This document shows positions 1 through 64,000 of a stretch of DNA of 64,000 nucleotides, in pieces. The notes beneath the pieces are model-generated. The model ran no database searches, was not told where the DNA came from, and was given only the letters and a program-made list of their open reading frames with translations. This DNA comes from a virus. Made by a program: the position numbers and the translations under genes. The stretch is from the IMG/VR virus record IMGVR_UViG_3300024255_000002; one strand, written 5' to 3'. How positions within the stretch are numbered: the stretch's first letter is position 1; each line of letters begins with the position of its first letter.

Positions 1-738
1 GATTGCAAATACAGAATAGGTATGACAGGAACTTTAGATGATAGTAAAACTCACAAACTTGTATTGCAAGGATTGTTTGGTCATGTAAACAAAGTTGTAT
101 CAACAAAAGAATTAATAGATAGAAAACAATTATCAAATCTTAAAATTGTCGCACTCATTCTAAAACATAAAGAAGAAGATTGCAAAAAAGTTCACGGTGT
201 AAAATACCATGAAGAATTAGAATTTATTGCTCAAAGTTCTGCTCGTAATAAATACATACGAAATTTAACCTTAGGACTAAATGGGAATACTTTATGTTTG
301 TTTCAGTTAGTTGAAAAACATGGTGAGATTTTATATAATTTAATAAAAGAAAAAGCAGATCCAAATCGAAAAATATTTTTCGTTTATGGTGGAACAGAAA
401 CAGATGATAGAGAAAAAATTAGAGCAATCACAGAAAAGTCGGACAACGCAATTATTGTCGCTTCTTTCGGGACCTTCAGCACTGGTATCAATATTCGTAA
501 TTTACACAACATTGTTTTTAGTAGCCCTAGTAAAAGCCCTATAAGAATATTACAAAGTATCGGTAGAGGTTTAAGAAAAGGTGATAACAAAGATAGTGCC
601 ACACTTTACGATATTGCTGATGATCTAAAGTTTAAAGACAAAGAGAACTTTACGCTGAACCATTTTAGAGAGCGGATAAATATTTACAGTAGGGAAGACT
701 TTACTTATGAAATTCACAATATAGGTTTAGATAAATAA
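1..738 (+). CDS. uvsW: UvsW-like superfamily 2 DNA helicase (C-terminal part, 5' truncated by window)
   Basis: Helicase motifs TGT, TFSTGINI and QSIGRGLR; frame is open to the window edge; T4-like context upstream of gp55. Confidence 0.92.
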   Translation, partial: DCKYRIGMTGTLDDSKTHKLVLQGLFGHVNKVVSTKELIDRKQLSNLKIVALILKHKEEDCKKVHGVKYHEELEFIAQSSARNKYIRNLTLGLNGNTLCLFQLVEKHGEILYNLIKEKADPNRKIFFVYGGTETDDREKIRAITEKSDNAIIVASFGTFSTGINIRNLHNIVFSSPSKSPIRILQSIGRGLRKGDNKDSATLYDIADDLKFKDKENFTLNHFRERINIYSREDFTYEIHNIGLDK

Positions 739-742
739 TTAT

Positions 743-1207
743 ATGACAAAAGAAACTCAAAAAGCAAAACCTCTTCAAGTTAAAATACTAAGATTGGTTA
801 CAGGTGAAGAACTATGCTGTGTCATTCCAGATAAACAACTTTCGGTAAAATCTAATCTAGTTAGATTATTAGAACCAATGTTAATTAAATATATTCCTCA
901 TATGACGGAACTAGGAGTTTCTGATTATATTGCGTTAGTTAAATGGGTTGGTTTTACTGATGACAAAATCATATCTATTCCAAAAGATAAAATTATTACT
1001 ATTGCAAATGCCACGGCGCCGTTTTCATTAAGGTATAAAAAACTAGTAGATACTGTTAACTCTAAGGAACAACAACTACCTGATTATGTTGAAAGGAATC
1101 TATCTGCTGATGAATATAAAAAGATGGATGCTAAAGAAGAACTACAAAAGGCACTTGATGATTTACATGAATCAGATACTTTAATGCCAAGTAAGAAGGT
1201 TCATTAG
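743..1207 (+). CDS. Conserved T4-like hypothetical protein (small beta-barrel N-terminus)
   Basis: ILRLVTGEEL motif shared with 17253..17546; preceded by a late-promoter-like GATAAATA (730-737). Confidence 0.7.
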   Translation: MTKETQKAKPLQVKILRLVTGEELCCVIPDKQLSVKSNLVRLLEPMLIKYIPHMTELGVSDYIALVKWVGFTDDKIISIPKDKIITIANATAPFSLRYKKLVDTVNSKEQQLPDYVERNLSADEYKKMDAKEELQKALDDLHESDTLMPSKKVH

Positions 1208-1242
1208 CTTTAAAGCATTCCCTGGTGAAACTGGACACCAGT

Positions 1243-1271
1243 ATTATAACACTAAGAATCGCATATGTCAA
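1243..1271 (-). promoter_or_regulatory. Perfect sigma70 consensus promoter on the minus strand (antisense)
   Basis: Reverse complement reads TTGACA-tatgcgattcttagtgt(17 nt)-TATAAT. Confidence 0.75.
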
Positions 1272-1277
1272 GTACCT

Positions 1278-1457
1278 ATGGAAGAATTCTATAAACTAAC
1301 AATAACAAGAAATAATAAGGAAGAAGAAATGTACTATGGATATCTCTCTTATGACCAGATAATCTGTGATGTTGATATACTCTATGAAGATGGCGCTGAT
1401 GCCGTTGAAATGGAAATGATAACAGAGAAAGAGTTTGAAAAAGAGTTAGCTTATTGA
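1278..1457 (+). CDS. Small acidic hypothetical protein (59 aa; not in ORF track)
   Basis: Read manually: MEEFYKLTITRNNKEEEMYYGYLSYDQIICDVDILYEDGADAVEMEMITEKEFEKELAY; fills the intergenic gap. Confidence 0.6.
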   Translation: MEEFYKLTITRNNKEEEMYYGYLSYDQIICDVDILYEDGADAVEMEMITEKEFEKELAY

Positions 1458-1481
1458 CAAATACACAAAATAGTATATAAT
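1454..1481 (+). promoter_or_regulatory. sigma70-type early/middle promoter for gp55
   Basis: TTGACA-N16-TATAAT. Confidence 0.6.
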
Positions 1482-2040
1482 GTATAATATGACTAGAACG
1501 AAAAAAAAACCAGAACATTATGTAGATAATAAATTATTTCTACAGGCAATGATCGAATATAAAGATAAATGCGATAAGGCAGATAAGTCAAAAAGAAAAC
1601 ATCCACCTGTAACTAATTATATTGGTGAATGTTTTTTAAAAATTGCTAATCATTTATCTTATAGACCAAATTTCATTAACTATACTTTTAGAGACGATAT
1701 GATATCTGATGGTATAGAGAACTGTTTACAATACCTTAGTAATTTCAATCCACAAAAATCAAATAACCCATTTGCTTATTTTACACAAATAATATATTAC
1801 GCTTTTATTAGAAGAATACAGAAAGAGAAAAAACAAGCAAGTATCAAATACAAGATGATTGAACAAGCAGGTATTGATGAATATGATACTCTACCAGGTG
1901 ATACTAATACTGAATACAAGAATCAGTTTTTAGAGTTTCTAAGAAAAAATAGGCCTAGTGAAGAACAACCTAAACCAAAAGAAATCAAAATCAGAAAAAG
2001 AAAAAGAAAAACTGCCGATATTAATTTAGAAGAAATTTAA
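1480..2040 (+). CDS. gp55: Late-transcription sigma factor gp55 (likely start 1489)
   Basis: HYVDN, YIGECFLKIANHLSYRPNFINY, NPFAYFTQIIYYAFIRRIQKEKKQ. Confidence 0.95.
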   Translation: MYNMTRTKKKPEHYVDNKLFLQAMIEYKDKCDKADKSKRKHPPVTNYIGECFLKIANHLSYRPNFINYTFRDDMISDGIENCLQYLSNFNPQKSNNPFAYFTQIIYYAFIRRIQKEKKQASIKYKMIEQAGIDEYDTLPGDTNTEYKNQFLEFLRKNRPSEEQPKPKEIKIRKRKRKTADINLEEI

Positions 2041-2042
2041 TT

Positions 2043-3104
2043 ATGAAAATTGCAATGCTAAATGACACGCATTTTGGTGTCAGAAACGATAGTGAAGCGT
2101 TTAGAGAATATCAATTAAGATTTTACAATGAAATCTTTTTCCCATACCTACAAGAACATAAGATTAAAACACTTGTTCATTTAGGTGACGTAGTTGATAG
2201 AAGAAAGTTTATCAACTTTAATACTGCTTCTGTTTTTAGAAAACAGTTTTGGGATAGACTATATGAAGAACAAATTGATACGCATATTATAATAGGTAAC
2301 CACGATACTTATTATAAGAACACTAACGAAGTAAATGCAATTGAAAATCTTTATACTTCATTTGATAAAAAACACGAACCTTGGATATATACAAGACCAT
2401 CAGTTGTAGATTTTGATGGCACTAGTATATTGTTTATGCCTTGGATATGTGATGATACAAGAGAAGAGTCTATGAAGATGATAAATTCTGCCAAAGCAGA
2501 AATTGTAATGGGACACTTAGAGATCAAAGGTGTTGAAATGCAAAATGGCGTGATTAATGATCATGGTTTAAACAAATCAGATTTTAAAAGATTTGACAAA
2601 GTTATCTCTGGTCACTTTCATAAACATACAGATGATGGACAAATATATTACAATGGTGCTCAATATGAAATGACATGGTCAGATTATAAAGATCAAAAGG
2701 CATTTAATATATTTGATACAGAAACAAGAGAAATAACAAGAGTAAGCAATCCATTAACTATTCATAATAAAATAATCTATGATGATAAAAAAAATAACTA
2801 TGATAAGTTTGATTTAAATCCTTATCACAAACACTTTGTTAAACTTATTATACTTAATAAGACAGATGAGGAACAATTTGATAGACTTGTTAATAGATTA
2901 TATAAAGAAATACAAATACATGATTTAACAATACTAGAAGACTTTTCCGATATTAAAGCAAGTGTTAAAGATGAGGCACTAGATATGGGTGAAGACACCA
3001 TTACTTTTTTAAATAACTATGTAGATCAACTTGAAACAGATGTTGATAAACAAAAACTAAAAGAATATTTAAAATCTTTTTATGTAGAGGCAAACGATAG
3101 ATGA
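2043..3104 (+). CDS. gp47: Recombination endonuclease subunit gp47 (Mre11/SbcD-like)
   Basis: Metallophosphoesterase motifs DTHFG, HLGDVVD, GNHD, SGHFH; adjacent to gp46. Confidence 0.95.
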   Translation: MKIAMLNDTHFGVRNDSEAFREYQLRFYNEIFFPYLQEHKIKTLVHLGDVVDRRKFINFNTASVFRKQFWDRLYEEQIDTHIIIGNHDTYYKNTNEVNAIENLYTSFDKKHEPWIYTRPSVVDFDGTSILFMPWICDDTREESMKMINSAKAEIVMGHLEIKGVEMQNGVINDHGLNKSDFKRFDKVISGHFHKHTDDGQIYYNGAQYEMTWSDYKDQKAFNIFDTETREITRVSNPLTIHNKIIYDDKKNNYDKFDLNPYHKHFVKLIILNKTDEEQFDRLVNRLYKEIQIHDLTILEDFSDIKASVKDEALDMGEDTITFLNNYVDQLETDVDKQKLKEYLKSFYVEANDR

Positions 3105-4810
3105 TACAATTTCAAAAGATAAGATGGAAAAACTTTCTATCAACAGGTAATAATTTTATTGAAGTAGATTTAGAGAAATCAAAATCAACTTTGATTATAG
3201 GTGCCAATGGTTCTGGTAAGTCAACTTTATTAGACGCCTTATGTTATGTTTTATTTAATAGACCATACAGAAATATTAAAAAAGAACAACTTGTTAATAG
3301 CATAAATGACAATGATTGTGAAATAGAAATTGAGTTTATTGTTAATAGAAAGCAATACAAAGTTGTTAGGGGTATTAAACCAAACAAGTTTGAGATTTAT
3401 TGCAATGGTGATTTAATAGACCAAGACGCTTCTGCTGTAGATTATCAAAAGTCTTTAGAAGAAAATATATTAAAATGTAACTATCGTGCTTTTTCTCAAA
3501 CAGTAATACTTGGCTCTTCTTCTTATGAACCATTTATGAAAATGAGAGCTCGATATAGACGAGAAGTTGTTGAAGAAATATTAGACATAAGAGTCTTTAG
3601 TCACATGGATCTTTTAATTAGACAAAAACAAACCGAACTAACAAAAGCTGTTGTTGATGTAAAACATAGATATGAATTGTTAGGTGAAAAATATGAATTA
3701 CAGAAAAAACATTTTGAGCAAATACAAAATAGAGATAATACAGATATAGAAGATAAAAAGAAACAGTTAAAAGAAAATGAAGTTAGTAACTATGAGTATA
3801 ACCAGAAATTACAGTTACTCAATGAAAAAATTATATCAACAAAATCTGAAATATGGGGTGGTGAGAAACATACTCAAAAATCAAATGAACTGGCAAAACT
3901 AGAAGCAAAGATTGAAACAAATTTATCAAATCACAAAAGAACTTTAGACTTTTTTCAAAACAATGATACATGCAACACATGTACACAACCAATAGATAAA
4001 AATTTTAAATTAAAAAAGATAAATGAAGAGGCACAGAAAATATCAGACTTAGAAACAGGCCTACAAGATTTAGAAAAAGAGATCAATAAAACAGATGAGA
4101 GAATAACTGAATACAAAGAAATAGAAAAAAGACTTAATAAGTTAAATCTATCTGTTGCTAAAATCAATACTTCTATTTCAGAAATCAATAGACACTCAAA
4201 TAGATTAGATATAGAGATTGCAAAACTAAATGGTGAAACAGATTCAACAAATAATGTTGCTGAACAAATAGAACAACTTAGAGTAGATTTAGAACAAGTA
4301 GGTGTTGAAAAGGATAAAATGATAGAGAAGAAGAAATACATTGATATTGCCAGAGAAATATTAAATGATACAGGAGTTAAGGCAAATATTATTAAAAAAT
4401 ATATACCTATAATGAATGGCCTTATTAATAAATTTTTAAGATCAATGGACTTCTTTGTGAATTTTCATTTAAACGAAGAATTTGAAGAAACAATCAAAAG
4501 TAGATTTAGAGATACCTTTGCATATAATAGTTTTAGTGAAGGTGAAAAACTAAGAATAGACTTGTCACTTTTATTTACTTGGCGTGAGATTGCCAAAATG
4601 AAAAACAGTACAAATACTAACCTATTAATATTAGATGAGATATTTGATTCTAGTTTAGATGGTCAAGGAACAGATGATTTTTTTAGAATATTAAAAAGTA
4701 TAACAGATCAAAATGCCTTTATTATATCGCATAAGGGGGATATACTATTTGATAAGTTTACAAATATAATGAAATTCGAAAAGGTGAACAATTTTTCAAC
4801 AATGAGTTAG
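3101..4810 (+). CDS. gp46: Recombination ATPase gp46 (Rad50/SbcC-like)
   Basis: Walker A GANGSGKS, coiled coil with CNTC zinc hook, FSEGEK signature, LILDEIFD Walker B. Confidence 0.96.
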   Translation: MIQFQKIRWKNFLSTGNNFIEVDLEKSKSTLIIGANGSGKSTLLDALCYVLFNRPYRNIKKEQLVNSINDNDCEIEIEFIVNRKQYKVVRGIKPNKFEIYCNGDLIDQDASAVDYQKSLEENILKCNYRAFSQTVILGSSSYEPFMKMRARYRREVVEEILDIRVFSHMDLLIRQKQTELTKAVVDVKHRYELLGEKYELQKKHFEQIQNRDNTDIEDKKKQLKENEVSNYEYNQKLQLLNEKIISTKSEIWGGEKHTQKSNELAKLEAKIETNLSNHKRTLDFFQNNDTCNTCTQPIDKNFKLKKINEEAQKISDLETGLQDLEKEINKTDERITEYKEIEKRLNKLNLSVAKINTSISEINRHSNRLDIEIAKLNGETDSTNNVAEQIEQLRVDLEQVGVEKDKMIEKKKYIDIAREILNDTGVKANIIKKYIPIMNGLINKFLRSMDFFVNFHLNEEFEETIKSRFRDTFAYNSFSEGEKLRIDLSLLFTWREIAKMKNSTNTNLLILDEIFDSSLDGQGTDDFFRILKSITDQNAFIISHKGDILFDKFTNIMKFEKVNNFSTMS

Positions 4811-4820
4811 GAGATAAAAT

Positions 4821-5369
4821 ATGATATATGAATTATTACCACCAACTGATCCAAGAGTGCTTTCAAGTGTTGCACTTTTTGATATAGAGGTATTTAAAAA
4901 AGAAGAAAAGGTAGAACTAAAAGAGTTTATAGATAATATGTTTTCCACTATGAAGAACTACGGTGGTATAGGCCTATCAGCAAATCAAGTTGGTAAACCA
5001 TATCGTATGTTTGTTATGGGTGGCCATGCAGATATATCAAAAGGTAAAAAGTGGACTTGTATCAATCCTGAAGTTGTTGAGTTTAGTAAAGAGACAGTTA
5101 GATACAAAGAAGGATGCTTAACTTTTCCATTTCTATTCTTAGATATAGAAAGACCTAGATTAATAAAAGTAAAATATCTAAATGAAAAACTAGAAACAGT
5201 TGAAGAAACATTTGATGGTTTAGTTAGTAGATGTTATCAACATGAATTAGATCATATGCATGGATCAGTTTTTACAGAAAAAGTTACTAAGTTTAAATTA
5301 GATAGAGCAATAGCAAAAAGAACTAAAGAAATAAAAAGAGTAGAAAAATTATGGCAACAAAAGTCTTAA
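4821..5369 (+). CDS. def: Peptide deformylase
   Basis: Motifs GGIGLSANQVG, EGCLT and QHELDH. Confidence 0.95.
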   Translation: MIYELLPPTDPRVLSSVALFDIEVFKKEEKVELKEFIDNMFSTMKNYGGIGLSANQVGKPYRMFVMGGHADISKGKKWTCINPEVVEFSKETVRYKEGCLTFPFLFLDIERPRLIKVKYLNEKLETVEETFDGLVSRCYQHELDHMHGSVFTEKVTKFKLDRAIAKRTKEIKRVEKLWQQKS

Positions 5370-5962
5370 AAGAACTAGATTTACCTGAATATAAACAGCC
5401 ATTAGATAAAGCTATAAAATTTTTAGATAATCTATCATATTCGGCAGTAAAAACAAAATATAATGCAAAGGGTGATTGGGATGCTGTATCTATAAAAGGA
5501 TATAGTGATGACATAGGTAACATCTTAAAACCAGGTGTGCTAAAGTCAGATGTAGAGTCAGCAGAATTAAGATGGACAAGTCTATATGAAGAATCTGATC
5601 TATTACCTTTAAAGGAAATACTATCTCATATACCAGCAGAGTTTGAACGTGTAAGAGTTATGAGATTAAAAGCAGGTACAACTATAAAGAAACATACAGA
5701 CAAAATAGATAAAGAAATAAAACAAGGCAAGATTGTTAGATTACATGTGCCTTTAAGAACAAATAACAACGTGCATTTTTATCTATGGGAAGGCAAAGAT
5801 CAATATCACTTTAATTTAGAAGTTGGTAAATATTATTATGTAGATGTATCAAAGGCACATGCTGTACACAATAAGGCAGATATGGATAGACTACATTTAG
5901 TTATAGATTGTTATAATAATGATAAATTAAAAAACTTAATGAAACAGGTAGATGAACAATGA
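5351..5962 (+). CDS. Aspartyl/asparaginyl beta-hydroxylase-like 2OG-Fe(II) oxygenase
   Basis: HTD (HxD) motif, RLHVPL, HAVHN...RLHLVID. Confidence 0.8.
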   Translation: MATKVLKELDLPEYKQPLDKAIKFLDNLSYSAVKTKYNAKGDWDAVSIKGYSDDIGNILKPGVLKSDVESAELRWTSLYEESDLLPLKEILSHIPAEFERVRVMRLKAGTTIKKHTDKIDKEIKQGKIVRLHVPLRTNNNVHFYLWEGKDQYHFNLEVGKYYYVDVSKAHAVHNKADMDRLHLVIDCYNNDKLKNLMKQVDEQ

Positions 5963-6393
5963 TTTTTGCAGAGCAATCAGATTTTGATAAAATAAAGTCA
6001 ATTTTCTATAAACATAGAAAGTGGTTTCCTCATGTTAGGACAGATTACATGATGAGAATGATTGGTAAAAAACAACTTATATTAGAAGACGGTGTGCTTA
6101 TAACCTTTCATCATTGTAAAAGAAGACAAAAGATAGGTGATGTACAATTAACAGTAGGTGATACTGTATTACATCAAATTGCAAGTGATTCGCCTGGTTC
6201 TGGTAATGCTCAATCTGTTCTTAATAACTTTTTTGAACACTGCCCAAAAGACGTGTTTTTATCAGTAAGAGCTGACAACTTGACAGCCAACGCATTTTAT
6301 GTTAAAATGAATATGAATTTAATCGGTACCACAAGTTGGTCAAAAGGTACAATACCTGGGAATGTATATGTCAAACACAAAAGAAGTAATTAA
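5959..6393 (+). CDS. GNAT-fold acetyltransferase-like protein
   Basis: LHQIA...GSGNA acetyl-CoA loop; LSVRADNLTANAFY. Confidence 0.7.
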   Translation: MIFAEQSDFDKIKSIFYKHRKWFPHVRTDYMMRMIGKKQLILEDGVLITFHHCKRRQKIGDVQLTVGDTVLHQIASDSPGSGNAQSVLNNFFEHCPKDVFLSVRADNLTANAFYVKMNMNLIGTTSWSKGTIPGNVYVKHKRSN

Positions 6394-7447
6394 AGACTGG
6401 AAAGAAAATAAAGGATTTCCTTATTACCCAACAGATAAGAAATGGAGGGATGATAAGTATAAACAACTTTTATCTTTTAAAAGAGATACCATATTAGATA
6501 GACAACATAAAGTCATAGGTCAATCAGCTCATGGTTTAAATCTTGCATGGTCTTTTATGAAACATTCCTGGGGCATTCAATGTGGCAAAATGAAAACACC
6601 TATGCAAGTATGGAATGACGAAGAACATTTAGAAAAAGGTATAAACAAAATACTTACAGGAACATTCTTTAAACAAAAGAAACCACACGAAATAACAGAC
6701 TCAGATATGAGATCAATGTTAAGAAGATATAGTGGCACTCAAATGGTTTCTAATTTTAGACCCACAGCGGCCGCAACTTTATATGATATATTTGTTGATA
6801 AAGATTCACCATTAGAGGGTACAACTGCTGGTACTGTATGGGATCCTAGTATGGGTTATGGTGGTCGTTTATTAGGTGCAATTGCAGCTGGTGTAAATTA
6901 TATAGGAACTGATCCGTGTGTTCCTACTTATGAGGGGTTAGAACAAATAAGAGACGCATATGCTCATACTGATAAATCATATACCTTATTAAGACAAGGT
7001 AGTGAAACTTATAATCCCGAAGAAGAAAGTTTAGATTTTGTATTTACAAGTCCACCATACTTTGGTTGGGAAGCATATGGTGATGAACCAGAACAATCAA
7101 GTATTAAATTCAGTAATAGTGATTTGTGGAAAGAAGGATTTTTAAGACAGACTATTAAAAATGCATATAAGGGATTAAAGAAAGGTAAAAAACTTGCTTT
7201 AAACGTTGCAAATACAAAACAATATAAAACATTTGAAGAAGATACACACGATCTAATGGTTGATGAAGGATTTAAAGATATGCAAATATGGTGGTTATCA
7301 TTATCAACACAACAAGGTGCCTCAATACAATCTACACTAGAAGGCACAGAAACAGAAAAAAAACAATCACAGAAATACATAGGGCGATTCGCAAGACCTG
7401 ACATTTCAGGTAGAAAATTCGAACCAATATTCATAGGAACCAAGTAA
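6362..7447 (+). CDS. SAM-dependent amino (N6A/N4C) DNA methyltransferase
   Basis: Motif I WDPSMGYGGR, motif IV FTSPPY; paralog of 20763..22028. Confidence 0.85.
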   Translation: MYMSNTKEVIKDWKENKGFPYYPTDKKWRDDKYKQLLSFKRDTILDRQHKVIGQSAHGLNLAWSFMKHSWGIQCGKMKTPMQVWNDEEHLEKGINKILTGTFFKQKKPHEITDSDMRSMLRRYSGTQMVSNFRPTAAATLYDIFVDKDSPLEGTTAGTVWDPSMGYGGRLLGAIAAGVNYIGTDPCVPTYEGLEQIRDAYAHTDKSYTLLRQGSETYNPEEESLDFVFTSPPYFGWEAYGDEPEQSSIKFSNSDLWKEGFLRQTIKNAYKGLKKGKKLALNVANTKQYKTFEEDTHDLMVDEGFKDMQIWWLSLSTQQGASIQSTLEGTETEKKQSQKYIGRFARPDISGRKFEPIFIGTK

Positions 7448-7457
7448 AAAATCAAGT

Positions 7458-7472
7458 GTTCTTGTTTTGTTC
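7458..7472. promoter_or_regulatory. Alphaproteobacterial LexA (SOS) box-like site
   Basis: GTTC-ttgtttt-GTTC (N7), 36 bp upstream of a sigma70 -35; second copy at 58989. Confidence 0.6.
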
Positions 7473-7508
7473 TTATTAAAACCCAATAAAATCAACAAAA
7501 ATAAGTGC

Positions 7509-7537
7509 TTGACTTTTACATCAAAATACGGTAGCAT
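7509..7537 (+). promoter_or_regulatory. Early sigma70-type promoter
   Basis: TTGACT-N17-TAGCAT with an upstream A-rich element shared with the 59050 promoter. Confidence 0.7.
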
Positions 7538-7546
7538 ATACAGTAT

Positions 7547-9658
7547 ATGAAAACAAACACTATGAATATGAAAAACACTATGGAAAATAAAAGTACACTT
7601 GCTAAACTACTTGCTACTGAAAATATTGAAGTACAAGAAAATGCTACACAAACTGCTTCATTTGATGTTGTGAATAGAATATTAACTATCCCAATATTTA
7701 AAGAAGAACACAAATCAAAACATGTTTATGATATGTTGATCGGCCATGAGGTATCTCATGCTTTACATACACCATCTGAATCATGGAAATCTATGTCTGA
7801 TAGATCAAACGAATTTAGATCATTTGTTAATGTTATTGAAGATGCTAGAATTGATAAACTTATTCAAAGTAAATATCCAGGTTTAACTGTTGATTATATT
7901 GAAGGTTTTAAAAAGTTATATGCTGATAACTTCTTCGGTACTAAAGACAAAGATATTAACAAAGACTATACATTAATTGATAAAATCAATCTATGGTTTA
8001 AATCATCTAAAAAACTAGATGTTAAATTTTCATCTAAAGAAAACAAATTCGTTGAGGCAGTTGACAACTGTAAATCATTTGATGATGTTTTAAAACTTGC
8101 TGAAGAAATCTTAGGTCACTGTAAAGAAGAATTGAAAAAACAACCTGAACTGACTAAGTCATTTGAAATATCAAAAGAAAAATCTAAAGGTGATAAATCT
8201 GAAACCGAACAAGACTCTATGTCTGCTGATCAAAAATTAGATAAGTGGGTAGAAAAACAAGAGGGTGAAAGTGATGAAGAAGTTAAAAAAGAAAAAGATC
8301 AATCATTTTCAAATAATGCTGGTGGTGATTTTGAAATTAGATCATTGACTAATGAGGCATACGATAATGCTAGAAAGGATATGTCTGATGATGAACAAGA
8401 GGATAGAGTATATTCAACTCTTCCATCTGTTAATCTTAAAAATATTATCATTCCTTATTCTAAGTATATTAGAGATCATTACATACATGACTCTAAGTTA
8501 GATTCTTATGATAAGGCTTTATTGGCAGAGGCAAGAGAAGAAACTAAAAAATTTATGAAAGAATCTAGTTCGGCTGTAAATTATCTAGTTAAAGAATTTG
8601 AAATGAAAAAAAATGCTAAGTTATATGCTCGTGCTTCACAGGATAAAACAGGTATTATTGATCCTTTGAAATTACATACTTATAAATTTGCTGAAGATAT
8701 TTTCAAAAAAATTACTACTGTTCCTAATCAAAAAAATCATGGTATGATTTTATTACTTGATTGGTCTGGTTCTATGGCAAAAAACTTATTGCCAACTGTT
8801 GAACAGTTGTTAAACTTAGTTATGTTTTGTAAAAAGATTAACATACCTTTTTCAGTATATTCATTTATGAATCCTGATAAAACAGATGGTAGTAAACCTT
8901 TTAAAACTACGAAGAAAACTTTACAGGCAGATCAAACTACAAGATTAGTACAGTTATTCTCACATAAACAAAGTAAAACTGATTTTACTAGAGTATGTGA
9001 ATTGTTACACCGATCTGCTAAGTATTTTTCTGGATACAGATCATATAACAACCGTGATAGAGTACCATCTATTCCACATGAATATTACCTATCATCAACT
9101 CCTCTAAACGAGTCGTTAGTTGCTATGGATACAATCATTAAAAAGTTTAAGAATGATTATAAAGTAGAAAAACTTGCTCTTGTTACACTTACAGATGGTG
9201 CTTCTAATTCACTTAGAGGTAATGGTGATGGTATATATGGTAAAACTTATCTTAAATTGCATAACAAATATGTTCCTGTAACTGATTATAGTAGAGACAA
9301 AGAATGTATAACCAATGTTTTGATTAGTTACTTAAAGAAAAAATATGATTTACAAACTGTTGGTTTCTTTTTGGCAGATAAGTTTAGAGAGTTACAGTGG
9401 AACTTGCCATTAAATCTTAACTATAAACAAACTGAAACATTTAAAAAAATGTTTATTAAAGATAAATTTGTGCCAGACTATACAACTGCTTATGATGTTT
9501 ATTTTTATGTTAAGGCAGATACTAGAGTTGAAAATACCGATATGTCTGATGTTGAGACAACTAATAAGAGAACATTGAAAAAAATGTTTATGTCTGGTAT
9601 GAAAAAAAGATTGACGAGTCGAATCTTATTACAGAATTTTATAAAGAGAATCGCTTAA
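7547..9658 (+). CDS. CobT-like protein: N-terminal HExxH metallopeptidase-like domain plus C-terminal vWA domain
   Basis: GHEVSH...NVIEDARI; MIDAS DWSGSM, STPL, LTDG; paired with the following AAA ATPase. Confidence 0.88.
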   Translation: MKTNTMNMKNTMENKSTLAKLLATENIEVQENATQTASFDVVNRILTIPIFKEEHKSKHVYDMLIGHEVSHALHTPSESWKSMSDRSNEFRSFVNVIEDARIDKLIQSKYPGLTVDYIEGFKKLYADNFFGTKDKDINKDYTLIDKINLWFKSSKKLDVKFSSKENKFVEAVDNCKSFDDVLKLAEEILGHCKEELKKQPELTKSFEISKEKSKGDKSETEQDSMSADQKLDKWVEKQEGESDEEVKKEKDQSFSNNAGGDFEIRSLTNEAYDNARKDMSDDEQEDRVYSTLPSVNLKNIIIPYSKYIRDHYIHDSKLDSYDKALLAEAREETKKFMKESSSAVNYLVKEFEMKKNAKLYARASQDKTGIIDPLKLHTYKFAEDIFKKITTVPNQKNHGMILLLDWSGSMAKNLLPTVEQLLNLVMFCKKINIPFSVYSFMNPDKTDGSKPFKTTKKTLQADQTTRLVQLFSHKQSKTDFTRVCELLHRSAKYFSGYRSYNNRDRVPSIPHEYYLSSTPLNESLVAMDTIIKKFKNDYKVEKLALVTLTDGASNSLRGNGDGIYGKTYLKLHNKYVPVTDYSRDKECITNVLISYLKKKYDLQTVGFFLADKFRELQWNLPLNLNYKQTETFKKMFIKDKFVPDYTTAYDVYFYVKADTRVENTDMSDVETTNKRTLKKMFMSGMKKRLTSRILLQNFIKRIA

Positions 9659-9720
9659 AAAACATGAGTGTTGCAAATATGTCACACTATTTATTAAGTA
9701 TATCAATATAAAATAAGTGC

Positions 9721-9749
9721 TTGACTTTCATATGATTTTATGATAGGAT
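9721..9749 (+). promoter_or_regulatory. Early sigma70-type promoter
   Basis: TTGACT-N17-TAGGAT; imperfect palindrome TGTTGC-N6-GTCACA at 9669-9686 upstream. Confidence 0.7.
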
Positions 9750-9788
9750 AGCACTATAAACAAATAAAAAAAAATAGGAAAAAACACT

Positions 9789-11021
9789 ATGAAAAATGTT
9801 GAACTAAATGATAAACAAAAAACAGTAATTGACGTTTTATATAAAACATATAAATCTGATACTGTTACAAGGGCTCAAATTAATGACCTTGTAAAATCTA
9901 AAAAGATTTCAAATCCATCGTGGTTAAAATCTGATACTTACAAAGTTGGTAGAGGTGTCTATAAATTACCTTTATCTAATGACGGCAAAGAATTTGCTGA
10001 ACCAACATGTCAAGGTTCTATGGAACATCATGTAAAGAGTAAAAAGGTTGAATCTAAACCTGATACTAAGGCTGCTTACATTGTTAGCTCCCTAACAGAC
10101 AATGTAGTTCCTCAAAAAGATAATGACTTTGTTACCTTTGGTAACTTTGGTGATGTAAAAAACATTATCAAATCTAAAAAGTTTTATCCAGTATTCATTA
10201 CAGGATTATCTGGTAATGGTAAAACACTTGCTGTAACACAGGCATGTGCTGAGGCAAAACGTGAAATGATCAGAGTCAATATTACTATTGAAACTGATGA
10301 GGATGATTTACTTGGTGGATACAGACTAAGAGACGGTGCAACTGTTTGGCAAAATGGTCCTGTTATTGAGGCAATGGAAAGAGGTGCTGTTTTATTATTA
10401 GATGAAATCGACCTTGCTTCAAATAAGATTATGTGTTTACAACCAATCTTAGAAGGTTCTGGTGTCTATGTTAAAAAGATTAACAAGTTTGTTAAACCTA
10501 AACTTGGTTTCAATGTTCTTGCAACTGCTAACACTAAAGGTCAAGGTAGTGATGATGGTAAATTCATCGGTACTAATGTTCTTAACGAGGCATTCCTTGA
10601 GAGATTTCCAGTTACATTTGAACAACAATATCCTTCTGCTAAAATAGAAGAAAAAATTGTATCAAACAAACTAAAATCATTTGGTAAATCTGATGACAAG
10701 TTTGCTCATAACTTAGTTACTTGGGCAGATGTTATTAGAAAAACATATACCGATGGTGGTGTTGATGAAATTATATCAACTAGAAGACTAGTACATATTG
10801 CTGAGGCATATGGCATCTTTAGAAATAAGATGAAGGCTATTTCAGTATGTACAAATAGATTCAATGATGATACTAAAAAATCATTTGTTGATTTATATTC
10901 AAAAGTTGATAGTGGCGTTTCTGCTGAACAGATCATGGATGATCAAAAGAAGGCTGAAGACGCTGCTATATTACAAGATTCCAACGATAGTGAGGATGGC
11001 GAAGAGGACATAACTGTCTAA
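9789..11021 (+). CDS. cobS: CobS-like / MoxR-family AAA+ ATPase
   Basis: GLSGNGKT, LLLDEID, ATANTKGQG, NEAFLERF, ISTRRL. Confidence 0.9.
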   Translation: MKNVELNDKQKTVIDVLYKTYKSDTVTRAQINDLVKSKKISNPSWLKSDTYKVGRGVYKLPLSNDGKEFAEPTCQGSMEHHVKSKKVESKPDTKAAYIVSSLTDNVVPQKDNDFVTFGNFGDVKNIIKSKKFYPVFITGLSGNGKTLAVTQACAEAKREMIRVNITIETDEDDLLGGYRLRDGATVWQNGPVIEAMERGAVLLLDEIDLASNKIMCLQPILEGSGVYVKKINKFVKPKLGFNVLATANTKGQGSDDGKFIGTNVLNEAFLERFPVTFEQQYPSAKIEEKIVSNKLKSFGKSDDKFAHNLVTWADVIRKTYTDGGVDEIISTRRLVHIAEAYGIFRNKMKAISVCTNRFNDDTKKSFVDLYSKVDSGVSAEQIMDDQKKAEDAAILQDSNDSEDGEEDITV

Positions 11022-11045
11022 TCAGTAACCAAAAATCTATCATTC

Positions 11046-11099
11046 ATAGTGTAAGTCCACCTGTGGAGTTCAACGCTCCACAGGTTTTAATTACACTAT
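11046..11099 (+). terminator. Extended hairpin / probable terminator after cobS
   Basis: acctgtggag-ttcaacg-ctccacaggt followed by ttt, with outer stem atagtgtaa/ttacactat. Confidence 0.7.
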
Positions 11100-11115
11100 A
11101 ACAAAAGGAATAAAT

Positions 11116-11277
11116 ATGAAGGACAATAGAGATAAACATTTTTATATATCAATGACCAAAAGTATGTTAAGATTTGGTGGTTGTTATGGGTTATTTTTAA
11201 CCGAAGATAAATTATTAATGGGCGTTGCAATTATATTTGCTCTTGCTGAAGTATTAGGAATTGCTGAGGAGTTTTAA
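11116..11277 (+). CDS. Small membrane protein (53 aa; not in ORF track)
   Basis: MKDNRDKHFYISMTKSMLRFGGCYGLFLTEDKLLMGVAIIFALAEVLGIAEEF; AAGGA upstream; abuts the next ATG. Confidence 0.7.
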   Translation: MKDNRDKHFYISMTKSMLRFGGCYGLFLTEDKLLMGVAIIFALAEVLGIAEEF

Positions 11278-11589
11278 ATGGGAATATACGACTATGACAG
11301 ATACGCTAAACCTAAAATGACACAGGAAGAGCGTGACGAGAAGATGAAAAAGTTTTTAGAAAAAGGTGGTAAGATTCAAAAACTTAGACCAGGTGCTGCC
11401 TATAACTTAGGTTCAGTAGAGAAATCTAATCTACCTCATTATACAAATGAAGATATTAAAAAGGGTGTTACTGGTAAGACACCTATGCCGGATTATGATA
11501 ATCATAAACCAAATACATACCACGATTTTGATTTAGGTGGAGACAACAAACCAGTGTTTCATCCTAACTCATTAAAAACAAACAAATAA
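11278..11589 (+). CDS. Hypothetical protein
   Basis: ORF in operon; FLEKGGKIQKL motif typical of small phage proteins. Confidence 0.65.
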   Translation: MGIYDYDRYAKPKMTQEERDEKMKKFLEKGGKIQKLRPGAAYNLGSVEKSNLPHYTNEDIKKGVTGKTPMPDYDNHKPNTYHDFDLGGDNKPVFHPNSLKTNK

Positions 11590-11601
11590 TAGGAGAATAA
11601 G

Positions 11602-11844
11602 TTGAGTATAAATGTTGAAGTAAGAGGCGGAAACTTAGAGAAGGCTCTAAGAGTTCTAAAACGTAAAGTTCAAAAAGAAGGTATAGTAAATACACTAAGA
11701 GATAAACAGTATTTCCAAAAACCATCAGAAAAAAAACGAGTAAAAGCAAAAGAACGTGCTAAAGTTTTAAAAAAAAAACAACATCAAAATGATGAAATGC
11801 TCGGATATCGTATGGTTAAGGGTGTTAAGGTAAGAAAAATTTAA
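11602..11844 (+). CDS. rpsU: 30S ribosomal protein bS21
   Basis: VEVRGGNLEKALRVLKRKVQKEG...YFQKPSEKK; AGGAG SD with TTG start. Confidence 0.9.
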   Translation: MSINVEVRGGNLEKALRVLKRKVQKEGIVNTLRDKQYFQKPSEKKRVKAKERAKVLKKKQHQNDEMLGYRMVKGVKVRKI

Positions 11845-11847
11845 AGA

Positions 11848-11992
11848 ATTTCTACGCCGTTTGTGTTTTGTATATATATTATTACTACAAGGCGGTCCAT
11901 AAGTCCTTGTAGAGGTGTAGGAAAAGGTGCTTAGGCACCTTGAAAATCGGTGATGTTTGCCAGTTTAACTCCGTGAAAAAATGAAACTGGCG
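11848..11992 (+). ncRNA. Candidate multi-hairpin structured RNA
   Basis: Stems tttctacgcc/ggtgtaggaa, ctacaagg/ccttgtag, aaggtgc/gcacctt and gccagttt/aaactggc in a locally GC-richer intergenic region. Confidence 0.45.
11955..11992 (+). repeat. 38-bp perfect direct repeat, copy 1 (upstream of pstS)
   Basis: gtttgccagtttaactccgtgaaaaaatgaaactggcg, identical to 13048-13085. Confidence 0.95.
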
Positions 11993-12093
11993 ATTTACCC
12001 ATATTAAAGTTTTGTTACAATCGGTTTTTCTATGCTAAATACTTATGATAGTTTTAAACTATCAATCTCTAAAGTAAAACACAGGAAACCTAA

Positions 12094-13032
12094 ATGAGAA
12101 AATTATTATTCAGTTTAATTATGATTTTGATGACAACTACATTATATGCAAGGGATCAAATATCAATTGTTGGTTCTTCAACCGTATATCCATTTTCAAC
12201 CGTAGTAGCAGAAAAAGTTGGTAAACAAGGCATTAAAACGCCTGTAATTGAATCAACTGGTACTGGTGGTGGTATGAAATTGTTTTGTAAAGGTATCGGT
12301 GTCAATACACCTGATATGACAAATGCTAGTCGTGCCATTAAAACAAAAGAAAGAGATATGTGTTTTAACAATGGTGTTACAGACATATCACAAGTCATTA
12401 TTGGTTTAGATGGTATTGCAATTATTCATAGTGCAAGTAACAATACAGTAAACTTTACAGTAGAACAATTATGGCAGGCCTTATCAGTAAAAGGTTCTTT
12501 ACCTGAAAAATGGTCTGACATAGATTCAAGTTTACCCAATGTTAAAATTGGTGTACTTGTTCCACCACCAACTTCAGGTACAAGGGATGCTTTTAATGAA
12601 TTAGTAATGGCAAAAGGCTGTGCTAAAGAAGTTAAAGAGGCAAACAAAAAAGATTGTACTTTATTAAGAGAAGATGGTGCCGCTATTGAAGCCGGTGAAA
12701 ATGATACTTTGATTATTAACAAGATTGTGACCGAACCTAATAACTTTGGTATATTAGGTTATTCTTACTATGACGCAAATAAAGACAAAGTAAGAGCAGT
12801 TACAATTAATGGTAAGTCAATATCAAAACAATCTATACAAGATGGTTCTTATCCAATAAGTCGACCATTATACTTTTATGTAAAAAATCAACACAAAGGT
12901 GTCATACCTGGTATTGATGAATACATTAAAGAGTTTACTTCAAAAAGAGCAATTAGTAATAGAGGTTACTTAACTGATTTAGGTTTAGTGCCTTTGGCTA
13001 ATCCACAAGAAGCAATTACACAAGTAAAATAA
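12094..13032 (+). CDS. pstS: Phosphate ABC transporter substrate-binding protein PstS
   Basis: Signal peptide; GSSTVYP, GTGGG, NASRAIK, SGTRDAF, YPISRPLYFY. Confidence 0.92.
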   Translation: MRKLLFSLIMILMTTTLYARDQISIVGSSTVYPFSTVVAEKVGKQGIKTPVIESTGTGGGMKLFCKGIGVNTPDMTNASRAIKTKERDMCFNNGVTDISQVIIGLDGIAIIHSASNNTVNFTVEQLWQALSVKGSLPEKWSDIDSSLPNVKIGVLVPPPTSGTRDAFNELVMAKGCAKEVKEANKKDCTLLREDGAAIEAGENDTLIINKIVTEPNNFGILGYSYYDANKDKVRAVTINGKSISKQSIQDGSYPISRPLYFYVKNQHKGVIPGIDEYIKEFTSKRAISNRGYLTDLGLVPLANPQEAITQVK

Positions 13033-13047
13033 AATAAAAACCTCGAG

Positions 13048-13085
13048 GTTTGCCAGTTTAACTCCGTGAAAAAATGAAACTGGCG
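13048..13085 (+). repeat. 38-bp perfect direct repeat, copy 2 (downstream of pstS)
   Basis: Identical to 11955-11992. Confidence 0.95.
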
Positions 13086-13113
13086 CTTGAAATTATATAA
13101 ATAATTATTATAT
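13086..13113 (+). promoter_or_regulatory. Putative RpoH (sigma32)-type promoter overlapping a late TATAAATA, upstream of hsp20
   Basis: CTTGAA-N15-ATTATAT; TATAAATA at 13096-13103. Confidence 0.5.
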
Positions 13114-13175
13114 AATAATAGACAACGCCTTATAGGGTTGTCGAAAATAAACTTTGCTTAACAAAAGGAGGTTAT

Positions 13176-13628
13176 ATGACCAATACAAAAGCACTATCTA
13201 TTTTCAATCAATTAAGACCATTATCAGTAGGATTTGACGACATGTTCGATCATTTCGAATCTATGTTTGACCACCCTACGGTTAATTATCCACCATACAA
13301 TCTAGTTAAGACAGGTACTCATAAATTCGATATTGAGCTCGCTCTTGCAGGTTTCAATAAAAAAGATATTGAAATCACTAGTGAGAACAATATATTAACT
13401 ATCGAATCAAAAGTTAAATCTGTTGTTGACGATTCAGTAGGTGTTGATAAACCAAAAGATCAGGCAATGATTCATAAAGGTATTTCAAAAAGATACTTTA
13501 AAAGATCGTTCACTATTGCTGATGATGTTGAAGTTAAAGGTGCCGAGTTAAAAGACGGCCTGTTAAAAGTATCAATGGAGAAAATTATTCCAGATGCTAA
13601 AAAACTAAAAACCATTAACATTAAATAA
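13176..13628 (+). CDS. hsp20: Small heat shock protein Hsp20 (IbpA-like)
   Basis: NYPPYNL, IELALAGF, HKGISKRYFKRSFTIAD, AELKDGLL. Confidence 0.95.
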   Translation: MTNTKALSIFNQLRPLSVGFDDMFDHFESMFDHPTVNYPPYNLVKTGTHKFDIELALAGFNKKDIEITSENNILTIESKVKSVVDDSVGVDKPKDQAMIHKGISKRYFKRSFTIADDVEVKGAELKDGLLKVSMEKIIPDAKKLKTINIK

Positions 13629-13637
13629 AAACCTAGA

Positions 13638-13661
13638 TAGGGCGGCCATTTGGCCGCTCTA
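13638..13661 (+). terminator. GC-rich hairpin after hsp20
   Basis: tagggcggcca-tt-tggccgctcta. Confidence 0.65.
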
Positions 13662-13679
13662 CACAACAATGTTGAGTTG

Positions 13680-13708
13680 TTGACAAAATTCAAATTTTAG
13701 TGTATAAT
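13680..13708 (+). promoter_or_regulatory. sigma70 promoter for rubrerythrin
   Basis: TTGACA-N17-TATAAT. Confidence 0.75.
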
Positions 13709-13743
13709 AATAAACAACTATTCTACAATAGGAGAAATAAATT

Positions 13744-14169
13744 ATGAGTGATTTAAAAGACACAAAAACAGCACAAAATTTAAGAGCTGCTTTTCAAGGC
13801 GAAAGTGAGGCAAATAGAAGATACCTTTACTTTGCACAAAAGGCAGATATTGAAGGTGCGAATGAGGTTGCTTCTGTATTCAGATCAACCGCTGAAGGTG
13901 AAACTGGCCATGCTCATGGTCATTTAGAATACCTTGAAGAAGTTGGCGATCCTGCAACAGGAGAACCAATGGGTAACACAGAGCAAAATCTTCAATCAGC
14001 AATCAAAGGTGAAATACACGAATACACAGATATGTATCCAGGTATGGCTAGAACTGCTAGAGAAGAAGGTTTTGATGAAATTGCAGATTGGTTTGAGACA
14101 CTTGCAAAAGCAGAAAAATCTCATGCTGGTAAATTTCAAAAAACATTAGACGCCTACAAAGGTGAATAG
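13744..14169 (+). CDS. rbr: Rubrerythrin (short form, no rubredoxin domain)
   Basis: [41 protein letters not shown] di-iron ExxH motifs. Confidence 0.92.
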
Positions 14170-14173
14170 TTAT

Positions 14174-14196
14174 ATGGGTGGCACTTTGTCACCCAT
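14174..14196 (+). terminator. Hairpin after rubrerythrin
   Basis: atgggtggca-ctt-tgtcacccat. Confidence 0.6.
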
Positions 14197-14224
14197 TGAC
14201 AAATTAAAAAAAATGTGATATAAT
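14196..14224 (+). promoter_or_regulatory. sigma70 promoter (probably leaderless transcript)
   Basis: TTGACA-N17-TATAAT; ATG starts 7 nt after the -10. Confidence 0.75.
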
Positions 14225-14230
14225 AATATT

Positions 14231-14494
14231 ATGAAATTCAGTGAAGATAAAATTTTAAAAGAAGTCCAAGACTATATTAAATCAACATACGGTCAACATT
14301 ACTCATCTGGTAAAGAGGGTATTCAGACATTAGATTTATTAAAGTCTATTGGAATTAAAAGTGATTTTTGTTTAGGTAACGCTATAAAATATCTTAGTCG
14401 TTATGGCAAAAAAAATGGTAAAAATCGTAAAGACTTGCTTAAGGCAATTCATTACGTTGTGCTATTATTAAATAATGAAGGAGAAAATAAATAA
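14231..14494 (+). CDS. DUF3310 / SaV-like protein
   Basis: TYGQHY...FCLGNAIKYLSRYGKKNG...DLLKAIHY. Confidence 0.75.
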   Translation: MKFSEDKILKEVQDYIKSTYGQHYSSGKEGIQTLDLLKSIGIKSDFCLGNAIKYLSRYGKKNGKNRKDLLKAIHYVVLLLNNEGENK

Positions 14495-15159
14495 TGAAAA
14501 TAAGTGATAATACAGTTAGTATCTTAAAAAACTTTTCAGATATTAATAACAATATACTGTTCAAACCAGGTAACAGTATTTCAACAATGTCAACTATGAA
14601 AAACATCATGGCAAAAGCAGATGTTGAGGAAGAGTTCGAACAAGAATTTGGCGTATATGATTTGCCAGAATTTCTAAGAGCAATCGACTCATTCAAAAAA
14701 CCAGTTCTTAAATTTAACGGTGCTGCTAATCTAAAAATAAATGATGAAGGTACTTCTTTGTCAGCTAGATATGCATTTGCTGATAAATCAACTTTGGTTA
14801 CACCACAAAAAGAAATTAACATGCCAGACAAAACAGTATCGTTCACTTTAAAAGATAGTGACTACGAATCTGTAAAAAGATTATATACTAATCTAAGTCT
14901 ACCTGATATTGCTTTTATAGGTGAAAAAGGTAAAATCAAACTAGTTGCGTTAGATAAAAAGAACAATAACTCAAATGAATCATCAATTACAGTTGGTGAA
15001 TCAGATGTTGACTTTACTGCTTACATCAAGGCAGAGAATATGAAAATTATTCCTGGTGAATATGATGTTGCATTATCGAAGGCTAAGATTGCACATTTCA
15101 TAAACAAAAAGGTAAAAGTCCAATATTGGATTGCATTAGAAGCAGACTCAACATTTTAA
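14494..15159 (+). CDS. gp45: Sliding clamp gp45
   Basis: ILKNFSDINNNILFK, FGVYDLPEFL, YWIALEADS; precedes gp44. Confidence 0.93.
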   Translation: MKISDNTVSILKNFSDINNNILFKPGNSISTMSTMKNIMAKADVEEEFEQEFGVYDLPEFLRAIDSFKKPVLKFNGAANLKINDEGTSLSARYAFADKSTLVTPQKEINMPDKTVSFTLKDSDYESVKRLYTNLSLPDIAFIGEKGKIKLVALDKKNNNSNESSITVGESDVDFTAYIKAENMKIIPGEYDVALSKAKIAHFINKKVKVQYWIALEADSTF

Positions 15160-15169
15160 GGAGGTCTAA

Positions 15170-16114
15170 ATGTCAGATTTCCTATGGGTGGAAAAGTATC
15201 GTCCGAAGCAAATATCGGATTGTATTTTAAGTGAGGACTTAAAAAATACCTTTACAAAGTTCTTAGACAATAAAGAATTACCAAATCTTCTCCTTTCAGG
15301 CACAGCGGGTACGGGCAAGACAACAGTTGCTCGTGCCTTATGTGAAGAATTAGGTTGTGATTATATCATAATCAATGGTTCAGATGAGGGTAGGCATATT
15401 GATACACTAAGAACCACAATTAAAAACTTTGCATCCACAGTATCTTTAGACGATACAAAAAATCATAAAGTTGTAATAATTGACGAGGCGGATTATATGA
15501 ATCCTGACTCAGTTCAACCTGCATTAAGAAACTTTATGGAATCGTTTCATAAGAATTGTAGATTTATTTTTACTTGTAACTTTAAAAACAAAATCATACC
15601 TGCGTTACATAGTCGTTGCACAGTTATTGATTTTCGTATTACAAATGGTCAAAAAGTAAAAACAGCACAGGCATTGCTTAAAAGACTTGGTAATATACTT
15701 GACGATGAAAGTATCGAGTATGATAAACGAGTACTTGCTGAGTTGATACAAAGACACTATCCAGACTTTAGAAGAACAATCAATGAATTACAAAGATATT
15801 CTGTAAGAGGTAAGATTGATAGTGGCATACTTGTATCATTGTCTGAAATTAACAATAAAGAGTTAGTGAAGATGTTAAAAGAAAAACGATTTACCGATAT
15901 GAGAAAATGGGTTATTCAAAACCTAGATCAGGATCCGTCTTCTTTGTTTACAAGTATCTATGATATTCTTTACAAATCATTACATCCACAATCGATACCA
16001 GCTGCTGTATTAACAATTGCTGACTATCAATATAAATCTGCTTTTGTGGCAGACCATGAGATCAATATGGTCGCATGTTTAACCCAAATTATGGCCGAGT
16101 GTAAGTTCAAATAA
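15170..16114 (+). CDS. gp44: Clamp loader large subunit gp44
   Basis: LWVEKYRP, GTAGTGKTT, IIDEAD, LHSRC. Confidence 0.96.
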   Translation: MSDFLWVEKYRPKQISDCILSEDLKNTFTKFLDNKELPNLLLSGTAGTGKTTVARALCEELGCDYIIINGSDEGRHIDTLRTTIKNFASTVSLDDTKNHKVVIIDEADYMNPDSVQPALRNFMESFHKNCRFIFTCNFKNKIIPALHSRCTVIDFRITNGQKVKTAQALLKRLGNILDDESIEYDKRVLAELIQRHYPDFRRTINELQRYSVRGKIDSGILVSLSEINNKELVKMLKEKRFTDMRKWVIQNLDQDPSSLFTSIYDILYKSLHPQSIPAAVLTIADYQYKSAFVADHEINMVACLTQIMAECKFK

Positions 16115-16122
16115 AACTCAAA

Positions 16123-16266
16123 ATGACTAGTAAGAAAAAGCACAATCCATTCGCTCGTGAATTAAGACAAACTAAATACAAACAAAGAGTTGTAAAACCT
16201 AAAAAAGGTAAACGTTCTTTCAAAAGAAAAACAAAAGAAGATGAAGATTGGAGCGGAATAGTATAA
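16123..16266 (+). CDS. ArfA-like alternative ribosome-rescue peptide (47 aa; not in ORF track)
   Basis: MTSKKKHNPFARELRQTKYKQRVVKPKKGKRSFKRKTKEDEDWSGIV resembles the ArfA core (N..L....F.QRV.K.KKGKGSY.RK). Confidence 0.6.
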   Translation: MTSKKKHNPFARELRQTKYKQRVVKPKKGKRSFKRKTKEDEDWSGIV

Positions 16267-16418
16267 TGGCACGAAGAACATTTTGGAGAAAACTCATCGT
16301 AAGATGTAGAATGTTTTGGGCTGACGTGAGAGGTCATCATGGTAAAGTTTGGGATTATGAACCAGGCGATTACTATATGGGTTCACATAAAGGACATAAA
16401 AAACACGAAAAACATTAA
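16266..16418 (+). CDS. Small basic hypothetical protein (50 aa; not in ORF track)
   Basis: MARRTFWRKLIVRCRMFWADVRGHHGKVWDYEPGDYYMGSHKGHKKHEKH; TAATG-coupled to the previous ORF and ends just before gp62. Confidence 0.65.
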   Translation: MARRTFWRKLIVRCRMFWADVRGHHGKVWDYEPGDYYMGSHKGHKKHEKH

Positions 16419-16420
16419 TA

Positions 16421-16819
16421 ATGATTGAATATAAACTAGGTGATTACTTAAATGCCATCAATTGGTCTAAGATAAACTTACTTGATGGTGATGATATAAC
16501 ATGGGAAAAGAAGTTTGCCCCATTTATTATTAATCGTTGCTTATCGCAACACGTTGATACAATAATGATGGCAAATGAAATGAATCAAAGACACGGCCTT
16601 TCTAAAAGGTCACAGTTTCATTTTTTACTAAATAGTATTCGTAAGAGAAAAAGATTTGGTGGTAAATGGATATCTACCTCTAAATCTAAAAACTTAGAGT
16701 ATGTAAAAGAATATTATGGTTATAGTAACATCAAAGCTAAACAGGCCTTAGACATACTTGATAATAAACAATTGAAACTTATCAAAGAAAAACTTGATAA
16801 GGGTGGGAGAAGAAAATGA
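16421..16819 (+). CDS. gp62: Clamp loader small subunit gp62
   Basis: PFIINRCLS...ANEMN...YVKEYYGYSNIKAKQAL; lies between gp44 and regA. Confidence 0.9.
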   Translation: MIEYKLGDYLNAINWSKINLLDGDDITWEKKFAPFIINRCLSQHVDTIMMANEMNQRHGLSKRSQFHFLLNSIRKRKRFGGKWISTSKSKNLEYVKEYYGYSNIKAKQALDILDNKQLKLIKEKLDKGGRRK

Positions 16820-17244
16820 GTGAAGGACTTAAATGGTCGCCTGACAGTATGTTAGAGGTTACCCTTAAACAACCCGATGATTTTCTAAAAGTAAGAGAGA
16901 CACTTTCCAGAATAGGTGTGGCAAGTCGTAAAGATAAAACTTTATTTCAAAGTTGTCATATACTACACAAACAAGGAAAGTATTACATAGTTCATTTCAA
17001 AGAATTATTTGCTTTAGACGGCAAACAAGCAACATTAGCTGAAAACGATATACAAAGAAGAAACACAATATCAATCTTATTACAAGATTGGAGTTTGATC
17101 TCTATCGTTAAACCTAATGAGGCAGAAAACAAAGCACCATTATCTCAAATAAAGATAATTGCTTTTAAAGAGAAGAGCGAATGGAACTTACAGGCGAAAT
17201 ATAACATCGGTAAGAAAATAAATAAAGACGAAACAACTGAATAA
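16816..17244 (+). CDS. regA: Translational repressor RegA
   Basis: DDFLKVRETLSRIG, QSCHILHKQGKYYIVHFKELFALDG. Confidence 0.96.
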   Translation: MSEGLKWSPDSMLEVTLKQPDDFLKVRETLSRIGVASRKDKTLFQSCHILHKQGKYYIVHFKELFALDGKQATLAENDIQRRNTISILLQDWSLISIVKPNEAENKAPLSQIKIIAFKEKSEWNLQAKYNIGKKINKDETTE

Positions 17245-17252
17245 AGGATATT

Positions 17253-17546
17253 ATGATTAAATTATATAGACTCACAACAGGTGAGGACGTGATAGGAACA
17301 TTTGAAGAAGAAACAGATTTATTTGAACACATAAAGAAACCTTATGTATTGATTCCAATGCAAGGGCAACCAGGACAACCTATGCAAATAGGATTTCATC
17401 CTTATTTACCATATTCAAAAGATGAAATAGTGAAAATTAAAAAGGTAAATATTGTTTGTGATTCAACTCCAACAGAAAACATAGTTGAAGCATATCAAAA
17501 AAATACTGGTGCAATAGTAACACCTAAAAAATCAATTATTACATAG
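17253..17546 (+). CDS. Conserved T4-like hypothetical protein
   Basis: LYRLTTGEDVIG; related to 743..1207. Confidence 0.7.
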   Translation: MIKLYRLTTGEDVIGTFEEETDLFEHIKKPYVLIPMQGQPGQPMQIGFHPYLPYSKDEIVKIKKVNIVCDSTPTENIVEAYQKNTGAIVTPKKSIIT

Positions 17547-17575
17547 TTGACTTTTTCACATTTTTGTGTTATAAT
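17547..17575 (+). promoter_or_regulatory. sigma70 promoter for gp43 (leaderless)
   Basis: TTGACT-N17-TATAAT; ATG at 17581. Confidence 0.75.
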
Positions 17576-17580
17576 ATAGT

Positions 17581-20082
17581 ATGAATCTAGCGAGCCATTT
17601 CTATACAAGTGTTTTAGAGCATAAAGGTAAACTTCTTATAAGAGGTGTTGCCAACGGAGAGTCGTATCTAAGTAGGATCAATTATAGACCAACTTTGTTT
17701 ATGCCTAGTAAAACACAAACGGCATACAAGTCACTAGACAATATACAATTGGCACCTAAAAGATTTGATTCTATTTCAAAGGCAAAACATTTTTATGACG
17801 AGTATAAATCTATTCCAGAATATAAAATCTATGGAATGAATCGTTATCAATATCAATATATTGCTGACGAATATAAAGACGACATAAGATGGAACAAAGA
17901 TTATATTAAGATATTCACACTTGACATAGAAACCGAGTGTGAGAACGGCTTTCCCGATCCTGATACTGCAAAAGAAACTATTATTTGTATAACAGTTAAG
18001 AACCATAGTAACAAACAAATTCTTACATGGGGAACTGGTGACTTTATTGCTAAAAAAGCAAATGTAACTTATATCAAATGTCAAAATGAAAAACATCTTC
18101 TATTAGAGTTTCTAAAATTCTGGTGTAAAAATCATCCTGATATATTGACTGGTTGGAATGTTAGATTTTTTGACATGCCATATTTGATGAATAGAATGAG
18201 ATACCTTTTTGATAATGATACTATTAACAAAATGTCACCTTGGAATTATGTTAATGCTGATCGTGTTCAAATGGGTCAAAACAATAAACAGTATTGGAAT
18301 ATATTAGGTGTTTCTATATTAGATTACTTTGAACTGTATAGAAAATTTACCTATGTAAGGCAAGAGTCTTATAAACTAGATTACATTGGTAAAGTAGAAC
18401 TAGGCGAACAGAAATTAGAAAATCCTTACGATACATTTAAAGAGTTTTATACAAAAGATTATCAAAAGTTTGTAGAATATAATATCCAAGACGTTGAACT
18501 TGTTGATAAACTAGAAGATAAAATGCGTTTGATTGAGTTATGTTTAACTATGGCATACGATTACAAAGTAAACTATAACGATGTGTATTCGCAAGTAAGA
18601 TGTTGGGATACATTAATCTATAATCATCTAAGAAAAAAGAATATAGTAATACCACCAAGAGAAGACCATGAGAAGTCAACTCAATACGAAGGTGCGTATG
18701 TAAAAGACCCACAACCAGGATTGCATGAATGGATTTGTTCGTTTGATTTGAACTCACTATATCCACACTTGATTATGGAATATAATATAAGTCCTGAAAT
18801 GTTCGCTGGTGTAGAACCTAGATCAGTAGGTGTAGAAAACTTCTTAGCAGAAAAACTAAATCTTAATTTTGCAAAAGATAAGAATGTTACCATTGCACCA
18901 AACGGCGCCATGTTTAAAAAAGATAAACAAGGTTTCTTGCCTGAACTAATGGAAAAAATGTATACCGATCGTGTTGTTTATAAAAAGAAAATGATCGAAG
19001 CAAAAAAAGAATTTCAAAAGACAAAGGATCCTATCTATTCAAATGAGATTGCAAGATGTAATAATATTCAAATGGCAAAAAAGATTTCTCTAAACTCTGC
19101 TTATGGTGCCATTGGTAATCAATACTTTAGATACTTTGATGTTAAACAGGCAGAAGCAATCACACTTGGTGGTCAGTTGGCAATTCGTTGGGTAGAACGT
19201 GATGTAAATGCATTTATGAATAAGATATTACAAACAACCAATGTAAATTATGTTGTTGCGTCTGATACAGATTCTATCTACTTAAAACTAGATAAGTTAG
19301 TTGAAAAAGTTTGTAAAGATAAATCAATTGATCAAGTTGTAGATTTTATTAACAAGGCCGCTGAAGAAAAAATACAAAAAGTAATTGATAAGAGTTATGA
19401 AAAACTTGCCGAATATATTAATGCGTATGATCAAAAAATGATTATGAAACGAGAGGCAATTGCAAACAAAGGTATATGGGTTGCTAAAAAACGTTACATG
19501 ATGAACGTATTTGATGAAGAAGGTATTAGATTTGAATCACCTAAGTTAAAGATTATGGGTGTTGAGGCAGTTAAGTCATCAACTCCAGAGGTTTGCCGAG
19601 GTAAAATTAAAGACGCAATTAAAATTATTATGAACTCAACGCAAGATGATTTGATTAAGTTTGTTGCAGATTTCAAAAAAGATTTCTTTAAATTAAAACC
19701 TGAAGAAATTGCCTTTCCTAGATCGTGTAATAATATTGACAAGTATATAGATTCTTCAAATCTGTATATAAAAGGAACTCCAATACATGTAAAAGGTTCT
19801 TTAATATACAATCATTATCTAAGAACTCATAAATTAGAATCTAAATATCCATTAATTAAAGATGGTGAAAAAATAAAATTCTTAATGTTGAAGTTGCCTA
19901 ATCCTGTAAAAGATACTGTGATTGCATTTTCAACTAAAATACCAAAAGAGTTTAACCTACACAAGTATGTTGACTATGATGTTCAATTTGAAAAAACATT
20001 TTCTGATCCATTGAGGTTTATCTTAAATGCTATCAACTGGAAACTTGAAGAAGAAGCAACACTAGAGGCATTTTTCGAATGA
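17581..20082 (+). CDS. gp43: Family B DNA polymerase gp43
   Basis: Exo I DIET; pol motifs FDLNSLYP, KISLNSAYG, SDTDS; single chain with no intein apparent. Confidence 0.97.
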   Translation: MNLASHFYTSVLEHKGKLLIRGVANGESYLSRINYRPTLFMPSKTQTAYKSLDNIQLAPKRFDSISKAKHFYDEYKSIPEYKIYGMNRYQYQYIADEYKDDIRWNKDYIKIFTLDIETECENGFPDPDTAKETIICITVKNHSNKQILTWGTGDFIAKKANVTYIKCQNEKHLLLEFLKFWCKNHPDILTGWNVRFFDMPYLMNRMRYLFDNDTINKMSPWNYVNADRVQMGQNNKQYWNILGVSILDYFELYRKFTYVRQESYKLDYIGKVELGEQKLENPYDTFKEFYTKDYQKFVEYNIQDVELVDKLEDKMRLIELCLTMAYDYKVNYNDVYSQVRCWDTLIYNHLRKKNIVIPPREDHEKSTQYEGAYVKDPQPGLHEWICSFDLNSLYPHLIMEYNISPEMFAGVEPRSVGVENFLAEKLNLNFAKDKNVTIAPNGAMFKKDKQGFLPELMEKMYTDRVVYKKKMIEAKKEFQKTKDPIYSNEIARCNNIQMAKKISLNSAYGAIGNQYFRYFDVKQAEAITLGGQLAIRWVERDVNAFMNKILQTTNVNYVVASDTDSIYLKLDKLVEKVCKDKSIDQVVDFINKAAEEKIQKVIDKSYEKLAEYINAYDQKMIMKREAIANKGIWVAKKRYMMNVFDEEGIRFESPKLKIMGVEAVKSSTPEVCRGKIKDAIKIIMNSTQDDLIKFVADFKKDFFKLKPEEIAFPRSCNNIDKYIDSSNLYIKGTPIHVKGSLIYNHYLRTHKLESKYPLIKDGEKIKFLMLKLPNPVKDTVIAFSTKIPKEFNLHKYVDYDVQFEKTFSDPLRFILNAINWKLEEEATLEAFFE

Positions 20083-20231
20083 CAAATGCCATAATACTAT
20101 TAATGCTATTTTATATGAGTATCTGGTTATTTTTTCATTGGGGTGAAAGGCTTGCAATGACAAGAATAGATACTAAAGCATTTTTAATTATAATATTGAC
20201 AATATGGATATCGATAAAAAGTATAACGTAA
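20079..20231 (+). CDS. Small two-TM membrane protein (50 aa; not in ORF track)
   Basis: MTNAIILLMLFYMSIWLFFHWGERLAMTRIDTKAFLIIILTIWISIKSIT; ATGA overlap with the gp43 stop. Confidence 0.55.
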   Translation: MTNAIILLMLFYMSIWLFFHWGERLAMTRIDTKAFLIIILTIWISIKSIT

Positions 20232-20746
20232 TATATGCCGACCCACCATGGTCGTTTAAAACTTATTCTGACAAGGGCAAAGATAGAAGTCCTGAAAATC
20301 ATTATAACGTTATGTCTTTACAGGACATAAAAGATTTGCCAGTAAATAAGATTGCAAATGATGATTCAGTTTTATTAATGTGGGTCATTGATCCTTTATT
20401 AGATAAAGCATTTGAAGTAATAAACGCATGGGGTTTTAAATATAAAACTGTTGCCTTTACATGGGCAAAGACAAATAAAACTAAACCAGGATTCTTTACA
20501 GGATTAGGATATTGGACTAGAGGTAATCCTGAAATGTGTTTACTTGCCACAAAAGGTAAACCTAAAAGACTAAGTAAGTCTGTGCCACAACTAGTTGTAG
20601 AACAACGGAGAGAACATAGCAGAAAACCAGATATAATGTACAACCATATAGAGAATTTACTAGAGGGACCTTATATTGAAATGTTTGCTAGAACACAAAA
20701 ACCTGGTTGGGATGCATGGGGTAATCAACTTGACAAATTTAAATAA
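20204..20746 (+). CDS. MT-A70 family N6-adenine methyltransferase
   Basis: YADPPW, LLMWV, FTWAK, HSRKP, IEMFAR, GWDAWGNQ. Confidence 0.92.
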   Translation: MDIDKKYNVIYADPPWSFKTYSDKGKDRSPENHYNVMSLQDIKDLPVNKIANDDSVLLMWVIDPLLDKAFEVINAWGFKYKTVAFTWAKTNKTKPGFFTGLGYWTRGNPEMCLLATKGKPKRLSKSVPQLVVEQRREHSRKPDIMYNHIENLLEGPYIEMFARTQKPGWDAWGNQLDKFK

Positions 20747-20762
20747 TGTGTTATAATATAGT

Positions 20763-22028
20763 ATGAATTATCTGAAAAAATATGCAAATGAAAACAAGTT
20801 GCCTATAATGGATCAACAGACATTTGAGTCCATTACAAACGAAATAGGCAAAGAAAAATTTAGAGAAGACCTAGCAGAATATATTTCTGTTGTTAGGCCT
20901 GTATATCCTTTAAAACAAATCTCATATGATATAATGAGACAATCATTTAAGAGTTTACAAAAACAAGATGTTTGGGAATATATTAAACCATTAGAACAAT
21001 TAGAAAAAAGTGTTAAAGAAAAATATGATGATTTAAAATATAACTTCAAAGACCATGGTCTAGGTGTTATAGACGCACCATCTATTTACAATGACGTTTC
21101 AAATCATTTTCACCAAGAGTTGAGATTAAATTGCTCAAGTTATAGTTTCAAAGGACCTTTAGATGTATGGTATAAAGGAACTGCAAAAGATATATGGCGA
21201 TGTTTAGGACCTATATGGCGTGGTATCAATAATATGAAACCTGCTATGATAGATGGCAAACAAGAACTAAGAGGTGGTAACTTATCAGAATCAAGTTACA
21301 TGAGTGCATTTAGATTAGGAACTTATATTGCAACACAATTTAAACCTAATGTTGCAAAAGCAATATATCAAATGACAGACGCAAAAAGAGTATTAGATAC
21401 TTCATGTGGTTGGGGTGATAGACTTGCTGGTTTCTTTACTAGTGACGCTGAAGAATATATCGGTTGCGATCCTAATCCTAACACTTACAAACTATACATG
21501 AAACAGATAGAAGTTTACAATAGTTTTTTACCAGAAGAAAAACAGAAAAAAGTTACTATCTATAATTGTGGTGCTGAAGATTTGCCATGGGATGAAATAA
21601 AAGATATTGATTGTGCCTTTACAAGTCCACCTTATTTCTCAACTGAAAGATATAATGAAGGTGGTGAAAAAGAAGAAAATCAATCATGGTTTAAATTTGA
21701 TGAATATGCTAAATGGCGTGATGACTTTTATTTACCAGTTGCACAAAAAAGTTTTGAGAGATCAAAACATATGTTTGTAAACATTATGGATCCAACAATT
21801 AAAGGTAAGAGATATTTTAGTTGTGATGAATTAGTTGATAGTTTAAAAGATAACTTTGTAGGACAAATCGGTATGAGAATAATGCAAAGACCTAAGTCAG
21901 ATAAACTATTTGAAAGTGAAGAAGCAAAAGCAGAATTTATGAATCGTATTTTTATTGAAAACGTTTGGTGTTTTTCAAAAGAAAAATTAGATTACTTTAG
22001 ACACAGTAGAAAAGCAACCTTGTTTTAA
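20763..22028 (+). CDS. Amino DNA methyltransferase (paralog of 6362..7447)
   Basis: TQFKP, LDTSCGWGDRL, FTSPPYF; own promoter TTGACA-N16-TATAAT (20730-20757). Confidence 0.85.
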   Translation: MNYLKKYANENKLPIMDQQTFESITNEIGKEKFREDLAEYISVVRPVYPLKQISYDIMRQSFKSLQKQDVWEYIKPLEQLEKSVKEKYDDLKYNFKDHGLGVIDAPSIYNDVSNHFHQELRLNCSSYSFKGPLDVWYKGTAKDIWRCLGPIWRGINNMKPAMIDGKQELRGGNLSESSYMSAFRLGTYIATQFKPNVAKAIYQMTDAKRVLDTSCGWGDRLAGFFTSDAEEYIGCDPNPNTYKLYMKQIEVYNSFLPEEKQKKVTIYNCGAEDLPWDEIKDIDCAFTSPPYFSTERYNEGGEKEENQSWFKFDEYAKWRDDFYLPVAQKSFERSKHMFVNIMDPTIKGKRYFSCDELVDSLKDNFVGQIGMRIMQRPKSDKLFESEEAKAEFMNRIFIENVWCFSKEKLDYFRHSRKATLF

Positions 22029-22033
22029 TAAAT

Positions 22034-22366
22034 ATGACCATGTCAATAACAAAAATAGATTACGAAGATAAAAAAGAATATTGGGATTACCAAAGACTTT
22101 TAGAATATAATAGAGAACTATTACAAAAAAGATTAAATAGAGTTGATGGTAAAATATTTGGTCCTTTAGGTAGAGTTGACGCAGATGAATTTTTTGATAG
22201 TATATGGGCAACTGTTTCAAATGATGATTTAGAAGAAGCACCTGAAGAATGGATACCAAGTGATCCTAAATTGAGATTTGAATGGGAAAAAGCACCTAAA
22301 AAGATTAAAAAAAAAATAGTGAAGTCAGGTAAAAGCGTTTCAGGAAACGTATTTAAAGAGTATTGA
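22034..22366 (+). CDS. Hypothetical protein
   Basis: ORF in operon. Confidence 0.65.
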   Translation: MTMSITKIDYEDKKEYWDYQRLLEYNRELLQKRLNRVDGKIFGPLGRVDADEFFDSIWATVSNDDLEEAPEEWIPSDPKLRFEWEKAPKKIKKKIVKSGKSVSGNVFKEY

Positions 22367-22391
22367 CAAAATAAAGAAAATGTGTTATACT
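22363..22391 (+). promoter_or_regulatory. sigma70 promoter for uvsX-gp41
   Basis: TTGACA-N17-TATACT. Confidence 0.7.
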
Positions 22392-22427
22392 AGAAGTATA
22401 AAATGTTTGTTATAAAAGGAGAACAAG

Positions 22428-23447
22428 ATGAGTGATTTTTTAAAAGATATAATAAAAGAAACAGGTAATGAATACGCTACACTGATTAGTGAGGGTATTG
22501 AAGCAGGTGATGTAGATAGTTTTATTGATACAGGTTCTCACGCCTTAAATGCTTTATTATCAGGTTCTATATATGGTGGTATGCCATCAAACAAAATAAC
22601 AGCGATTGCTGGTGAAGCTGCAACAGGTAAAACTTTCTTTGCATTAGGAATTGTAAAAGCATTTTTAGATAAAAATAAAGAGGCAGGTGTAATTTACTTT
22701 GAATCAGAAAGTGCATTAACAAAAGATTTAGTTGAGGCAAGAGGTATCGATAGTAAAAGAATGGTAGTTGTGCCAGTTGCAACAGTACAAGAATTTAGAC
22801 ATCAATCAATAAAGGTTGTTGACAAATATTTAGAACAGGATGCTTCTAAAAGAAAACCTTTAATGTTTGTATTAGATAGTTTAGGTATGCTATCTACAAC
22901 AAAAGAAATGGAAGACACAGCAGAGGGTAAAGAAACTAGAGACATGACAAGATCACAAATTGTCAAGGCCGCATTTAGAGTATTAACATTGAAACTAGGT
23001 AAAGCAAAAGTTCCTATGATTATGACAAACCATACTTATGATGTTATTGGTTCAATGTTTCCACAAAAAGAAATGGGTGGTGGTTCTGGTTTAAAGTATG
23101 CTGCTTCTAATATTGTTTATCTTTCAAAACGTAAAGAAAAAGATGGCAAAGAAGTTGTGGGTAATATTATTCACTGTAAGAATTACAAGTCAAGGTTAAC
23201 AAAAGAAAATGCTTTAATAGATGTTAGATTAACATATAAAGATGGCCTTGATAAGTATTATGGGTTGCTTGATCTTGCATTGAAACATGAAATATTTAAA
23301 TCTGTTTCAACAAGAATTGAGTTACCAGATGGTACAAAACAATATGCTAAGACAATTAATAACGAACCCGAAAAGTTTTTTACTAAAGACATTCTTAAGC
23401 AGATTGATGAAGTAGCTAAAAAAGAGTTTCTATATGGACAAGACTAA
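22428..23447 (+). CDS. uvsX: RecA-like recombinase UvsX
   Basis: [31 protein letters not shown]. Confidence 0.95.
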
Positions 23448-23727
23448 GAAAAAATATCATTATGCTCAACGTGACGTTGACGATTATTCGTGTATCAAAA
23501 TCAGCGAAGGAAAATATGAAGGTGTTATTTACACTTATGGTAAGGTTATGTTTGCTTCTGAAGCAAATCAACAAGACAAGTTACCATTAAAGTTTGAATA
23601 TACTGTTAAGAAAAATCCTAAAGGTGTTGATACCGAATCTGAGGAATTTAGAACGTTGATCGGTGATATATTAGTCGATGAAATAGAGGGACAATTAAAA
23701 GATGGAAAGCTACAACTCAACAAGTAA
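23434..23727 (+). CDS. gp40-like head vertex assembly protein / hypothetical
   Basis: Syntenic position between uvsX and gp41 as in T4; size compatible. Confidence 0.5.
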
Positions 23728-25108
23728 ATTTGAACAAACAATTTTAACCAATCTTATTCATAACGAAGAATTTGCCAGAAAGGCAGTTCCTTTTTTAAAA
23801 GATGAATACTTTAAAGATAGTGTTGAGATTACGTTATTCAATATTATAAATAACTTTATAGGAAAATATAATAATCTTCCTACTAAAGAGGCGATCGGTA
23901 TTGAATTATCAAATTTAAAAACAATTACCGAAGAAGAACATAATCAAGCAAAATCATTATTAAACACTTTGAATTATGAAGAAGTGGATCCAAATTGGCT
24001 GATCGATACAACTGAAAAGTTTTGTAAAGATCGTGCTGTATATAATGCTGTATTATCAGGTATAAGGATTATAGATGGTAAAGATAAAAAACACACTCCC
24101 GAGGCGATACCGAGCATCCTTAGTGAGGCTCTTGCTGTTTCTTTTGATCAGCATATTGGCCATGATTATCTAAAACAACCAGATGTTAGATTTGATTATT
24201 ATCACAAAGTTGAACAACGTCTAAGATTTGATTTAAACTATTTCAATCGTATTACAAAAGGTGGATTACCACCTAAGACACTTAATGTTGCTCTTGCAGG
24301 AACAGGTGTTGGTAAGTCGTTGTTTATGTGTCATGTTGCTTCTTCAATGTTAGCACAAGGCAGAAACGTCTTATATATCACTTTAGAAATGGCAGAGGAG
24401 AGAATAGCCGAGAGGATTGATGCTAATCTATTAGATGTGACTATTGATGATCTATATCAAATGCCAAGAGACCTATATGACAATAAGATCAACAAAATGC
24501 AATCTAAGATAAATGGTCAATTAATCATCAAAGAATATCCAACTGCGTCTGCTCATAGTGGTCACTTTAAATCATTATTTGATGAACTGTCTTTAAAGAA
24601 ATCTTTTAAACCAGATATTGTATTCATAGATTATTTGAATATATGTACAAGTGCAAGATTTAAAGGTGGTAATATTAATTCATATACAATGATTAAATCT
24701 ATTGCTGAAGAACTTAGAGGACTTGCTGTTCAATACAATGTTCCTATTGTGTCTGCTACACAAACAACTAGAACTGGTTTTATGTCAAGTGATGTAGGAC
24801 TAGAAGATACATCAGAAAGTTTTGGTCTACCTGCAACTGCTGACTTTATGTTTGCCTTAATCTCAAATGAAGAACTTGAAGAACTAGGACAAATGAAAGT
24901 TAAACAATTAAAAAATCGTTACAATGATCCTGGTATTAATCGTGCCTTTATCATTGGTGTTGATAGATCAAAAATGAGATTGTATGATGTAGAAAACAAT
25001 GCTCAACAAATAGTAGATAGTAACCAAGAGTCACAGGAGAAGATAGATACACCATCTGGTCCTCAACCTGTTGACCCTTACGATAAATTTTCAGGATTTA
25101 AAGTATGA
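23702..25108 (+). CDS. gp41: Replicative DnaB-like helicase gp41
   Basis: AGTGVGKS, ITLEMAEE, FIDYLNI, SESFGLPATAD, KQLKNRY. Confidence 0.96.
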   Translation: MESYNSTSKFEQTILTNLIHNEEFARKAVPFLKDEYFKDSVEITLFNIINNFIGKYNNLPTKEAIGIELSNLKTITEEEHNQAKSLLNTLNYEEVDPNWLIDTTEKFCKDRAVYNAVLSGIRIIDGKDKKHTPEAIPSILSEALAVSFDQHIGHDYLKQPDVRFDYYHKVEQRLRFDLNYFNRITKGGLPPKTLNVALAGTGVGKSLFMCHVASSMLAQGRNVLYITLEMAEERIAERIDANLLDVTIDDLYQMPRDLYDNKINKMQSKINGQLIIKEYPTASAHSGHFKSLFDELSLKKSFKPDIVFIDYLNICTSARFKGGNINSYTMIKSIAEELRGLAVQYNVPIVSATQTTRTGFMSSDVGLEDTSESFGLPATADFMFALISNEELEELGQMKVKQLKNRYNDPGINRAFIIGVDRSKMRLYDVENNAQQIVDSNQESQEKIDTPSGPQPVDPYDKFSGFKV

Positions 25109-25389
25109 TAAAAAAGAAACCATCAATATATTATAAGGCACAAATGGTAAAATTAAAAGGTAAGATTATCTGGCGTGCCGTAGAAATGCCTAGTAAACTT
25201 GTTTTCAAAGAGTCTTTTTTTGAAGAAGATATAAAAGAGATTGTCAAATTTCAAAATCAAAATAAGACATTTGGAGCATTTGGGCTTCCACCATTTTTTG
25301 ATCTAAGAAATAGTAATGAAAAACTATCAGATAATGGTAAAAGCAAATACAACTCCCCACCAAGAACTAGAGGTAGAAGTCGTGCATAA
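25105..25389 (+). CDS. Hypothetical protein
   Basis: ATGA overlap with gp41. Confidence 0.6.
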   Translation: MIKKKPSIYYKAQMVKLKGKIIWRAVEMPSKLVFKESFFEEDIKEIVKFQNQNKTFGAFGLPPFFDLRNSNEKLSDNGKSKYNSPPRTRGRSRA

Positions 25390-25397
25390 ATATATGC

Positions 25398-26642
25398 ATG
25401 CCAAACTTAAATAATATAAGCGTTAAAGAAGGAGAATTTACTGCTATGCAGGAAAAGGCAACTGCCTTTATATTCAAACGTTCTTATTTACCACCTAAAA
25501 AAAGATTTAAATCAGCGGAAGATATTGTTAAAGATAAAGACACTGTAAAAGGTTTAAAAGAAATATTTGTGTTTAACAATAAACAACTGTTTAACTACAC
25601 ACTCCCCTGGTCTCAAAACCAAGAAAAAGTTTGGTTTGAAACTTTTTATAAACAACATGAAAAGATATTAGATGTTTTTCCTAATGCTAAATTTACTATT
25701 TTTGATAGAGACGATAAAAATGGTTTTATGGAATGGTTTCAAAAACTCATAAAAGATTACTTCAGAATATCAAAGAAAGATAGTTATAATCCTGCTGATA
25801 TTTGGTTAATAGATAAAAAAGAAGTTAATAGAAAAACCATAATAAAAGAATTAAACCAAGATTCTGCTACAAGAACCCTTACAGAATTAAATCAAGTAAT
25901 GAGATCACTATACAATGAAAAAAAAGTTGTGGGACTTTCTTTAAAATTAGTATCAGGACAAACAGCAAAGTATGAAAGAGTAAACCTTGATGATAAGTTT
26001 TTTAAAGATTTAGAAGCTAAAAAAGGTGTATATGATTATAAACTTAGTGATATAAAAATGGACTTAACTACCATTGGATCAGGAAAAAGAGCCAATTGGA
26101 AAACACAGGACACAGTTATTTCTCTAAGTCTTAACAATTCGATAAAAGTAAAATTTCAAGTTAAAGGAAACGGAACTTCTAAATTTGAAAATTTAAAAAT
26201 TGAAGGAACGGGTGTTGGGGAAAAGGCAAGACTTGGTAAAGCACCTCTACTACTTATTTCTAAATTAACAAGTGGTAAACCATATAAGAAAACATTTCAA
26301 AACAGATTTGCTGATTTTCCAAAAGATACAAAAGAGTTTATAAAACAATCTAAAAAATATAATAATATGTTTAGTGAACTAGTAGCAAATTGTAAAAAAA
26401 ATAATATAAGATTAGTAACTAATATATTACCTAAAGATTTTACAAAGCAGATGAAGATTGCTTTTGACGGAGAGAAACCTTGGATTGCAAATTCTAAATT
26501 AATGCAATTAACCTTTGTTCATACGATTTGTTCAATGGTAAACAAAGATATGATGGATGAATATGTTACTGATATTTTATTCTTGTCTAAAAAAGAAGGA
26601 AGAAATATCTTTCAATTTGGCCCTTTTGGTAAACTATATTAG
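25398..26642 (+). CDS. Putative PD-(D/E)XK nuclease-like protein
   Basis: YNPADIWL...VGLSLK motif; late-like CATAAATA 25385-25392. Confidence 0.5.
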   Translation: MPNLNNISVKEGEFTAMQEKATAFIFKRSYLPPKKRFKSAEDIVKDKDTVKGLKEIFVFNNKQLFNYTLPWSQNQEKVWFETFYKQHEKILDVFPNAKFTIFDRDDKNGFMEWFQKLIKDYFRISKKDSYNPADIWLIDKKEVNRKTIIKELNQDSATRTLTELNQVMRSLYNEKKVVGLSLKLVSGQTAKYERVNLDDKFFKDLEAKKGVYDYKLSDIKMDLTTIGSGKRANWKTQDTVISLSLNNSIKVKFQVKGNGTSKFENLKIEGTGVGEKARLGKAPLLLISKLTSGKPYKKTFQNRFADFPKDTKEFIKQSKKYNNMFSELVANCKKNNIRLVTNILPKDFTKQMKIAFDGEKPWIANSKLMQLTFVHTICSMVNKDMMDEYVTDILFLSKKEGRNIFQFGPFGKLY

Positions 26643-26716
26643 TATAAATAGTCATAAAAAAGATTGTATTTGTTTATGGAATAGTGCTTGACAAATAGCA
26701 CTAAATTTGATATAAT
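26643..26716 (+). promoter_or_regulatory. Tandem late (TATAAATA) and sigma70 promoters
   Basis: TATAAATA 26643-26650; TTGACA(26688)-N17-TATAAT(26711), with the -35 inside inverted repeat tagtgct/agcacta. Confidence 0.7.
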
Positions 26717-26743
26717 ATATTATATGGATAACGTGGGAGAAAC

Positions 26744-27967
26744 ATGCAAAGTTTTAAACAATATTTAAGTGAGGCTAAAAATACTCATTTAGAACATTTA
26801 GAAGATTCTATCATTAATGATGGATATGAAGGTGGTGTTAATGCCATTACATTTCTTAAATCATTAAGAGATATGCTTATCGGATCGTCAAGTAGAGGAT
26901 TAAACGTTTCAGTAAAATGGGACGGTGCTCCTGCTGTGATCTGTGGTATCAATCCTGAAAACGGCAAATTCTTTGTTGGATCAAAATCAGTATTCAACGT
27001 AACTCCCAAAATAAATTATACATCTGCTGATATTAGAAGAAATCACACAGGCGGACTTGCTGAAAAATTACAAGTTGCATTAGTAGAATTAAAGAAATTA
27101 GGAATCAAAGGCGTTGTTCAAGGTGACTTTTTATACACTAACAATGAATTAAAAAGTGCCAACATAAGAGGTGAAAGTGTTTTAACTTTTACACCTAATA
27201 CAATCACATATGCTGTGCCTGTAGATAGTACAATAGGTAAAAGAATTGCCTCTGCTAAAATGGGTATCATATTTCACACAACATACACTGGTAGAAAAAT
27301 GGCAGACTTAAAAGCAAACTTTGGTGTGAACGTAAGTTCATTTAGAAAAACATCATCTGTATTTTTTGATGACGCAGGATACAAAGACGCTTCAGGTGTT
27401 GCTACATTTACAACTGCTGAAAGTGAAAGATATGACGCAATGTTAAGAATGGCATTTGGTTCTGTAAGTAAAGGCAGACCAATATTAAACTTATTAAGTA
27501 AACAACAAAATTTATATTCTGTTGGTGCTAGACTTAAAATATTTTTCAATGACTTTATTAGAAGAGGTCAATCAATAGAAAATGTAAGTAAGTTAGTATC
27601 ACAATTTAGAACATATTATATTAGTGTTTTAGACAAAGAAATATCGGCAAGAAAAACACAAAATGCAAAAGATAAATTTGAAGCAATCAAAAATGAAGGA
27701 CTAAAATTTATGGAAAAAAATGAAGTCGGTATATATTTTGCCATTGCTAGTTATGTGACATTACAAAGAGTAAAAGATTTCTTAATAAACAAAATGAATC
27801 AAATAAAAAGTATAGGAACATTTTTACAAAAAGACAATGGGTTTGAAGTTACAAATCCAGAAGGATATGTTGCCGTAGATAGAATGGGCAACGCTGTAAA
27901 ACTAGTTGATAGATTAGAGTTTAGTACTGCTAACTTTAATATTTCTAAGAACTGGATAAAAGGATAA
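26744..27967 (+). CDS. Conserved T4-like protein (DUF6267-like) with ATP-dependent ligase-type nucleotidyltransferase motifs
   Basis: N-terminus MQSFKQYLSEA; KWDG (motif I KxDG), QGDF, PEGYV (motif IV), VKLV (motif V). Confidence 0.65.
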   Translation: MQSFKQYLSEAKNTHLEHLEDSIINDGYEGGVNAITFLKSLRDMLIGSSSRGLNVSVKWDGAPAVICGINPENGKFFVGSKSVFNVTPKINYTSADIRRNHTGGLAEKLQVALVELKKLGIKGVVQGDFLYTNNELKSANIRGESVLTFTPNTITYAVPVDSTIGKRIASAKMGIIFHTTYTGRKMADLKANFGVNVSSFRKTSSVFFDDAGYKDASGVATFTTAESERYDAMLRMAFGSVSKGRPILNLLSKQQNLYSVGARLKIFFNDFIRRGQSIENVSKLVSQFRTYYISVLDKEISARKTQNAKDKFEAIKNEGLKFMEKNEVGIYFAIASYVTLQRVKDFLINKMNQIKSIGTFLQKDNGFEVTNPEGYVAVDRMGNAVKLVDRLEFSTANFNISKNWIKG

Positions 27968-27970
27968 GAT

Positions 27971-29329
27971 ATGGCAAATTTTAGAAAAGACTCACAGGCA
28001 TTTTTAAACGATAGTAAAACTATCTTTGAAGTACCAATGATAGCAACAAAAGATGGTAATGTTGTATCACAAACAAATCCGTTTCCAGTCACAATATCAA
28101 ATACTGGAACCAGTCAAACAATTTCAACAGAAACAAATGTGGATGCTTTTGGTAGAAGTAGAATATCATCACCACTAACACTATTTGATTCCTCACATAG
28201 ATTTGCTGATAATGATTTATGGAATGAAGATATTACAGGTGACGCTTCATCAACCTTTCAAATAAATGAGGGTCTAATAGATTTAACAGTTGGTGATAAT
28301 GCTAATGATGAAATTATTAGAGAAACAAATAAAGTAATGGCTTATCAACCTGGTAAATCATTGTTAATTTTAAATTCTTTTATATTTAATGCTGCTAAAA
28401 CTGGATTAAGACAAAGAATAGGATATTTTGGAACAGACAATGGTATCTATTTTGAACAAGATGGTACAGATGTTTATATAGTAGAAAGAAGTAAAATAAC
28501 AGGTTCAGTTGTAGAAAGTAGAATTGCTCAAGCAGATTGGAATATAGATAAATTAGATGGCACAGGTATAACAGGTTATACTTTAGATTTAACAAAAGCA
28601 CAAATTCAATATATAGATTTAGAATGGTTAGGTGTAGGAACCGTAAGAGCAGGTTTTGTTATTAATGGTAGATTTGTAGTTGCTCACGCATTTCATCACG
28701 CTAATTTAGTATCTGGAACATATATCACTACAGGTTCTTTACCTTTAAGATGTGAAATTAAACAACAAACGGAAGTTGGAGATGGTTCTACCGCTACATT
28801 AAAACAAGTTTGTTCTAGTGTTATGAGTGAAGGTGGTTATGAATTAAGAGGAAGGCAACAAGCTATTGGAACAGTGATTACTTCTCCTTATAGATTAACA
28901 ACTGCTGGAACTTATTATCCTGTAGCTTCTATAAGACTAAAAGCTGCAAGACTAGATGCAATTGTTATTCTTACTGCTTTATCTTTATTGGGAACTGGAA
29001 ATGGAAAATTTTATAATTGGCAAGTGGTTGCTGGTGGAAGTATTGCGGGTGGAACTTGGGTGTCTGGTGGAGCAAACTCATCTGTTGAATATAATATTAC
29101 AGGCACTGATCACACATTAGGGACAGGAAGAATATTGGCTAGTGGTTTTACTTCTTCTTCCAAACAAATAAGTGAATCTATTAATATATTAAAAGAAGCT
29201 TTATTTAAGTTTCAATTAGAGAGAAATACATTTACTAGTACACCTGAAATTTTAACATTGAGATTGGCTTGTGATAGTAATACAGAAGATGTTTTTGGTT
29301 CCATGGACTGGGAGGAGGTTACTAGATAA
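27971..29329 (+). CDS. Probable virion structural protein
   Basis: DAFGRSRIS, YQPGKS, IDLEWLGVG; beta-rich, Gly/Thr-rich. Confidence 0.55.
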   Translation: MANFRKDSQAFLNDSKTIFEVPMIATKDGNVVSQTNPFPVTISNTGTSQTISTETNVDAFGRSRISSPLTLFDSSHRFADNDLWNEDITGDASSTFQINEGLIDLTVGDNANDEIIRETNKVMAYQPGKSLLILNSFIFNAAKTGLRQRIGYFGTDNGIYFEQDGTDVYIVERSKITGSVVESRIAQADWNIDKLDGTGITGYTLDLTKAQIQYIDLEWLGVGTVRAGFVINGRFVVAHAFHHANLVSGTYITTGSLPLRCEIKQQTEVGDGSTATLKQVCSSVMSEGGYELRGRQQAIGTVITSPYRLTTAGTYYPVASIRLKAARLDAIVILTALSLLGTGNGKFYNWQVVAGGSIAGGTWVSGGANSSVEYNITGTDHTLGTGRILASGFTSSSKQISESINILKEALFKFQLERNTFTSTPEILTLRLACDSNTEDVFGSMDWEEVTR

Positions 29330-29913
29330 TGAAAACATTTAGAACATATATTAAAGAGGCACAACAAAGACGAATAGTTATGTTAGGTGGTCCTGGTTCA
29401 GGTAAATCAACATACACTAAGTATTTGATGGATAGATACGGCATACCTCACATATATCCAGGTGGCATGTTAAGAAAAGAAGTTGAGAAAAATACAGAAA
29501 TAGGAAAACAAATTAAAGATTTAATTACAAAAGGTAAGTTTGCACCTAGTGAAATGGTTTTAAAACTTATTAAAGACAGAATTGCAGAAAGTCCAGACGG
29601 ATATGTATTAGACGGATGGCCTAGATATATGAAACAAGTAAGAGAAATGGAACGAGAAAATATCGGACATGATGTTGCTGTGTTTTTAGATGTAAGTAAA
29701 GAAGAAGTAATGAAACGATTACTTGCAAGAGGTAGAGTTGATGATACCGAAGAAGTTATCAACGATAGAATTAAACTATACAAAGAAGAAACTGGTCCTG
29801 TTGTAGAATACTTTAGAAATAAACCTGGTTTTATAAGTATTAAAGCAGAGGGTGATACACCAGAAAACATTAGTAAAAAAATTATTAGAGAAATAGAAAA
29901 TGAAAAGCTTTAA
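29329..29913 (+). CDS. adk: Adenylate kinase with a capsid-targeting-like N-terminus
   Basis: GGPGSGKST P-loop, GGMLR, VLDGWPR, RGRVDD (short LID). Confidence 0.9.
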   Translation: MKTFRTYIKEAQQRRIVMLGGPGSGKSTYTKYLMDRYGIPHIYPGGMLRKEVEKNTEIGKQIKDLITKGKFAPSEMVLKLIKDRIAESPDGYVLDGWPRYMKQVREMERENIGHDVAVFLDVSKEEVMKRLLARGRVDDTEEVINDRIKLYKEETGPVVEYFRNKPGFISIKAEGDTPENISKKIIREIENEKL

Positions 29914-32900
29914 ACAATTTAACGAGTCTATTATAGACATACCAAGAAAAACGTATGCAAAGGCAGTATTTGATAAACCAGATACACCTAATCCAGAGTT
30001 AAAAGCTTCAGTTAAAAAACAAGTATTAGACGGAATTAAGTCATTTGAAAAATTTGGAAAAGTAGTTAAGTATGGTCTTATTGGATCAATACTAACAAAA
30101 CAATATAGAGGTGACGCTGACCTTGATGTTAATATTTTATTTGATATACCTGGTTCAAAAGAAGAACAAGAAAAGGTACATGAAAAAATAAAAGAACATC
30201 AATATGAAATAAATGGTAAAACAATACCAGGCAGTGAACATCCTATAAACTATTTTTCTATCATAGATCCTGCTATATTTGATAAGGCAAATAAGATGGC
30301 AGATGGTATTTTTGATATCGATAAGAACAAATGGATCAAAAAACCAGAACCAGGCAAATTTGAACCTGAAAAATATATGGCGGATTTTCAGAAACGAGTA
30401 TCTGAAATAGATGTTGTTAAGGGTGAATTGGCAAGAGACATGATTGATTATGAAGAACTAAAAGAACTAGGCAAAGACGATATAGAAAACCTAGAAGGAT
30501 TAGTTTCTAAAAAGTTAGCTGAAATTAAAGATTCCATTAACACATTATTTGATATTGGTGCTAAAACTGTTAAAGATCGAAAAGACGCTTTCTTAGCAGA
30601 TATGTCACCAGACGAAGTAAGAAAATTTGGAGTAAAAAACCGACTTCCTAAAAACGTGATTTATAAAATGTTAGAAAAGTATCATTATCTCAAATTCTTT
30701 AAAACTTTGGAAGAGATTATGTTGGATGGTAAAATAACACCAGATGAACTTAAATCGTTATCTAAGATTAAAGAAGCCAAAGGTAGACATATAGCGTTTA
30801 CCTTTGGCCGATTTAATCCACCTACAATAGGACATGGAAAATTATTACAAAAATTATTTACAGTTAGAGCAGACAACCACTTTATATTTTTAAGTAGATC
30901 GGAAGACTCAGATAAGAACCCATTATCATTTAGAGAGAAGTCAAAAGTTATGAAACAAATGTTTCCTAGATATGCTTCAAACATAATAGTAAGTGGTTCA
31001 AATAGAGTATTTGATATAGTCACTGATCTTTACAATAAAGGTGCTACAGAATTATCAATGGTTGTCGGTTCAGATAGAGTAAGAGAATTTGACACCACTA
31101 TTAAAAAATATAATGGTGTAAAAAGCAGACATGGTTATTATAACTTTGATAACATTAATATAGTTTCTGCTGGAGAAAGAGATCCAGATGCTGACGGCGC
31201 TACAGGAATGTCAGCAAGTAAAATGAGAGCGGCCGCTAAGGCAAATGATTTAGATGCATTTAAAAAAGGATTGCCAAGTGGATTTAGAGACGCCGAAGAA
31301 TTAATAAAAAGATTAAGACAAGGCATGAGATTGGCTGCTTCAAACGATCCAGAAATAGAAGAAGGAACATTAAAGTTTAAACCATTTATAACTGCTTCTA
31401 CAAAAGAGGAGTTAGAAAATATGATTATAAGAGACAAGTATTTAACAGAGCATTTATATGATGTAGGAGACATTGTTGATGATGTTGAGAATAAAGTTAC
31501 AGGTGTTATCGTAAGACGAGGAACAAACTATGTAACACTTGAAGACGTTGATAATAAACTACATAAGTCATGGTTATTTAATATTATTGAATCGCCTGTT
31601 TATCCTAGAGAATTAGACGAGTCGGCAAAAAAATTAAAATACGACAAAGAGACAGATCAACCTAAAAAATATGTTGCTGGTTTATCAGACAAAGAGAAGA
31701 AGTCACACGACAAACATTTAGAAAAACAAGGCAAAAAATCTGACGATGATAAAAGTGCTTACACACAATCGCCAGCAGATAAAGTTGCTAAAACTAAACC
31801 AAGTGTTCATACAAAGAAATTCAAACAAATGTATGGTGAACTTAAAACTGAAAAAGAGCCACAAAAAAGAGGTGATGAATTTGTAGATACTGGATTGCCT
31901 GAAAGTTCAAATAGAAAGGCAGATGAGTTAGAACATGCTAAATTAATGAATAAGGCACTTAGAACTATGCCACAATCTATTAAACAAAAAGAAATTATAA
32001 AACAAGTAAATGTTGTAAGAAAAAGATTAGGATATAGACCTCTTAGTGAGTCATATGAAATAGGCCATGATTATGCAAAATACACTTCATCTATAACCCC
32101 AGGTCAAAAAAATTATGACCCTAAATTTCAAGGTGGTTCATACAAACCAAGTGAACCTAAAAACAACTTAATCAACGTTAATGCTGATAAAAAAGTTGAT
32201 TTAAAAGATATTGAAGAATGGATAAGTGACAGTGAAACAATAGATAAATATAAAGAAAGATACGGTGAAGACTGGCAATCTAAGTTAGACGAAGTATATA
32301 ATAAGATGTTTAACAAAGTTGTGGATACTAGTGAAAACAGTTACACAACAAAAGTCAAAGACGTTAAAGGTGATTTGAAAACAATGCCTGAAGAAGACTT
32401 TGAAAGTAAATACAAAAAGTCTAAATCAGAAATGAAAGTGAACGTAGGTGATAATGATATGAAATTAAGAAGTTTTAAAGAACATACTAATGTAAATGAG
32501 GCAATAGATTATCATTTACAAATGAATGTGCCTATTTGTGAGAACATTTTTAGACATAATTCATCATCGTTCTTTGAGTTTTATAATAGACTTAGAGGAA
32601 AAGTTGTAAAAGAAAAAATTGAATTATCTGTTGAAGACAAAGAGTTTTTAGATACAGATATTGGAACCTTTGGATTATTTGAAGGCAATGAAGTTGCTTT
32701 AGATTGTCCAATGCTTGATGAAGAGGATGAGAAAAATCCTCCAATAGGTAAACCAAAAAGAGGCGGACCTAAAAAGTTTTATGTCTATGTAAAAGATGGA
32801 GATAAAGTTAAAAAGGTCACATGGGGTGATACATCAGGATTATCAGTTAAGATGAATGATCCTGAGGCAAGAAAAAGTTTTGCTGCTAGGCACCAATGTT

Positions 32901-33001
32901 CTACACAAAAAGATAGAACATCGGCTGCATATTGGGCTTGTAACACACCAAGATATGCTAAACAGTTAGGTTTATCTGGTGGTGGAAGTTTTTTCTGGTA
33001 A
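29900..33001 (+). CDS. Multidomain (poly)protein: Pol-beta-like nucleotidyltransferase + HIGH-family cytidylyltransferase-like domain + small basic domains
   Basis: IGS...DADLD; FGRFNPPTIGH, VVGSDR, GMSASKMR; C-terminal ARKSFAARHQC...YWAC. Confidence 0.8.
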   Translation: MKSFKQFNESIIDIPRKTYAKAVFDKPDTPNPELKASVKKQVLDGIKSFEKFGKVVKYGLIGSILTKQYRGDADLDVNILFDIPGSKEEQEKVHEKIKEHQYEINGKTIPGSEHPINYFSIIDPAIFDKANKMADGIFDIDKNKWIKKPEPGKFEPEKYMADFQKRVSEIDVVKGELARDMIDYEELKELGKDDIENLEGLVSKKLAEIKDSINTLFDIGAKTVKDRKDAFLADMSPDEVRKFGVKNRLPKNVIYKMLEKYHYLKFFKTLEEIMLDGKITPDELKSLSKIKEAKGRHIAFTFGRFNPPTIGHGKLLQKLFTVRADNHFIFLSRSEDSDKNPLSFREKSKVMKQMFPRYASNIIVSGSNRVFDIVTDLYNKGATELSMVVGSDRVREFDTTIKKYNGVKSRHGYYNFDNINIVSAGERDPDADGATGMSASKMRAAAKANDLDAFKKGLPSGFRDAEELIKRLRQGMRLAASNDPEIEEGTLKFKPFITASTKEELENMIIRDKYLTEHLYDVGDIVDDVENKVTGVIVRRGTNYVTLEDVDNKLHKSWLFNIIESPVYPRELDESAKKLKYDKETDQPKKYVAGLSDKEKKSHDKHLEKQGKKSDDDKSAYTQSPADKVAKTKPSVHTKKFKQMYGELKTEKEPQKRGDEFVDTGLPESSNRKADELEHAKLMNKALRTMPQSIKQKEIIKQVNVVRKRLGYRPLSESYEIGHDYAKYTSSITPGQKNYDPKFQGGSYKPSEPKNNLINVNADKKVDLKDIEEWISDSETIDKYKERYGEDWQSKLDEVYNKMFNKVVDTSENSYTTKVKDVKGDLKTMPEEDFESKYKKSKSEMKVNVGDNDMKLRSFKEHTNVNEAIDYHLQMNVPICENIFRHNSSSFFEFYNRLRGKVVKEKIELSVEDKEFLDTDIGTFGLFEGNEVALDCPMLDEEDEKNPPIGKPKRGGPKKFYVYVKDGDKVKKVTWGDTSGLSVKMNDPEARKSFAARHQCSTQKDRTSAAYWACNTPRYAKQLGLSGGGSFFW

Positions 33002-33004
33002 GTT

Positions 33005-33289
33005 ATGAGTAAACCATATGATGATATAGTGATTGAAGAAAACCATTTTATAAGAACTATTGACAATAATGCCGATAATTCAGAAATGGTTTGGCATAGA
33101 GATAAGGCAGACCGAAAGGTAGTTGCTTTAGAAGGTGATGAATGGTATTTACAAATGGATAATGAAATGCCTCAACTTATAGAATTAAATAAACCGATGC
33201 ATATTAAAAAGGGTGTGTATCATAGAGTAATAAGAGGAAAACAAAAATTAAAACTAGAAATTTGGGAAAGTAACCATGACAAAATATAG
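33005..33289 (+). CDS. Small cupin-like protein
   Basis: WHRD...VYHRVIRG. Confidence 0.6.
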   Translation: MSKPYDDIVIEENHFIRTIDNNADNSEMVWHRDKADRKVVALEGDEWYLQMDNEMPQLIELNKPMHIKKGVYHRVIRGKQKLKLEIWESNHDKI

Positions 33290-34244
33290 AACAAGTTGGC
33301 AAGAAATAATGGAGAGTGTAAACGAAAGTCAAACCGTTTATGTTGCAAGATGGACATCTAAACAGGATGGCAAAAGATATGCGTCTCCTTTTAAAACACA
33401 ACCAGACGCTGATAAAAGAGCAAAAGAATTAAAATCACAAGGTAATAGAAATATATCTGTAACGCAAGACACTTTAAGGTCAAACGTTAAATGGAAAAAA
33501 GATGGGTCTCCTGATGTAAAAGGAATGCAAGAAGAAGTGTTAGATGAAGCTATTACAAACCAAAGATTAGAACAATTAAAAAGGTCTTGGGCATCTATTA
33601 AAACAATGACACCTTCAAAGATTAATGACTTGAAAAAGTTTTTAGAAAAACAATCATCAGACGTGTTATTACAATTAAGTCAATATGGTATTAACTTTGT
33701 TTCCCACATGGCAACATCTGTAATGAGAAAAAGAAAACCTGGATCATCGGCACATGCTGGTTCTTTCAAAACATATGATTTAAAAATGAGTGAGGCAGTA
33801 ACACCAGAGAAAAATCCAGAAGCTAAATTCAAAGATAGTAGAGACGATATTTCAAAGTCACAACAAGAATTAGATAAGTTAGATAAATCTAATCCTGACA
33901 ACAAACAACAGGTTGAATTAGGAAAAAAAGAAATAGAAGTGCAAAAGTTAAAACTTAAACACGACATGGATAAAGAAAAAGAAAAACAATTAACTCGTTC
34001 CGAACAATTCATAGAACAGATTGAAGGCTTAAAAACAAAAGCTGAAAAATCTGGTATGCCATATTCAATATTAAAACAAGTTTATAATAGAGGAATGGCT
34101 GCATGGAAAGGTGGTCATAGACCAGGAACAACACCTCAACAATGGGCGTTTGCTCGTGTAAATAGTTTCATAACTAAGTCAAGTGGGACTTGGGGTAAAG
34201 CAGATTCAGATTTGGCTGATAAAGTAAAAGGAAGTAAAGACTAG
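33276..34244 (+). CDS. Probable internal head protein with a DUF5824-like C-terminal domain
   Basis: ILKQVYNRGMAAWKGGHRPGTTPQQWAFARVNSF...DSDL. Confidence 0.65.
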   Translation: MTKYRTSWQEIMESVNESQTVYVARWTSKQDGKRYASPFKTQPDADKRAKELKSQGNRNISVTQDTLRSNVKWKKDGSPDVKGMQEEVLDEAITNQRLEQLKRSWASIKTMTPSKINDLKKFLEKQSSDVLLQLSQYGINFVSHMATSVMRKRKPGSSAHAGSFKTYDLKMSEAVTPEKNPEAKFKDSRDDISKSQQELDKLDKSNPDNKQQVELGKKEIEVQKLKLKHDMDKEKEKQLTRSEQFIEQIEGLKTKAEKSGMPYSILKQVYNRGMAAWKGGHRPGTTPQQWAFARVNSFITKSSGTWGKADSDLADKVKGSKD

Positions 34245-34253
34245 GAGAAAACA

Positions 34254-35042
34254 ATGGATAAAAAATATTTTGAAACAAAACAAGGCAGCTTAGAAGATGT
34301 ATCCACAAAGATCGCTAAAGAGCAGCCAACAATAACAAAACCAGAAACAAAAGTAAAACTAACAACAGAAAAAAAATACTTTGAAACTAAACCAAATTCA
34401 CTTTCAGATATCGCTGCTAAGATTGTAAGTGAAGGAGTTGATCCAGTAAACAAAGATGCTGTTAAAAAAGATTTTACAGATAGAAAAGATAAAGACCTTG
34501 ATAACGATGGTGATACAGATTCATCAGACGAATACTTACATAAAAAGAGACAGGCAATTTCTAAAAATATGAAAGAAAACAAAGCATACATGTTATCTTA
34601 TGGTAAAAAAGGTGAAAAGGCAAAATTCTTTTATGGCAACAGTTTATCAGATATTCAAAACAAAGCACATGAATTAAGAAAACAAGGTATCGTTGTTGAT
34701 AAAATGGGTAGAACTGAACCAACTCATAAGTTAAGACAAACTATTGAGTCAGTAAATCCAGACGACAAAGGTGAAAAACAAAATGCAGATAAGATAAAAG
34801 CATATACTGATCCTAAAAAAGGTGAGAAGTCTGTTATCAAACCTTTACAAGAATTAGAAAAAGAGTGTCCTCAATGTCAAGGTAAAGGATGTGATCATTG
34901 TGATGACAAAGGAACTCATACTGTAAAAGAAAATAAAAAGACATTTAAAGAGATTCGAATACAGGCTGGTGAAGGTCCAAAAACTGATACAGGCAAAAAA
35001 ACTGCTGTAATAGATACTGAACCATCAACAAAACCAATATAA
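34254..35042 (+). CDS. Probable internal head protein with tandem repeat, DxDxDG loop and Cys4 zinc motif
   Basis: KKYFETK..SL.D...KI..E twice; DLDNDGDTDSSD; CPQCQGKGCDHC. Confidence 0.6.
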   Translation: MDKKYFETKQGSLEDVSTKIAKEQPTITKPETKVKLTTEKKYFETKPNSLSDIAAKIVSEGVDPVNKDAVKKDFTDRKDKDLDNDGDTDSSDEYLHKKRQAISKNMKENKAYMLSYGKKGEKAKFFYGNSLSDIQNKAHELRKQGIVVDKMGRTEPTHKLRQTIESVNPDDKGEKQNADKIKAYTDPKKGEKSVIKPLQELEKECPQCQGKGCDHCDDKGTHTVKENKKTFKEIRIQAGEGPKTDTGKKTAVIDTEPSTKPI

Positions 35043-35062
35043 AAAGTGCGACACTTTAGCGC

Positions 35063-35091
35063 TTGATAAAAATGCTCATATATGATAGTAT
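35063..35091 (+). promoter_or_regulatory. Early promoter with an upstream GCGAC-N-GCGC box
   Basis: TTGATA-N17-TAGTAT; GCGACACTTTAGCGC at 35048-35062. Confidence 0.6.
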
Positions 35092-35598
35092 ATGAGTATG
35101 AAAACAAACACTATGAATAAAATAATATATTGTGATATGGATGGTGTTCTTGCAGACTTTAAAAAAGGTGCTGAAAGAGCAACTAAAATGTCAATCAAAC
35201 AATGGATGAATATCCCTTCTTCAAAAGAGAAGTGGAGACCTATTATAGAAATGCCTAATTTCTGGTCTTCTCTTCCTTGGATGCCAGGAGGACAAAGATT
35301 ATGGAGTTATATCTCTAAATTTAATCCACACATACTAAGTGCATATGTTGAGGAAGAATTTGACCCTAACTGTATACCAGGCAAAAGAGAATGGTTAAGA
35401 AGAAATACAGGATTGTCAAGTCCTCAAAGAGTTAATTTAGTTAAAAGAAAAGAAAAAAAACAATTTTCTAAAAAAAATGCTATCTTAATAGATGATTATC
35501 AAAAAAACGTTGATGAATTTACTAGATCAGGTGGTATTGGTATCTATCATACAGACACATCAAAAACAATCTCTCAACTCAAAAGATTAGGATTTTAA
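35092..35598 (+). CDS. HAD-family 5'(3')-deoxyribonucleotidase
   Basis: YCDMDGVLADF, ILSA, GKREWL, ILIDD. Confidence 0.88.
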   Translation: MSMKTNTMNKIIYCDMDGVLADFKKGAERATKMSIKQWMNIPSSKEKWRPIIEMPNFWSSLPWMPGGQRLWSYISKFNPHILSAYVEEEFDPNCIPGKREWLRRNTGLSSPQRVNLVKRKEKKQFSKKNAILIDDYQKNVDEFTRSGGIGIYHTDTSKTISQLKRLGF

Positions 35599-35601
35599 TC
35601 T

Positions 35602-35609
35602 TATAAATA
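35602..35609 (+). promoter_or_regulatory. T4-type late promoter
   Basis: TATAAATA. Confidence 0.75.
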
Positions 35610-35677
35610 GTCTAGTGTATAACACGGTATAAATTTATATCAAAAATTGAGTACCTTTAACTAAGGGAGAGAATAAT

Positions 35678-35959
35678 ATGTCAAGTTGGGGAAAAACAGA
35701 CGCTGCTGGATCAGCACCTTTATGGGCTACAGCACATGTAAATCAAGCGCCAACAAGTACGAATGCTTCGGACTTGTTTGAGAATAATACGCTTCCATTA
35801 CCATATTTTAGTGATATGTTTGTGGCACTATTTAACTACACTTCAGGTGAAGTGCCAAGTGGTGCTCATCAAGGATGGGTTTTAACAAAGACGTTTACAG
35901 GTGGAAGATTAGGCAGATCACAACATGAGACACTTGTTGCATTAACAAGTAACTCGTAG
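35678..35959 (+). CDS. Hypothetical late / virion protein
   Basis: MSSWGKTD...HQGWV...GR...ETLVAL; downstream of a late promoter. Confidence 0.65.
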   Translation: MSSWGKTDAAGSAPLWATAHVNQAPTSTNASDLFENNTLPLPYFSDMFVALFNYTSGEVPSGAHQGWVLTKTFTGGRLGRSQHETLVALTSNS

Positions 35960-35972
35960 TAAATAAAATAAC

Positions 35973-35998
35973 ATAGGGGTCGCTTTGGCGGCCCTTAT
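35973..35998 (+). terminator. Hairpin terminator
   Basis: ataggggtcgc-tttg-gcggcccttat. Confidence 0.6.
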
Positions 35999-36068
35999 AT
36001 ATATTAACAACGTGATGTAGGAAAATACCTACAATAGCATTCCCGAAAGGGTTTATAGGAGAATAAAA

Positions 36069-36521
36069 ATGGCAGATAAAAAAATAACACAATTAACGGA
36101 CTTAGGTGATTCACTGGCATCCGTAGATTTATTTCATGTAGTGGATGATCCATCAGGAACACCAATCAATAAAAAAATTGCAGCTGAAGATGTTTTCAAT
36201 AACATTCCTAGTTACTTAGGACTATCACAAACTAGTCAAACGTTAACTATGGATAGTTCATCACAGGTTGCAGATGTAACTTCGGCAATAACTGAACTTA
36301 ACGCTGCTTCGGCACCAGGAACAGTTACACTTGCTGACGGAACTAATGGACAAATTAAAACTATCCTAATTACAACTGGATCAAATGCAGTAACAATAAC
36401 ACCATCTAATTTATCAGGACATACTTCGGTAGTTCTAAATGCTTTAGGTCAGTCTGTTACATTAATGTTCAAGTCTTCAAACTGGAACATTGTTGCTGGG
36501 CATGATTACACAACAGTATAA
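36069..36521 (+). CDS. Virion structural protein (fibre/decoration-like)
   Basis: MADKKITQL N-terminus; TLADGTNGQIK; Ser/Thr-rich. Confidence 0.6.
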   Translation: MADKKITQLTDLGDSLASVDLFHVVDDPSGTPINKKIAAEDVFNNIPSYLGLSQTSQTLTMDSSSQVADVTSAITELNAASAPGTVTLADGTNGQIKTILITTGSNAVTITPSNLSGHTSVVLNALGQSVTLMFKSSNWNIVAGHDYTTV

Positions 36522-36536
36522 TTTTAGGAGTTAATT

Positions 36537-36791
36537 ATGATAGATAAGGCAAAACTTGAAAGTGAAAAGGCAACTTTGCAAAAAGATTATTCAGAGTTGT
36601 CTAATAAAATTGCTACCTTTGAAAAATCTTTGTTCAGTATGAGAAACAATTTACATGCTGTTCATGGTGCAATTCAACAAGTAGATAAATTTTTAAAAGA
36701 TTTTGATGATGAAAAAAAAGTATTATTACAGGAGGGAGAACGTAGTGGTGAAGAACAAGACTATAAAGTCACATACAGTTTCGATGGATAA
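36537..36791 (+). CDS. Small coiled-coil protein
   Basis: AGGAG SD; heptad pattern. Confidence 0.65.
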   Translation: MIDKAKLESEKATLQKDYSELSNKIATFEKSLFSMRNNLHAVHGAIQQVDKFLKDFDDEKKVLLQEGERSGEEQDYKVTYSFDG

Positions 36792-36957
36792 TTTTTTATC
36801 TGATCTTGCTGATAATACACCAAATGATAAACAATTTGAGGGAGTGCAATTAGAAGATAATTCTGAAGATTATGAATTGCAAGAAGTTGAAGAAGATTTA
36901 TCAGGTGGTATAACATTTAAGTATTTAAAAAAAGAAGTAACGGAGAAAAAGAAATGA
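36703..36957 (+). CDS. Small acidic hypothetical protein (likely start MDNFL, about 36784)
   Basis: Acidic ORF between neighbouring genes. Confidence 0.5.
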   Translation: MMMKKKYYYRRENVVVKNKTIKSHTVSMDNFLSDLADNTPNDKQFEGVQLEDNSEDYELQEVEEDLSGGITFKYLKKEVTEKKK

Positions 36958-37388
36958 AAACTTTTAGACAACACATTAAAGAAGGTGGACAAATGGGTGT
37001 TGGAACAACTTCACACCATGACTCAGTAGAGAATGGTAGTGTAGGAGTTCATAACATACATGAACCTGCTATAATGCAAAGAGTTAACGCATTTGTTGGT
37101 GCTGTTGCTGATAGAGAATATATAAAACCTGAAGGCGCTCTTGCTGATTTAGAAGAAAAATTAGGAAGACTTGGTATTGGTTTTAAATCACCTATCAACA
37201 TAGTAGGCAAAAACGGAAACTTTAAAACTGAATTGACACAACACGGCGGACGTTTTGGTAAAGATACTGACGGCTCTGATATTAATGATGATGGTATAAC
37301 ACATAGAACAGGTAAAGCATTAACATTAAAAGGAAAATATGAGACGTTAGAGAATGGCGCTGTAAGAGTATATGCAGAGCTTGGCTAA
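36954..37388 (+). CDS. Probable internal head protein
   Basis: N-terminus MKTFRQHIKEG resembles the T4 capsid-targeting sequence. Confidence 0.6.
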   Translation: MKTFRQHIKEGGQMGVGTTSHHDSVENGSVGVHNIHEPAIMQRVNAFVGAVADREYIKPEGALADLEEKLGRLGIGFKSPINIVGKNGNFKTELTQHGGRFGKDTDGSDINDDGITHRTGKALTLKGKYETLENGAVRVYAELG

Positions 37389-37750
37389 TGTTTACACAGA
37401 TAACGAGTAAAAATTGGCTGTTTTATGCCATAAAAAACTATAATATTCCTAATCTGGATACAGAGCAGGAATTTTATGAAGATATAAAACGATTTAAGTA
37501 TATTAAACGTTTATTTCGAAAGTTTAAGTCAACAGGTGAGTTAAAAACTAGACTTATACTTAATCATATAATAGTTTTAAATAATGTATTTGGAACTGAA
37601 GCAGCCTCAACACTGCTACTGTTTAAGATAGAAAGAGAGTTTTGGCCTGTATTAAAAACTTTTTTGATATTTTTAAATAATATAAAAGATGAGGAGTTAC
37701 CATTAGTGAAAACTAATAAGACTCTGTTATTAAGTTTGGAGAAAATATAA
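37388..37750 (+). CDS. Conserved T4-like hypothetical protein
   Basis: EFYEDIKRFKYIKRL...RLILNHIIVLNNVFG. Confidence 0.75.
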   Translation: MFTQITSKNWLFYAIKNYNIPNLDTEQEFYEDIKRFKYIKRLFRKFKSTGELKTRLILNHIIVLNNVFGTEAASTLLLFKIEREFWPVLKTFLIFLNNIKDEELPLVKTNKTLLLSLEKI

Positions 37751-38340
37751 TGGGAAGAGCAATAGACCTTTTAATTACATATAGAGTTATTAAGTTATTA
37801 GTAACTCCATGGGAAAAACATGACGCTTATAAGTTAGGTATTATTGATGATACGGGTAAAGTACTAAGAAAAGCAAAAACACTAAAAACTAGTGAAGAAA
37901 AGAAATCTTATACTTTATTACATAGATTTGTTTTTAATTTAAAAAGACTTATAGGTATAGTACCTGGTGGTAAATCAAAACTAGGATCATATGCTGCTGC
38001 TTTAGGGTTATTATTAAAAGAAGAAAACGAAATAAATTCTGTTGAGTTAGAAAAAGATTTATATAATCATTTAAGACAAAATAATTTAATATCATTAGGT
38101 GATGACTTAAATGAAACTGTTGGTTATGATTATCTACCTAAGTCTAAGTTCTTAATGATTGATGAACTAAGAGATTTAGAAGATAATGTTATTGCTGAAG
38201 TTGGCGATGTTATTGAAAATATAGTAGATCAAAAACCAATAGACAAGTACTTTGGCGTAAACCTATATAAAGTTATAAATGAAGAAACGCAAAAGACAAT
38301 TGTTGTATCGGAAGATAACATAGAGAGGATAAAATTCTAA
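37750..38340 (+). CDS. Conserved T4-like hypothetical protein
   Basis: AYKLGIIDDTG...YTLLHRFVFNLKR...YAAALGLLLKE. Confidence 0.75.
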   Translation: MGRAIDLLITYRVIKLLVTPWEKHDAYKLGIIDDTGKVLRKAKTLKTSEEKKSYTLLHRFVFNLKRLIGIVPGGKSKLGSYAAALGLLLKEENEINSVELEKDLYNHLRQNNLISLGDDLNETVGYDYLPKSKFLMIDELRDLEDNVIAEVGDVIENIVDQKPIDKYFGVNLYKVINEETQKTIVVSEDNIERIKF

Positions 38341-39005
38341 TGAAATCATTTAAGAACTGGTTTGAATCTTGTTGGGATGGATATAAACAAGTTGGTATGA
38401 AGAAAAAAGGTGACAAGATGGTACCAGATTGTGTGCCTGAAGAAGCACCAGCAAATTCAGTTGGTTCTGGTAATATTGCAGGAGTAGGAGTTGGGCCCGA
38501 TGGTGAGCCAGGAGTTATGCCTAGTGCTGCTAATGTTTACAAGAAAAAGAACAAAGATGAATTTAAACAAAGAATATCACACTTTCTAACTAAATTTAAA
38601 ACTGTAAAAGAAGATAACGATACAAAAGTTTTAGAGATAGCACAACAGATACAAGATGACGAGAAAGTCTATTCAAAACAAATAGAACCTATTTTAAAAA
38701 ATCTAAGTAGAAAAAAAGTTAAAGACGAATATAACGAAGAAGAAGCAACAAAATTATTCAGATATGTTGTTGATAATAAAGTAAGAGAAGTTGCTAAAGG
38801 TGCCAATATGAATAGTAGAATGATTCCTGGCACAGTAAGAAATGAAGTTGCAACAAAATTACTTTCAACATACAGTAAAAAGATTGATGAATATGTTGAC
38901 ACATATAGCCCAATGGCATCTATGGGATCGCAAGGGCAATTTCACCCTACTGGAAAAAGTCGAGTAGTGGTAAACGCAGAAAACGAAAAAAACAAAAAGG
39001 ACTAA
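38340..39005 (+). CDS. Probable internal head protein
   Basis: MKSFKNWFES; CWDGYKQVGMKKKGDKMVPDCVP; EEAPANSVG. Confidence 0.6.
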   Translation: MKSFKNWFESCWDGYKQVGMKKKGDKMVPDCVPEEAPANSVGSGNIAGVGVGPDGEPGVMPSAANVYKKKNKDEFKQRISHFLTKFKTVKEDNDTKVLEIAQQIQDDEKVYSKQIEPILKNLSRKKVKDEYNEEEATKLFRYVVDNKVREVAKGANMNSRMIPGTVRNEVATKLLSTYSKKIDEYVDTYSPMASMGSQGQFHPTGKSRVVVNAENEKNKKD

Positions 39006-39007
39006 CT

Positions 39008-39589
39008 ATGGAACTATTAATAGCTTTGGCAATGAAATTTTGGCAATGGTCATTGTTAATACTACTTGTAATAGTAGGGTTTGTTATAAACTTATTAGAT
39101 AAAAAGAAAGTTAATATAAAATTCTCTTATGAAGAATTACCACACTTACAACCAGTAAAGATTTCCACAAAGGGAAAAGGATTCTGGAAAGGTATAATTA
39201 TGTGGTTAACTTCAACAAGAAATTGGGTTATTACTAAAGATTGGAAATATAAACTTAACGGTGTTAATTATGTAATACCAGCAGGTTTTCAATTTGATGG
39301 TGCAAGTATACCTAAGTTTTTGAGAACATTTTTTTCACCTGTCGGTGTATTACTAATAGGTGGACTAGTGCATGATTACATGTACAAATACACTGCTTGC
39401 AAACCAGCAAGTAAAAAGAACGCATTATTAATAGTAAATCAAAAGAAGGCAGATCAAATCTTTAGAGATATTAATATTGGTGTAAACGGATTTTATCTTA
39501 TGAATTACTTAGCATACTGGTCATTAAGACTAGGCGGCTTTGTTGCGTGGAATGGTCATAGAAAAAGAAACGCTAAAATAGGAGACTAA
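39008..39589 (+). CDS. DUF1353-family membrane-anchored protein
   Basis: N-terminal TM; IPAGFQFDGASIP, VHDYMY, ADQIFR. Confidence 0.8.
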   Translation: MELLIALAMKFWQWSLLILLVIVGFVINLLDKKKVNIKFSYEELPHLQPVKISTKGKGFWKGIIMWLTSTRNWVITKDWKYKLNGVNYVIPAGFQFDGASIPKFLRTFFSPVGVLLIGGLVHDYMYKYTACKPASKKNALLIVNQKKADQIFRDINIGVNGFYLMNYLAYWSLRLGGFVAWNGHRKRNAKIGD

Positions 39590-39590
39590 T

Positions 39591-39701
39591 ATGTTTTTAA
39601 CATTAGGATTAATTATAGGATTTATACTAGGTTGGTATGTAAACGAGAAGTTTGAAGACTTAGTTGAAGTATCTAGTAAACTGAAATTTTGGAAAAAATA
39701 A
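39591..39701 (+). CDS. Small single-TM protein (36 aa; not in ORF track)
   Basis: MFLTLGLIIGFILGWYVNEKFEDLVEVSSKLKFWKK; GGAG SD. Confidence 0.65.
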   Translation: MFLTLGLIIGFILGWYVNEKFEDLVEVSSKLKFWKK

Positions 39702-40160
39702 ATGAGATTAATATTCATAGGCATTATCATCACGTCATTACTTGGTGCTGGTGCCTATGTTTTAAAGTTGCAAAAAGATAATGTAATTTTGAAAGAGAAC
39801 GCAGTTAAATTAGAGTCTGCTATTAGTGAACAAAAAACTTTAATAGAAAATCAGAAAAAAGATTTTGAAGAAATATTAGATGCTAACAATAAGATGAATA
39901 AGTTAGTTAATGTTTTGAAAAAAGATTTAGATGATTTAGATAAAAGATTTAATAAAAAAAATAGAGACGTTGGCAAACTTGCAATTGCTAAAACAAAGTC
40001 TATTGAAAGAATAACAAATGGTGCGTCAGCACTTGCTACAAGATGTATTGAGATCGCAAGTGGATCACCTCTAACTGAGGAAGAAAAAAATGCTACGAAG
40101 AAGTCGGAAATTAACACTGAATGTACTTCTATTGCTAATCCTAACTATATTCCTTACTAG
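39702..40160 (+). CDS. Inner-membrane spanin-like protein (Rz-like)
   Basis: N-terminal TM, long periplasmic coiled coil with C-terminal Cys; overlapped by a lipoprotein gene. Confidence 0.7.
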   Translation: MRLIFIGIIITSLLGAGAYVLKLQKDNVILKENAVKLESAISEQKTLIENQKKDFEEILDANNKMNKLVNVLKKDLDDLDKRFNKKNRDVGKLAIAKTKSIERITNGASALATRCIEIASGSPLTEEEKNATKKSEINTECTSIANPNYIPY

Positions 40161-40464
40161 TTGTAGTGGAGTAAAACAGTTAAGCATATTCAAAGAAGAA
40201 GTACCAAGGGCAAAACTTAATTTAGAAAAACCCACACCATTAGAATTAGAAAACTTAAAATGGATTATTATAACATCTGAAAATGCCGAAGAAGTGTTTA
40301 AGAAGTTAGAAGAACAAGGCATTGATCCTGTATTGTGGGGTTTAACTGATAAAGACTTTGAACTATTAGCAAAAAACTTTGCTCAAATAAGAAATCAATT
40401 AAAAATTACAAATGACTTACTAGATAAGTATAAAGAATATTACGAAGAAGAAGAAGGTGCATAA
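40090..40464 (+). CDS. Outer-membrane spanin-like lipoprotein (Rz1-like)
   Basis: Lipobox FLTSC; overlaps the 3' end of the i-spanin in another frame. Confidence 0.7.
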   Translation: MLRRSRKLTLNVLLLLILTIFLTSCSGVKQLSIFKEEVPRAKLNLEKPTPLELENLKWIIITSENAEEVFKKLEEQGIDPVLWGLTDKDFELLAKNFAQIRNQLKITNDLLDKYKEYYEEEEGA

Positions 40465-40745
40465 TGGAATTATTTTTTGATATATTAGTTAAGTTTGGAT
40501 TACCTGTAGCAGCCGCAAGTGTTATGGGAATGTTCATCTATATAATTTTGAAATACATTTTAGGTGGTGTAGTTGGATCAGTAAAAGGATTGCACGGCAT
40601 AATTATGGGTTTAGAAAATAGAGTTGAGACTATGAATAATGATCTAATACATATTGATACATTACTTTCAGCTGCTTTACATTTAAGACCAGACTTAGAT
40701 AGAATTGCCAGATCAGATGGTAAGAATGATGCTAGGAAAGATTAA
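40464..40745 (+). CDS. Small membrane protein (holin-like), paralog of next gene
   Basis: TM followed by coiled coil; RVETMNNDLIHID. Confidence 0.55.
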   Translation: MELFFDILVKFGLPVAAASVMGMFIYIILKYILGGVVGSVKGLHGIIMGLENRVETMNNDLIHIDTLLSAALHLRPDLDRIARSDGKNDARKD

Positions 40746-40999
40746 TGAACATATTACAAATACTTGAACAATATGGATTTGCAACTGTGGCCGCTATTGC
40801 CATGGGTTGGTTTATCTGGTTCATCTATACATACATCACACAGGAAATTACATCTAAGTTGGCAGAGGCAAATAAGGCACTTATTGTTCTCCTAGACAAA
40901 ATCAGACGACTAGATAACGATTTAATACGAATAAAGACTAAACTGAACACAGTATTAACCCTCCGAGAAGAAGAAAAAAGAAACAAAAAGAATAGATAA
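40745..40999 (+). CDS. Small membrane protein (holin-like), paralog of previous gene
   Basis: TM followed by coiled coil; KIRRLDNDLIRIK; basic C-terminus. Confidence 0.55.
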   Translation: MNILQILEQYGFATVAAIAMGWFIWFIYTYITQEITSKLAEANKALIVLLDKIRRLDNDLIRIKTKLNTVLTLREEEKRNKKNR

Positions 41000-41007
41000 T
41001 ATAAATA
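41000..41007 (+). promoter_or_regulatory. T4-type late promoter for the csg-like cluster
   Basis: TATAAATA; ATG at 41013. Confidence 0.7.
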
Positions 41008-41012
41008 TAAGT

Positions 41013-41501
41013 ATGAAAACATCAATGAAAAAATTGATGTTAGTAGTGGGACTTATATCATTCACATCGATTACATCAATTCTAGCATCAGAATTAGTAC
41101 ATAATTTTAAGAATCCTGCCTTTAGTGGTAATGGATATTCTTCACATGTATTGTCTATCAATCAACTTGAAGCACAAAGAGAGAAACAAGTTATTGATGA
41201 CAGAAAATCAGCAGAAGCAGCTGCTGAAAGAGAAGAAAAAAACAAGACGGTAAATAAATTTATCGCCAATGTTGAAAGTAGAATTTATGCCAACTTATCA
41301 AAACAGTTAGTTGATAATATGTTTGGTGAAAGTTGTGATAGTAGTACCACAACTTGTCCTACATCTGGTAATGCAGATATAGAAGGTGCTCAAATTTATT
41401 GGGTAAAAGATACTACAACTGAAATAATTACATTAACAATTACAGCTGATGATGGAACAGTTACAACGATGGCAGTTCCAATAGGTGATTTTCAATTTTA
41501 G
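41013..41501 (+). CDS. csgF: Curli assembly protein CsgF-like
   Basis: Signal peptide then SELVHNFKNPAFSGNG (CsgF N-terminal F.NP.F.G motif); precedes CsgG. Confidence 0.8.
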   Translation: MKTSMKKLMLVVGLISFTSITSILASELVHNFKNPAFSGNGYSSHVLSINQLEAQREKQVIDDRKSAEAAAEREEKNKTVNKFIANVESRIYANLSKQLVDNMFGESCDSSTTTCPTSGNADIEGAQIYWVKDTTTEIITLTITADDGTVTTMAVPIGDFQF

Positions 41502-41510
41502 GATATTATA

Positions 41511-42350
41511 ATGATAAAAATATTAATGACTATAGTTATGACGTTTGCCTTGATTGGATGTCAAACAACTAAAGATATTGAAATATACAAAAATAAAGGA
41601 CCATCTATACAAGTATCAACTACTAAAGAAAAGTTGAAGGCATTGCCTGATTTAGATGGACAACCTATTATAACAATAGCTGTTTACAAATTTACAGACC
41701 AAACAGGTCAGAGAAAACCTAGTACAAAGTTTTCTCAACTATCAACTGCTGTCACACAAGGTGGTAGTATGTTTGTTGTGGATGCTTTAAAATCAGTTTC
41801 AGGTGGAGATTGGTTTCAAGTATTAGAGAGAGAAGGATTAGACAATCTAATCAAAGAAAGACAGTTGATTAGATCAACTAGAACAGAATATGATGGTGAA
41901 CAACAGGTTGGAAATATTTTAAAACCTTTAGTGTTCGCTGGACTTCTAATGGAAGGATCCGTTGTAGGGTACGATAGTAATATACAATCGGGTGGACAAG
42001 GTGCGAGATATTTAGGTATTGGTTTAAGTGAACAGTATAGAGTAGATCAAGTAACAGTATCTATAAGACTTGTATCAGTTCAATCAGGTGAAATATTATT
42101 AACCTCAAATGTGACTAAAACTATTGCTAGTCATTCAAAAGGTGGTGATGTATTTACATTCTTAGATATGAATACAAAAGCAATAGAGATAGAACGTGGA
42201 GTCGCTGCTAATGAACCAGTAACATACGCAGTAAGAAGTGCTATAGAATATGCCGTGCTAGATATAATTATGTGCGGTAAAGAAAAAGGATACTGGAAGT
42301 TTAAAGAAGAAAAAGAAAAAGGATTACACGAAAATGAAAACAATAATTAG
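41511..42350 (+). CDS. csgG: Curli secretion channel CsgG-like lipoprotein
   Basis: Lipobox LIGC; IAVYKFTDQTGQRKP, STAVTQG, WFQVLEREGLDNLIKERQLIR, GARYLGIG. Confidence 0.92.
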   Translation: MIKILMTIVMTFALIGCQTTKDIEIYKNKGPSIQVSTTKEKLKALPDLDGQPIITIAVYKFTDQTGQRKPSTKFSQLSTAVTQGGSMFVVDALKSVSGGDWFQVLEREGLDNLIKERQLIRSTRTEYDGEQQVGNILKPLVFAGLLMEGSVVGYDSNIQSGGQGARYLGIGLSEQYRVDQVTVSIRLVSVQSGEILLTSNVTKTIASHSKGGDVFTFLDMNTKAIEIERGVAANEPVTYAVRSAIEYAVLDIIMCGKEKGYWKFKEEKEKGLHENENNN

Positions 42351-43017
42351 TGTTATAATGTTCTTATTGATGTCAACTATGTTATGTGCTAATGACATAT
42401 ATGTCACTCAATCAGGTGCAAACCTTGATTTAGATATAACGCAAGACGGATCAAACAACACAGTTGGTAACTCCACAACAGCTTCTGCTTCAAGTGGTGC
42501 AACTACTGTATTGAATATTGATCAAGTTGGTAACTCAAACGTAATTAAATATCAAATTAACGGTGCCACATACACAGGTACTATTAATTTAACAGGTAAC
42601 TCAAATGATGTTGATTTAAATTGTGATAGTACAAATGGTAATAGTTCTTGTGGAACTGTAACTGCTTCTATTACAATGACAGGAAATTCAAGTGATATAG
42701 ACCTAGATATAGGGGAAACTAGTGATGCTTCAAACTCAACTGTATCTATAACTGGACAATCTGGTTCAGATTCAAACACTATAGCTGCAACAGTTGACGG
42801 AACAAGTGCTATTCTAACTTTATCAGTTAATGGTGATACAAACAACTATTTAATTGATATTGATGGTAATGGTGATGTTAATGGTCATACATTGATACAT
42901 ACACACACTGGTTCAATTGCTGACGTTGATATAATACAATCAGGTGTTAATGACAATATGATCACTTTAACAACAAGTGGTGATAATGCAGATATCGATA
43001 TATCGCAAACGGACTAA
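42334..43017 (+). CDS. Secreted curlin-repeat protein
   Basis: Signal peptide; repeated I/V-x-Q-x-G-x-x-N units, rich in N/S/T/G/D. Confidence 0.75.
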   Translation: MKTIISVIMFLLMSTMLCANDIYVTQSGANLDLDITQDGSNNTVGNSTTASASSGATTVLNIDQVGNSNVIKYQINGATYTGTINLTGNSNDVDLNCDSTNGNSSCGTVTASITMTGNSSDIDLDIGETSDASNSTVSITGQSGSDSNTIAATVDGTSAILTLSVNGDTNNYLIDIDGNGDVNGHTLIHTHTGSIADVDIIQSGVNDNMITLTTSGDNADIDISQTD

Positions 43018-43060
43018 ATCACAATGATAACATTATTACTATTTACAGGATTAATAATAT

Positions 43061-44173
43061 ATGCGTGTTACAAGTTTTATAATTGGGTGCATACTCATAA
43101 CCCTTACGACTTTAGCAACAAATAGTCTTGCTTCTATCGGTGAAGTAACCTTACACACAGGAAATGCTGTTATCGATAGACAAGATGAATCTAAAGATAT
43201 TGAGGTAAAGAAAGAGCTTGATGTTCTTTCATATGATACAGTTAAGACAGGACAAGGTAGAGTCGGTATAGAATTTATTGACGAAACCAGAGTTGATGTC
43301 ACTGAGCATAGTAAATTGTTGATTGATGATTTTGTCTATGATCCAAATACAAAGACTGGTGCATTATCATTAAAGGCCTCTTTAGGTACAGTTAGATATG
43401 CCTCAGGTCAAATTGCAAAAAACTCAAAACAAAATGTAAAGATCAGTACCCCCACAGCTACAATTGCTGTAAGGGGAACTGATTTTGCTATGACCATAAA
43501 TGAGATAGGTGGATCCACTATTGTATTATTACCTAGTTGCAATAATGAAGGATTTTGTTATGTGGGTGAAATTGAAGTTATAACAGACGCTGGTTTTGTA
43601 ATTATGAATCAAGCATTTCAAGTAACTCAAGTTGATACAATGGAATCAAAACCTTTAAAACCTGTATTGCTAGATTTAGATTTAGATATGATTAATAATT
43701 TATTGATCATAACACCTCCTAAGAAACTTGACGAGGCAATAACTGAACAAAAAGCAAAATCAATTGCAAACGCATTAGATTTAGACTTCTTAAAGTTTGA
43801 TGATTTAGAAGTAGATTTGCTAGAAATTGAAGAAGAAGAATTTACAGGACTTGATGTTGATTTTTTAGATCAGAATTTTTTAGTTGATATATTAGAACAG
43901 TTAAATAGACAACTTGCCTTACAAATGAGAAGTGAGTTTGATAAAGGTAAAGATAAAAGAAAAACAGGTAAAGATGAATTTGGTGTTATACTTCTAATAG
44001 AAGAACCTCAATGGGTGTGGATGAGAACAGACTCATCTGAAAACAATATAGTATTAAGACTAGACCAAGAGTATAGTTATAATATAAATGTTATACAAGG
44101 TGATACAGAAATTATAGATTATGAATTGGGTGATAGTCCAACAAATCAAATAAGAATATATCAAAATCAATAA
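43061..44173 (+). CDS. Secreted FecR-domain protein
   Basis: Signal peptide; DTVKTG, FIDETRV, ISTPTATIAVRGTDF. Confidence 0.85.
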   Translation: MRVTSFIIGCILITLTTLATNSLASIGEVTLHTGNAVIDRQDESKDIEVKKELDVLSYDTVKTGQGRVGIEFIDETRVDVTEHSKLLIDDFVYDPNTKTGALSLKASLGTVRYASGQIAKNSKQNVKISTPTATIAVRGTDFAMTINEIGGSTIVLLPSCNNEGFCYVGEIEVITDAGFVIMNQAFQVTQVDTMESKPLKPVLLDLDLDMINNLLIITPPKKLDEAITEQKAKSIANALDLDFLKFDDLEVDLLEIEEEEFTGLDVDFLDQNFLVDILEQLNRQLALQMRSEFDKGKDKRKTGKDEFGVILLIEEPQWVWMRTDSSENNIVLRLDQEYSYNINVIQGDTEIIDYELGDSPTNQIRIYQNQ

Positions 44174-45579
44174 TGTATAAATTTTTAAAAAGATTTACAA
44201 TTTTTCTATTCATATGGATGATGTTTTTTTCTATCATAGATAAGTTAAAAGCCAATGATGCATTAATATATTATAGCACAGGTGGAACAAACACTAGTTC
44301 ACAATACAATCATTTAAAAAGTGAACTTGAAGATTTAGGTTTTACTGTGACAGGTAGTACAAGTGGCACAGTAAGTTCAAGTTCTCTGTCAGGCAAAGAA
44401 CTTGTAATTGATATTGCAGGAACTTCAAACTGTGGTAGTACATGTAAAACAAACTATGAAAGTTTTATAAGCAACGGAGGACACTTAGTTATTCTTGCAC
44501 CCAACGGAGCAACCAATAGAATAGATAGCATTGAATCACTAGTTGAAAGTAAATTAAGTGTAGGAAGTATGTCAATAGTAGGTGGATGTAATACCTGTTA
44601 TGGTTCAGTTGCAGTAGGAGATTATGCTTCAAGCACATCAAGTGAAAACACATTGCCAGGACCAGACAAATTGTTTACAGCAAGTGGCGGTACATCAATG
44701 GCTAAAAACAGTACAAATAGTAGTTGGAACACTTGGTATAATTGGGAGTATGGTAGTAATGGTGGAACAATTACAGTTTCATTTGGTTATGGACAATTAC
44801 TATCAACACATACCTATAGTGGTAACATGCAAGATTTTTTAGTCCGTGCAATGACAGAATCAGCATTGTATTCATCAACACCAGCCTCTGGCATAACATC
44901 AAATCAAACAACAGAATTTAATACATTTAGAAATAAATCTGTGAATGGTAATCAAATTTATATTACACAATCAGGAAATAATAATACATTAAACATAGTA
45001 CAAGACGGTGACGACAACTTAATTATCGGTACAGACTTAACATCATCAGCTGTAATAAATGGCGATAATAATGCTTTAGATATAGACCAACTTGGTAATG
45101 ATAATGTTTTGGGAATAGATATAGTAGGTTCTTCAAACAACGTAGCAGTTACACAAAACCAAGATCAAAGGGCAAAATTAGACTTAACAGGTTCATCAAA
45201 CAATGTAGATTTAGATCAATCAGCAATTAACTATATTGGTGAGCATTATATGTCAGTAATTATAAATGGCAATAGTAATAATGTTGATATAGATCAAACT
45301 GAAACAGGAAATAAAAAGGCATTTATAGACATAGATGGTTCTAACAACTTGGCCTTAGATCAAAAAGGAACAGGTGATCACTATGCAGAAATAACACTAA
45401 CTGATAGTCATAACGTAGATGTAACACAAGACGGAAGTGGTGATCATAATGCAACTATTAATTTAAGTGGTAATACTTCTAGTGTAACATTGACGCAAGA
45501 TAGTAGTACCTCACAGAATTATTACTTATATCAAAATTGTACTCAATCAAGTTGCTCGGCAACTGTCACACAAAACTAA
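44173..45579 (+). CDS. Large secreted protein with C-terminal curlin repeats
   Basis: Signal peptide; N-terminal globular domain; C-terminal repeats IYITQSGNNN, IVQDGDDN, IDQLGNDN, VTQDGSGDHN. Confidence 0.75.
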   Translation: MYKFLKRFTIFLFIWMMFFSIIDKLKANDALIYYSTGGTNTSSQYNHLKSELEDLGFTVTGSTSGTVSSSSLSGKELVIDIAGTSNCGSTCKTNYESFISNGGHLVILAPNGATNRIDSIESLVESKLSVGSMSIVGGCNTCYGSVAVGDYASSTSSENTLPGPDKLFTASGGTSMAKNSTNSSWNTWYNWEYGSNGGTITVSFGYGQLLSTHTYSGNMQDFLVRAMTESALYSSTPASGITSNQTTEFNTFRNKSVNGNQIYITQSGNNNTLNIVQDGDDNLIIGTDLTSSAVINGDNNALDIDQLGNDNVLGIDIVGSSNNVAVTQNQDQRAKLDLTGSSNNVDLDQSAINYIGEHYMSVIINGNSNNVDIDQTETGNKKAFIDIDGSNNLALDQKGTGDHYAEITLTDSHNVDVTQDGSGDHNATINLSGNTSSVTLTQDSSTSQNYYLYQNCTQSSCSATVTQN

Positions 45580-45585
45580 ATAGTT

Positions 45586-47511
45586 ATGATGAAGAAGATA
45601 TTAACTCATTGGACAATCTCATTTCTTACCTTATTCATTGTTACATACATTGGATTAAAAGACCCTCAAATAAAAGAAGTATTAAGATTAAAAGGATTTG
45701 ATCTATTAATTCAATCAGAAAAAAAAGAAATTTCAAAAGACATACACGTTGTTAGTATAGATGAAAAGGCCATAGAGAAGTATGGACAGTGGCCTTGGAA
45801 AAGAGACGTACTAGCAGACGTAGTAAATCAATTAAGAGAAAAAGGTGCTGGTATAATAGTCATACCTATACTATTTTCAGAGTATGATAGACTAGGTGGT
45901 GATGAAACATTTATCAATACAATACATCAAAATGGTGTAGTCATAGCACAAACAGGAACAAATCAAACAAATAGAAACGCTGTGCCAAGAGGTGTTGCAA
46001 AAATAGGTGATCCGTTACCTTGGTTATTTGAATGGAATGGTATGTTAGGTCCTGTAAAAGAATTTGGTGATTATGCAGATGGTGTGGGTGTAACAAATAC
46101 GGCACCTGAAGTTGATGGAGTTGTAAGAAGAATACCTTTACTTATGAAAATAGGTGAAGATGTATATCCTGCTATGGCAATAGAAGTTATAAGAGTTTCA
46201 ACAGGTGCACCAAGTTATCAAGTTAAGGCAGGTCAAGGTGGTATTATTGCCATGAGAGTGCCTGGATATAAAACAATCAAAACAGACGCAAATGCTCGTA
46301 TCTGGTTAAGATGGAACAAATCATACTACACAACATCAATTGCAGATTTAGAAACTGAAGAATTGAGATTAGAGGGTAAAACAGTTATTATAGGAATGAA
46401 TGCTGAGGGATTAGGAAATATTATTGCAACTCCTGTAGGTGAAAGATATGCTTATGAATTAACTGCCTCAACTCTATCAACTGTACTAGATGGTAAAAAT
46501 ATAGAAAGAGTTGATATATCTTTTATAGTAGAATTAGCAATTGCATTTATAGTTGGTTTGATAATTATAATACTTACAAGATACACATCATATTTTATTA
46601 TTGCCTTTGCAATTATATTTTCAATTATAACTTCATTAGTATATTCTAAGTTTTTATTTAATCAAAGTTTAATGTTAACAGATGTTACATGGATTATATT
46701 TACAGTTGTAGTTGTAGGATTTCATAGTGTCTTTAATAGATTTATCTTAGAGTTTAAATTAAAACAACAAATCAGAAAACAGTTTGAGAAGTATTTGGAT
46801 CCTAGACAAGTTGCTATTCTTGTAAAGAATCCTGAGAAGTTAAAACTTGGTGGTGAAAGAAAAGAAATGAGTTTCTTGTTTATGGATATTGTAGGATTTA
46901 CACCTATTTCTGAACATTATAAAAACAAAGACGATCCAGAAGGATTAGTAGAAGTTATTAACGATTACTTAAATCGTATGAGTAAGATAGTATTAAAGAA
47001 TGGTGGAACAATAGACAAGTATATGGGTGATTGTATTATGGCATTTTGGAACGCACCACTTGATTGTCCTGATCATGCTGAAATGGCAGTTAAGACAGGT
47101 ATAGAATGTGCTAATGAAACAGATAAAATTAAAAAAGAATTTAGGGAGAGAGGTCTTCCTGATATCAATATAGGTTCTGGTGTAAATACAGGAACTTGTA
47201 TTGTTGGTAATATGGGTAGTGAAATGAGATTAGATTATTCAGTTATAGGCGATGCTGTAAACTTGGCGGCTAGACTTGAAGCCGCTACAAGGAACTATAA
47301 AAATAATGGCAAGGTTACACCTTTGATTTATTCTTCATACACAAAAGAAAAACTGAAAAACATTGAGTCAATTGAATTAGATAGAATATTTGTTAAGGGT
47401 AAAGAGGAGTTAGTAACCATTTATAAACCGTCAACAAACTTAATGGAGGGTTATGACTTTACTTCAACAAAGAAAGTTACGACTAATAGTAAAAAGGATA
47501 ACAAGAAATGA
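45586..47511 (+). CDS. CHASE2-domain class III adenylate cyclase
   Basis: IDEKAIEKYGQWPWKR and DGVVRRIPL (CHASE2); 3 TM; FMDIVGFT, IDKYMGD, RLDYSVIGDAVNLAARLE (K/D pair for ATP specificity). Confidence 0.93.
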   Translation: MMKKILTHWTISFLTLFIVTYIGLKDPQIKEVLRLKGFDLLIQSEKKEISKDIHVVSIDEKAIEKYGQWPWKRDVLADVVNQLREKGAGIIVIPILFSEYDRLGGDETFINTIHQNGVVIAQTGTNQTNRNAVPRGVAKIGDPLPWLFEWNGMLGPVKEFGDYADGVGVTNTAPEVDGVVRRIPLLMKIGEDVYPAMAIEVIRVSTGAPSYQVKAGQGGIIAMRVPGYKTIKTDANARIWLRWNKSYYTTSIADLETEELRLEGKTVIIGMNAEGLGNIIATPVGERYAYELTASTLSTVLDGKNIERVDISFIVELAIAFIVGLIIIILTRYTSYFIIAFAIIFSIITSLVYSKFLFNQSLMLTDVTWIIFTVVVVGFHSVFNRFILEFKLKQQIRKQFEKYLDPRQVAILVKNPEKLKLGGERKEMSFLFMDIVGFTPISEHYKNKDDPEGLVEVINDYLNRMSKIVLKNGGTIDKYMGDCIMAFWNAPLDCPDHAEMAVKTGIECANETDKIKKEFRERGLPDINIGSGVNTGTCIVGNMGSEMRLDYSVIGDAVNLAARLEAATRNYKNNGKVTPLIYSSYTKEKLKNIESIELDRIFVKGKEELVTIYKPSTNLMEGYDFTSTKKVTTNSKKDNKK

Positions 47512-47653
47512 AAAACAAAGAAAACTATACTTACTCAATACACACTGGCTCAAAATTAGGAAACAAAAGTTACGGAGACGCCGAAAAACATTTGTGAAAC
47601 TTTGGAAAATTAATCGATTAAGAGAAATAAGAAGCATGGCTAAAGCCGCATAA
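47453..47653 (+). CDS. Highly basic small hypothetical protein
   Basis: K/R-rich ORF; GGAGG SD upstream. Confidence 0.55.
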   Translation: MTLLQQRKLRLIVKRITRNEKQRKLYLLNTHWLKIRKQKLRRRRKTFVKLWKINRLREIRSMAKAA

Positions 47654-47667
47654 TAATAAATAGTAAC

Positions 47668-48132
47668 ATGGCAGAATTAACAGAAATACAAAAATTAGTA
47701 ACAGACGTTCGAGTTCTAAAGAATGAAGTTGAGCAAGTTTCTAATGTTAATACAAAACTTGATAGTGCTATTGACAAGTTGACAGATATATCTAGCAGTA
47801 TCAAGTCCATGTTAGCTGTCCATGAAGAAAAACTATCAAAACAAGAAGATATTGATAAAGCAATATTTAATCTAATGGAGAGTCGTAGAGTTGAGAGCGA
47901 ATCGAAATTTGAAGACTTACATGCCAGACTTAATAAATCTGTTAAAGAATTAAGAGACGATGTCGAATTATCAGAAAAACGTATTTTATGTGACTTAAAA
48001 GAATTAAAATTGAATTTATCTGATAGAGTAGGTGTCCTTGAAAAATATCGTTGGATAATCATTGGGGCATCTATCATTTTAGGACTATGGTTTCCACAAA
48101 TGGTAGACTTTACTAAAATAATTAAGATATAG
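47668..48132 (+). CDS. Coiled-coil protein with C-terminal TM
   Basis: Heptads, LAVHEEKL, LEKYRWIIIG TM; late-like AATAAATA upstream. Confidence 0.7.
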   Translation: MAELTEIQKLVTDVRVLKNEVEQVSNVNTKLDSAIDKLTDISSSIKSMLAVHEEKLSKQEDIDKAIFNLMESRRVESESKFEDLHARLNKSVKELRDDVELSEKRILCDLKELKLNLSDRVGVLEKYRWIIIGASIILGLWFPQMVDFTKIIKI

Positions 48133-48136
48133 GTGC

Positions 48137-48165
48137 TTGACTTTTTTGATGTTTTGATATATAAT
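48137..48165 (+). promoter_or_regulatory. sigma70 promoter for the primase-nrdAB operon
   Basis: TTGACT-N17-TATAAT. Confidence 0.75.
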
Positions 48166-48172
48166 ACTATCA

Positions 48173-49186
48173 ATGACTTCATACATCGATCTTAACTATA
48201 TTAGTAAACTACAACCTAGACTACAACAGTTTAAAAAGAAACGAGACTATCTTTTTAATTTTCGTTGTCCAGTCTGTGGTGATTCTAAAAAGAATAAAAC
48301 AAAAGCAAGAGCATACTTGTACAAAGTAAAAACAGATATGTTCTTTAAGTGTCATAATTGTGGGGCAGGACATAATTTGGCAAACTTAATAAAATTATTA
48401 GATAAACCTTTATACGATCAGTATGTAGTTGAACGATATAAAGGATCTAAACCTGTTAGTGAAAAAAGTTTACTTGATAAATTTAAAACTAACACAAAAG
48501 AAAGATTACAAACTTCACCTCTACAAGGGCTTACGCCTATAAAAGAATTAGATAATGAACATCCTGCTAAGAAATATGTTACAAACAGGAAGATTTCTGA
48601 ACAGTTTTTTGATAAATTATATTACTGTAAAAAGTTCCAAGATTATGTAAATAAGTTACGCCCAGAAACTTTTAGCAGTATAAATAAATCTTACGAACAT
48701 CCTAGATTAATCATTCCTTTCTATGATGTTGATAATGAAGTCTTTGCCATACAAGGCAGAGCATTTGGTAAAGAACAACCTAAGTACTTAACAATTAAAC
48801 TAAAAGAAAATAAACAAAAGATATTTGGACTTGAAAGAATAAATCTACATAGAAGATTATATATAGTAGAGGGTCCTTTAGATAGTTTGTTTTTAGATAA
48901 TTGCCTTGCCGCTGCTGGTGCAGATTTACAATTGCCAGTAGAAAAGAAAGATGTTGTTTTTATCTTTGATAATGAACCTAGAAATAAACAGATTATAGAT
49001 AGAATGTATAAGATGATTGAAAAAGATTATATGATAGTAATATGGCCCGAAGGACAAAAAGAGAAAGATATTAACGATATGATAATAAACGGCAAGACAA
49101 AAGAAGAAGTACAGAAAATTATTTCAGATAATACCTATTCAGGTTTATCCGCACTAACACAATTAAATTCATTCAAGCGTTGCTAA
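48173..49186 (+). CDS. gp61: DNA primase gp61
   Basis: FRCPVCGDS...CHNC zinc domain; TOPRIM motifs VEGPLDS, FDNEPRN, KDINDM. Confidence 0.95.
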   Translation: MTSYIDLNYISKLQPRLQQFKKKRDYLFNFRCPVCGDSKKNKTKARAYLYKVKTDMFFKCHNCGAGHNLANLIKLLDKPLYDQYVVERYKGSKPVSEKSLLDKFKTNTKERLQTSPLQGLTPIKELDNEHPAKKYVTNRKISEQFFDKLYYCKKFQDYVNKLRPETFSSINKSYEHPRLIIPFYDVDNEVFAIQGRAFGKEQPKYLTIKLKENKQKIFGLERINLHRRLYIVEGPLDSLFLDNCLAAAGADLQLPVEKKDVVFIFDNEPRNKQIIDRMYKMIEKDYMIVIWPEGQKEKDINDMIINGKTKEEVQKIISDNTYSGLSALTQLNSFKRC

Positions 49187-51516
49187 CACACAGAGAGGTA
49201 AAAATGGTCACAGTACAAGAGTCTATTAATGTTAAAAAAAGAAATGAAAGAGGACTAGAAAAATTAGATATTGATAAGATACACTCGATGGTAGAATATG
49301 CTGTAGAAGATATAACAGGTGTATCTGCTTCGCAAGTTGAAATGAATAGTGGATTACAATTCTTTGATGGTATATCAACGGATGAAATACAACAGATATT
49401 AGTTAAGTCTGCTTCAGATTTAATTTCTTTAGAAAATCCTAATTACACATATGTAGCAGCTAGATTGCTTTTATACGGAACAAGAAAACAAGTTTTTAGA
49501 AAGTTGTGGGATCACCCACACCTTTACGATCACACTAAAAAATTAGTTGGCATTGGATTATATGATGATGAAATACTAAAAAAATATGATCGTAAAGATT
49601 TTGATAGAATGGAAGGATGGATAAATCATGGCCGAGATTATGATTTTACCTATGCTGGATTAAGACAAGTTATAGACAAGTACTTAGTTCAGGATAGAAG
49701 TACAAATCAACTGTATGAAACACCACAGTTTATGTACATGTTAATTTCAGCAACATTATTTGCCAACTATCCGATAAACACGAGGATGAGTTATGTTAAA
49801 AAATATTATGAAGCAATATCCACTTTTAGAATCAATATACCGACGCCTGTTATGGCTGGTGTCAGGACTCCTTTACGTCAGTATGCTAGTTGTGTTTTGG
49901 TTGATACTGACGATACTCTTCCTAGTATCTTCAGCTCTGATATGGCTATTGGAAGATATGTCGCTCAAAGAGCGGGAATTGGAATCAACGCAGGACGCAT
50001 ACGTGGAATCAATTCAAGGATACGAGGTGGAGAGGTACAACATACTGGAGTTATACCGTTCCTTAAAAAGTTTGAGGCGACAGTTAAGTGTTGCACTCAA
50101 AATGGAGTAAGAGGAGGTTCTGCTACAGTTCACTTTCCAATATGGCACCAAGAAATAGAAGATATACTAGTTCTTAAAAACAATAAAGGTAGTGAAGATA
50201 ATAGAGTTAGAAAATTAGATTACTCAATACAATTATCAAAACTATTTTATGAAAGATTTATTGAAGACTCAGATATAACTTTATTTTCACCACATGAAGT
50301 ACCAGAGTTATATGAGGCATGGGGAACACCTGAATTTGATGATCTGTATTTAAAGGCAGAAAGAAAAACAAGTGTAACTAAAAAGAAAATAAATGCTCAA
50401 ACATTGTTTATGGACATGTTAAAAGAAAGAGCAGAAACAGGTCGTATCTATATTATGAATATTGATCACTGTAACACACACTCTAGTTTTAAAGATAGAG
50501 TTTACATGTCAAATCTATGCCAAGAGATTACGTTACCAACAACACCATTACAACACATAGACGGTGATGGTGAAATTGCATTGTGTATATTGTCAGCAGT
50601 TAATGTAGGTAAAATAAACAAAAGAGAAGAATTAGAAAATCTTTGTGACCTGGCAGTTAGATCATTAGATGAAATTATAGATCATCAACAGTATCCAATC
50701 AAGGCCGCAGAAATATCTACAAAGGCAAGAAGAAGTTTAGGTATTGGTTATATTGGTCTTGCACATTATCTTGCTAAAAAAGGTTACAAGTATGATCAGA
50801 AACTTGCATGGAAACAAGTTGATGAACTAACTGAGGCATTTCAGTATTATCTATTAAGTGCTTCAAATGAACTTGCAAAAGAAAAAGGTCAGTGTGATTA
50901 TTTTCATAGAACAAAATACAGTGATGGTATTTTACCTATTGATACATACAAAAAAGATGTTGATGAGGTAGTTCAAAGAGAATTGTCTTACGATTGGGAA
51001 CATTTAAGAAAAGAAATAAAAGAACATGGATTAAGAAATTCAACACTATCGGCACAAATGCCAAGTGAGTCTTCATCTGTTGTATCAAATGAAACAAATG
51101 GTATTGAACCACCAAGAGACTATCTAAGTGTTAAGAAGTCTAAGAAAGGTCCTTTAAAACAGATAGTACCAGAGTATAATAAATTAAAAAAATTTTATAC
51201 ACTACTTTGGGACATGAAAGGGAATGAAGGATATATAAATATCGTTGCAGTAATGCAAAAATATTTTGATCAGGCAATCAGTGGTAACTGGTCATACAAT
51301 CCTGAAAATTATGAAGATGGTCAAGTGCCTGTATCAGTAATGGCACAAGACTTATTACAAACTTATAAATTAGGTTGGAAAACTTCATACTATCAAAACA
51401 CATATGATAGTAAGAGAGAAGAAGAAGAACCAGCACATAACATTGGTTGGAAAGATGAACAACCAGAAACAAAAGAAGAGGACGATCCAGAAAACTGTGA
51501 TTCGTGTACAATTTAA
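49180..51516 (+). CDS. nrdA: Class Ia ribonucleotide reductase alpha subunit (likely start about 49204)
   Basis: ATP cone, PTPVMAG, SNLCQEI, MPSESSS, C-terminal CDSC. Confidence 0.97.
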   Translation: MLTHREVKMVTVQESINVKKRNERGLEKLDIDKIHSMVEYAVEDITGVSASQVEMNSGLQFFDGISTDEIQQILVKSASDLISLENPNYTYVAARLLLYGTRKQVFRKLWDHPHLYDHTKKLVGIGLYDDEILKKYDRKDFDRMEGWINHGRDYDFTYAGLRQVIDKYLVQDRSTNQLYETPQFMYMLISATLFANYPINTRMSYVKKYYEAISTFRINIPTPVMAGVRTPLRQYASCVLVDTDDTLPSIFSSDMAIGRYVAQRAGIGINAGRIRGINSRIRGGEVQHTGVIPFLKKFEATVKCCTQNGVRGGSATVHFPIWHQEIEDILVLKNNKGSEDNRVRKLDYSIQLSKLFYERFIEDSDITLFSPHEVPELYEAWGTPEFDDLYLKAERKTSVTKKKINAQTLFMDMLKERAETGRIYIMNIDHCNTHSSFKDRVYMSNLCQEITLPTTPLQHIDGDGEIALCILSAVNVGKINKREELENLCDLAVRSLDEIIDHQQYPIKAAEISTKARRSLGIGYIGLAHYLAKKGYKYDQKLAWKQVDELTEAFQYYLLSASNELAKEKGQCDYFHRTKYSDGILPIDTYKKDVDEVVQRELSYDWEHLRKEIKEHGLRNSTLSAQMPSESSSVVSNETNGIEPPRDYLSVKKSKKGPLKQIVPEYNKLKKFYTLLWDMKGNEGYINIVAVMQKYFDQAISGNWSYNPENYEDGQVPVSVMAQDLLQTYKLGWKTSYYQNTYDSKREEEEPAHNIGWKDEQPETKEEDDPENCDSCTI

Positions 51517-52622
51517 TGAAAACTGTATTTAACAAAGACAAGAAATTAAACACATTAAAACAACCAATGTTTTTCGGTGATGATTTAGCAGTTCAAAGAT
51601 ACGATAGTTTCAAGTATCCTGCTTTTGATAGATTGGCACAACAACAATTAGGGTTCTTCTGGAGACCTGAAGAAGTATCTTTACAGAAAGATAGAAACGA
51701 CTATGCTCAATTGACAGAATCACAAAAGTTTATATTTACTTCAAATCTTAAATATCAAACAATGTTAGATTCTGTACAAGGTAGAGGGCCATGTATTGCG
51801 TTTTTACCCTTTGTATCTTTGCCAGAATTAGAAGGTGCTATAGTTGCGTGGGACTTCATGGAGACCATTCATAGCCGCTCGTACACTTACATTATTAAAA
51901 ATCTGTACTCTGACCCATCTGAAGTATTTGATACGATTATAGAAGACGAGAAGATTGAGAAACGTGCAAAATCTGTCACTGAAGCATATGATAGATTAAT
52001 TGCTATAGGTTACAAGTATAAGTTGAACCCTAAGTCAGTTGATGAATATGAATTAAAAAAGGCATTATGGCTTGCTTTAGTAAGTGTAAACATACTTGAA
52101 GGATTAAGGTTCTATGTATCGTTTGCTTGTTCATTTGCATTTGGTGAATTAAAACTTATGGAAGGTTCTGCTAAGATATTATCTTTGATTGCTAGAGACG
52201 AAAGTCAACACCTTGCAATGTCACAAAATATAATTAACAATTATAGAAATAAAGAAAATGACAAAGTAATGAATAAGGTAATAAAAGATTGTGAAGAAGA
52301 GGTTTATAAATTATATGATGACGCAGTACAAGAAGAAAAACGTTGGGCAACTTATTTGTTTCAAAAAGGTTCTATGATAGGATTATCAGATAAATTATTA
52401 CATCAATATGTTGAGTACACAGCAAATAGAAGAATGAGATTTATTGGATTAACACCTAAATATGAACAATCAACAAGCAACAACCCACTACCATGGACAC
52501 AACATTGGTTTAATAGTCGATCATTGCAAAATGCTCCACAAGAAACTGAAATAGAAAGTTATGTTATTGGTGGTGTAAAACAAGATGTTAAAAAAGATCA
52601 ATTCAAAAAGTTTAAACTATAA
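51504..52622 (+). CDS. nrdB: Ribonucleotide reductase beta subunit
   Basis: FWRPEEV, ETIHSRSY, LEGLRFY, RDESQH, APQETE. Confidence 0.97.
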   Translation: MYNLMKTVFNKDKKLNTLKQPMFFGDDLAVQRYDSFKYPAFDRLAQQQLGFFWRPEEVSLQKDRNDYAQLTESQKFIFTSNLKYQTMLDSVQGRGPCIAFLPFVSLPELEGAIVAWDFMETIHSRSYTYIIKNLYSDPSEVFDTIIEDEKIEKRAKSVTEAYDRLIAIGYKYKLNPKSVDEYELKKALWLALVSVNILEGLRFYVSFACSFAFGELKLMEGSAKILSLIARDESQHLAMSQNIINNYRNKENDKVMNKVIKDCEEEVYKLYDDAVQEEKRWATYLFQKGSMIGLSDKLLHQYVEYTANRRMRFIGLTPKYEQSTSNNPLPWTQHWFNSRSLQNAPQETEIESYVIGGVKQDVKKDQFKKFKL

Positions 52623-52822
52623 TGATTAAAATTAAAAAAAATAAAGATAAAACAAATATAGCAGATTTAGAATGTCCTGAATGTGAGGAAGAATATTCTA
52701 TCAAATGGTATGACGAAGAAATAGAACCTACAACATGTCCATTTTGTGGTGCTGAGTCGTTAATTGAAGAAGAGGATGCTTATTTTGAACAAGACAAAGA
52801 CGACATTTCAGATTGGAATTGA
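52622..52822 (+). CDS. Small zinc-ribbon protein
   Basis: CPEC...CPFC with acidic tail. Confidence 0.7.
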   Translation: MIKIKKNKDKTNIADLECPECEEEYSIKWYDEEIEPTTCPFCGAESLIEEEDAYFEQDKDDISDWN

Positions 52823-53348
52823 TTATAGTTTAACAAGTCCTGCTATTTGTGTATGCAAAGGTGAGTTTGATTTTAAAAACTGTAATATATATTATTTAAC
52901 AAACGTAAAAAAATATGAAGGCAATTTTTATAATGGACAAATAAATGGTAGACTTCATTTACCCTATACCACCGAAACACAAAGACACGATCAAATTTCC
53001 GATTGGGCGATTGATATTATTAACGGCCATACTAACAATATTTTTATAGAAGGATATAGTTATGGTAGTAAAGGACTTGTATTTAATCTAGCAGAGAATA
53101 TGGGTACTTTAAAACATAAACTATATAAACTAAACAAAACATTTGAAAGTATTGTTCCAGGTAGAGTTAAAAAGATTGCCACAGGAAAAGGAAATGCAGA
53201 TAAACTTAAAATGTATTTGCAGTTTAAATCAGATACAGGTATTGACTTGATGAAAGAGTTTGATCAAACAAAACTAAATAATCCAGTTACAGATGTAATA
53301 GACGCTTACTATATAGCAAAGGCAGGATATGAAAATAATACAGTTTGA
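52764..53348 (+). CDS. RuvC-like (RNase H fold) nuclease
   Basis: IGIDYSLTSP, IEGYS, KKIATGKGNADK, DVIDAY. Confidence 0.75.
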   Translation: MKKRMLILNKTKTTFQIGIDYSLTSPAICVCKGEFDFKNCNIYYLTNVKKYEGNFYNGQINGRLHLPYTTETQRHDQISDWAIDIINGHTNNIFIEGYSYGSKGLVFNLAENMGTLKHKLYKLNKTFESIVPGRVKKIATGKGNADKLKMYLQFKSDTGIDLMKEFDQTKLNNPVTDVIDAYYIAKAGYENNTV

Positions 53349-54309
53349 TAAATCAAAAGCACCAACAGCCGTTTTAGACGCAATAAAATCAGAGCATGAA
53401 ATTATTAATCTATCAAATGTTAGTAAGTTTGATTATACACATTTTTATGAAATGAAAAATGCAGATTTCTTTATTAACAATGGAACATTTGGAAGTACTC
53501 ACCCTAAAAGAGAATGGAAACCAAATGCAGATAATCATAAACTAGCAGTTGGCAATCATAGAAACGATCTTGTTAATATGTTTGCACATCACTATGGTAA
53601 ACCAATTATTCACTTTGAAAGTGCTACACTTAGTAGAATTAAATGTAACTATATCAATAGATTTTACAAAAAAATATCACCAAGATTTTACAGAATGGGT
53701 TTAAATCATTGGGTGTTTAGTCATACTAAATGGTGCAAACCTATTAAAGGTAGATTAGAAAAAGTTTTAAAGTATATAGAAGACGAGAATATGATTAAGT
53801 TTCAAAATGTATTTAATCATAAATGGAAAAACAATAAAGACGGATATATTTTAATTCTACCTGGATTAGAAGATGATCCTACTAGTTCAATTCCTGTAGA
53901 TAAATTTGTTGAGCAATCAGTAAAAACACTTAAACAAATTACAAAAAGAAAAATAGTAGTTAAATCACATCCCCATAGTAAGTTGACTTATGACAATTTA
54001 GATGTTGAAGTATTAACTGGTGACAGTAGAATTGTTGATCTTAAAAAACAAGTTTATTGTGCTGTACTAGATAGTAGTACTAGTATATTTGAACTAACAG
54101 AATTAGGTATTCCTGCTATCACAACAAAACATAGTTTTGGAATGTTATTAGGTAATACAGATTTAACAAAGGTAGAGAACCTACACTATGCAAATAGTGA
54201 TGATGTTTTAAAATGGTATGAACGTATGGCTTCAACTGAATTTACTATATCAGAATATGAAGATAAAGATTTTATTTTTGCTAGAATGAAGGAGTTATTA
54301 AATGAGTAA
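53329..54309 (+). CDS. Capsule-polysaccharide (KpsS/KpsC-like) glycosyltransferase-like protein
   Basis: YILILP...VVKSHP...SSTSIFE...GIP pattern; start of the glycosylation island. Confidence 0.55.
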   Translation: MKIIQFDKSKAPTAVLDAIKSEHEIINLSNVSKFDYTHFYEMKNADFFINNGTFGSTHPKREWKPNADNHKLAVGNHRNDLVNMFAHHYGKPIIHFESATLSRIKCNYINRFYKKISPRFYRMGLNHWVFSHTKWCKPIKGRLEKVLKYIEDENMIKFQNVFNHKWKNNKDGYILILPGLEDDPTSSIPVDKFVEQSVKTLKQITKRKIVVKSHPHSKLTYDNLDVEVLTGDSRIVDLKKQVYCAVLDSSTSIFELTELGIPAITTKHSFGMLLGNTDLTKVENLHYANSDDVLKWYERMASTEFTISEYEDKDFIFARMKELLNE

Positions 54310-54859
54310 TATAAAGGGATTACCTAAACACTTAGGTGGGCATGGTAATGTAACACATATAGATTCTGGTTTATTGCAATTTGCAAAAGACGAATTGAAA
54401 TGTAAAACAATGTTAGATATAGGATGTGGACCAGGTGGTATGGTGCATGAGGCAAACAGATTAGGATTAAATGCAAAAGGTGTTGATGGTGATTTTATAA
54501 CTACAAGAGAAAAACCAGAATTGTTTATAATGCACGATTTCACAAAAGGTAAGTTAAACTTAGATGAAAAATATGATTTGATCTGGTGTTGTGAGTTTGT
54601 TGAACATGTTGAAAAACAATATGAAGACAATTGGATGAGTTTAATGCAAAAGGGAAAATATATATTTGTTACTTATTCAGAACCAGGTAAACCAGGACAT
54701 CATCATGTTAATTGTGAACCATTAGAGTATTGGATAAAACTATACGAAAAATACGGATTTAAATATAGAGAAGATTTAACAAAACAATCTAAAGAATTAT
54801 CTACAATGAAAAGAGAATTTTGGAAAGATACAGGATTAGTATTTGAAAATGTCAGTTAA
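54302..54859 (+). CDS. Class I SAM-dependent methyltransferase
   Basis: LDIGCGPG, GVDG, YDLIWCCEFVEH. Confidence 0.85.
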   Translation: MSNIKGLPKHLGGHGNVTHIDSGLLQFAKDELKCKTMLDIGCGPGGMVHEANRLGLNAKGVDGDFITTREKPELFIMHDFTKGKLNLDEKYDLIWCCEFVEHVEKQYEDNWMSLMQKGKYIFVTYSEPGKPGHHHVNCEPLEYWIKLYEKYGFKYREDLTKQSKELSTMKREFWKDTGLVFENVS

Positions 54860-55544
54860 ATTAGTTACAACATACAACGACACATTATATAAAGATTATG
54901 CTTTTAGATTTTTTCAGACCTATAACTGGAAGTTTGAATTAAAACATTATAATGAAGATAGAAATATGTATAATATTATTCCTGATTGTAAAAAGTTTGT
55001 TGAAAGAAATAAACATAGAAATGGACAATCATCATATAAAGAAAAAAATACAACCTTTATAAAAGATGGTGTAAGATTTTGTTATAAAGTTTATGCCTAT
55101 ACACATGAAATATTACAGGCAAGTAATGGTGTTGATGGTATCATAGGTATTGATGTTGACAGTGTATTCTATAAATCAATCGATGAAGATTGGATATATG
55201 AAAACATACACAGAGACGATTGTATGATAACTTATTTAGGGAGACCTAATTATAGTGAGACTGGTTTTTTATATTTTAATATGAAACATCCTGAAATTAA
55301 AAACTATGCCAGAGAAATGAAACGAATGTATGATGAAGATTTAATATACAATCTACCTGAATACCATGATAGTTACATTTGGGATCATGTAAGAAAACAA
55401 TTTGAAAGTAAAGGTGTTAAAAACTATAATATAGGTGATGGTAAAGGTGGACATATTCAAGCAAGATCAATACTAGGTTCTATATACGATCACACAAAAG
55501 GTCCTAGAAAACTAAAAGGTAGAAGTCCAGAGGCAAGAGCATGA
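54843..55544 (+). CDS. GT-A fold glycosyltransferase-like protein
   Basis: RFCYKVYA, IDVD (DxD), SETGF, YHDSY, DHTKG. Confidence 0.65.
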   Translation: MKMSVKLVTTYNDTLYKDYAFRFFQTYNWKFELKHYNEDRNMYNIIPDCKKFVERNKHRNGQSSYKEKNTTFIKDGVRFCYKVYAYTHEILQASNGVDGIIGIDVDSVFYKSIDEDWIYENIHRDDCMITYLGRPNYSETGFLYFNMKHPEIKNYAREMKRMYDEDLIYNLPEYHDSYIWDHVRKQFESKGVKNYNIGDGKGGHIQARSILGSIYDHTKGPRKLKGRSPEARA

Positions 55545-55987
55545 AAATACTAGTAATGGGTTTACCGGGTTCTGGCAAATCATATCTATCAGAAAAACTT
55601 ACAACAAAATTAAAAGCAGTATGGTTAAATGCTGATAAAGTTAGAGAAGAAGCTAATGATTGGGATTTTAGTCCAGATGGTAGAGTAAGACAAGCGAATA
55701 GAATGTGGTTATTATCACAAAAGGCAGTAGATGCAGGTAAGAATGTCATTGCTGATTTTGTTTGCCCAACACCTAAGACAAGAGAAGATTATAACGCTGA
55801 TTATATTATTTGGGTTGATACAATTAAAGAAGGAAGATTTGAAGATACAAATAAAATGTTTGTACCACCTGAAGAATATAACTTTAGAGTGCCTACACAA
55901 AATGCGGAGTTATGGGCAATTAAAATAGCTGAAAAGATTTCCGCTACTGATATTAGAGCCAAAATGAGAGAAGATGGGAAACTATGA
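55541..55987 (+). CDS. Adenylylsulfate kinase (CysC)-like P-loop kinase, apparently internally deleted
   Basis: GLPGSGKS, LNADKVR, DWDFS..GRVRQA, ADFVCP; orphan ISATDIR tail. Confidence 0.75.
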   Translation: MKILVMGLPGSGKSYLSEKLTTKLKAVWLNADKVREEANDWDFSPDGRVRQANRMWLLSQKAVDAGKNVIADFVCPTPKTREDYNADYIIWVDTIKEGRFEDTNKMFVPPEEYNFRVPTQNAELWAIKIAEKISATDIRAKMREDGKL

Positions 55988-56682
55988 TAAACATTTTTAT
56001 AGGAATGGATAGTAAAGAGAAAGTCGCATACAATGTTTTAAGTTATAGTATAATAAAAAATAGTACTAAACCTGTTGCAATAACACCAATCTATCTTCCT
56101 AATATTAAAGATGACTTTGTAAGAGAAAGAGGTAATCTTTCATCAACAGAATTTAGTTTTAGTAGATTTATGATACCACACCTTATGAACTATCAAGGAT
56201 GGGCATTGTTTATGGATTGTGATATGTTAACGTTTGATGATATAAATGAGTTATGGAGAATGAGAGACGACAAATATGCCATACAAGTTTGTAAACATGA
56301 TTATACACCTAAACATAAAACAAAGTTTTTAGGACAAACACAAACAGCATATCCTAAAAAGAACTGGTCTAGTTTTATGTTAATGAATTGCAGAAAATGT
56401 ACATCACTAACACCTAACTTTGTAAATAGAGCAAGTGGTTTAGAACTACATCAATTTAAATGGTTAGAAAACGACAATCTAATAGGTGACTTACCACTAG
56501 AGTGGAACTGGTTAGTCGGTGAATATGATTTTAATCCCGATGCTAAGAATGTTCATTACACTTTAGGTGGTCCTTGGTTTAAAGAATATGAGACATGTGA
56601 ATATTCTTATGATTGGTTTGAAACAGAAAAAGAATGTAATAATTATGATAGTAGGATTTGGAACAAGAAAAGTAACGGATGA
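55984..56682 (+). CDS. Glycosyltransferase (GT-A)
   Basis: STEFSFSRF, FMDCD, KNWSSFML, WNWLVGEY, HYTLGGPWF. Confidence 0.8.
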   Translation: MINIFIGMDSKEKVAYNVLSYSIIKNSTKPVAITPIYLPNIKDDFVRERGNLSSTEFSFSRFMIPHLMNYQGWALFMDCDMLTFDDINELWRMRDDKYAIQVCKHDYTPKHKTKFLGQTQTAYPKKNWSSFMLMNCRKCTSLTPNFVNRASGLELHQFKWLENDNLIGDLPLEWNWLVGEYDFNPDAKNVHYTLGGPWFKEYETCEYSYDWFETEKECNNYDSRIWNKKSNG

Positions 56683-57508
56683 AGTAATAAAACCTTTTGT
56701 TGAGAATGAAGGTGGAATATTTTACAAGTCTTCTACAATAATGGTTGATAAGTTTGATCAAGCAACCTGGCCTAAATTTAACACCTCATCTTTTAAATTA
56801 AATAAACCAGATGTTGCTGTGTTTGGTATACTAAGAGGTACTGAAAGAAAGCTTTATGATTGTAAAAGATTAGGATTAAACTACTATTACTTTGATCATG
56901 CTTATTTCTTTAGTGGTCATAAACTACATGAACATACAAATTTTAGAGGATACAGAATAACAAAGAATGGTGAGGCACAGACAAAGATATTAAAACTTAC
57001 ATTGCCTGATATACACAGAATACAAAAGTATAAACAACCACACTTAAAAGAATATATTGAATTTACTGATAGTGTTCCTGGTAATAAGATAGTAATAATA
57101 CCACCAACTGAAGCAGTTGCTAGATTTTATAAACTTGATGTAAACAATTGGATAGATGATAAAATAAAAGAAGTCAGAAAATACACAGATAAACAGTTTA
57201 TTATAAGACTAAAAACATCAACACATCCTTTAGAAGAAGATTTGCAAAAGGCATTTGCAGTTGTAACATATCAATCAACAGTAGGTATAAAATCAGTTAT
57301 GAGAGGTATTAGAACTATTTGTGATGACGTTTCAATGTGTAAACCTGTATCTATCAAAATAGAGAATATAGAGAAAGACTATATAAGAGATAGGGACAAA
57401 GAACAGGCATGGATTGATAGTTTATTAGCAAGTCAATTTACAATGCAAGAAATAACAAATGGTATTGCCAAACAAGCAATAGATAAATTATATGATTATA
57501 ACACATGA
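56567..57508 (+). CDS. KpsS-like glycosyltransferase-like protein (likely start about 56645)
   Basis: FGILRG, YFDHAYF, IVIIPP, IRLK, YQSTVG. Confidence 0.55.
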   Translation: MVLGLKNMRHVNILMIGLKQKKNVIIMIVGFGTRKVTDEVIKPFVENEGGIFYKSSTIMVDKFDQATWPKFNTSSFKLNKPDVAVFGILRGTERKLYDCKRLGLNYYYFDHAYFFSGHKLHEHTNFRGYRITKNGEAQTKILKLTLPDIHRIQKYKQPHLKEYIEFTDSVPGNKIVIIPPTEAVARFYKLDVNNWIDDKIKEVRKYTDKQFIIRLKTSTHPLEEDLQKAFAVVTYQSTVGIKSVMRGIRTICDDVSMCKPVSIKIENIEKDYIRDRDKEQAWIDSLLASQFTMQEITNGIAKQAIDKLYDYNT

Positions 57509-58304
57509 TATACCTTGGAATAGTTGTTTATCTAAACAGTTATTTCCAGCAATAAAAAAAGGTTGGAAAGACGAGAACACTCCTATACATTTTTTTTGGG
57601 GATTAGGTGGACAAAATGTTAAAGGTATTAGAGAGTGTGTAGAGAAAAAAGAACAGTGGTATTATGTTGATGTCGGATACTTCACACAACAAATAACAAG
57701 ATATCCTAGTCCTAAAATACATGATTACGATAAAACATATTTCAGAATAGTAAAAGGTGGATTACATACTATTAGAGGTGCAATGGGTAATGGTGCCAGA
57801 GTTACTGAATTAGAAAGAAAAGGAATAGATGTAAAATTTAAAGGTTGGAATACAGGTGATTGTAACCATATATTATTATGCCCTTCTTCTCCTACAGTTA
57901 CCTATCACATAAATGGTATTACACAGGAAGAATGGATACAACGAGTAACAGATGAAATTCAAAAACATACTGATATGAAAATTGTTGTAAGGCAAAAACC
58001 AAGACCTAACAATTCTGAATGGGGAACAGATATAAAAGATAGATTAGAAAGAACTCATTGTATAGTTACAAACATGAGTCTGGCTGCAATAGATGGTATT
58101 ATGAATAGAGTACCTGTAATATGCCATCAATCTAATATTGCAAATTTTGTAAGTAGTAGAAGTTTGAAATATATTAAAAAACCTATGAGACCTGGAAGAA
58201 AAACAGTTGAGTCATGGATTAAAATGGTTGTAGAAAATCAATTTACAATAGATGAGATAGAGAGAGGACTTGCTTGCAAGATTTTAAAACAACAAGATGT
58301 ATAA
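57492..58304 (+). CDS. KpsS-like glycosyltransferase-like protein
   Basis: YYVDVGYF, ILLCPSS, VRQKP, MSLAAID; paralog of the previous gene. Confidence 0.55.
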   Translation: MIITHDIPWNSCLSKQLFPAIKKGWKDENTPIHFFWGLGGQNVKGIRECVEKKEQWYYVDVGYFTQQITRYPSPKIHDYDKTYFRIVKGGLHTIRGAMGNGARVTELERKGIDVKFKGWNTGDCNHILLCPSSPTVTYHINGITQEEWIQRVTDEIQKHTDMKIVVRQKPRPNNSEWGTDIKDRLERTHCIVTNMSLAAIDGIMNRVPVICHQSNIANFVSSRSLKYIKKPMRPGRKTVESWIKMVVENQFTIDEIERGLACKILKQQDV

Positions 58305-58983
58305 TGTAATATGTGTTTATACTGGCACAAAGTATAATGTAAAATTTGTAAATATATTATATAATATGGTTGAGAGAAATCTATCAAAACCATTTAACTT
58401 CTATTGCCTAACAGATAATCAAGGACAGAAATTCAATTCAAATATAAAGTTGTTAGATGTGCCACAACCTGTTTTAAGAACATGGTGGAATAAAATGCAT
58501 TTGTTTAATCCAGCATTAAACATAGAGGGTAATATTTTATATGTAGATTTAGACGTAGTTATAACTGGTAGTTTAGATGAGTTTTTTACAGACTACAAAG
58601 ATGAGGATTTTTGTGTGATAAGAGACTTTGGACAACCAGATGCTATATTCAACTCTAGCGTGTTAAGATATAATATAAAACATCACAAACATATTTGGCA
58701 TACTTACATCGCAGACAAGATGAGATACCGAGGACACCATGGTGATCAGACAGTTATTACAGAAATAATGAAAGATAAACCAGAAACAAAGATCATGCCA
58801 GACGCATGGACATATTCATTTAAATGGCAAGAACGTGGTAAAATAGGTTCGTATATTAAAGATGATCCCACAGCACACCCATATAAACCTGGTTCGAAGA
58901 TATGCGTATTTCATGGCAACCCTAATCCTGACGAAGCAGTGAAGAATCGCAGTGGAAAATGGATAGAATCACACTGGTTCTAG
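58297..58983 (+). CDS. Glycosyltransferase (GT-A)
   Basis: WWNKMHLF, YVDLDVVI, NSSV, GDQ, VFHGNPNP. Confidence 0.8.
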   Translation: MYNVICVYTGTKYNVKFVNILYNMVERNLSKPFNFYCLTDNQGQKFNSNIKLLDVPQPVLRTWWNKMHLFNPALNIEGNILYVDLDVVITGSLDEFFTDYKDEDFCVIRDFGQPDAIFNSSVLRYNIKHHKHIWHTYIADKMRYRGHHGDQTVITEIMKDKPETKIMPDAWTYSFKWQERGKIGSYIKDDPTAHPYKPGSKICVFHGNPNPDEAVKNRSGKWIESHWF

Positions 58984-58988
58984 TAGAT

Positions 58989-59003
58989 GTTCACGTTTTG
59001 TTC
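58989..59003. promoter_or_regulatory. Alphaproteobacterial LexA (SOS) box-like site
   Basis: GTTC-acgtttt-GTTC (N7), with an extra GTTC at 58977-58980; 46 bp upstream of the -35. Confidence 0.6.
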
Positions 59004-59049
59004 TTCTTAAAAACCACAAAAACCCAGTAAAATCAACGTTTTTTAGTGC

Positions 59050-59078
59050 TTGACTTTTAAGCCTTTTTCATGTATAGT
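59050..59078 (+). promoter_or_regulatory. Early sigma70-type promoter
   Basis: TTGACT-N17-TATAGT; upstream block homologous to 7457-7518. Confidence 0.7.
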
Positions 59079-59080
59079 AT

Positions 59081-59590
59081 GTGTATATGACAAAAAAAAA
59101 CACTATGAAAAAACAAAAAGGTTTTAGTTTAGTTGAATTACTTGTAGTAGTCGCTATATTAGGAATATTATCATCTATTGGTATTGTATCTTATTCAAAA
59201 TTTACATACGGTGCCAAAATTACTGTAACACATAAGTTCCATGAACAAGTAAAAAAATATATTATTTCAGAAACAAATAAATGTGATGTAGGATTTGATA
59301 AGATTTTTGAGGCAGATAACGGAACTCATATCACTTGCAGTGAATTAAGTAGTAATTCAGGTTCTGCTTGGGATGGATTTGATATACAATTAATGAGAGT
59401 GTTCAAAGATACACCAAACGTTTGGGGCGCAGACCCTTTTAAAGAGGCATTAAATGTTGATTGGCACCCAAAGGCAGGTTATGTTAATGTTAGACACAGA
59501 GGTGGTGAAGTGCTAATGCAAACTTGTTTAGAAAAAACTTGTAAAGACAATTATAAAATTAGAGAAATGATACAAATTAATGGAATATAA
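59081..59590 (+). CDS. Type IV pilin-like protein (prepilin cleavage/methylation motif; likely start about 59105)
   Basis: KKQKG^FSLVELLVVVAILGILSSIG; C-terminal Cys pair. Confidence 0.88.
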   Translation: MYMTKKNTMKKQKGFSLVELLVVVAILGILSSIGIVSYSKFTYGAKITVTHKFHEQVKKYIISETNKCDVGFDKIFEADNGTHITCSELSSNSGSAWDGFDIQLMRVFKDTPNVWGADPFKEALNVDWHPKAGYVNVRHRGGEVLMQTCLEKTCKDNYKIREMIQINGI

Positions 59591-60032
59591 TATGAAGGAG
59601 AAAAACACTATGGAAAAAAATACAGACAAATACTTTCAATCTTTTAACGTTGTTTATAAGAGAGAGTACCGTGATCCTGAGGAAGGTTATGAAACTTTTT
59701 GGAGTTCATCTACTATGTACAGAAATGTACCTATCTCTAAGATTAAGTATTATAGAAAACAATTACTTAATTTTAAAGATTATGCAACCAAAATGTATAA
59801 TGAAGAAGCTAGTAACTTCACAGGTGCTACTGCTATTGAGATAATATATCCAGATGAATATTATCAAACATATGCAGATGTATTCGGTCCAGAAACGGCT
59901 GCTGGTGATAATCATTTATTTAATGATTTTGGTCAGTTGTATAATGGTAGACAAGGGTTTAGAAAGGACTTTGATTCCGACTTAACAAAAAATTATACAA
60001 CAAGAAAAAACTATATTTACAATTTAAGTTAG
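59580..60032 (+). CDS. Hypothetical early protein
   Basis: AGGAG SD and AAACACTATG start. Confidence 0.65.
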   Translation: MEYNMKEKNTMEKNTDKYFQSFNVVYKREYRDPEEGYETFWSSSTMYRNVPISKIKYYRKQLLNFKDYATKMYNEEASNFTGATAIEIIYPDEYYQTYADVFGPETAAGDNHLFNDFGQLYNGRQGFRKDFDSDLTKNYTTRKNYIYNLS

Positions 60033-60041
60033 GAGAAAACT

Positions 60042-60455
60042 ATGACAGTAGAAACAAACATAATATACACAGACAAAGACTTAGGTAAAAATCTCTATAG
60101 ACAAAAGAGATATTATACTTTAGTAGTAGAACAAGAAGTGTTGGCAAATAACCAAGAAGAAGCAGATAATAAACTTGTAGAACATGGCGGAATAAGTCAC
60201 TCTATGATTAATGCTGAAATTACAAATGAAAACGAGGGTGTTCAAACATATATGATAGATGCTAATTATTCAGACAGTGATAAAACTGAATACATGGGTA
60301 AAATAGTATATGAGGATGAGGAGTTTGCTAAAGAAGATGGTTTGGTTGAAATAGACAAATACATTGATGAAAATGCTTTAACTGATAGAGACAAAGAAGA
60401 ATCAGATATTGATGTGGCAATAACATTAGAAGCAGAAAATGAAAGAGGTAAATAA
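60042..60455 (+). CDS. Acidic hypothetical early protein
   Basis: AGGAG SD; D/E-rich. Confidence 0.65.
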   Translation: MTVETNIIYTDKDLGKNLYRQKRYYTLVVEQEVLANNQEEADNKLVEHGGISHSMINAEITNENEGVQTYMIDANYSDSDKTEYMGKIVYEDEEFAKEDGLVEIDKYIDENALTDRDKEESDIDVAITLEAENERGK

Positions 60456-60628
60456 TGACAACTAGAAACGCAGTAATAATAAAAGTAAGAAAGCATGGTC
60501 AAAAAGATTTTGAAACAGATAGTATCTATGTTGATCATATGCCAGGTTTTGAAAATAGAATCAAACAGCATATACAAAATGCAAAAGAAGACACTACCAA
60601 TGCTGAAGTGAGAATCGAAGACTTATAA
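60455..60628 (+). CDS. Small hypothetical protein (57 aa; not in ORF track)
   Basis: MTTRNAVIIKVRKHGQKDFETDSIYVDHMPGF...; TAATG-coupled at both ends. Confidence 0.65.
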   Translation: MTTRNAVIIKVRKHGQKDFETDSIYVDHMPGFENRIKQHIQNAKEDTTNAEVRIEDL

Positions 60629-60945
60629 TGAAAAAGAAAACAAAAGAACTGAATCAATCACACAACGCATGGATTAAGTCGTTAGGTGTTAATATTGATG
60701 TAAAGACAGGCAAAGTAAAGAAAAAAGAGTTTCGTGGTTGTGTTATGCCTAACTACAATGCAGATATTAACGGTGTTGAGAGAGTATCTATACCACTAGG
60801 TAACAGAATACCTGTAGGTTGTACTAAAGTGAAAATGCCCAAAGTACAACTTCCAGAAGGCAAAACCATAGGAATTGCGTATAATAAGGGGAATTATCAG
60901 ATAATTGATAGTGCCGACTTTAAAACAATGGGCAAAAAGGTGTGA
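60628..60945 (+). CDS. Hypothetical protein
   Basis: TIGIAYNKGNYQII motif; translationally coupled. Confidence 0.65.
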   Translation: MKKKTKELNQSHNAWIKSLGVNIDVKTGKVKKKEFRGCVMPNYNADINGVERVSIPLGNRIPVGCTKVKMPKVQLPEGKTIGIAYNKGNYQIIDSADFKTMGKKV

Positions 60946-60967
60946 CGTTTTAGCACACATAAACATG

Positions 60968-60996
60968 TTGACTTTGTGCTTAAACTATGATAGGAT
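60968..60996 (+). promoter_or_regulatory. Early promoter with an upstream GTGAC-N-GCAC box
   Basis: TTGACT-N17-TAGGAT; GTGACGTTTTAGCAC just upstream. Confidence 0.65.
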
Positions 60997-61031
60997 AAAG
61001 TCAATTAATAACAACAAAAGGAAAAAACACT

Positions 61032-61385
61032 ATGTTTGACAAAGATACAATATTTGCAGAATTTAATCATGCAAAACAAAAAGACTTAAAAATGTCTAAA
61101 AAGAAATCGCCGTATGAGTCTGTTTTTACAAACAGAATTGAGTTATTAAAATCTCATATTGAAGCAAAAAAATCGCATCCGAAATACTATAGAGGATGTA
61201 AGATAAACTTTGAAAACTTGTTACTTGCATATCAATCGCCAGTGCCAGTTGATCATTTTTATAAAGTCGGATTTAATATGTCTTATGCAGAATATCTAAG
61301 TCAGAAAAATGCCGAAGATAAAGATACAAAAGACGAAACGTATAATAACGAAAGAAGTAATGTTAAAGAAGTTACTTTTAATTAG
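61032..61385 (+). CDS. Hypothetical early protein
   Basis: AAACACTATG start. Confidence 0.65.
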   Translation: MFDKDTIFAEFNHAKQKDLKMSKKKSPYESVFTNRIELLKSHIEAKKSHPKYYRGCKINFENLLLAYQSPVPVDHFYKVGFNMSYAEYLSQKNAEDKDTKDETYNNERSNVKEVTFN

Positions 61386-61845
61386 TAGTTTAACTTTGTT
61401 GTTGAATCAGTGTGCTGTTAAGAACGCCGCTGTTTCAACATCAGGTTCAACTTTAGGTGCTATAACAGCAGGAGGAACTTGTGCCTCTGTTGTAAGTACT
61501 GATCCTGCTGTAGTGGGTGCGTGTGCTGTTGTTGGTGCCGTGCATGGTGCAGATCAGATATGGAATGATGATTTTAATGTTCATAAGAAGTTTTTTGTTG
61601 ACCATTTAATTGGTGCACCAAATAAACCGAATATAACAAATTGGTATAATCCTAAAACTAAAAGTTTTGGTATTATAAAAACAAACAATACTTGGTACAA
61701 AGGTCCTATTAAATGTAGAGACTACGAATCAACTATTAATATTACACCGTCTTGGCCAGTTGCTTACTTTGGTGGTCCTGTTAGAAGAACAGACTTTGGT
61801 ATTGCATGTATATTACCAGACGGAAGAGTGGAGATACAAGAATAG
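61360..61845 (+). CDS. Outer-membrane lipoprotein, 17-kDa surface antigen-like (glycine zipper)
   Basis: Lipobox LLNQC, Gly/Ala zipper, WYNP..K.FG, CRDY, GIAC..PDG. Confidence 0.7.
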   Translation: MLKKLLLISSLTLLLNQCAVKNAAVSTSGSTLGAITAGGTCASVVSTDPAVVGACAVVGAVHGADQIWNDDFNVHKKFFVDHLIGAPNKPNITNWYNPKTKSFGIIKTNNTWYKGPIKCRDYESTINITPSWPVAYFGGPVRRTDFGIACILPDGRVEIQE

Positions 61846-62429
61846 TGAAATTTGCAGACGAATTTATATCTTATTTGTTTTTAGTGTTAATTGTTACTTT
61901 GTTGTTAATGATGAAAGGTCATGCTTGTGTTGAGTGTGACCTTTCAGGTGATACCTATCCCATTGACAATATAAGTTTATCAACAGAAATAAAAGAAGAT
62001 ACAAATATACAAATGGCAAAGGTCAACATTGATGATATAAAAGTTAAACCTATCACAGATACAATAAAAGATAGTGACGTGGTTAAATCAAAAATCAAAG
62101 ATGTATTCATGCAGAATGGTCAATATTGTTTTATTGAAGTTGTTATTAAACAACAAGGTGATGATATTGTTAAAAAAGAAGTTATGAAATGTAGTGAAAC
62201 ACCTGAATTTGAGTCTGATAAAAAAGATCAAATAATTGAACAACTCAAAAAAGAAATAGAACTGGAAAAGGCTAGAAAACCAGGATATTGGGAGTTGTTT
62301 GCTGACTTCTATTATAGAGACGAGAACGCTCCTCTTTATTGTAGAAAATACTCTAGGCCCGACAGTTGGTTTAAAATTCCTGGAACTGCTTGTCTGAAAC
62401 CAACAGGAGAATGGAAGATAATAAAATGA
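61806..62429 (+). CDS. Exported hypothetical protein
   Basis: Hydrophobic N-terminus, several Cys; C-terminal GTACLKPTGEW echoes the previous gene. Confidence 0.6.
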   Translation: MYITRRKSGDTRIVKFADEFISYLFLVLIVTLLLMMKGHACVECDLSGDTYPIDNISLSTEIKEDTNIQMAKVNIDDIKVKPITDTIKDSDVVKSKIKDVFMQNGQYCFIEVVIKQQGDDIVKKEVMKCSETPEFESDKKDQIIEQLKKEIELEKARKPGYWELFADFYYRDENAPLYCRKYSRPDSWFKIPGTACLKPTGEWKIIK

Positions 62430-62593
62430 TAAGACTAATATTTACAGCGTCAATATTGTGGATTGCTGTTGCATTTACTTGGGATCCTTTTGTTACTGCT
62501 GTTGAGAAAACACAGGCTGTTGACAAAACGAAAGAAATAGTGTATAATGTAATTAATAAAGTGAAGGAGAAAACTAATAATGTTGAAAGTTAA
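62390..62593 (+). CDS. Small membrane protein (likely start about 62426)
   Basis: Single TM segment. Confidence 0.5.
   Translation: MSETNRRMEDNKMIRLIFTASILWIAVAFTWDPFVTAVEKTQAVDKTKEIVYNVINKVKEKTNNVES
62520..62548 (+). promoter_or_regulatory. sigma70 promoter
   Basis: TTGACA-N17-TATAAT. Confidence 0.7.
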
Positions 62594-63200
62594 TAAGTTA
62601 GTATTACTTTTTGTTGTAGGTTTAACGTTAGGTGCATGTAGCACTGGAACTTACAATATCAAAAGTGAGAAGAAAGATTCCGTTAGAAAAGTACCTGCTT
62701 GGTACATGGCGGATATTGCTGAAAGAAAAGCATGTGATAAGAAGATATACGGTGAATCAAAAGATAAACAGTGTATCTATGGTGTTGGAACAAGTGTTTC
62801 ACCAGACTTAGAACTTGCTATTGATAAGGCAAAGATGATTGCCAAGGCTGAAATGGCAGACATCATACAAGGTGAAATGAACAAAAAGATTAAAATTTTT
62901 GTTGCTGAGGTTGGTAAAACACAACAGAAAACTATTGTGTCAGATGTAGAGTCTGCTTTAGTGAACCAAATCTCTCAAACACCTGTTAGAGGATATGAAG
63001 TATTTGCTCAGGAAGTTACAATGACTAAGAATGGTTATTATCGTGCTTGGGTAGGTTTAAGATTACCTCTAGGTAACTTTAACAAAATGTATAACTATTC
63101 TGTTGATACAGTTGTGGATGCTTATAAGTTAAAACAACTTGCTGAAAAAGCATATGACAGTGTTGAAGTAGTAGAGGAACAAAATGGTAACAATTTATAG
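62580..63200 (+). CDS. LPP20-like lipoprotein
   Basis: Lipobox LGAC; VPAWY, YGVGTS, AIDKAKMIAKAEMA. Confidence 0.75.
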   Translation: MLKVNKLVLLFVVGLTLGACSTGTYNIKSEKKDSVRKVPAWYMADIAERKACDKKIYGESKDKQCIYGVGTSVSPDLELAIDKAKMIAKAEMADIIQGEMNKKIKIFVAEVGKTQQKTIVSDVESALVNQISQTPVRGYEVFAQEVTMTKNGYYRAWVGLRLPLGNFNKMYNYSVDTVVDAYKLKQLAEKAYDSVEVVEEQNGNNL

Positions 63201-63444
63201 TAAACCAAATTGCGTATTTTGTGATAAGTCTAAGGCCTTGTTAAAAGGCCTAGGCATTAAGTACGAAGAAAAAATGTTTGGTAAAGATTTTAATACACCT
63301 GAAGAACTATACGAAGCAGTAGGTAAACAGGTGAGAACTATGCCACAAGTTATTATTGATAATAAACATATCGGTGGTTATAATGAGTTAGTTGAATACT
63401 ATACAGACAAAGGATTAGTTAATTTTAAAGGTGAAAAGGTTTAA
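63184..63444 (+). CDS. nrdC: Glutaredoxin
   Basis: CVFC active site, TMPQV, IGGY. Confidence 0.9.
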   Translation: MVTIYSKPNCVFCDKSKALLKGLGIKYEEKMFGKDFNTPEELYEAVGKQVRTMPQVIIDNKHIGGYNELVEYYTDKGLVNFKGEKV

Positions 63445-63800
63445 TGTCAGTTGAAAATAATATAATAGATTTTCCTAAGAAGTTTAAAAGACAATCTACG
63501 GAAAAAGATGCAGAAATGCAAAAAAGAATTGCACAAGAACATCAAAAGATATTTTGTCAGGCAATGATGGATGAAATAACTGAAGCTATTTTAGTCAAGT
63601 TACATAGTGAAAACTTAAATGTAACAGGAAAAGATTTTTTAAAAGATTATAAACTTGTATCAGAGGCTATAAAATCTATGATGTATAGAACACAAGAGTT
63701 AAAACACGGATTGCAAGAAAGAGTTGATAGGGCAGTAACATCGACATATAATAAAAATAAAACTATCAACACAATATCGATAGACCTCGATAAGCTATAG
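63444..63800 (+). CDS. Conserved hypothetical protein
   Basis: NIIDFP N-terminal motif; coupled to the glutaredoxin gene. Confidence 0.65.
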   Translation: MSVENNIIDFPKKFKRQSTEKDAEMQKRIAQEHQKIFCQAMMDEITEAILVKLHSENLNVTGKDFLKDYKLVSEAIKSMMYRTQELKHGLQERVDRAVTSTYNKNKTINTISIDLDKL

Positions 63801-63890
63801 AATTCCATAAGGCACTTTGGAATAGATTGTATATGTGGCAAGTATATGATCTTATAATTAACGCCAACTATATAATAAAGGAGTGAATAA

Positions 63891-64000
63891 ATGTTTAAAT
63901 CATTATTCTCAAACGACTCATTAAAAGTCGTATCAAAATCAAAAAAAACTGTAACAAGAGGCAGAAAAACTTTGTCAAAAAGACAAAAAGTTTTAAACCT
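63891..64000 (+). CDS. Hypothetical protein, 3' truncated by window
   Basis: AAGGAG SD; MFKSLFSNDSLKVVSKSKKTVTRGRKTLSKRQKVLN... Confidence 0.55.
   Translation, partial: MFKSLFSNDSLKVVSKSKKTVTRGRKTLSKRQKVLN

Follow-up and report, generated by a model that had tools for sequence, protein, structure and literature searches.

LexA-type boxes matching SAR11 SOS operators upstream of two early promoters in a T4-like pelagimyophage

Two early promoters of a T4-like SAR11 phage, one in front of a cobT-like gene and one in front of a type IV pilin-like gene, carry upstream a direct repeat of the form GTTC-N7-GTTC together with the flanking bases of the host SOS operators. We interpret the two boxes as genuine copies of the SAR11 LexA operator within an early-promoter control module, where predicted docking of LexA would modulate the promoters; judged from the sequences, we hold this interpretation with moderate confidence. 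Part of the viral programme would then probably be tied to the damage state of the host.

The DNA analyzed, referred to here as the window, is a stretch of 64,000 nt from IMG/VR virus record IMGVR_UViG_3300024255_000002. Its GC content is 31% and nearly all genes are on the plus strand. Pelagibacter phage Mosig was the sole GenBank phage match to the window, which therefore belongs to a T4-like SAR11 phage, i.e., a pelagimyophage with Mosig and HTVC008M as relatives (Kyanoviridae type); the first-pass annotation had also called it T4-like. The closest record was IMG/VR contig G001. The relatives in culture (Mosig and HTVC008M) were isolated as lytic phages according to their records. The first-pass annotation had seen no repressor in the window, and tblastn searches, including host LexA and UmuD (S24 fold) as queries, agree with it, as no LexA-, UmuD-, HU- or CI-like S24 protein was found encoded within the 64 kb. 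SAR11 is the most abundant bacterium in the ocean. The SAR11 genomes used here were reached via a 16S probe scan; five were searched, and four were used for counting the extended motif described below. The features of the window that are discussed are as follows:

7457-7473, plus strand: LexA-type box 1, TGTTCTTGTTTTGTTCT (core GTTCTTGTTTTGTTC at 7458-7472)
7478-7496, plus strand: second upstream motif, copy 1, AAAACCCAATAAAATCAAC, 12 nt before the -35
7509-7537, plus strand: sigma70-type early promoter 1 (TTGACT, 17 nt, weak -10 TAGCAT)
7547-9658, plus strand: cobT-like gene, 703 aa, first gene after promoter 1 (phrog_459, E 3.8e-177)
9721, plus strand: TTGACT of the cobS-like gene's own promoter (-10 TAGGAT), without a LexA-type box
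9789-11021, plus strand: cobS-like AAA ATPase gene (Pfam AAA_5 and CbbQ_C; phrog_249)
50117-50131, plus strand: third exact GTTC-N7-GTTC match, intragenic, without the host flanks
58988-59004, plus strand: LexA-type box 2, TGTTCACGTTTTGTTCT (core GTTCACGTTTTGTTC at 58989-59003)
59019-59037, plus strand: second upstream motif, copy 2, AAAACCCAGTAAAATCAAC, 12 nt before the -35
59050-59078, plus strand: sigma70-type early promoter 2 (TTGACT, 17 nt, TATAGT)
59105-59590, plus strand: type IV pilin-like gene, first gene after promoter 2 (Pfam N_methyl, E 5.7e-10; phrog_3433 pilin)

GTTC-N7-GTTC is exact in both box cores, and both boxes were found on the plus strand exactly where the first-pass annotation had placed them. 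Box 1 begins 10 nt past the stop codon of an upstream methyltransferase-like gene, and box 2 begins 5 nt past that of an upstream glycosyltransferase-like gene. The distance from the end of the box to TTGACT was 36 nt at site 1 (TTGACT at 7509) and 46 nt at site 2 (TTGACT at 59050), the same values that had been claimed. The accompanying description of the boxes as one helical turn apart holds for these two sites but not across the relatives, where the spacing is merely loosely periodic. The boxes are centered near -79 and -89. Neither one overlaps the promoter core (-35, -10, and start site), unlike the host operators, which overlap the -10 or the start site. Inspection by eye and a consensus scan found no convincing promoter overlapping the boxes on either strand.

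Sites 1 and 2 are paralogous over ∼130 nt with 78-83% identity in a repeat search (repeat families D8 and D11), which confirms the homologous upstream block that had been proposed for the two promoters. The order within the shared block is the box, AAAACCCA(A/G)TAAAATCAAC, gtgcTTGACTttta, the weak -10, and a shared start region. The start region of both cassettes reads ATGAMAAA...AACACTATGAA with an in-frame upstream ATG (7547-7582 and 59088-59110; start motif AAACACTATG). The two copies differ by 10 nt in length, apparently as a result of a tandem duplication (aaaaaccaca / aaaaccca) in the longer copy at site 2.

At least 12 early-type promoters are present in the window, and two of them have the LexA-type box. 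The -10 elements of box-bearing promoters are non-consensus (TAGCAT, TAGGAT, TATACT, TAGATT, TACATT, and TATAGT), and most box-free promoters of the window have TATAAT. All cobT orthologues examined have this -35 and spacer length, likewise with a weak -10. The Mosig orthologue of the cobT-like gene is annotated as a "putative peptidase", and an N-terminal methylation motif is present in the pilin-like gene. In the region of the cobS promoter (9640-9760) the gtgcTTGACTtt core is common with the cobT promoter, and GTGTTGCAAATATGTCACAC replaces the LexA-type box. At several early promoters (17547-17585, 20730-20768, 7532-7549, and 59073-59090) an ATG follows the -10 by just 5-9 nt (e.g., TATAATatagtATGAAT), which suggests that the early mRNAs are leaderless or near-leaderless. 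The start codon of host umuD likewise abuts its operator.

GTTC-N7-GTTC is the published LexA motif of Alphaproteobacteria (PMC8565304), in agreement with the identification offered in the first-pass annotation. LexA (TIGR00498, above cut-off) is encoded in all five SAR11 genomes, and a second, UmuD-like match was found in four of them. A GAAC-N7-GAAC box precedes the start of every SAR11 lexA by 25-40 nt, and in every umuD a box directly adjoins the start codon. The recA gene has a conserved GAAC-N7-GTAC, with one mismatch, in 4/4 genomes. A flanking T on both sides is common to all SAR11 operators found. The proposed host thus has lexA and uses the same box at lexA and umuDC, with the one-mismatch form at recA.

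When these flanks are included (TGTTC-N7-GTTCT), each of the four host genomes (1.2-1.4 Mb) has exactly three copies of the motif. Three of these genomes have the same set, made up of the operators of lexA and umuD and a TGTTCTATAAATGTTCT box that is conserved among them; in the remaining genome the third match is a different sequence (note that umuD of genome G005 has a one-base spacer variant). The conserved TGTTCTATAAATGTTCT box was located in one genome, that of SAR11 HIMB4 (L253:980-994), in the intergenic region from which nrdA and a phosphoglucomutase-family gene diverge. Since a LexA-type box adjoins nrdA, ribonucleotide reductase may be part of the SAR11 SOS regulon; the nrdA context comes from one genome because the third box was located there only. 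SAR11 has a working SOS set, consisting of recA, lexA, and umuDC. It was reported previously that these genes are co-induced in late iron stress (PMC2864753) and that SAR11 SOS genes and nrdAB rise together during pelagiphage infection; an SOS box beside nrdA fits the latter co-induction (PMC12753301).

Box 1 is identical to the SAR11 umuD operator at 17/17 positions, and the core of box 2 is identical to the SAR11 recA box GTACACATTTTGTTC at 13/15 positions. The phage and host boxes consist of the same direct repeat with the same flanking T...T. They differ in placement: the SAR11 SOS operators overlap the -10 or start, whereas the phage copies, in a lytic genome and in either orientation, precede the -35 by 36-46 bp (by 10-89 bp in relatives). 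The phage boxes therefore appear SOS-like in sequence but not in geometry.

The bare pattern is not enriched. Three GTTC-N7-GTTC matches were found in the window vs. 1.35 expected, and the one-mismatch pattern was found 39 times vs. 39.3 expected. As 14 of 100 shuffled sequences reached three bare matches and the one-mismatch count was close to expectation, the bare count by itself has no significance; likewise in HTVC008M the bare pattern was found eight times vs. eight in the control. Only the host-informed motif is informative. TGTTC-N7-GTTCT, with the flanks common to all host operators, was found twice in the window vs. 0.15 expected, and 0/100 shuffles reached two. A weight matrix was built from the host operators only, and ∼128,000 positions of the window were scored with it. 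The two box sites ranked first and second at 21.4 and 19.6 bits; in 30 shuffles no first-ranked score exceeded 18.9 and no second-ranked score exceeded 16.5. The density of the extended motif in the window (two in 64 kb) is ∼13 times that of the host genomes. The exact match at 50117 was judged to be due to chance, because it is intragenic and is absent from both the extended-pattern matches and the top 15 matrix scores.

When the block was compared with GenBank phages by BLAST, just a 36-nt piece in Mosig was matched, so pattern searches were needed to see the conservation. Both boxes are kept in G001. The same 15-nt core as in box 1 was found in Mosig and HTVC008M, in intergenic DNA upstream of promoters. 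In Mosig the box lies between the MazG gene and the cobT orthologue, and again at a second promoter; in HTVC008M it is present at two promoters, and at one of these the distance to the -35 is only 10 nt. All four boxes have the opposite orientation to those of the window. We also assembled 39 loci anchored on the CobT protein, with no DNA motif used in the selection, and searched up to 260 nt upstream of cobT. An exact extended box in either orientation was found upstream of cobT in 24 of the 39 loci (note that the loci are not phylogenetically independent). These 24 include every locus with a GC content of 30-33%, a CobT identity of 37-94%, and enough upstream DNA. The remaining 133 kb of the CobT-anchored loci contained only two exact extended boxes. 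The loci without a box are the distant ones (28-34% CobT identity, most with 35-40% GC), which plausibly infect other hosts. Within the cobT loci, the GTTC tetramers and their flanks are invariant while the spacer, orientation, and distance to the promoter vary, which is the pattern expected of a protein-binding site under selection. Two findings had been named beforehand as counting against LexA boxes at phage promoters, namely a lack of enrichment upstream of promoters in relatives and a host without LexA or with another box. Neither was encountered: the boxes are conserved upstream of promoters in the cobT loci, Mosig, and HTVC008M, and the SAR11 genomes have both lexA and the box.

Direct-orientation boxes end 36, 37, 45, 46, or 77 nt from the -35, roughly at whole helical turns, despite insertions of 9-41 nt. 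The distances of inverted boxes are scattered (10, 30, 41-44, 52, 62, 81, and 89 nt). Strict helical phasing was rejected because of this scatter and because many instances share descent; we regard phasing of any kind as suggestive only. Site 2 is less conserved than site 1, and its box is kept in the closest relative (G001) only. This comparison was anchored on the upstream glycosyltransferase gene and includes few close relatives. In site-2 relatives whose upstream gene is ∼60% identical, a palindrome-like GTGCG...GCAC element fills the slot of the box. The 16-mer of the LexA-type box was also found in GC-rich viral contigs (58-73% GC). Since an AT-rich 16-mer is improbable by chance at such GC content, these matches hint at a class-wide LexA motif, if the hosts of those contigs are other Alphaproteobacteria.

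At both sites a second motif of 19 nt, AAAACCYARTAAAATCAAC, stands between the box and the promoter, and it also precedes promoters in many IMG/VR contigs. When IMG/VR was scanned for this motif, 100 distinct contexts were obtained. A box immediately precedes the motif in 30 of them (in direct orientation in 17 and inverted in 13), and all 30 boxes have a T-rich spacer of the umuD/recA type. A variant of the second motif is inverted in two cobT orthologues (L280 and L310), as would be expected if it were bound as a discrete site. In three SAR11 genomes (L396-L398), one of the three HU/IHF-family genes has a related and conserved motif ∼115 nt before it. We take this as a lead rather than a finding: the second motif may be bound by an architectural protein of HU/IHF type, which would then control its own gene. 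With respect to the IHF consensus (WATCAANNNNTTR; WATCAA, 4 nt, TTR, and an upstream A-tract), both window copies have AATCAA and the A-tract, with TTR out of register; TTR is in register in many unrelated contigs carrying the second motif.

In many relatives a GTGCG-N5-8-(C)GCAC element is present between the LexA-type box and the second motif, or in place of the box. Examples are at L274:1912-1928 in HTVC008M, at ∼4453-4468 on the minus strand of L263 in Mosig, at ∼62-77 of L001, and past the glycosyltransferase gene in L445 and L446. It is absent from both copies in the window. Because its spacer length varies, the element may form a small hairpin instead of serving as a binding site of fixed geometry. 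We also considered a structured RNA or terminator as an explanation of the upstream block and rejected it: an Rfam search of the blocks gave nothing credible (a single match to a miRNA family, E 0.58), and the predicted folds of the blocks were no more stable than those of shuffled sequences (z -0.9 and +0.7). The promoter/stem-loop cassettes of T4-type phages (PeSL) have a stable stem-loop, whereas the window copies have none by these z values.

The main rival to a regulatory role is that the boxes serve as a LexA decoy or sponge, the replicating phage copies titrating a small LexA pool and thereby de-repressing recA, umuDC, and probably nrdAB for replication and dNTP supply. We consider this unlikely. 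The box sequences are optimal host operators located outside the promoter core with free orientation, a conserved host box lies between nrdA and its divergent neighbor, and SOS genes and nrdAB are induced together in infection as cited above, all of which would suit a sponge. A genome with just two to four good boxes suits it less, and a sponge has no need for the same slot to be kept across 37-94% CobT identity, beside the second motif and at roughly turn-wise spacing. A sponge thus accounts less well for the conserved slot than for the free orientation, although the slot position is weak evidence against it because intergenic space is scarce. Another protein that reads repeats with an 11-bp period, either a host response regulator of OmpR/CtrA type or a phage early protein, could also be what the box binds. 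Direct repeats of this period are typical of winged-helix response regulators, and in some viral contigs the 11-mer is repeated in longer, iteron-like tandem arrays. Use of host PhoB by marine T4-like phages is reported in the cyanophage literature. However, the host has the extended motif at hardly any place other than lexA, umuDC, and one conserved intergenic box, and recA has a close variant of it; this is the signature of LexA and not of another regulon. The occurrence of the same 16-mer in GC-rich viral contigs also points to a class-wide LexA motif if their hosts are other Alphaproteobacteria, and no LexA-, UmuD- or HU-like protein was found encoded in the window. We therefore rate binding by another protein as quite improbable.

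The first-pass annotation had suggested a delay or pseudolysogeny switch. In that case LexA would restrain the early programme as long as the host is undamaged, or do the opposite. Host-type boxes at early promoters would agree with such a switch, and virulent phages that defer lysis via host regulators are known (phi29/Spo0A and CtrA phages; PMC9437464). The window gave this suggestion no direct support: the boxes are off the promoter core and miss the -35, the -10, and the start, no S24 repressor-like protein was found in the 64 kb, and the cultured relatives were isolated as lytic phages. Because only two of at least 12 early-type promoters carry boxes, and these drive accessory genes (cobT/cobS and the pilin-like gene) and not replication genes or master regulators, we regard a switch as very unlikely. 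The least probable reading, to which we give hardly any weight, is that the GTTC repeat is a functionless passenger in a duplicated, mobile promoter cassette similar to the T4-type promoter/stem-loop. Paralogy of the window copies over ∼130 nt, which extends into the start-codon region, and the presence of similar modules before different genes in different contigs are what a mobile cassette would leave behind. A passenger would not be expected to stay intact while its surroundings diverge, invert, or gain insertions of 9-41 nt, nor to equal the host operators down to the flanks, and neither window copy has the stem-loop of such cassettes in the folding and Rfam tests above.

The preferred reading, a LexA operator copy with a regulatory role at the adjacent promoter, is favored by the kept slot beside the second motif, by the poor -10 elements, and by the near whole-turn spacing of direct boxes, which counts as weak support. 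Simple occlusion is unlikely because the boxes lie upstream of the promoter core. The proposed module would consist of the stop codon of the preceding gene, the LexA-type box, the second motif, the TTGACT -35, and a weak -10, in this order, and would belong to a subset of pelagimyophage early promoters. LexA is known to act positively in other bacteria, including an alphaproteobacterium, and for this reason we propose that intact host LexA docks ∼80-90 bp upstream of the transcription start and modulates the adjacent promoter with its weak -10 without blocking it, e.g., by contacting RNA polymerase or the protein bound at the second motif. The sequences show directly that the boxes have the identity to host operators given above, that host genomes have few copies of the motif, and that relatives conserve it deeply; from there we infer that LexA binds and that it affects transcription in one direction or the other. 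The output of cobT/cobS and of the pilin-like operon would depend on whether LexA is intact, and it would change, by activation or dampening, when LexA is cleaved as a result of prior DNA damage or of SOS triggered by the infection.

Several points weigh against LexA docking as the explanation. The classical geometry of repression is missing, and a LexA site so far upstream may leave transcription unaffected. The spacing is not strictly periodic, many of the instances are related by descent, and site 2 is less conserved. The 11-bp-period direct repeat is also readable by another protein. A more specific and tentative version of the preferred reading is that intact LexA, together with the second host-type site (possibly HU/IHF-like), acts as a positive or timing factor, in which case LexA cleavage would be an internal clock or a sensor of host quality. 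The phage in this version would be strictly lytic and would lack the MotA/AsiA middle-mode machinery of T4, and the upstream slot would be a modular hub that takes the LexA box, the GTGCG...GCAC element, or both. Published attempts to find the middle and late promoters of pelagimyophages failed (PMC7029224).

LexA is known to gate temperate phages and mobile elements, e.g., GIL01 gp7/LexA, CTXphi, coliphage 186 Tum, and SPC32H (Fornelos et al., 2016, as cited in PMC9437464). In these systems the phage bears host LexA sites that link the damage signal to phage promoters, and the window resembles them in this respect. Their sites overlap antirepressor or lytic promoters and gate the lysogeny-lysis decision, whereas the window is T4-like, has no repressor found in its 64 kb, and bears the sites upstream of accessory promoters. 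The non-temperate phi29/Spo0A system and the CtrA phages of Alphaproteobacteria (PMC9437464) likewise read a host global regulator at promoter sites, but with another regulator and another signal; here the sites predict LexA and DNA damage or infection-induced SOS. Neither the known co-option of LexA nor the known sensing of host regulators covers a lytic T4-like phage with upstream LexA sites. LexA as a positive or dual regulator has been described for recA of Rhodobacter sphaeroides (Tapias et al., 2002; PMC101838), for hox of Synechocystis, and in M. tuberculosis (PMC3381160). LexA bound upstream of a promoter can thus raise transcription, and the R. sphaeroides LexA reads the same GTTC-N7-GTTC. 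Those cases concern host genes with experimental support, whereas at the phage promoters described here any effect could be of either sign.

In the literature searched we encountered no report of LexA boxes in pelagiphages or pelagimyophages. If the interpretation is correct, it would provide the first concrete regulatory link from SAR11 physiology (UV or oxidative damage, iron stress, and infection-induced SOS) to the way in which a lytic marine phage runs its programme, and LexA co-option would include virulent T4-like phages in addition to temperate elements. Few biological entities of the sea are as abundant as SAR11 and its phages. The idea is directly testable, as the cultured pairs HTCC1062/HTVC008M and HTCC1062/Mosig carry the same boxes.

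Boxes in other arrangements were also observed among the IMG/VR contigs. In low-GC marine phage contigs (L336, L363, L380, L390, and L326) the same box lies within the spacer of TTGACT-N18-TCTAAT. These promoters have the classical repression geometry and could be LexA-repressed in another pelagiphage group. Tandem arrays of the 11-mer GTTCTCGTTTT, with at least three GTTC units in phase, are present in L293, L312, L387, and L395, and could be either multi-site LexA arrays or iterons.

Follow-up and report, generated by a model that had tools for sequence, protein, structure and literature searches.

The capsid-targeting sequence of T4 and probable counterparts in the window

Bacteriophage T4 packages proteins into its head by means of a capsid-targeting sequence (CTS), MKTYQEFIAE (PMC8442874), in which genetics assigns residues 4 and 7 to targeting and residues 8 and 10 to processing (PMC9026906). 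The T4 prohead protease gp21 cleaves after I/L-x-E and, less strongly, at non-canonical xxE sites (PMC12991175). The T4 head enzyme Alt is trimmed at both of its ends (PMC9026906). Virion-associated cytidylyltransferase/NMNAT-like proteins and kinases are described for S-CREM2, S-SCSM1, and S-CBWM1; these cyanophage papers report detection only, and co-purification is possible (PMC10665884, PMC9602691).

The window analyzed here is a 64,000-nucleotide stretch of DNA from a marine, Kyanoviridae-like T4-like myovirus, the nearest isolates being Pelagibacter phage HTVC008M and Methylophilales phage Melnitz. Among its translated ORFs, five open with M-[KQ]-[ST]-F-[KR]-x-aromatic-x-x-E, all on the plus strand: MQSFKQYLSE (nt 26744-26773) on a 407-aa DUF6267 protein, MKTFRTYIKE (nt 29329-29358) on a 194-aa adenylate kinase (Adk)-family kinase, MKSFKQFNE (nt 29900-29926) on a 1033-aa multi-module protein, MKTFRQHIKE (nt 36954-36983) on a 144-aa protein, and MKSFKNWFE (nt 38340-38366) on a 221-aa protein. 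A sequence-only reading had listed these five starts and likened them to the T4 CTS, with an internal copy in the 1033-aa ORF. All five peptides were recovered at their positions, as was the internal copy (MKLRSFKEHTNVNE, residues 854-867, nt 32459-32500, + strand). A second internal motif, TKKFKQMYGE, and two weaker candidate leaders at 33276 and 34254 were also observed beyond that list.

Six-frame translation of the 64 kb returned only these five matches to a strict leader regular expression, a pattern built from the window's own leaders. Since the pattern derives from the data, a fairer test is an outside query, and N-termini were scored by ungapped BLOSUM62 comparison with the published T4 CTS. 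The five leaders scored 29, 28, 24, 19, and 15, occupying ranks 1-5 among 84 ORF N-termini, as compared to 11 for the N-terminus next in rank and a median of -1. Among 435 internal 10-mers that start with Met, none scored 20 or more, and by the same N-terminal scoring the leader is absent from the replication genes in the window.

The likeness to the CTS extends to its functionally important positions. All five leaders carry F at position 4 (Y4 in T4); at position 7 they have Y, Y, F, H, and W (F7 in T4), and three of them read LSE, IKE, and IKE over positions 8-10. In the remaining two, at 29900 and 38340, the Glu falls at position 9 and P3 is F or W rather than I/L (FNE, WFE), which makes cleavage there less certain. 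Among diverse DUF6267 relatives, 36 with Glu at position 10 were compared: F4 occurs in 31, F/Y7 in 28, and L/I/V8 in 34, while positions 2, 3, 5, 6, and 9 vary. As judged from these alignments, conservation falls on leader positions 4, 7, 8, and 10, to which genetics in T4 assigns targeting and gp21 cleavage. Proteins otherwise unrelated to one another bear the leader in the relatives Melnitz, HTVC008M, L011, S-CREM2, and S-SCSM1. Codon choice in the leader varies from copy to copy (Ser AGT/AGC/TCA, Thr ACA/ACT) and from phage to phage, so the conserved entity is the peptide and not the RNA.

Leader-bearing proteins and their modules

The first cargo gene (26744..27967, +) encodes a predicted RNA-ligase-like covalent nucleotidyltransferase (NTase) of the DUF6267 family (Pfam PF19782, 5e-123). 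Its KxDG motif I with the catalytic Lys (K58-x-D60-G61), motif IV (E373-G374), and motif V (K386) are invariant in 70 DUF6267 sequences of ~40% identity. A sequence search of the PDB gave no match for DUF6267. When its AlphaFold model was compared by VIA-align, RNA or tRNA ligases took ranks 1-8, 10, and 11 with moderate Z values (5cot, Z 8.4, rmsd 3.8, 186 aligned; 1xdn, Z 8.3; the moderate matches T4 Rnl2, Z 7.5, and T4 Rnl1, Z 7.2), and DNA ligases appeared at rank 9 and from rank 12. The best Foldseek match to the model was a DNA ligase, at a weak E of 0.14. Together, the family match and invariant motifs bear out the ligase-like nucleotidyltransferase proposed for this gene. Next to it, and within the cargo operon, lies a 452-aa virion structural protein that carries no leader (27971..29329, +; phrog_1645, 7e-151); its relatives in cyanophages S-RIM12 and S-RIM8 are annotated "virion structural protein".

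The Adk-family gene (29329..29913, +; PF00406, 6e-38) starts within the stop of the upstream gene (TAATG). Its GGPGSGKST P-loop and its MLR, DGWPR, RGRVDD, and RIKLY stretches align to the matching stretches of solved Adks, the conserved arginines of the NMP-binding and LID regions included, and the protein is of the short-LID type. It passes Pfam ADK (130.8 bits vs a cut-off of 26.8) and stays under the cut-off of every NCBIfam adenylate-kinase model (best TIGR01351, 151 bits vs 168), and is therefore described as an Adk-family NMP kinase. The sequence-only reading's "standard adenylate kinase" thus stands as to family, with "standard" slightly too strong.

The 1033-aa, 117-kDa protein (29900..33001, +) combines the leader with a Pol-beta-type NTase, an HxGH (NMNAT-like) module, a DUF5824-like region, and a C-terminal phrog_7595 module. 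The Pol-beta-type GS...DxD signature is GS(x12)DLD (residues 62-77; 30083-30130, +). PF01909 reached 20.4 bits vs a cut-off of 21 over residues 1-283, and many homologues of this region (51-58% identity) have precomputed PF01909 or PF18765 matches. In the HxGH module, the nucleotidyltransferase motif is TIGH (residues 310-313; 30803-30844, +) and the SxSxxR motif is MSASKMR (residues 437-443; 31205-31228, +); the module scores 21.3 bits vs a cut-off of 21 for PF01467 and matches phrog_3041 (1e-65) and phrog_395 (4e-63), both "cytidyltransferase". A dual nucleotidyltransferase, as had been suggested, is consistent with this fusion. Further along, TKKFKQMYGE (residues 638-647; 31811..31840, +) corresponds to TKKFKDMFGE of Melnitz gene 18 and TQKFKKMFGE of HTVC008M gp130, and the TKKFKDMFGE-bearing internal stretch of Melnitz gene 18 also aligns with the N-terminus of the 221-aa window protein. 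TKKFKQMYGE may instead belong to the DUF5824 domain. The internal MKLRSFKEHTNVNE motif lies where the C-terminal module joins, and HTVC008M encodes this module as a gene of its own (gp131, with an internal MVKSFKEVEE).

Downstream lie the two weaker candidates. A 322-aa DUF5824 protein (33276..34244, +; PF19141, 2e-18) begins MTKYRTSWQE, and its orthologues start MTRYTKTMAE (HTVC008M) and MTRYNKTMSE (Melnitz). A 262-aa protein (34254..35042, +) has a possible longer propeptide, MDKKYFETKQGSLE, and its residues 58-110 give a short match to S-SCSM1 ORF92, an annotated virion protein. The MKTFRQHIKE-bearing 144-aa protein (36954..37388, +) belongs to no known family; its orthologues start MKNFKNHIAE (Melnitz gene 27) and MKSFKDFQNVNE (HTVC008M gp139). 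In the 221-aa protein (38340..39005, +) the MKSFKNWFE leader is followed by a CWDGYKQVG...C motif. The predicted mature cargo has a pI of 8.7-9.6 in four of five cases, and 6.1 for the 144-aa protein. The cargo operon also encodes a 5'-nucleotidase (NT5C).

Several comparisons separate the leader from the protein that follows. PDB Adks align from residue 15 of the window Adk, which corresponds to their residue 2, and the Adk models of PDB and NCBIfam start at its residues 14-17. This leaves the leader as an extension, in line with the earlier suggestion that it is phage-specific. The search gave 891 metagenomic Adk homologues, with an N-terminal extension in 119 of 120 among the matches listed. 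For DUF6267, 18 of 100 unfused diverse representatives start M[AS]KNTHLEHLED, the predicted mature end, and in the NTase family a variable leader is always followed by ...E|SIIDIPR. The DUF6267 AlphaFold model has an overall pLDDT of 91.7, falling below 50 for residues 1-11. By these alignments and this model, the leader is an add-on predicted to be dispensable for the cargo fold.

Predicted late expression, prohead protease, and virion proteomes

A late-promoter-like box, TATAAATA (26643..26650, +), lies 93 nt ahead of the first cargo gene, and a second (35602..35609, +; TATAAATAGTC, the same as at 26643) lies ahead of the second gene block. ATAAATA occurs 18 times in place of 54 expected, with 17 of the 18 on the plus strand. 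The box also precedes portal, protease, and scaffold genes in sibling contig sequence (G002/L033). From this arrangement, the cargo genes are two tight, predicted late operons behind TATAAATA boxes. Sibling contig G002 is 95% identical in nucleotides over the overlap, with a 100% identical Adk; it is this contig, not the window itself, that encodes a gp21-type protease (Peptidase_S77, 116.8 bits). Such a protease is also present in HTVC008M. A HMMER alignment places AAFLSE|AA of the G002 capsid protein against SFLTE65|A66 of T4 gp23, and this site motif matches the window leader end YLSE|A.

Published proteomes of CsCl-purified mature virions were available for S-CREM2 and S-SCSM1 (PMC10665884, PMC9602691). 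Of the annotated S-CREM2 proteins, the five whose CTS-like start ends in [ILFM]-x-E were all detected (gp6, gp13, gp14, gp136, and gp154), and one high-scoring start without an [ILFM]-x-E site was undetected (p = 0.003). The S-SCSM1 virion proteome contained the NMNAT-like ORF91, whose leader is MKSFLQFLKE, and not the 106-aa ORF30, which also has a good leader. Pooled over both phages, 6 of 8 leader proteins were detected vs 91 of 501 others (p = 8e-4, at n = 8 and with a score threshold set after the window leaders had been seen). Cytidylyltransferase homologues are among the detected leader proteins, with low peptide counts for that of S-CREM2 (3 peptides, 11% coverage), and the S-CREM2 authors note that abundant non-structural proteins might co-purify with virions (PMC10665884). 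In the literature searched, no paper ties these leaders or the cyanophage virion proteins to the CTS.

These proteomes, the sibling-contig protease, and the late-promoter boxes lend proxy support to the earlier claim that the enzymes are packaged. By homology and analogy, enzyme packaging in the virion is well supported, with the packaging evidence coming from cyanophages whose cargo proteins share only ~30-40% identity.

Probably packaged enzymes, alternative readings, and known head cargo

We consider it probable that the leaders are T4-type capsid-targeting propeptides and that the enzyme cargo is packaged and delivered with the DNA: a T4-CTS-like tag on enzymes suggests that they are carried in the virion. 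Aromatic residues 4 and 7 would tie each protein to the scaffolding core during prohead assembly. The gp21-type prohead protease would then cleave after Glu 9 or 10, in the (I/L)-x-E site, and the mature, mostly basic protein would remain in the head with the DNA. Cargo so carried would comprise the DUF6267 ligase-like NTase, the Adk-family NMP kinase, the 117-kDa NTase fusion, and two small proteins. Leader cleavage in this phage is predicted from the site; ejection with the DNA would follow the analogy of T4 internal proteins and Alt. Any function in the newly infected cell, including an anti-defence role against NAD-depleting or RNA-cleaving systems, is conjectural.

Targeting to the prohead core might also mark assembly or scaffold parts lost at maturation by degradation or expulsion, like T4 gp22, gp67, and gp68, rather than delivered enzymes. 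T4 core proteins are likewise processed by gp21 (PMC9026906), an 85-aa ORF with a leader (MVKTFSKFKDDIITE) lies amid the head genes in sibling contig L033, and the S-CREM2 cytidylyltransferase has low peptide counts. Nonetheless, leader-bearing homologues are found in the purified mature virions of two phages, and the KxDG, P-loop, and HxGH motifs are intact and strongly conserved, which would be pointless in a discarded scaffold; we regard this explanation as unlikely. It is highly improbable that the shared start is a nucleotide or expression feature (RegA or another translational operator, an A-rich start) or a recombination leftover. By synteny with HTVC008M, the window does encode a RegA-like protein (16816-17244). 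The starts are rich in A/T (ATG AAA nnn TTT ARA), and modules of the cargo block are clearly shuffled between phages. Against this, Ser and Thr codons differ at all three bases between copies, the 48%-GC phage S-CREM2 retains the peptide with other codons, and conservation is confined to peptide positions 4, 7, 8, and 10. The leader also predicts virion detection, and the window replication genes lack it.

A further alternative accepts packaging and ejection and differs on purpose: the proteins would serve metabolic priming (nucleotide and NAD supply to early transcription and early replication in a slow, nutrient-poor host) or genome-end processing rather than counter-defence. The proteome authors propose a role for the NMNAT-like virion enzyme in tuning NAD levels in the host (PMC9602691, PMC10665884). 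NT5C in the operon and an Adk that balances adenine nucleotides fit this purpose. An RNA-ligase-like enzyme with NTases and P-loop kinases instead resembles the RNA-repair sets exemplified by T4 Pnkp with Rnl1, which counts against priming. The present evidence does not separate priming from counter-defence, and we hold priming to be a serious, if tentative, possibility.

Delivery of tagged enzymes with the DNA, the reading we prefer, can be set beside several described systems. The phiKZ-like and SPN3US jumbo phages, of another lineage, also carry a large head cargo of ejection and inner-body proteins, cut after Glu by a related gp21-like protease (PMC9026906), but their propeptides are longer and cleaved at many sites, and they lack a short leader of the CTS type. 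Among cyanophages, S-CREM2 gp154 (31% identity) and S-SCSM1 ORF91 (37%) are homologous to the window HxGH module, bear the same kind of leader, and were both detected in virions, whereas the Adk and the fused Pol-beta NTase of the window are absent from S-CREM2, S-SCSM1, and S-CBWM1.

T4 IPI, IPII, and IPIII likewise have an N-terminal propeptide of ~10 residues (10-19 in T4; Mullaney and Black 1996, as relayed in PMC9026906). The T4 internal proteins share the aromatic residues 4 and 7 and, with three of the five window leaders, (I/L)-x-E at 8-10 for gp21, and their leader is likewise found on unrelated, mostly basic proteins whose variable genes are shuffled among related phages. The window consensus M-K-[ST]-F-[KR]-x-[FY]-[IL]-x-E has F4 in place of Y4, and its predicted cargo, known from sequence alone, consists of 21 to 117 kDa enzymes that are partly multi-modular with leader-like motifs at internal junctions, unlike the small DNA-binding internal proteins of T4. 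We liken this cargo to the ADP-ribosyltransferase Alt of T4, a head-carried enzyme that is trimmed by the prohead protease, injected, and active before phage gene expression; the enzyme classes differ, those of the window being an NMP kinase, a ligase-like enzyme, and nucleotidyltransferases.

Leader peptides and the T4 capsid-targeting sequence

Five ORFs in the window begin with exactly the peptides listed in the sequence-only reading, which took them for T4-like capsid-targeting sequences (CTS) on injected enzymes: MQSFKQYLSE (26744, DUF6267 protein), MKTFRTYIKE (29329, adenylate kinase, Adk), MKSFKQFNE (29900, 1033-aa protein), MKTFRQHIKE (36954, 144-aa protein) and MKSFKNWFE (38340, 221-aa protein). 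The internal copy it described in the 1033-aa ORF was located at residues 854-867. All ORF N-termini of the window were scored against the published T4 CTS MKTYQEFIAE (PMC8442874), a query independent of the window. The five leaders occupied ranks 1-5 of 84 N-termini (scores 29, 28, 24, 19 and 15), with a best score of 11 beyond them and a median of -1 (n = 84), and none of 435 Met-started internal 10-mers reached a score of 20. A nucleotide-level explanation of the shared starts was rejected because of codon variation. Ser codons differ among the leader copies (AGT, AGC, TCA) and the cyanophage S-CREM2 (48% GC) writes the same peptide in other codons, which argues that the peptide, not the RNA, is under selection.

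Amber-suppressor genetics in T4 assigned targeting mainly to CTS residues 4 and 7 and processing to residues 8 and 10 (PMC9026906), and the prohead protease gp21 cuts after I/L-x-E (PMC12991175). All five window leaders carry Phe at position 4, with Tyr, Tyr, Phe, His and Trp at position 7. Positions 8-10 read LSE, IKE and IKE in three of the five, and the other two place Glu at position 9, a less canonical site. In a comparison set of 36 mutually diverse DUF6267 relatives (50% clusters), all with Glu at position 10, Phe4 is found in 31, Phe/Tyr7 in 28 and Leu/Ile/Val8 in 34, while positions 2, 3, 5, 6 and 9 vary freely. The conserved positions thus coincide with the functional positions of the T4 signal.

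Comparable leaders stand on unrelated proteins in Methylophilales phage Melnitz (MQGFKTFLSE, (M)INFSKYITE, MKKFSEIIE, MKNFKNHIAE), in Pelagibacter phage HTVC008M (MKSFKDFQNVNE, MKTFTDFSTD, MKTLKELL) and on the divergent 9-kb IMG/VR contig L011 (MYSFKQYLNE, MKTFKDFISE, ...HLHE|GLYDPGIF). The leader-bearing Adk and DUF6267 abound in public metagenomes, predominantly marine ones: the Adk has 891 homologues (E <= 1e-10), and DUF6267 at least 8000 related clusters at 90% identity. Among 50,697 phage records, a set that may lack some close ones, no isolated phage had an Adk relative above 34% identity. In 119 of the 120 best-listed Adk homologues (of 891) an extension precedes the P-loop, nearly always of leader type (e.g., MRTFRELYE, MKSFRDFIFE), the single exception being a 177-aa form that starts MLGGPGSGK. 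One 304-aa metagenomic homologue, P0001, has a leader followed by a tandem duplicate of the kinase's C-terminal two-thirds.

The leader is an add-on to its cargo proteins. As the earlier alignment proposal anticipated, residue 2 of solved Adks aligns to residue 15 of the phage protein, and NCBIfam Adk models begin at its residues 14-17. The leader is missing from 18 of 100 unfused DUF6267 representatives, which start M[AS]KNTHLEHLED, the exact end predicted for the window DUF6267 protein after cleavage at the leader Glu. Among homologues of the Pol-beta-type domain, leaders vary in length and sequence and ...E|SIIDIPR stays constant. The DUF6267 AlphaFold model has an overall pLDDT of 91.7, with residues 1-11 below 50.

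Immediately upstream, window 25398-26642 encodes a 414-aa phrog_1462 protein whose start, MPNLNNISVKE, is not clearly a leader. The proteins at the corresponding position in Melnitz (MQGFKTFLSE) and HTVC008M (MLSFTGYSNLSE) carry one, and BLASTP gave no match between it and them at 1e-3. Since its match to the PHROG profile does not begin before profile position 107, this protein may have lost its N-terminal part or had it replaced.

Predicted cargo enzymes and their gene setting

The DUF6267 protein (PF19782, 5e-123) has invariant K58-x-D60-G61, E373-G374 and K386, corresponding to covalent nucleotidyltransferase motifs I, IV and V. It had no match among PDB sequences, and Foldseek returned nothing below E 0.1, which is not significant alone. 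Consistent ligase matches came from the exhaustive structural search only, with RNA/tRNA ligases at ranks 1-8, 10 and 11 (moderate Z scores, 8.4 to 6.5) and DNA ligases taking rank 9 and the places from 12 onward. Motifs and modeled structure together fit a ligase-like enzyme. In the phrog_455 profile (764 positions), DUF6267 (20-341) is joined to a cytidylyltransferase module (416-753); some phages therefore fuse the ligase-like and HxGH enzymes, a hint that the two work together.

The description of the second protein as a standard adenylate kinase stands in part. It passes the Pfam ADK threshold and keeps the P-loop and conserved arginines, but it reaches none of the NCBIfam adenylate-kinase cut-offs; the family assignment therefore does not fix its NMP substrate. 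Orthology to the HTVC008M P-loop protein gp129 was ruled out, as L011 carries both side by side.

The 1033-aa protein combines a putative Pol-beta-type domain with the signature GS...DLD, an HxGH nucleotidyltransferase with TIGH and MSASKMR, a part resembling DUF5824, and a C-terminal module that HTVC008M encodes on its own; its N-terminal 283 residues matched no PDB sequence and no NCBIfam model. A second internal leader-like motif, TKKFKQMYGE, lies at residues 638-647. Module shuffling between phages occurs at such motifs: the N-terminus of the 221-aa protein aligns inside Melnitz gene 18, after TKKFKDMFGE. This pattern suggests polyprotein-like processing, although the motif could instead be a segment of DUF5824 and mark no junction. 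Of the five leader-bearing proteins, four are predicted to be basic once mature (pI 8.7-9.6) and the 144-aa protein acidic (pI 6.1).

Every long ORF of the window is on the + strand, at ~31% GC. The first 25 kb hold a T4-type replication module in the gene order of HTVC008M (Kyanoviridae), the nearest isolate at ~66% nucleotide identity across matching parts; the cytidylyltransferase module has its best protein match in Melnitz (44%). The leader genes sit directly downstream of a gp41-type helicase gene, where HTVC008M and Melnitz have a block of "hypothetical" genes. From 26744 to 35598 genes abut or overlap, as in one late operon, with TAATG joining the 452-aa gene to the Adk gene. The last gene of this cargo operon encodes a leaderless 5'(3')-deoxyribonucleotidase, NT5C (35092-35598; phrog_2643, 8e-32). 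Further downstream, 41013-47511 holds a curli-type secretion cassette with CsgF (PF10614, 7e-13) and CsgG (PF03783, 4e-53) and, after them, ORFs for lipoproteins and membrane proteins.

Virion proteomes and the prohead protease

The phage proteomes discussed here come from two cyanophages, and the virion detection of leader-bearing proteins in them supports packaging by proxy. The S-CREM2 genome was assembled from fetched loci, and every possible start was scored against the T4 CTS. Six annotated proteins score at least 20. The leaders of five finish in [ILFM]-x-E, and the published virion proteome includes every one of these: gp6 (MKDFDSFLEE), gp13 (MKDLHSFLTE), the gp14 kinase ((M)KRFDAFLTE), gp136 (MQTFSMFFSE) and the gp154 cytidylyltransferase (MKNFSSFLTE). 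The sixth, without [ILFM]-x-E, is absent from it. The proteome covers 52 of the phage's 219 proteins, which gives p = 0.003 for the leader enrichment (Fisher's test). The virion proteins of cyanophage S-SCSM1 include the NMNAT-like ORF91 (MKSFLQFLKE), and the genes of the syntenic block around it carry virion-protein annotations; the product of a 106-aa ORF is missing from that proteome despite its good leader. Pooling both phages, 6 of 8 leader-bearing proteins were detected vs 91 of 501 (p = 8e-4).

NMNAT-like proteins and kinases are repeatedly detected in cyanophage virions, and the two proteome papers leave carriage vs co-purification undecided and mention no targeting sequence (PMC10665884, PMC9602691). 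A full-text search on cyanophage or pelagiphage CTS, outside subscription journals, gave only a general T4 review. Two S-CREM2 proteins deserve comment. In the virion-detected gp12 (L012:7704-10313, - strand; annotated "Cas9"), RFASFMAE|A stands not at the annotated start but near residues 18-25, reflecting either a mis-called start codon or a longer propeptide. The "SAM hydrolase" gp6 (414 aa), considered by size as a DUF6267 homologue, proved unrelated by BLASTP (E 0.1).

The nearest record, the 68-kb fragment G001, contains no protease. Other contigs with an identical Adk were examined, and one of these, G002 (overlapping window 1-5351 at 95% identity), reaches upstream into head genes; besides a Peptidase_S77 (gp21-type) protease (116.8 bits), these encode the major capsid protein and a scaffold. 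HMMER aligned AAFLSE|AA of this capsid protein to SFLTE65|A66 of T4 gp23, the cut being placed after residue 65 from the mature PDB chain of 456 of 521 residues. The capsid motif AFLSE|A is the same as the window leader end QYLSE|A. On the sibling contig L033, where the protease lies at 6992-7639, an 85-aa ORF (L033:5486-5743) between the portal and protease genes starts with MVKTFSKFKDDIITE, a longer leader-like propeptide, possibly on a gp67/gp68-type prohead core protein.

In G002 the T4 late-promoter box TATAAATA stands ahead of the portal, protease and scaffold genes, and the minus strand of this contig has no copy. ATAAATA is three-fold depleted in the window (18 vs 54 expected), and 17 of the 18 are on the + strand. 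Intergenic TATAAATA boxes at 13096, 26643, 35602 and 41000 likely mark late promoters; the TATAAATAGTC box at 26643 is 93 nt upstream of the DUF6267 gene, and another precedes the second block at 35602.

A proposed packaged enzyme kit and its relation to T4

That the leaders are T4-type capsid-targeting propeptides is well supported, and the proposal that their bearers are packaged holds up on the proxy evidence; for the window phage itself, cleavage, ejection and the proposed role against host defenses stay at the level of inference. The joint reading is speculative and, in our estimate, rather improbable as a whole. In it, T4-like phages that are abundant in the sea and infect SAR11, OM43 and picocyanobacteria would pack a ready-made set into their heads: an RNA-ligase-like enzyme, kinases of the NMP and P-loop kinds, and nucleotidyltransferases of Pol-beta and NMNAT-like type, partly as a polyprotein that the prohead protease would cut at internal leader-like junctions. 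Entering with the DNA, the kit could repair cleaved RNA or restore nucleotide/NAD pools ahead of any phage transcription and thereby counter abortive-infection defenses.

If the rule holds, the short leader would be a sequence-only predictor of injected proteins in ocean viromes, listing those of uncultured marine phages. It would also explain mechanistically, and capture in a simple sequence rule, the hitherto unexplained nucleotidyltransferases and kinases recurring in purified cyanophage particles.

The mechanism itself, the T4 CTS with gp21, is already known. New are the CTS consensus in marine Kyanoviridae-like phages, the enzyme cargo including Adk, and the link to unexplained virion proteomics. 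The T4 capsid-targeting system would extend to the ocean's most abundant myoviruses, with metabolic and nucleic-acid enzymes as cargo, and a natural leader would be at hand to bring foreign proteins into Kyanoviridae heads, as practised with T4.
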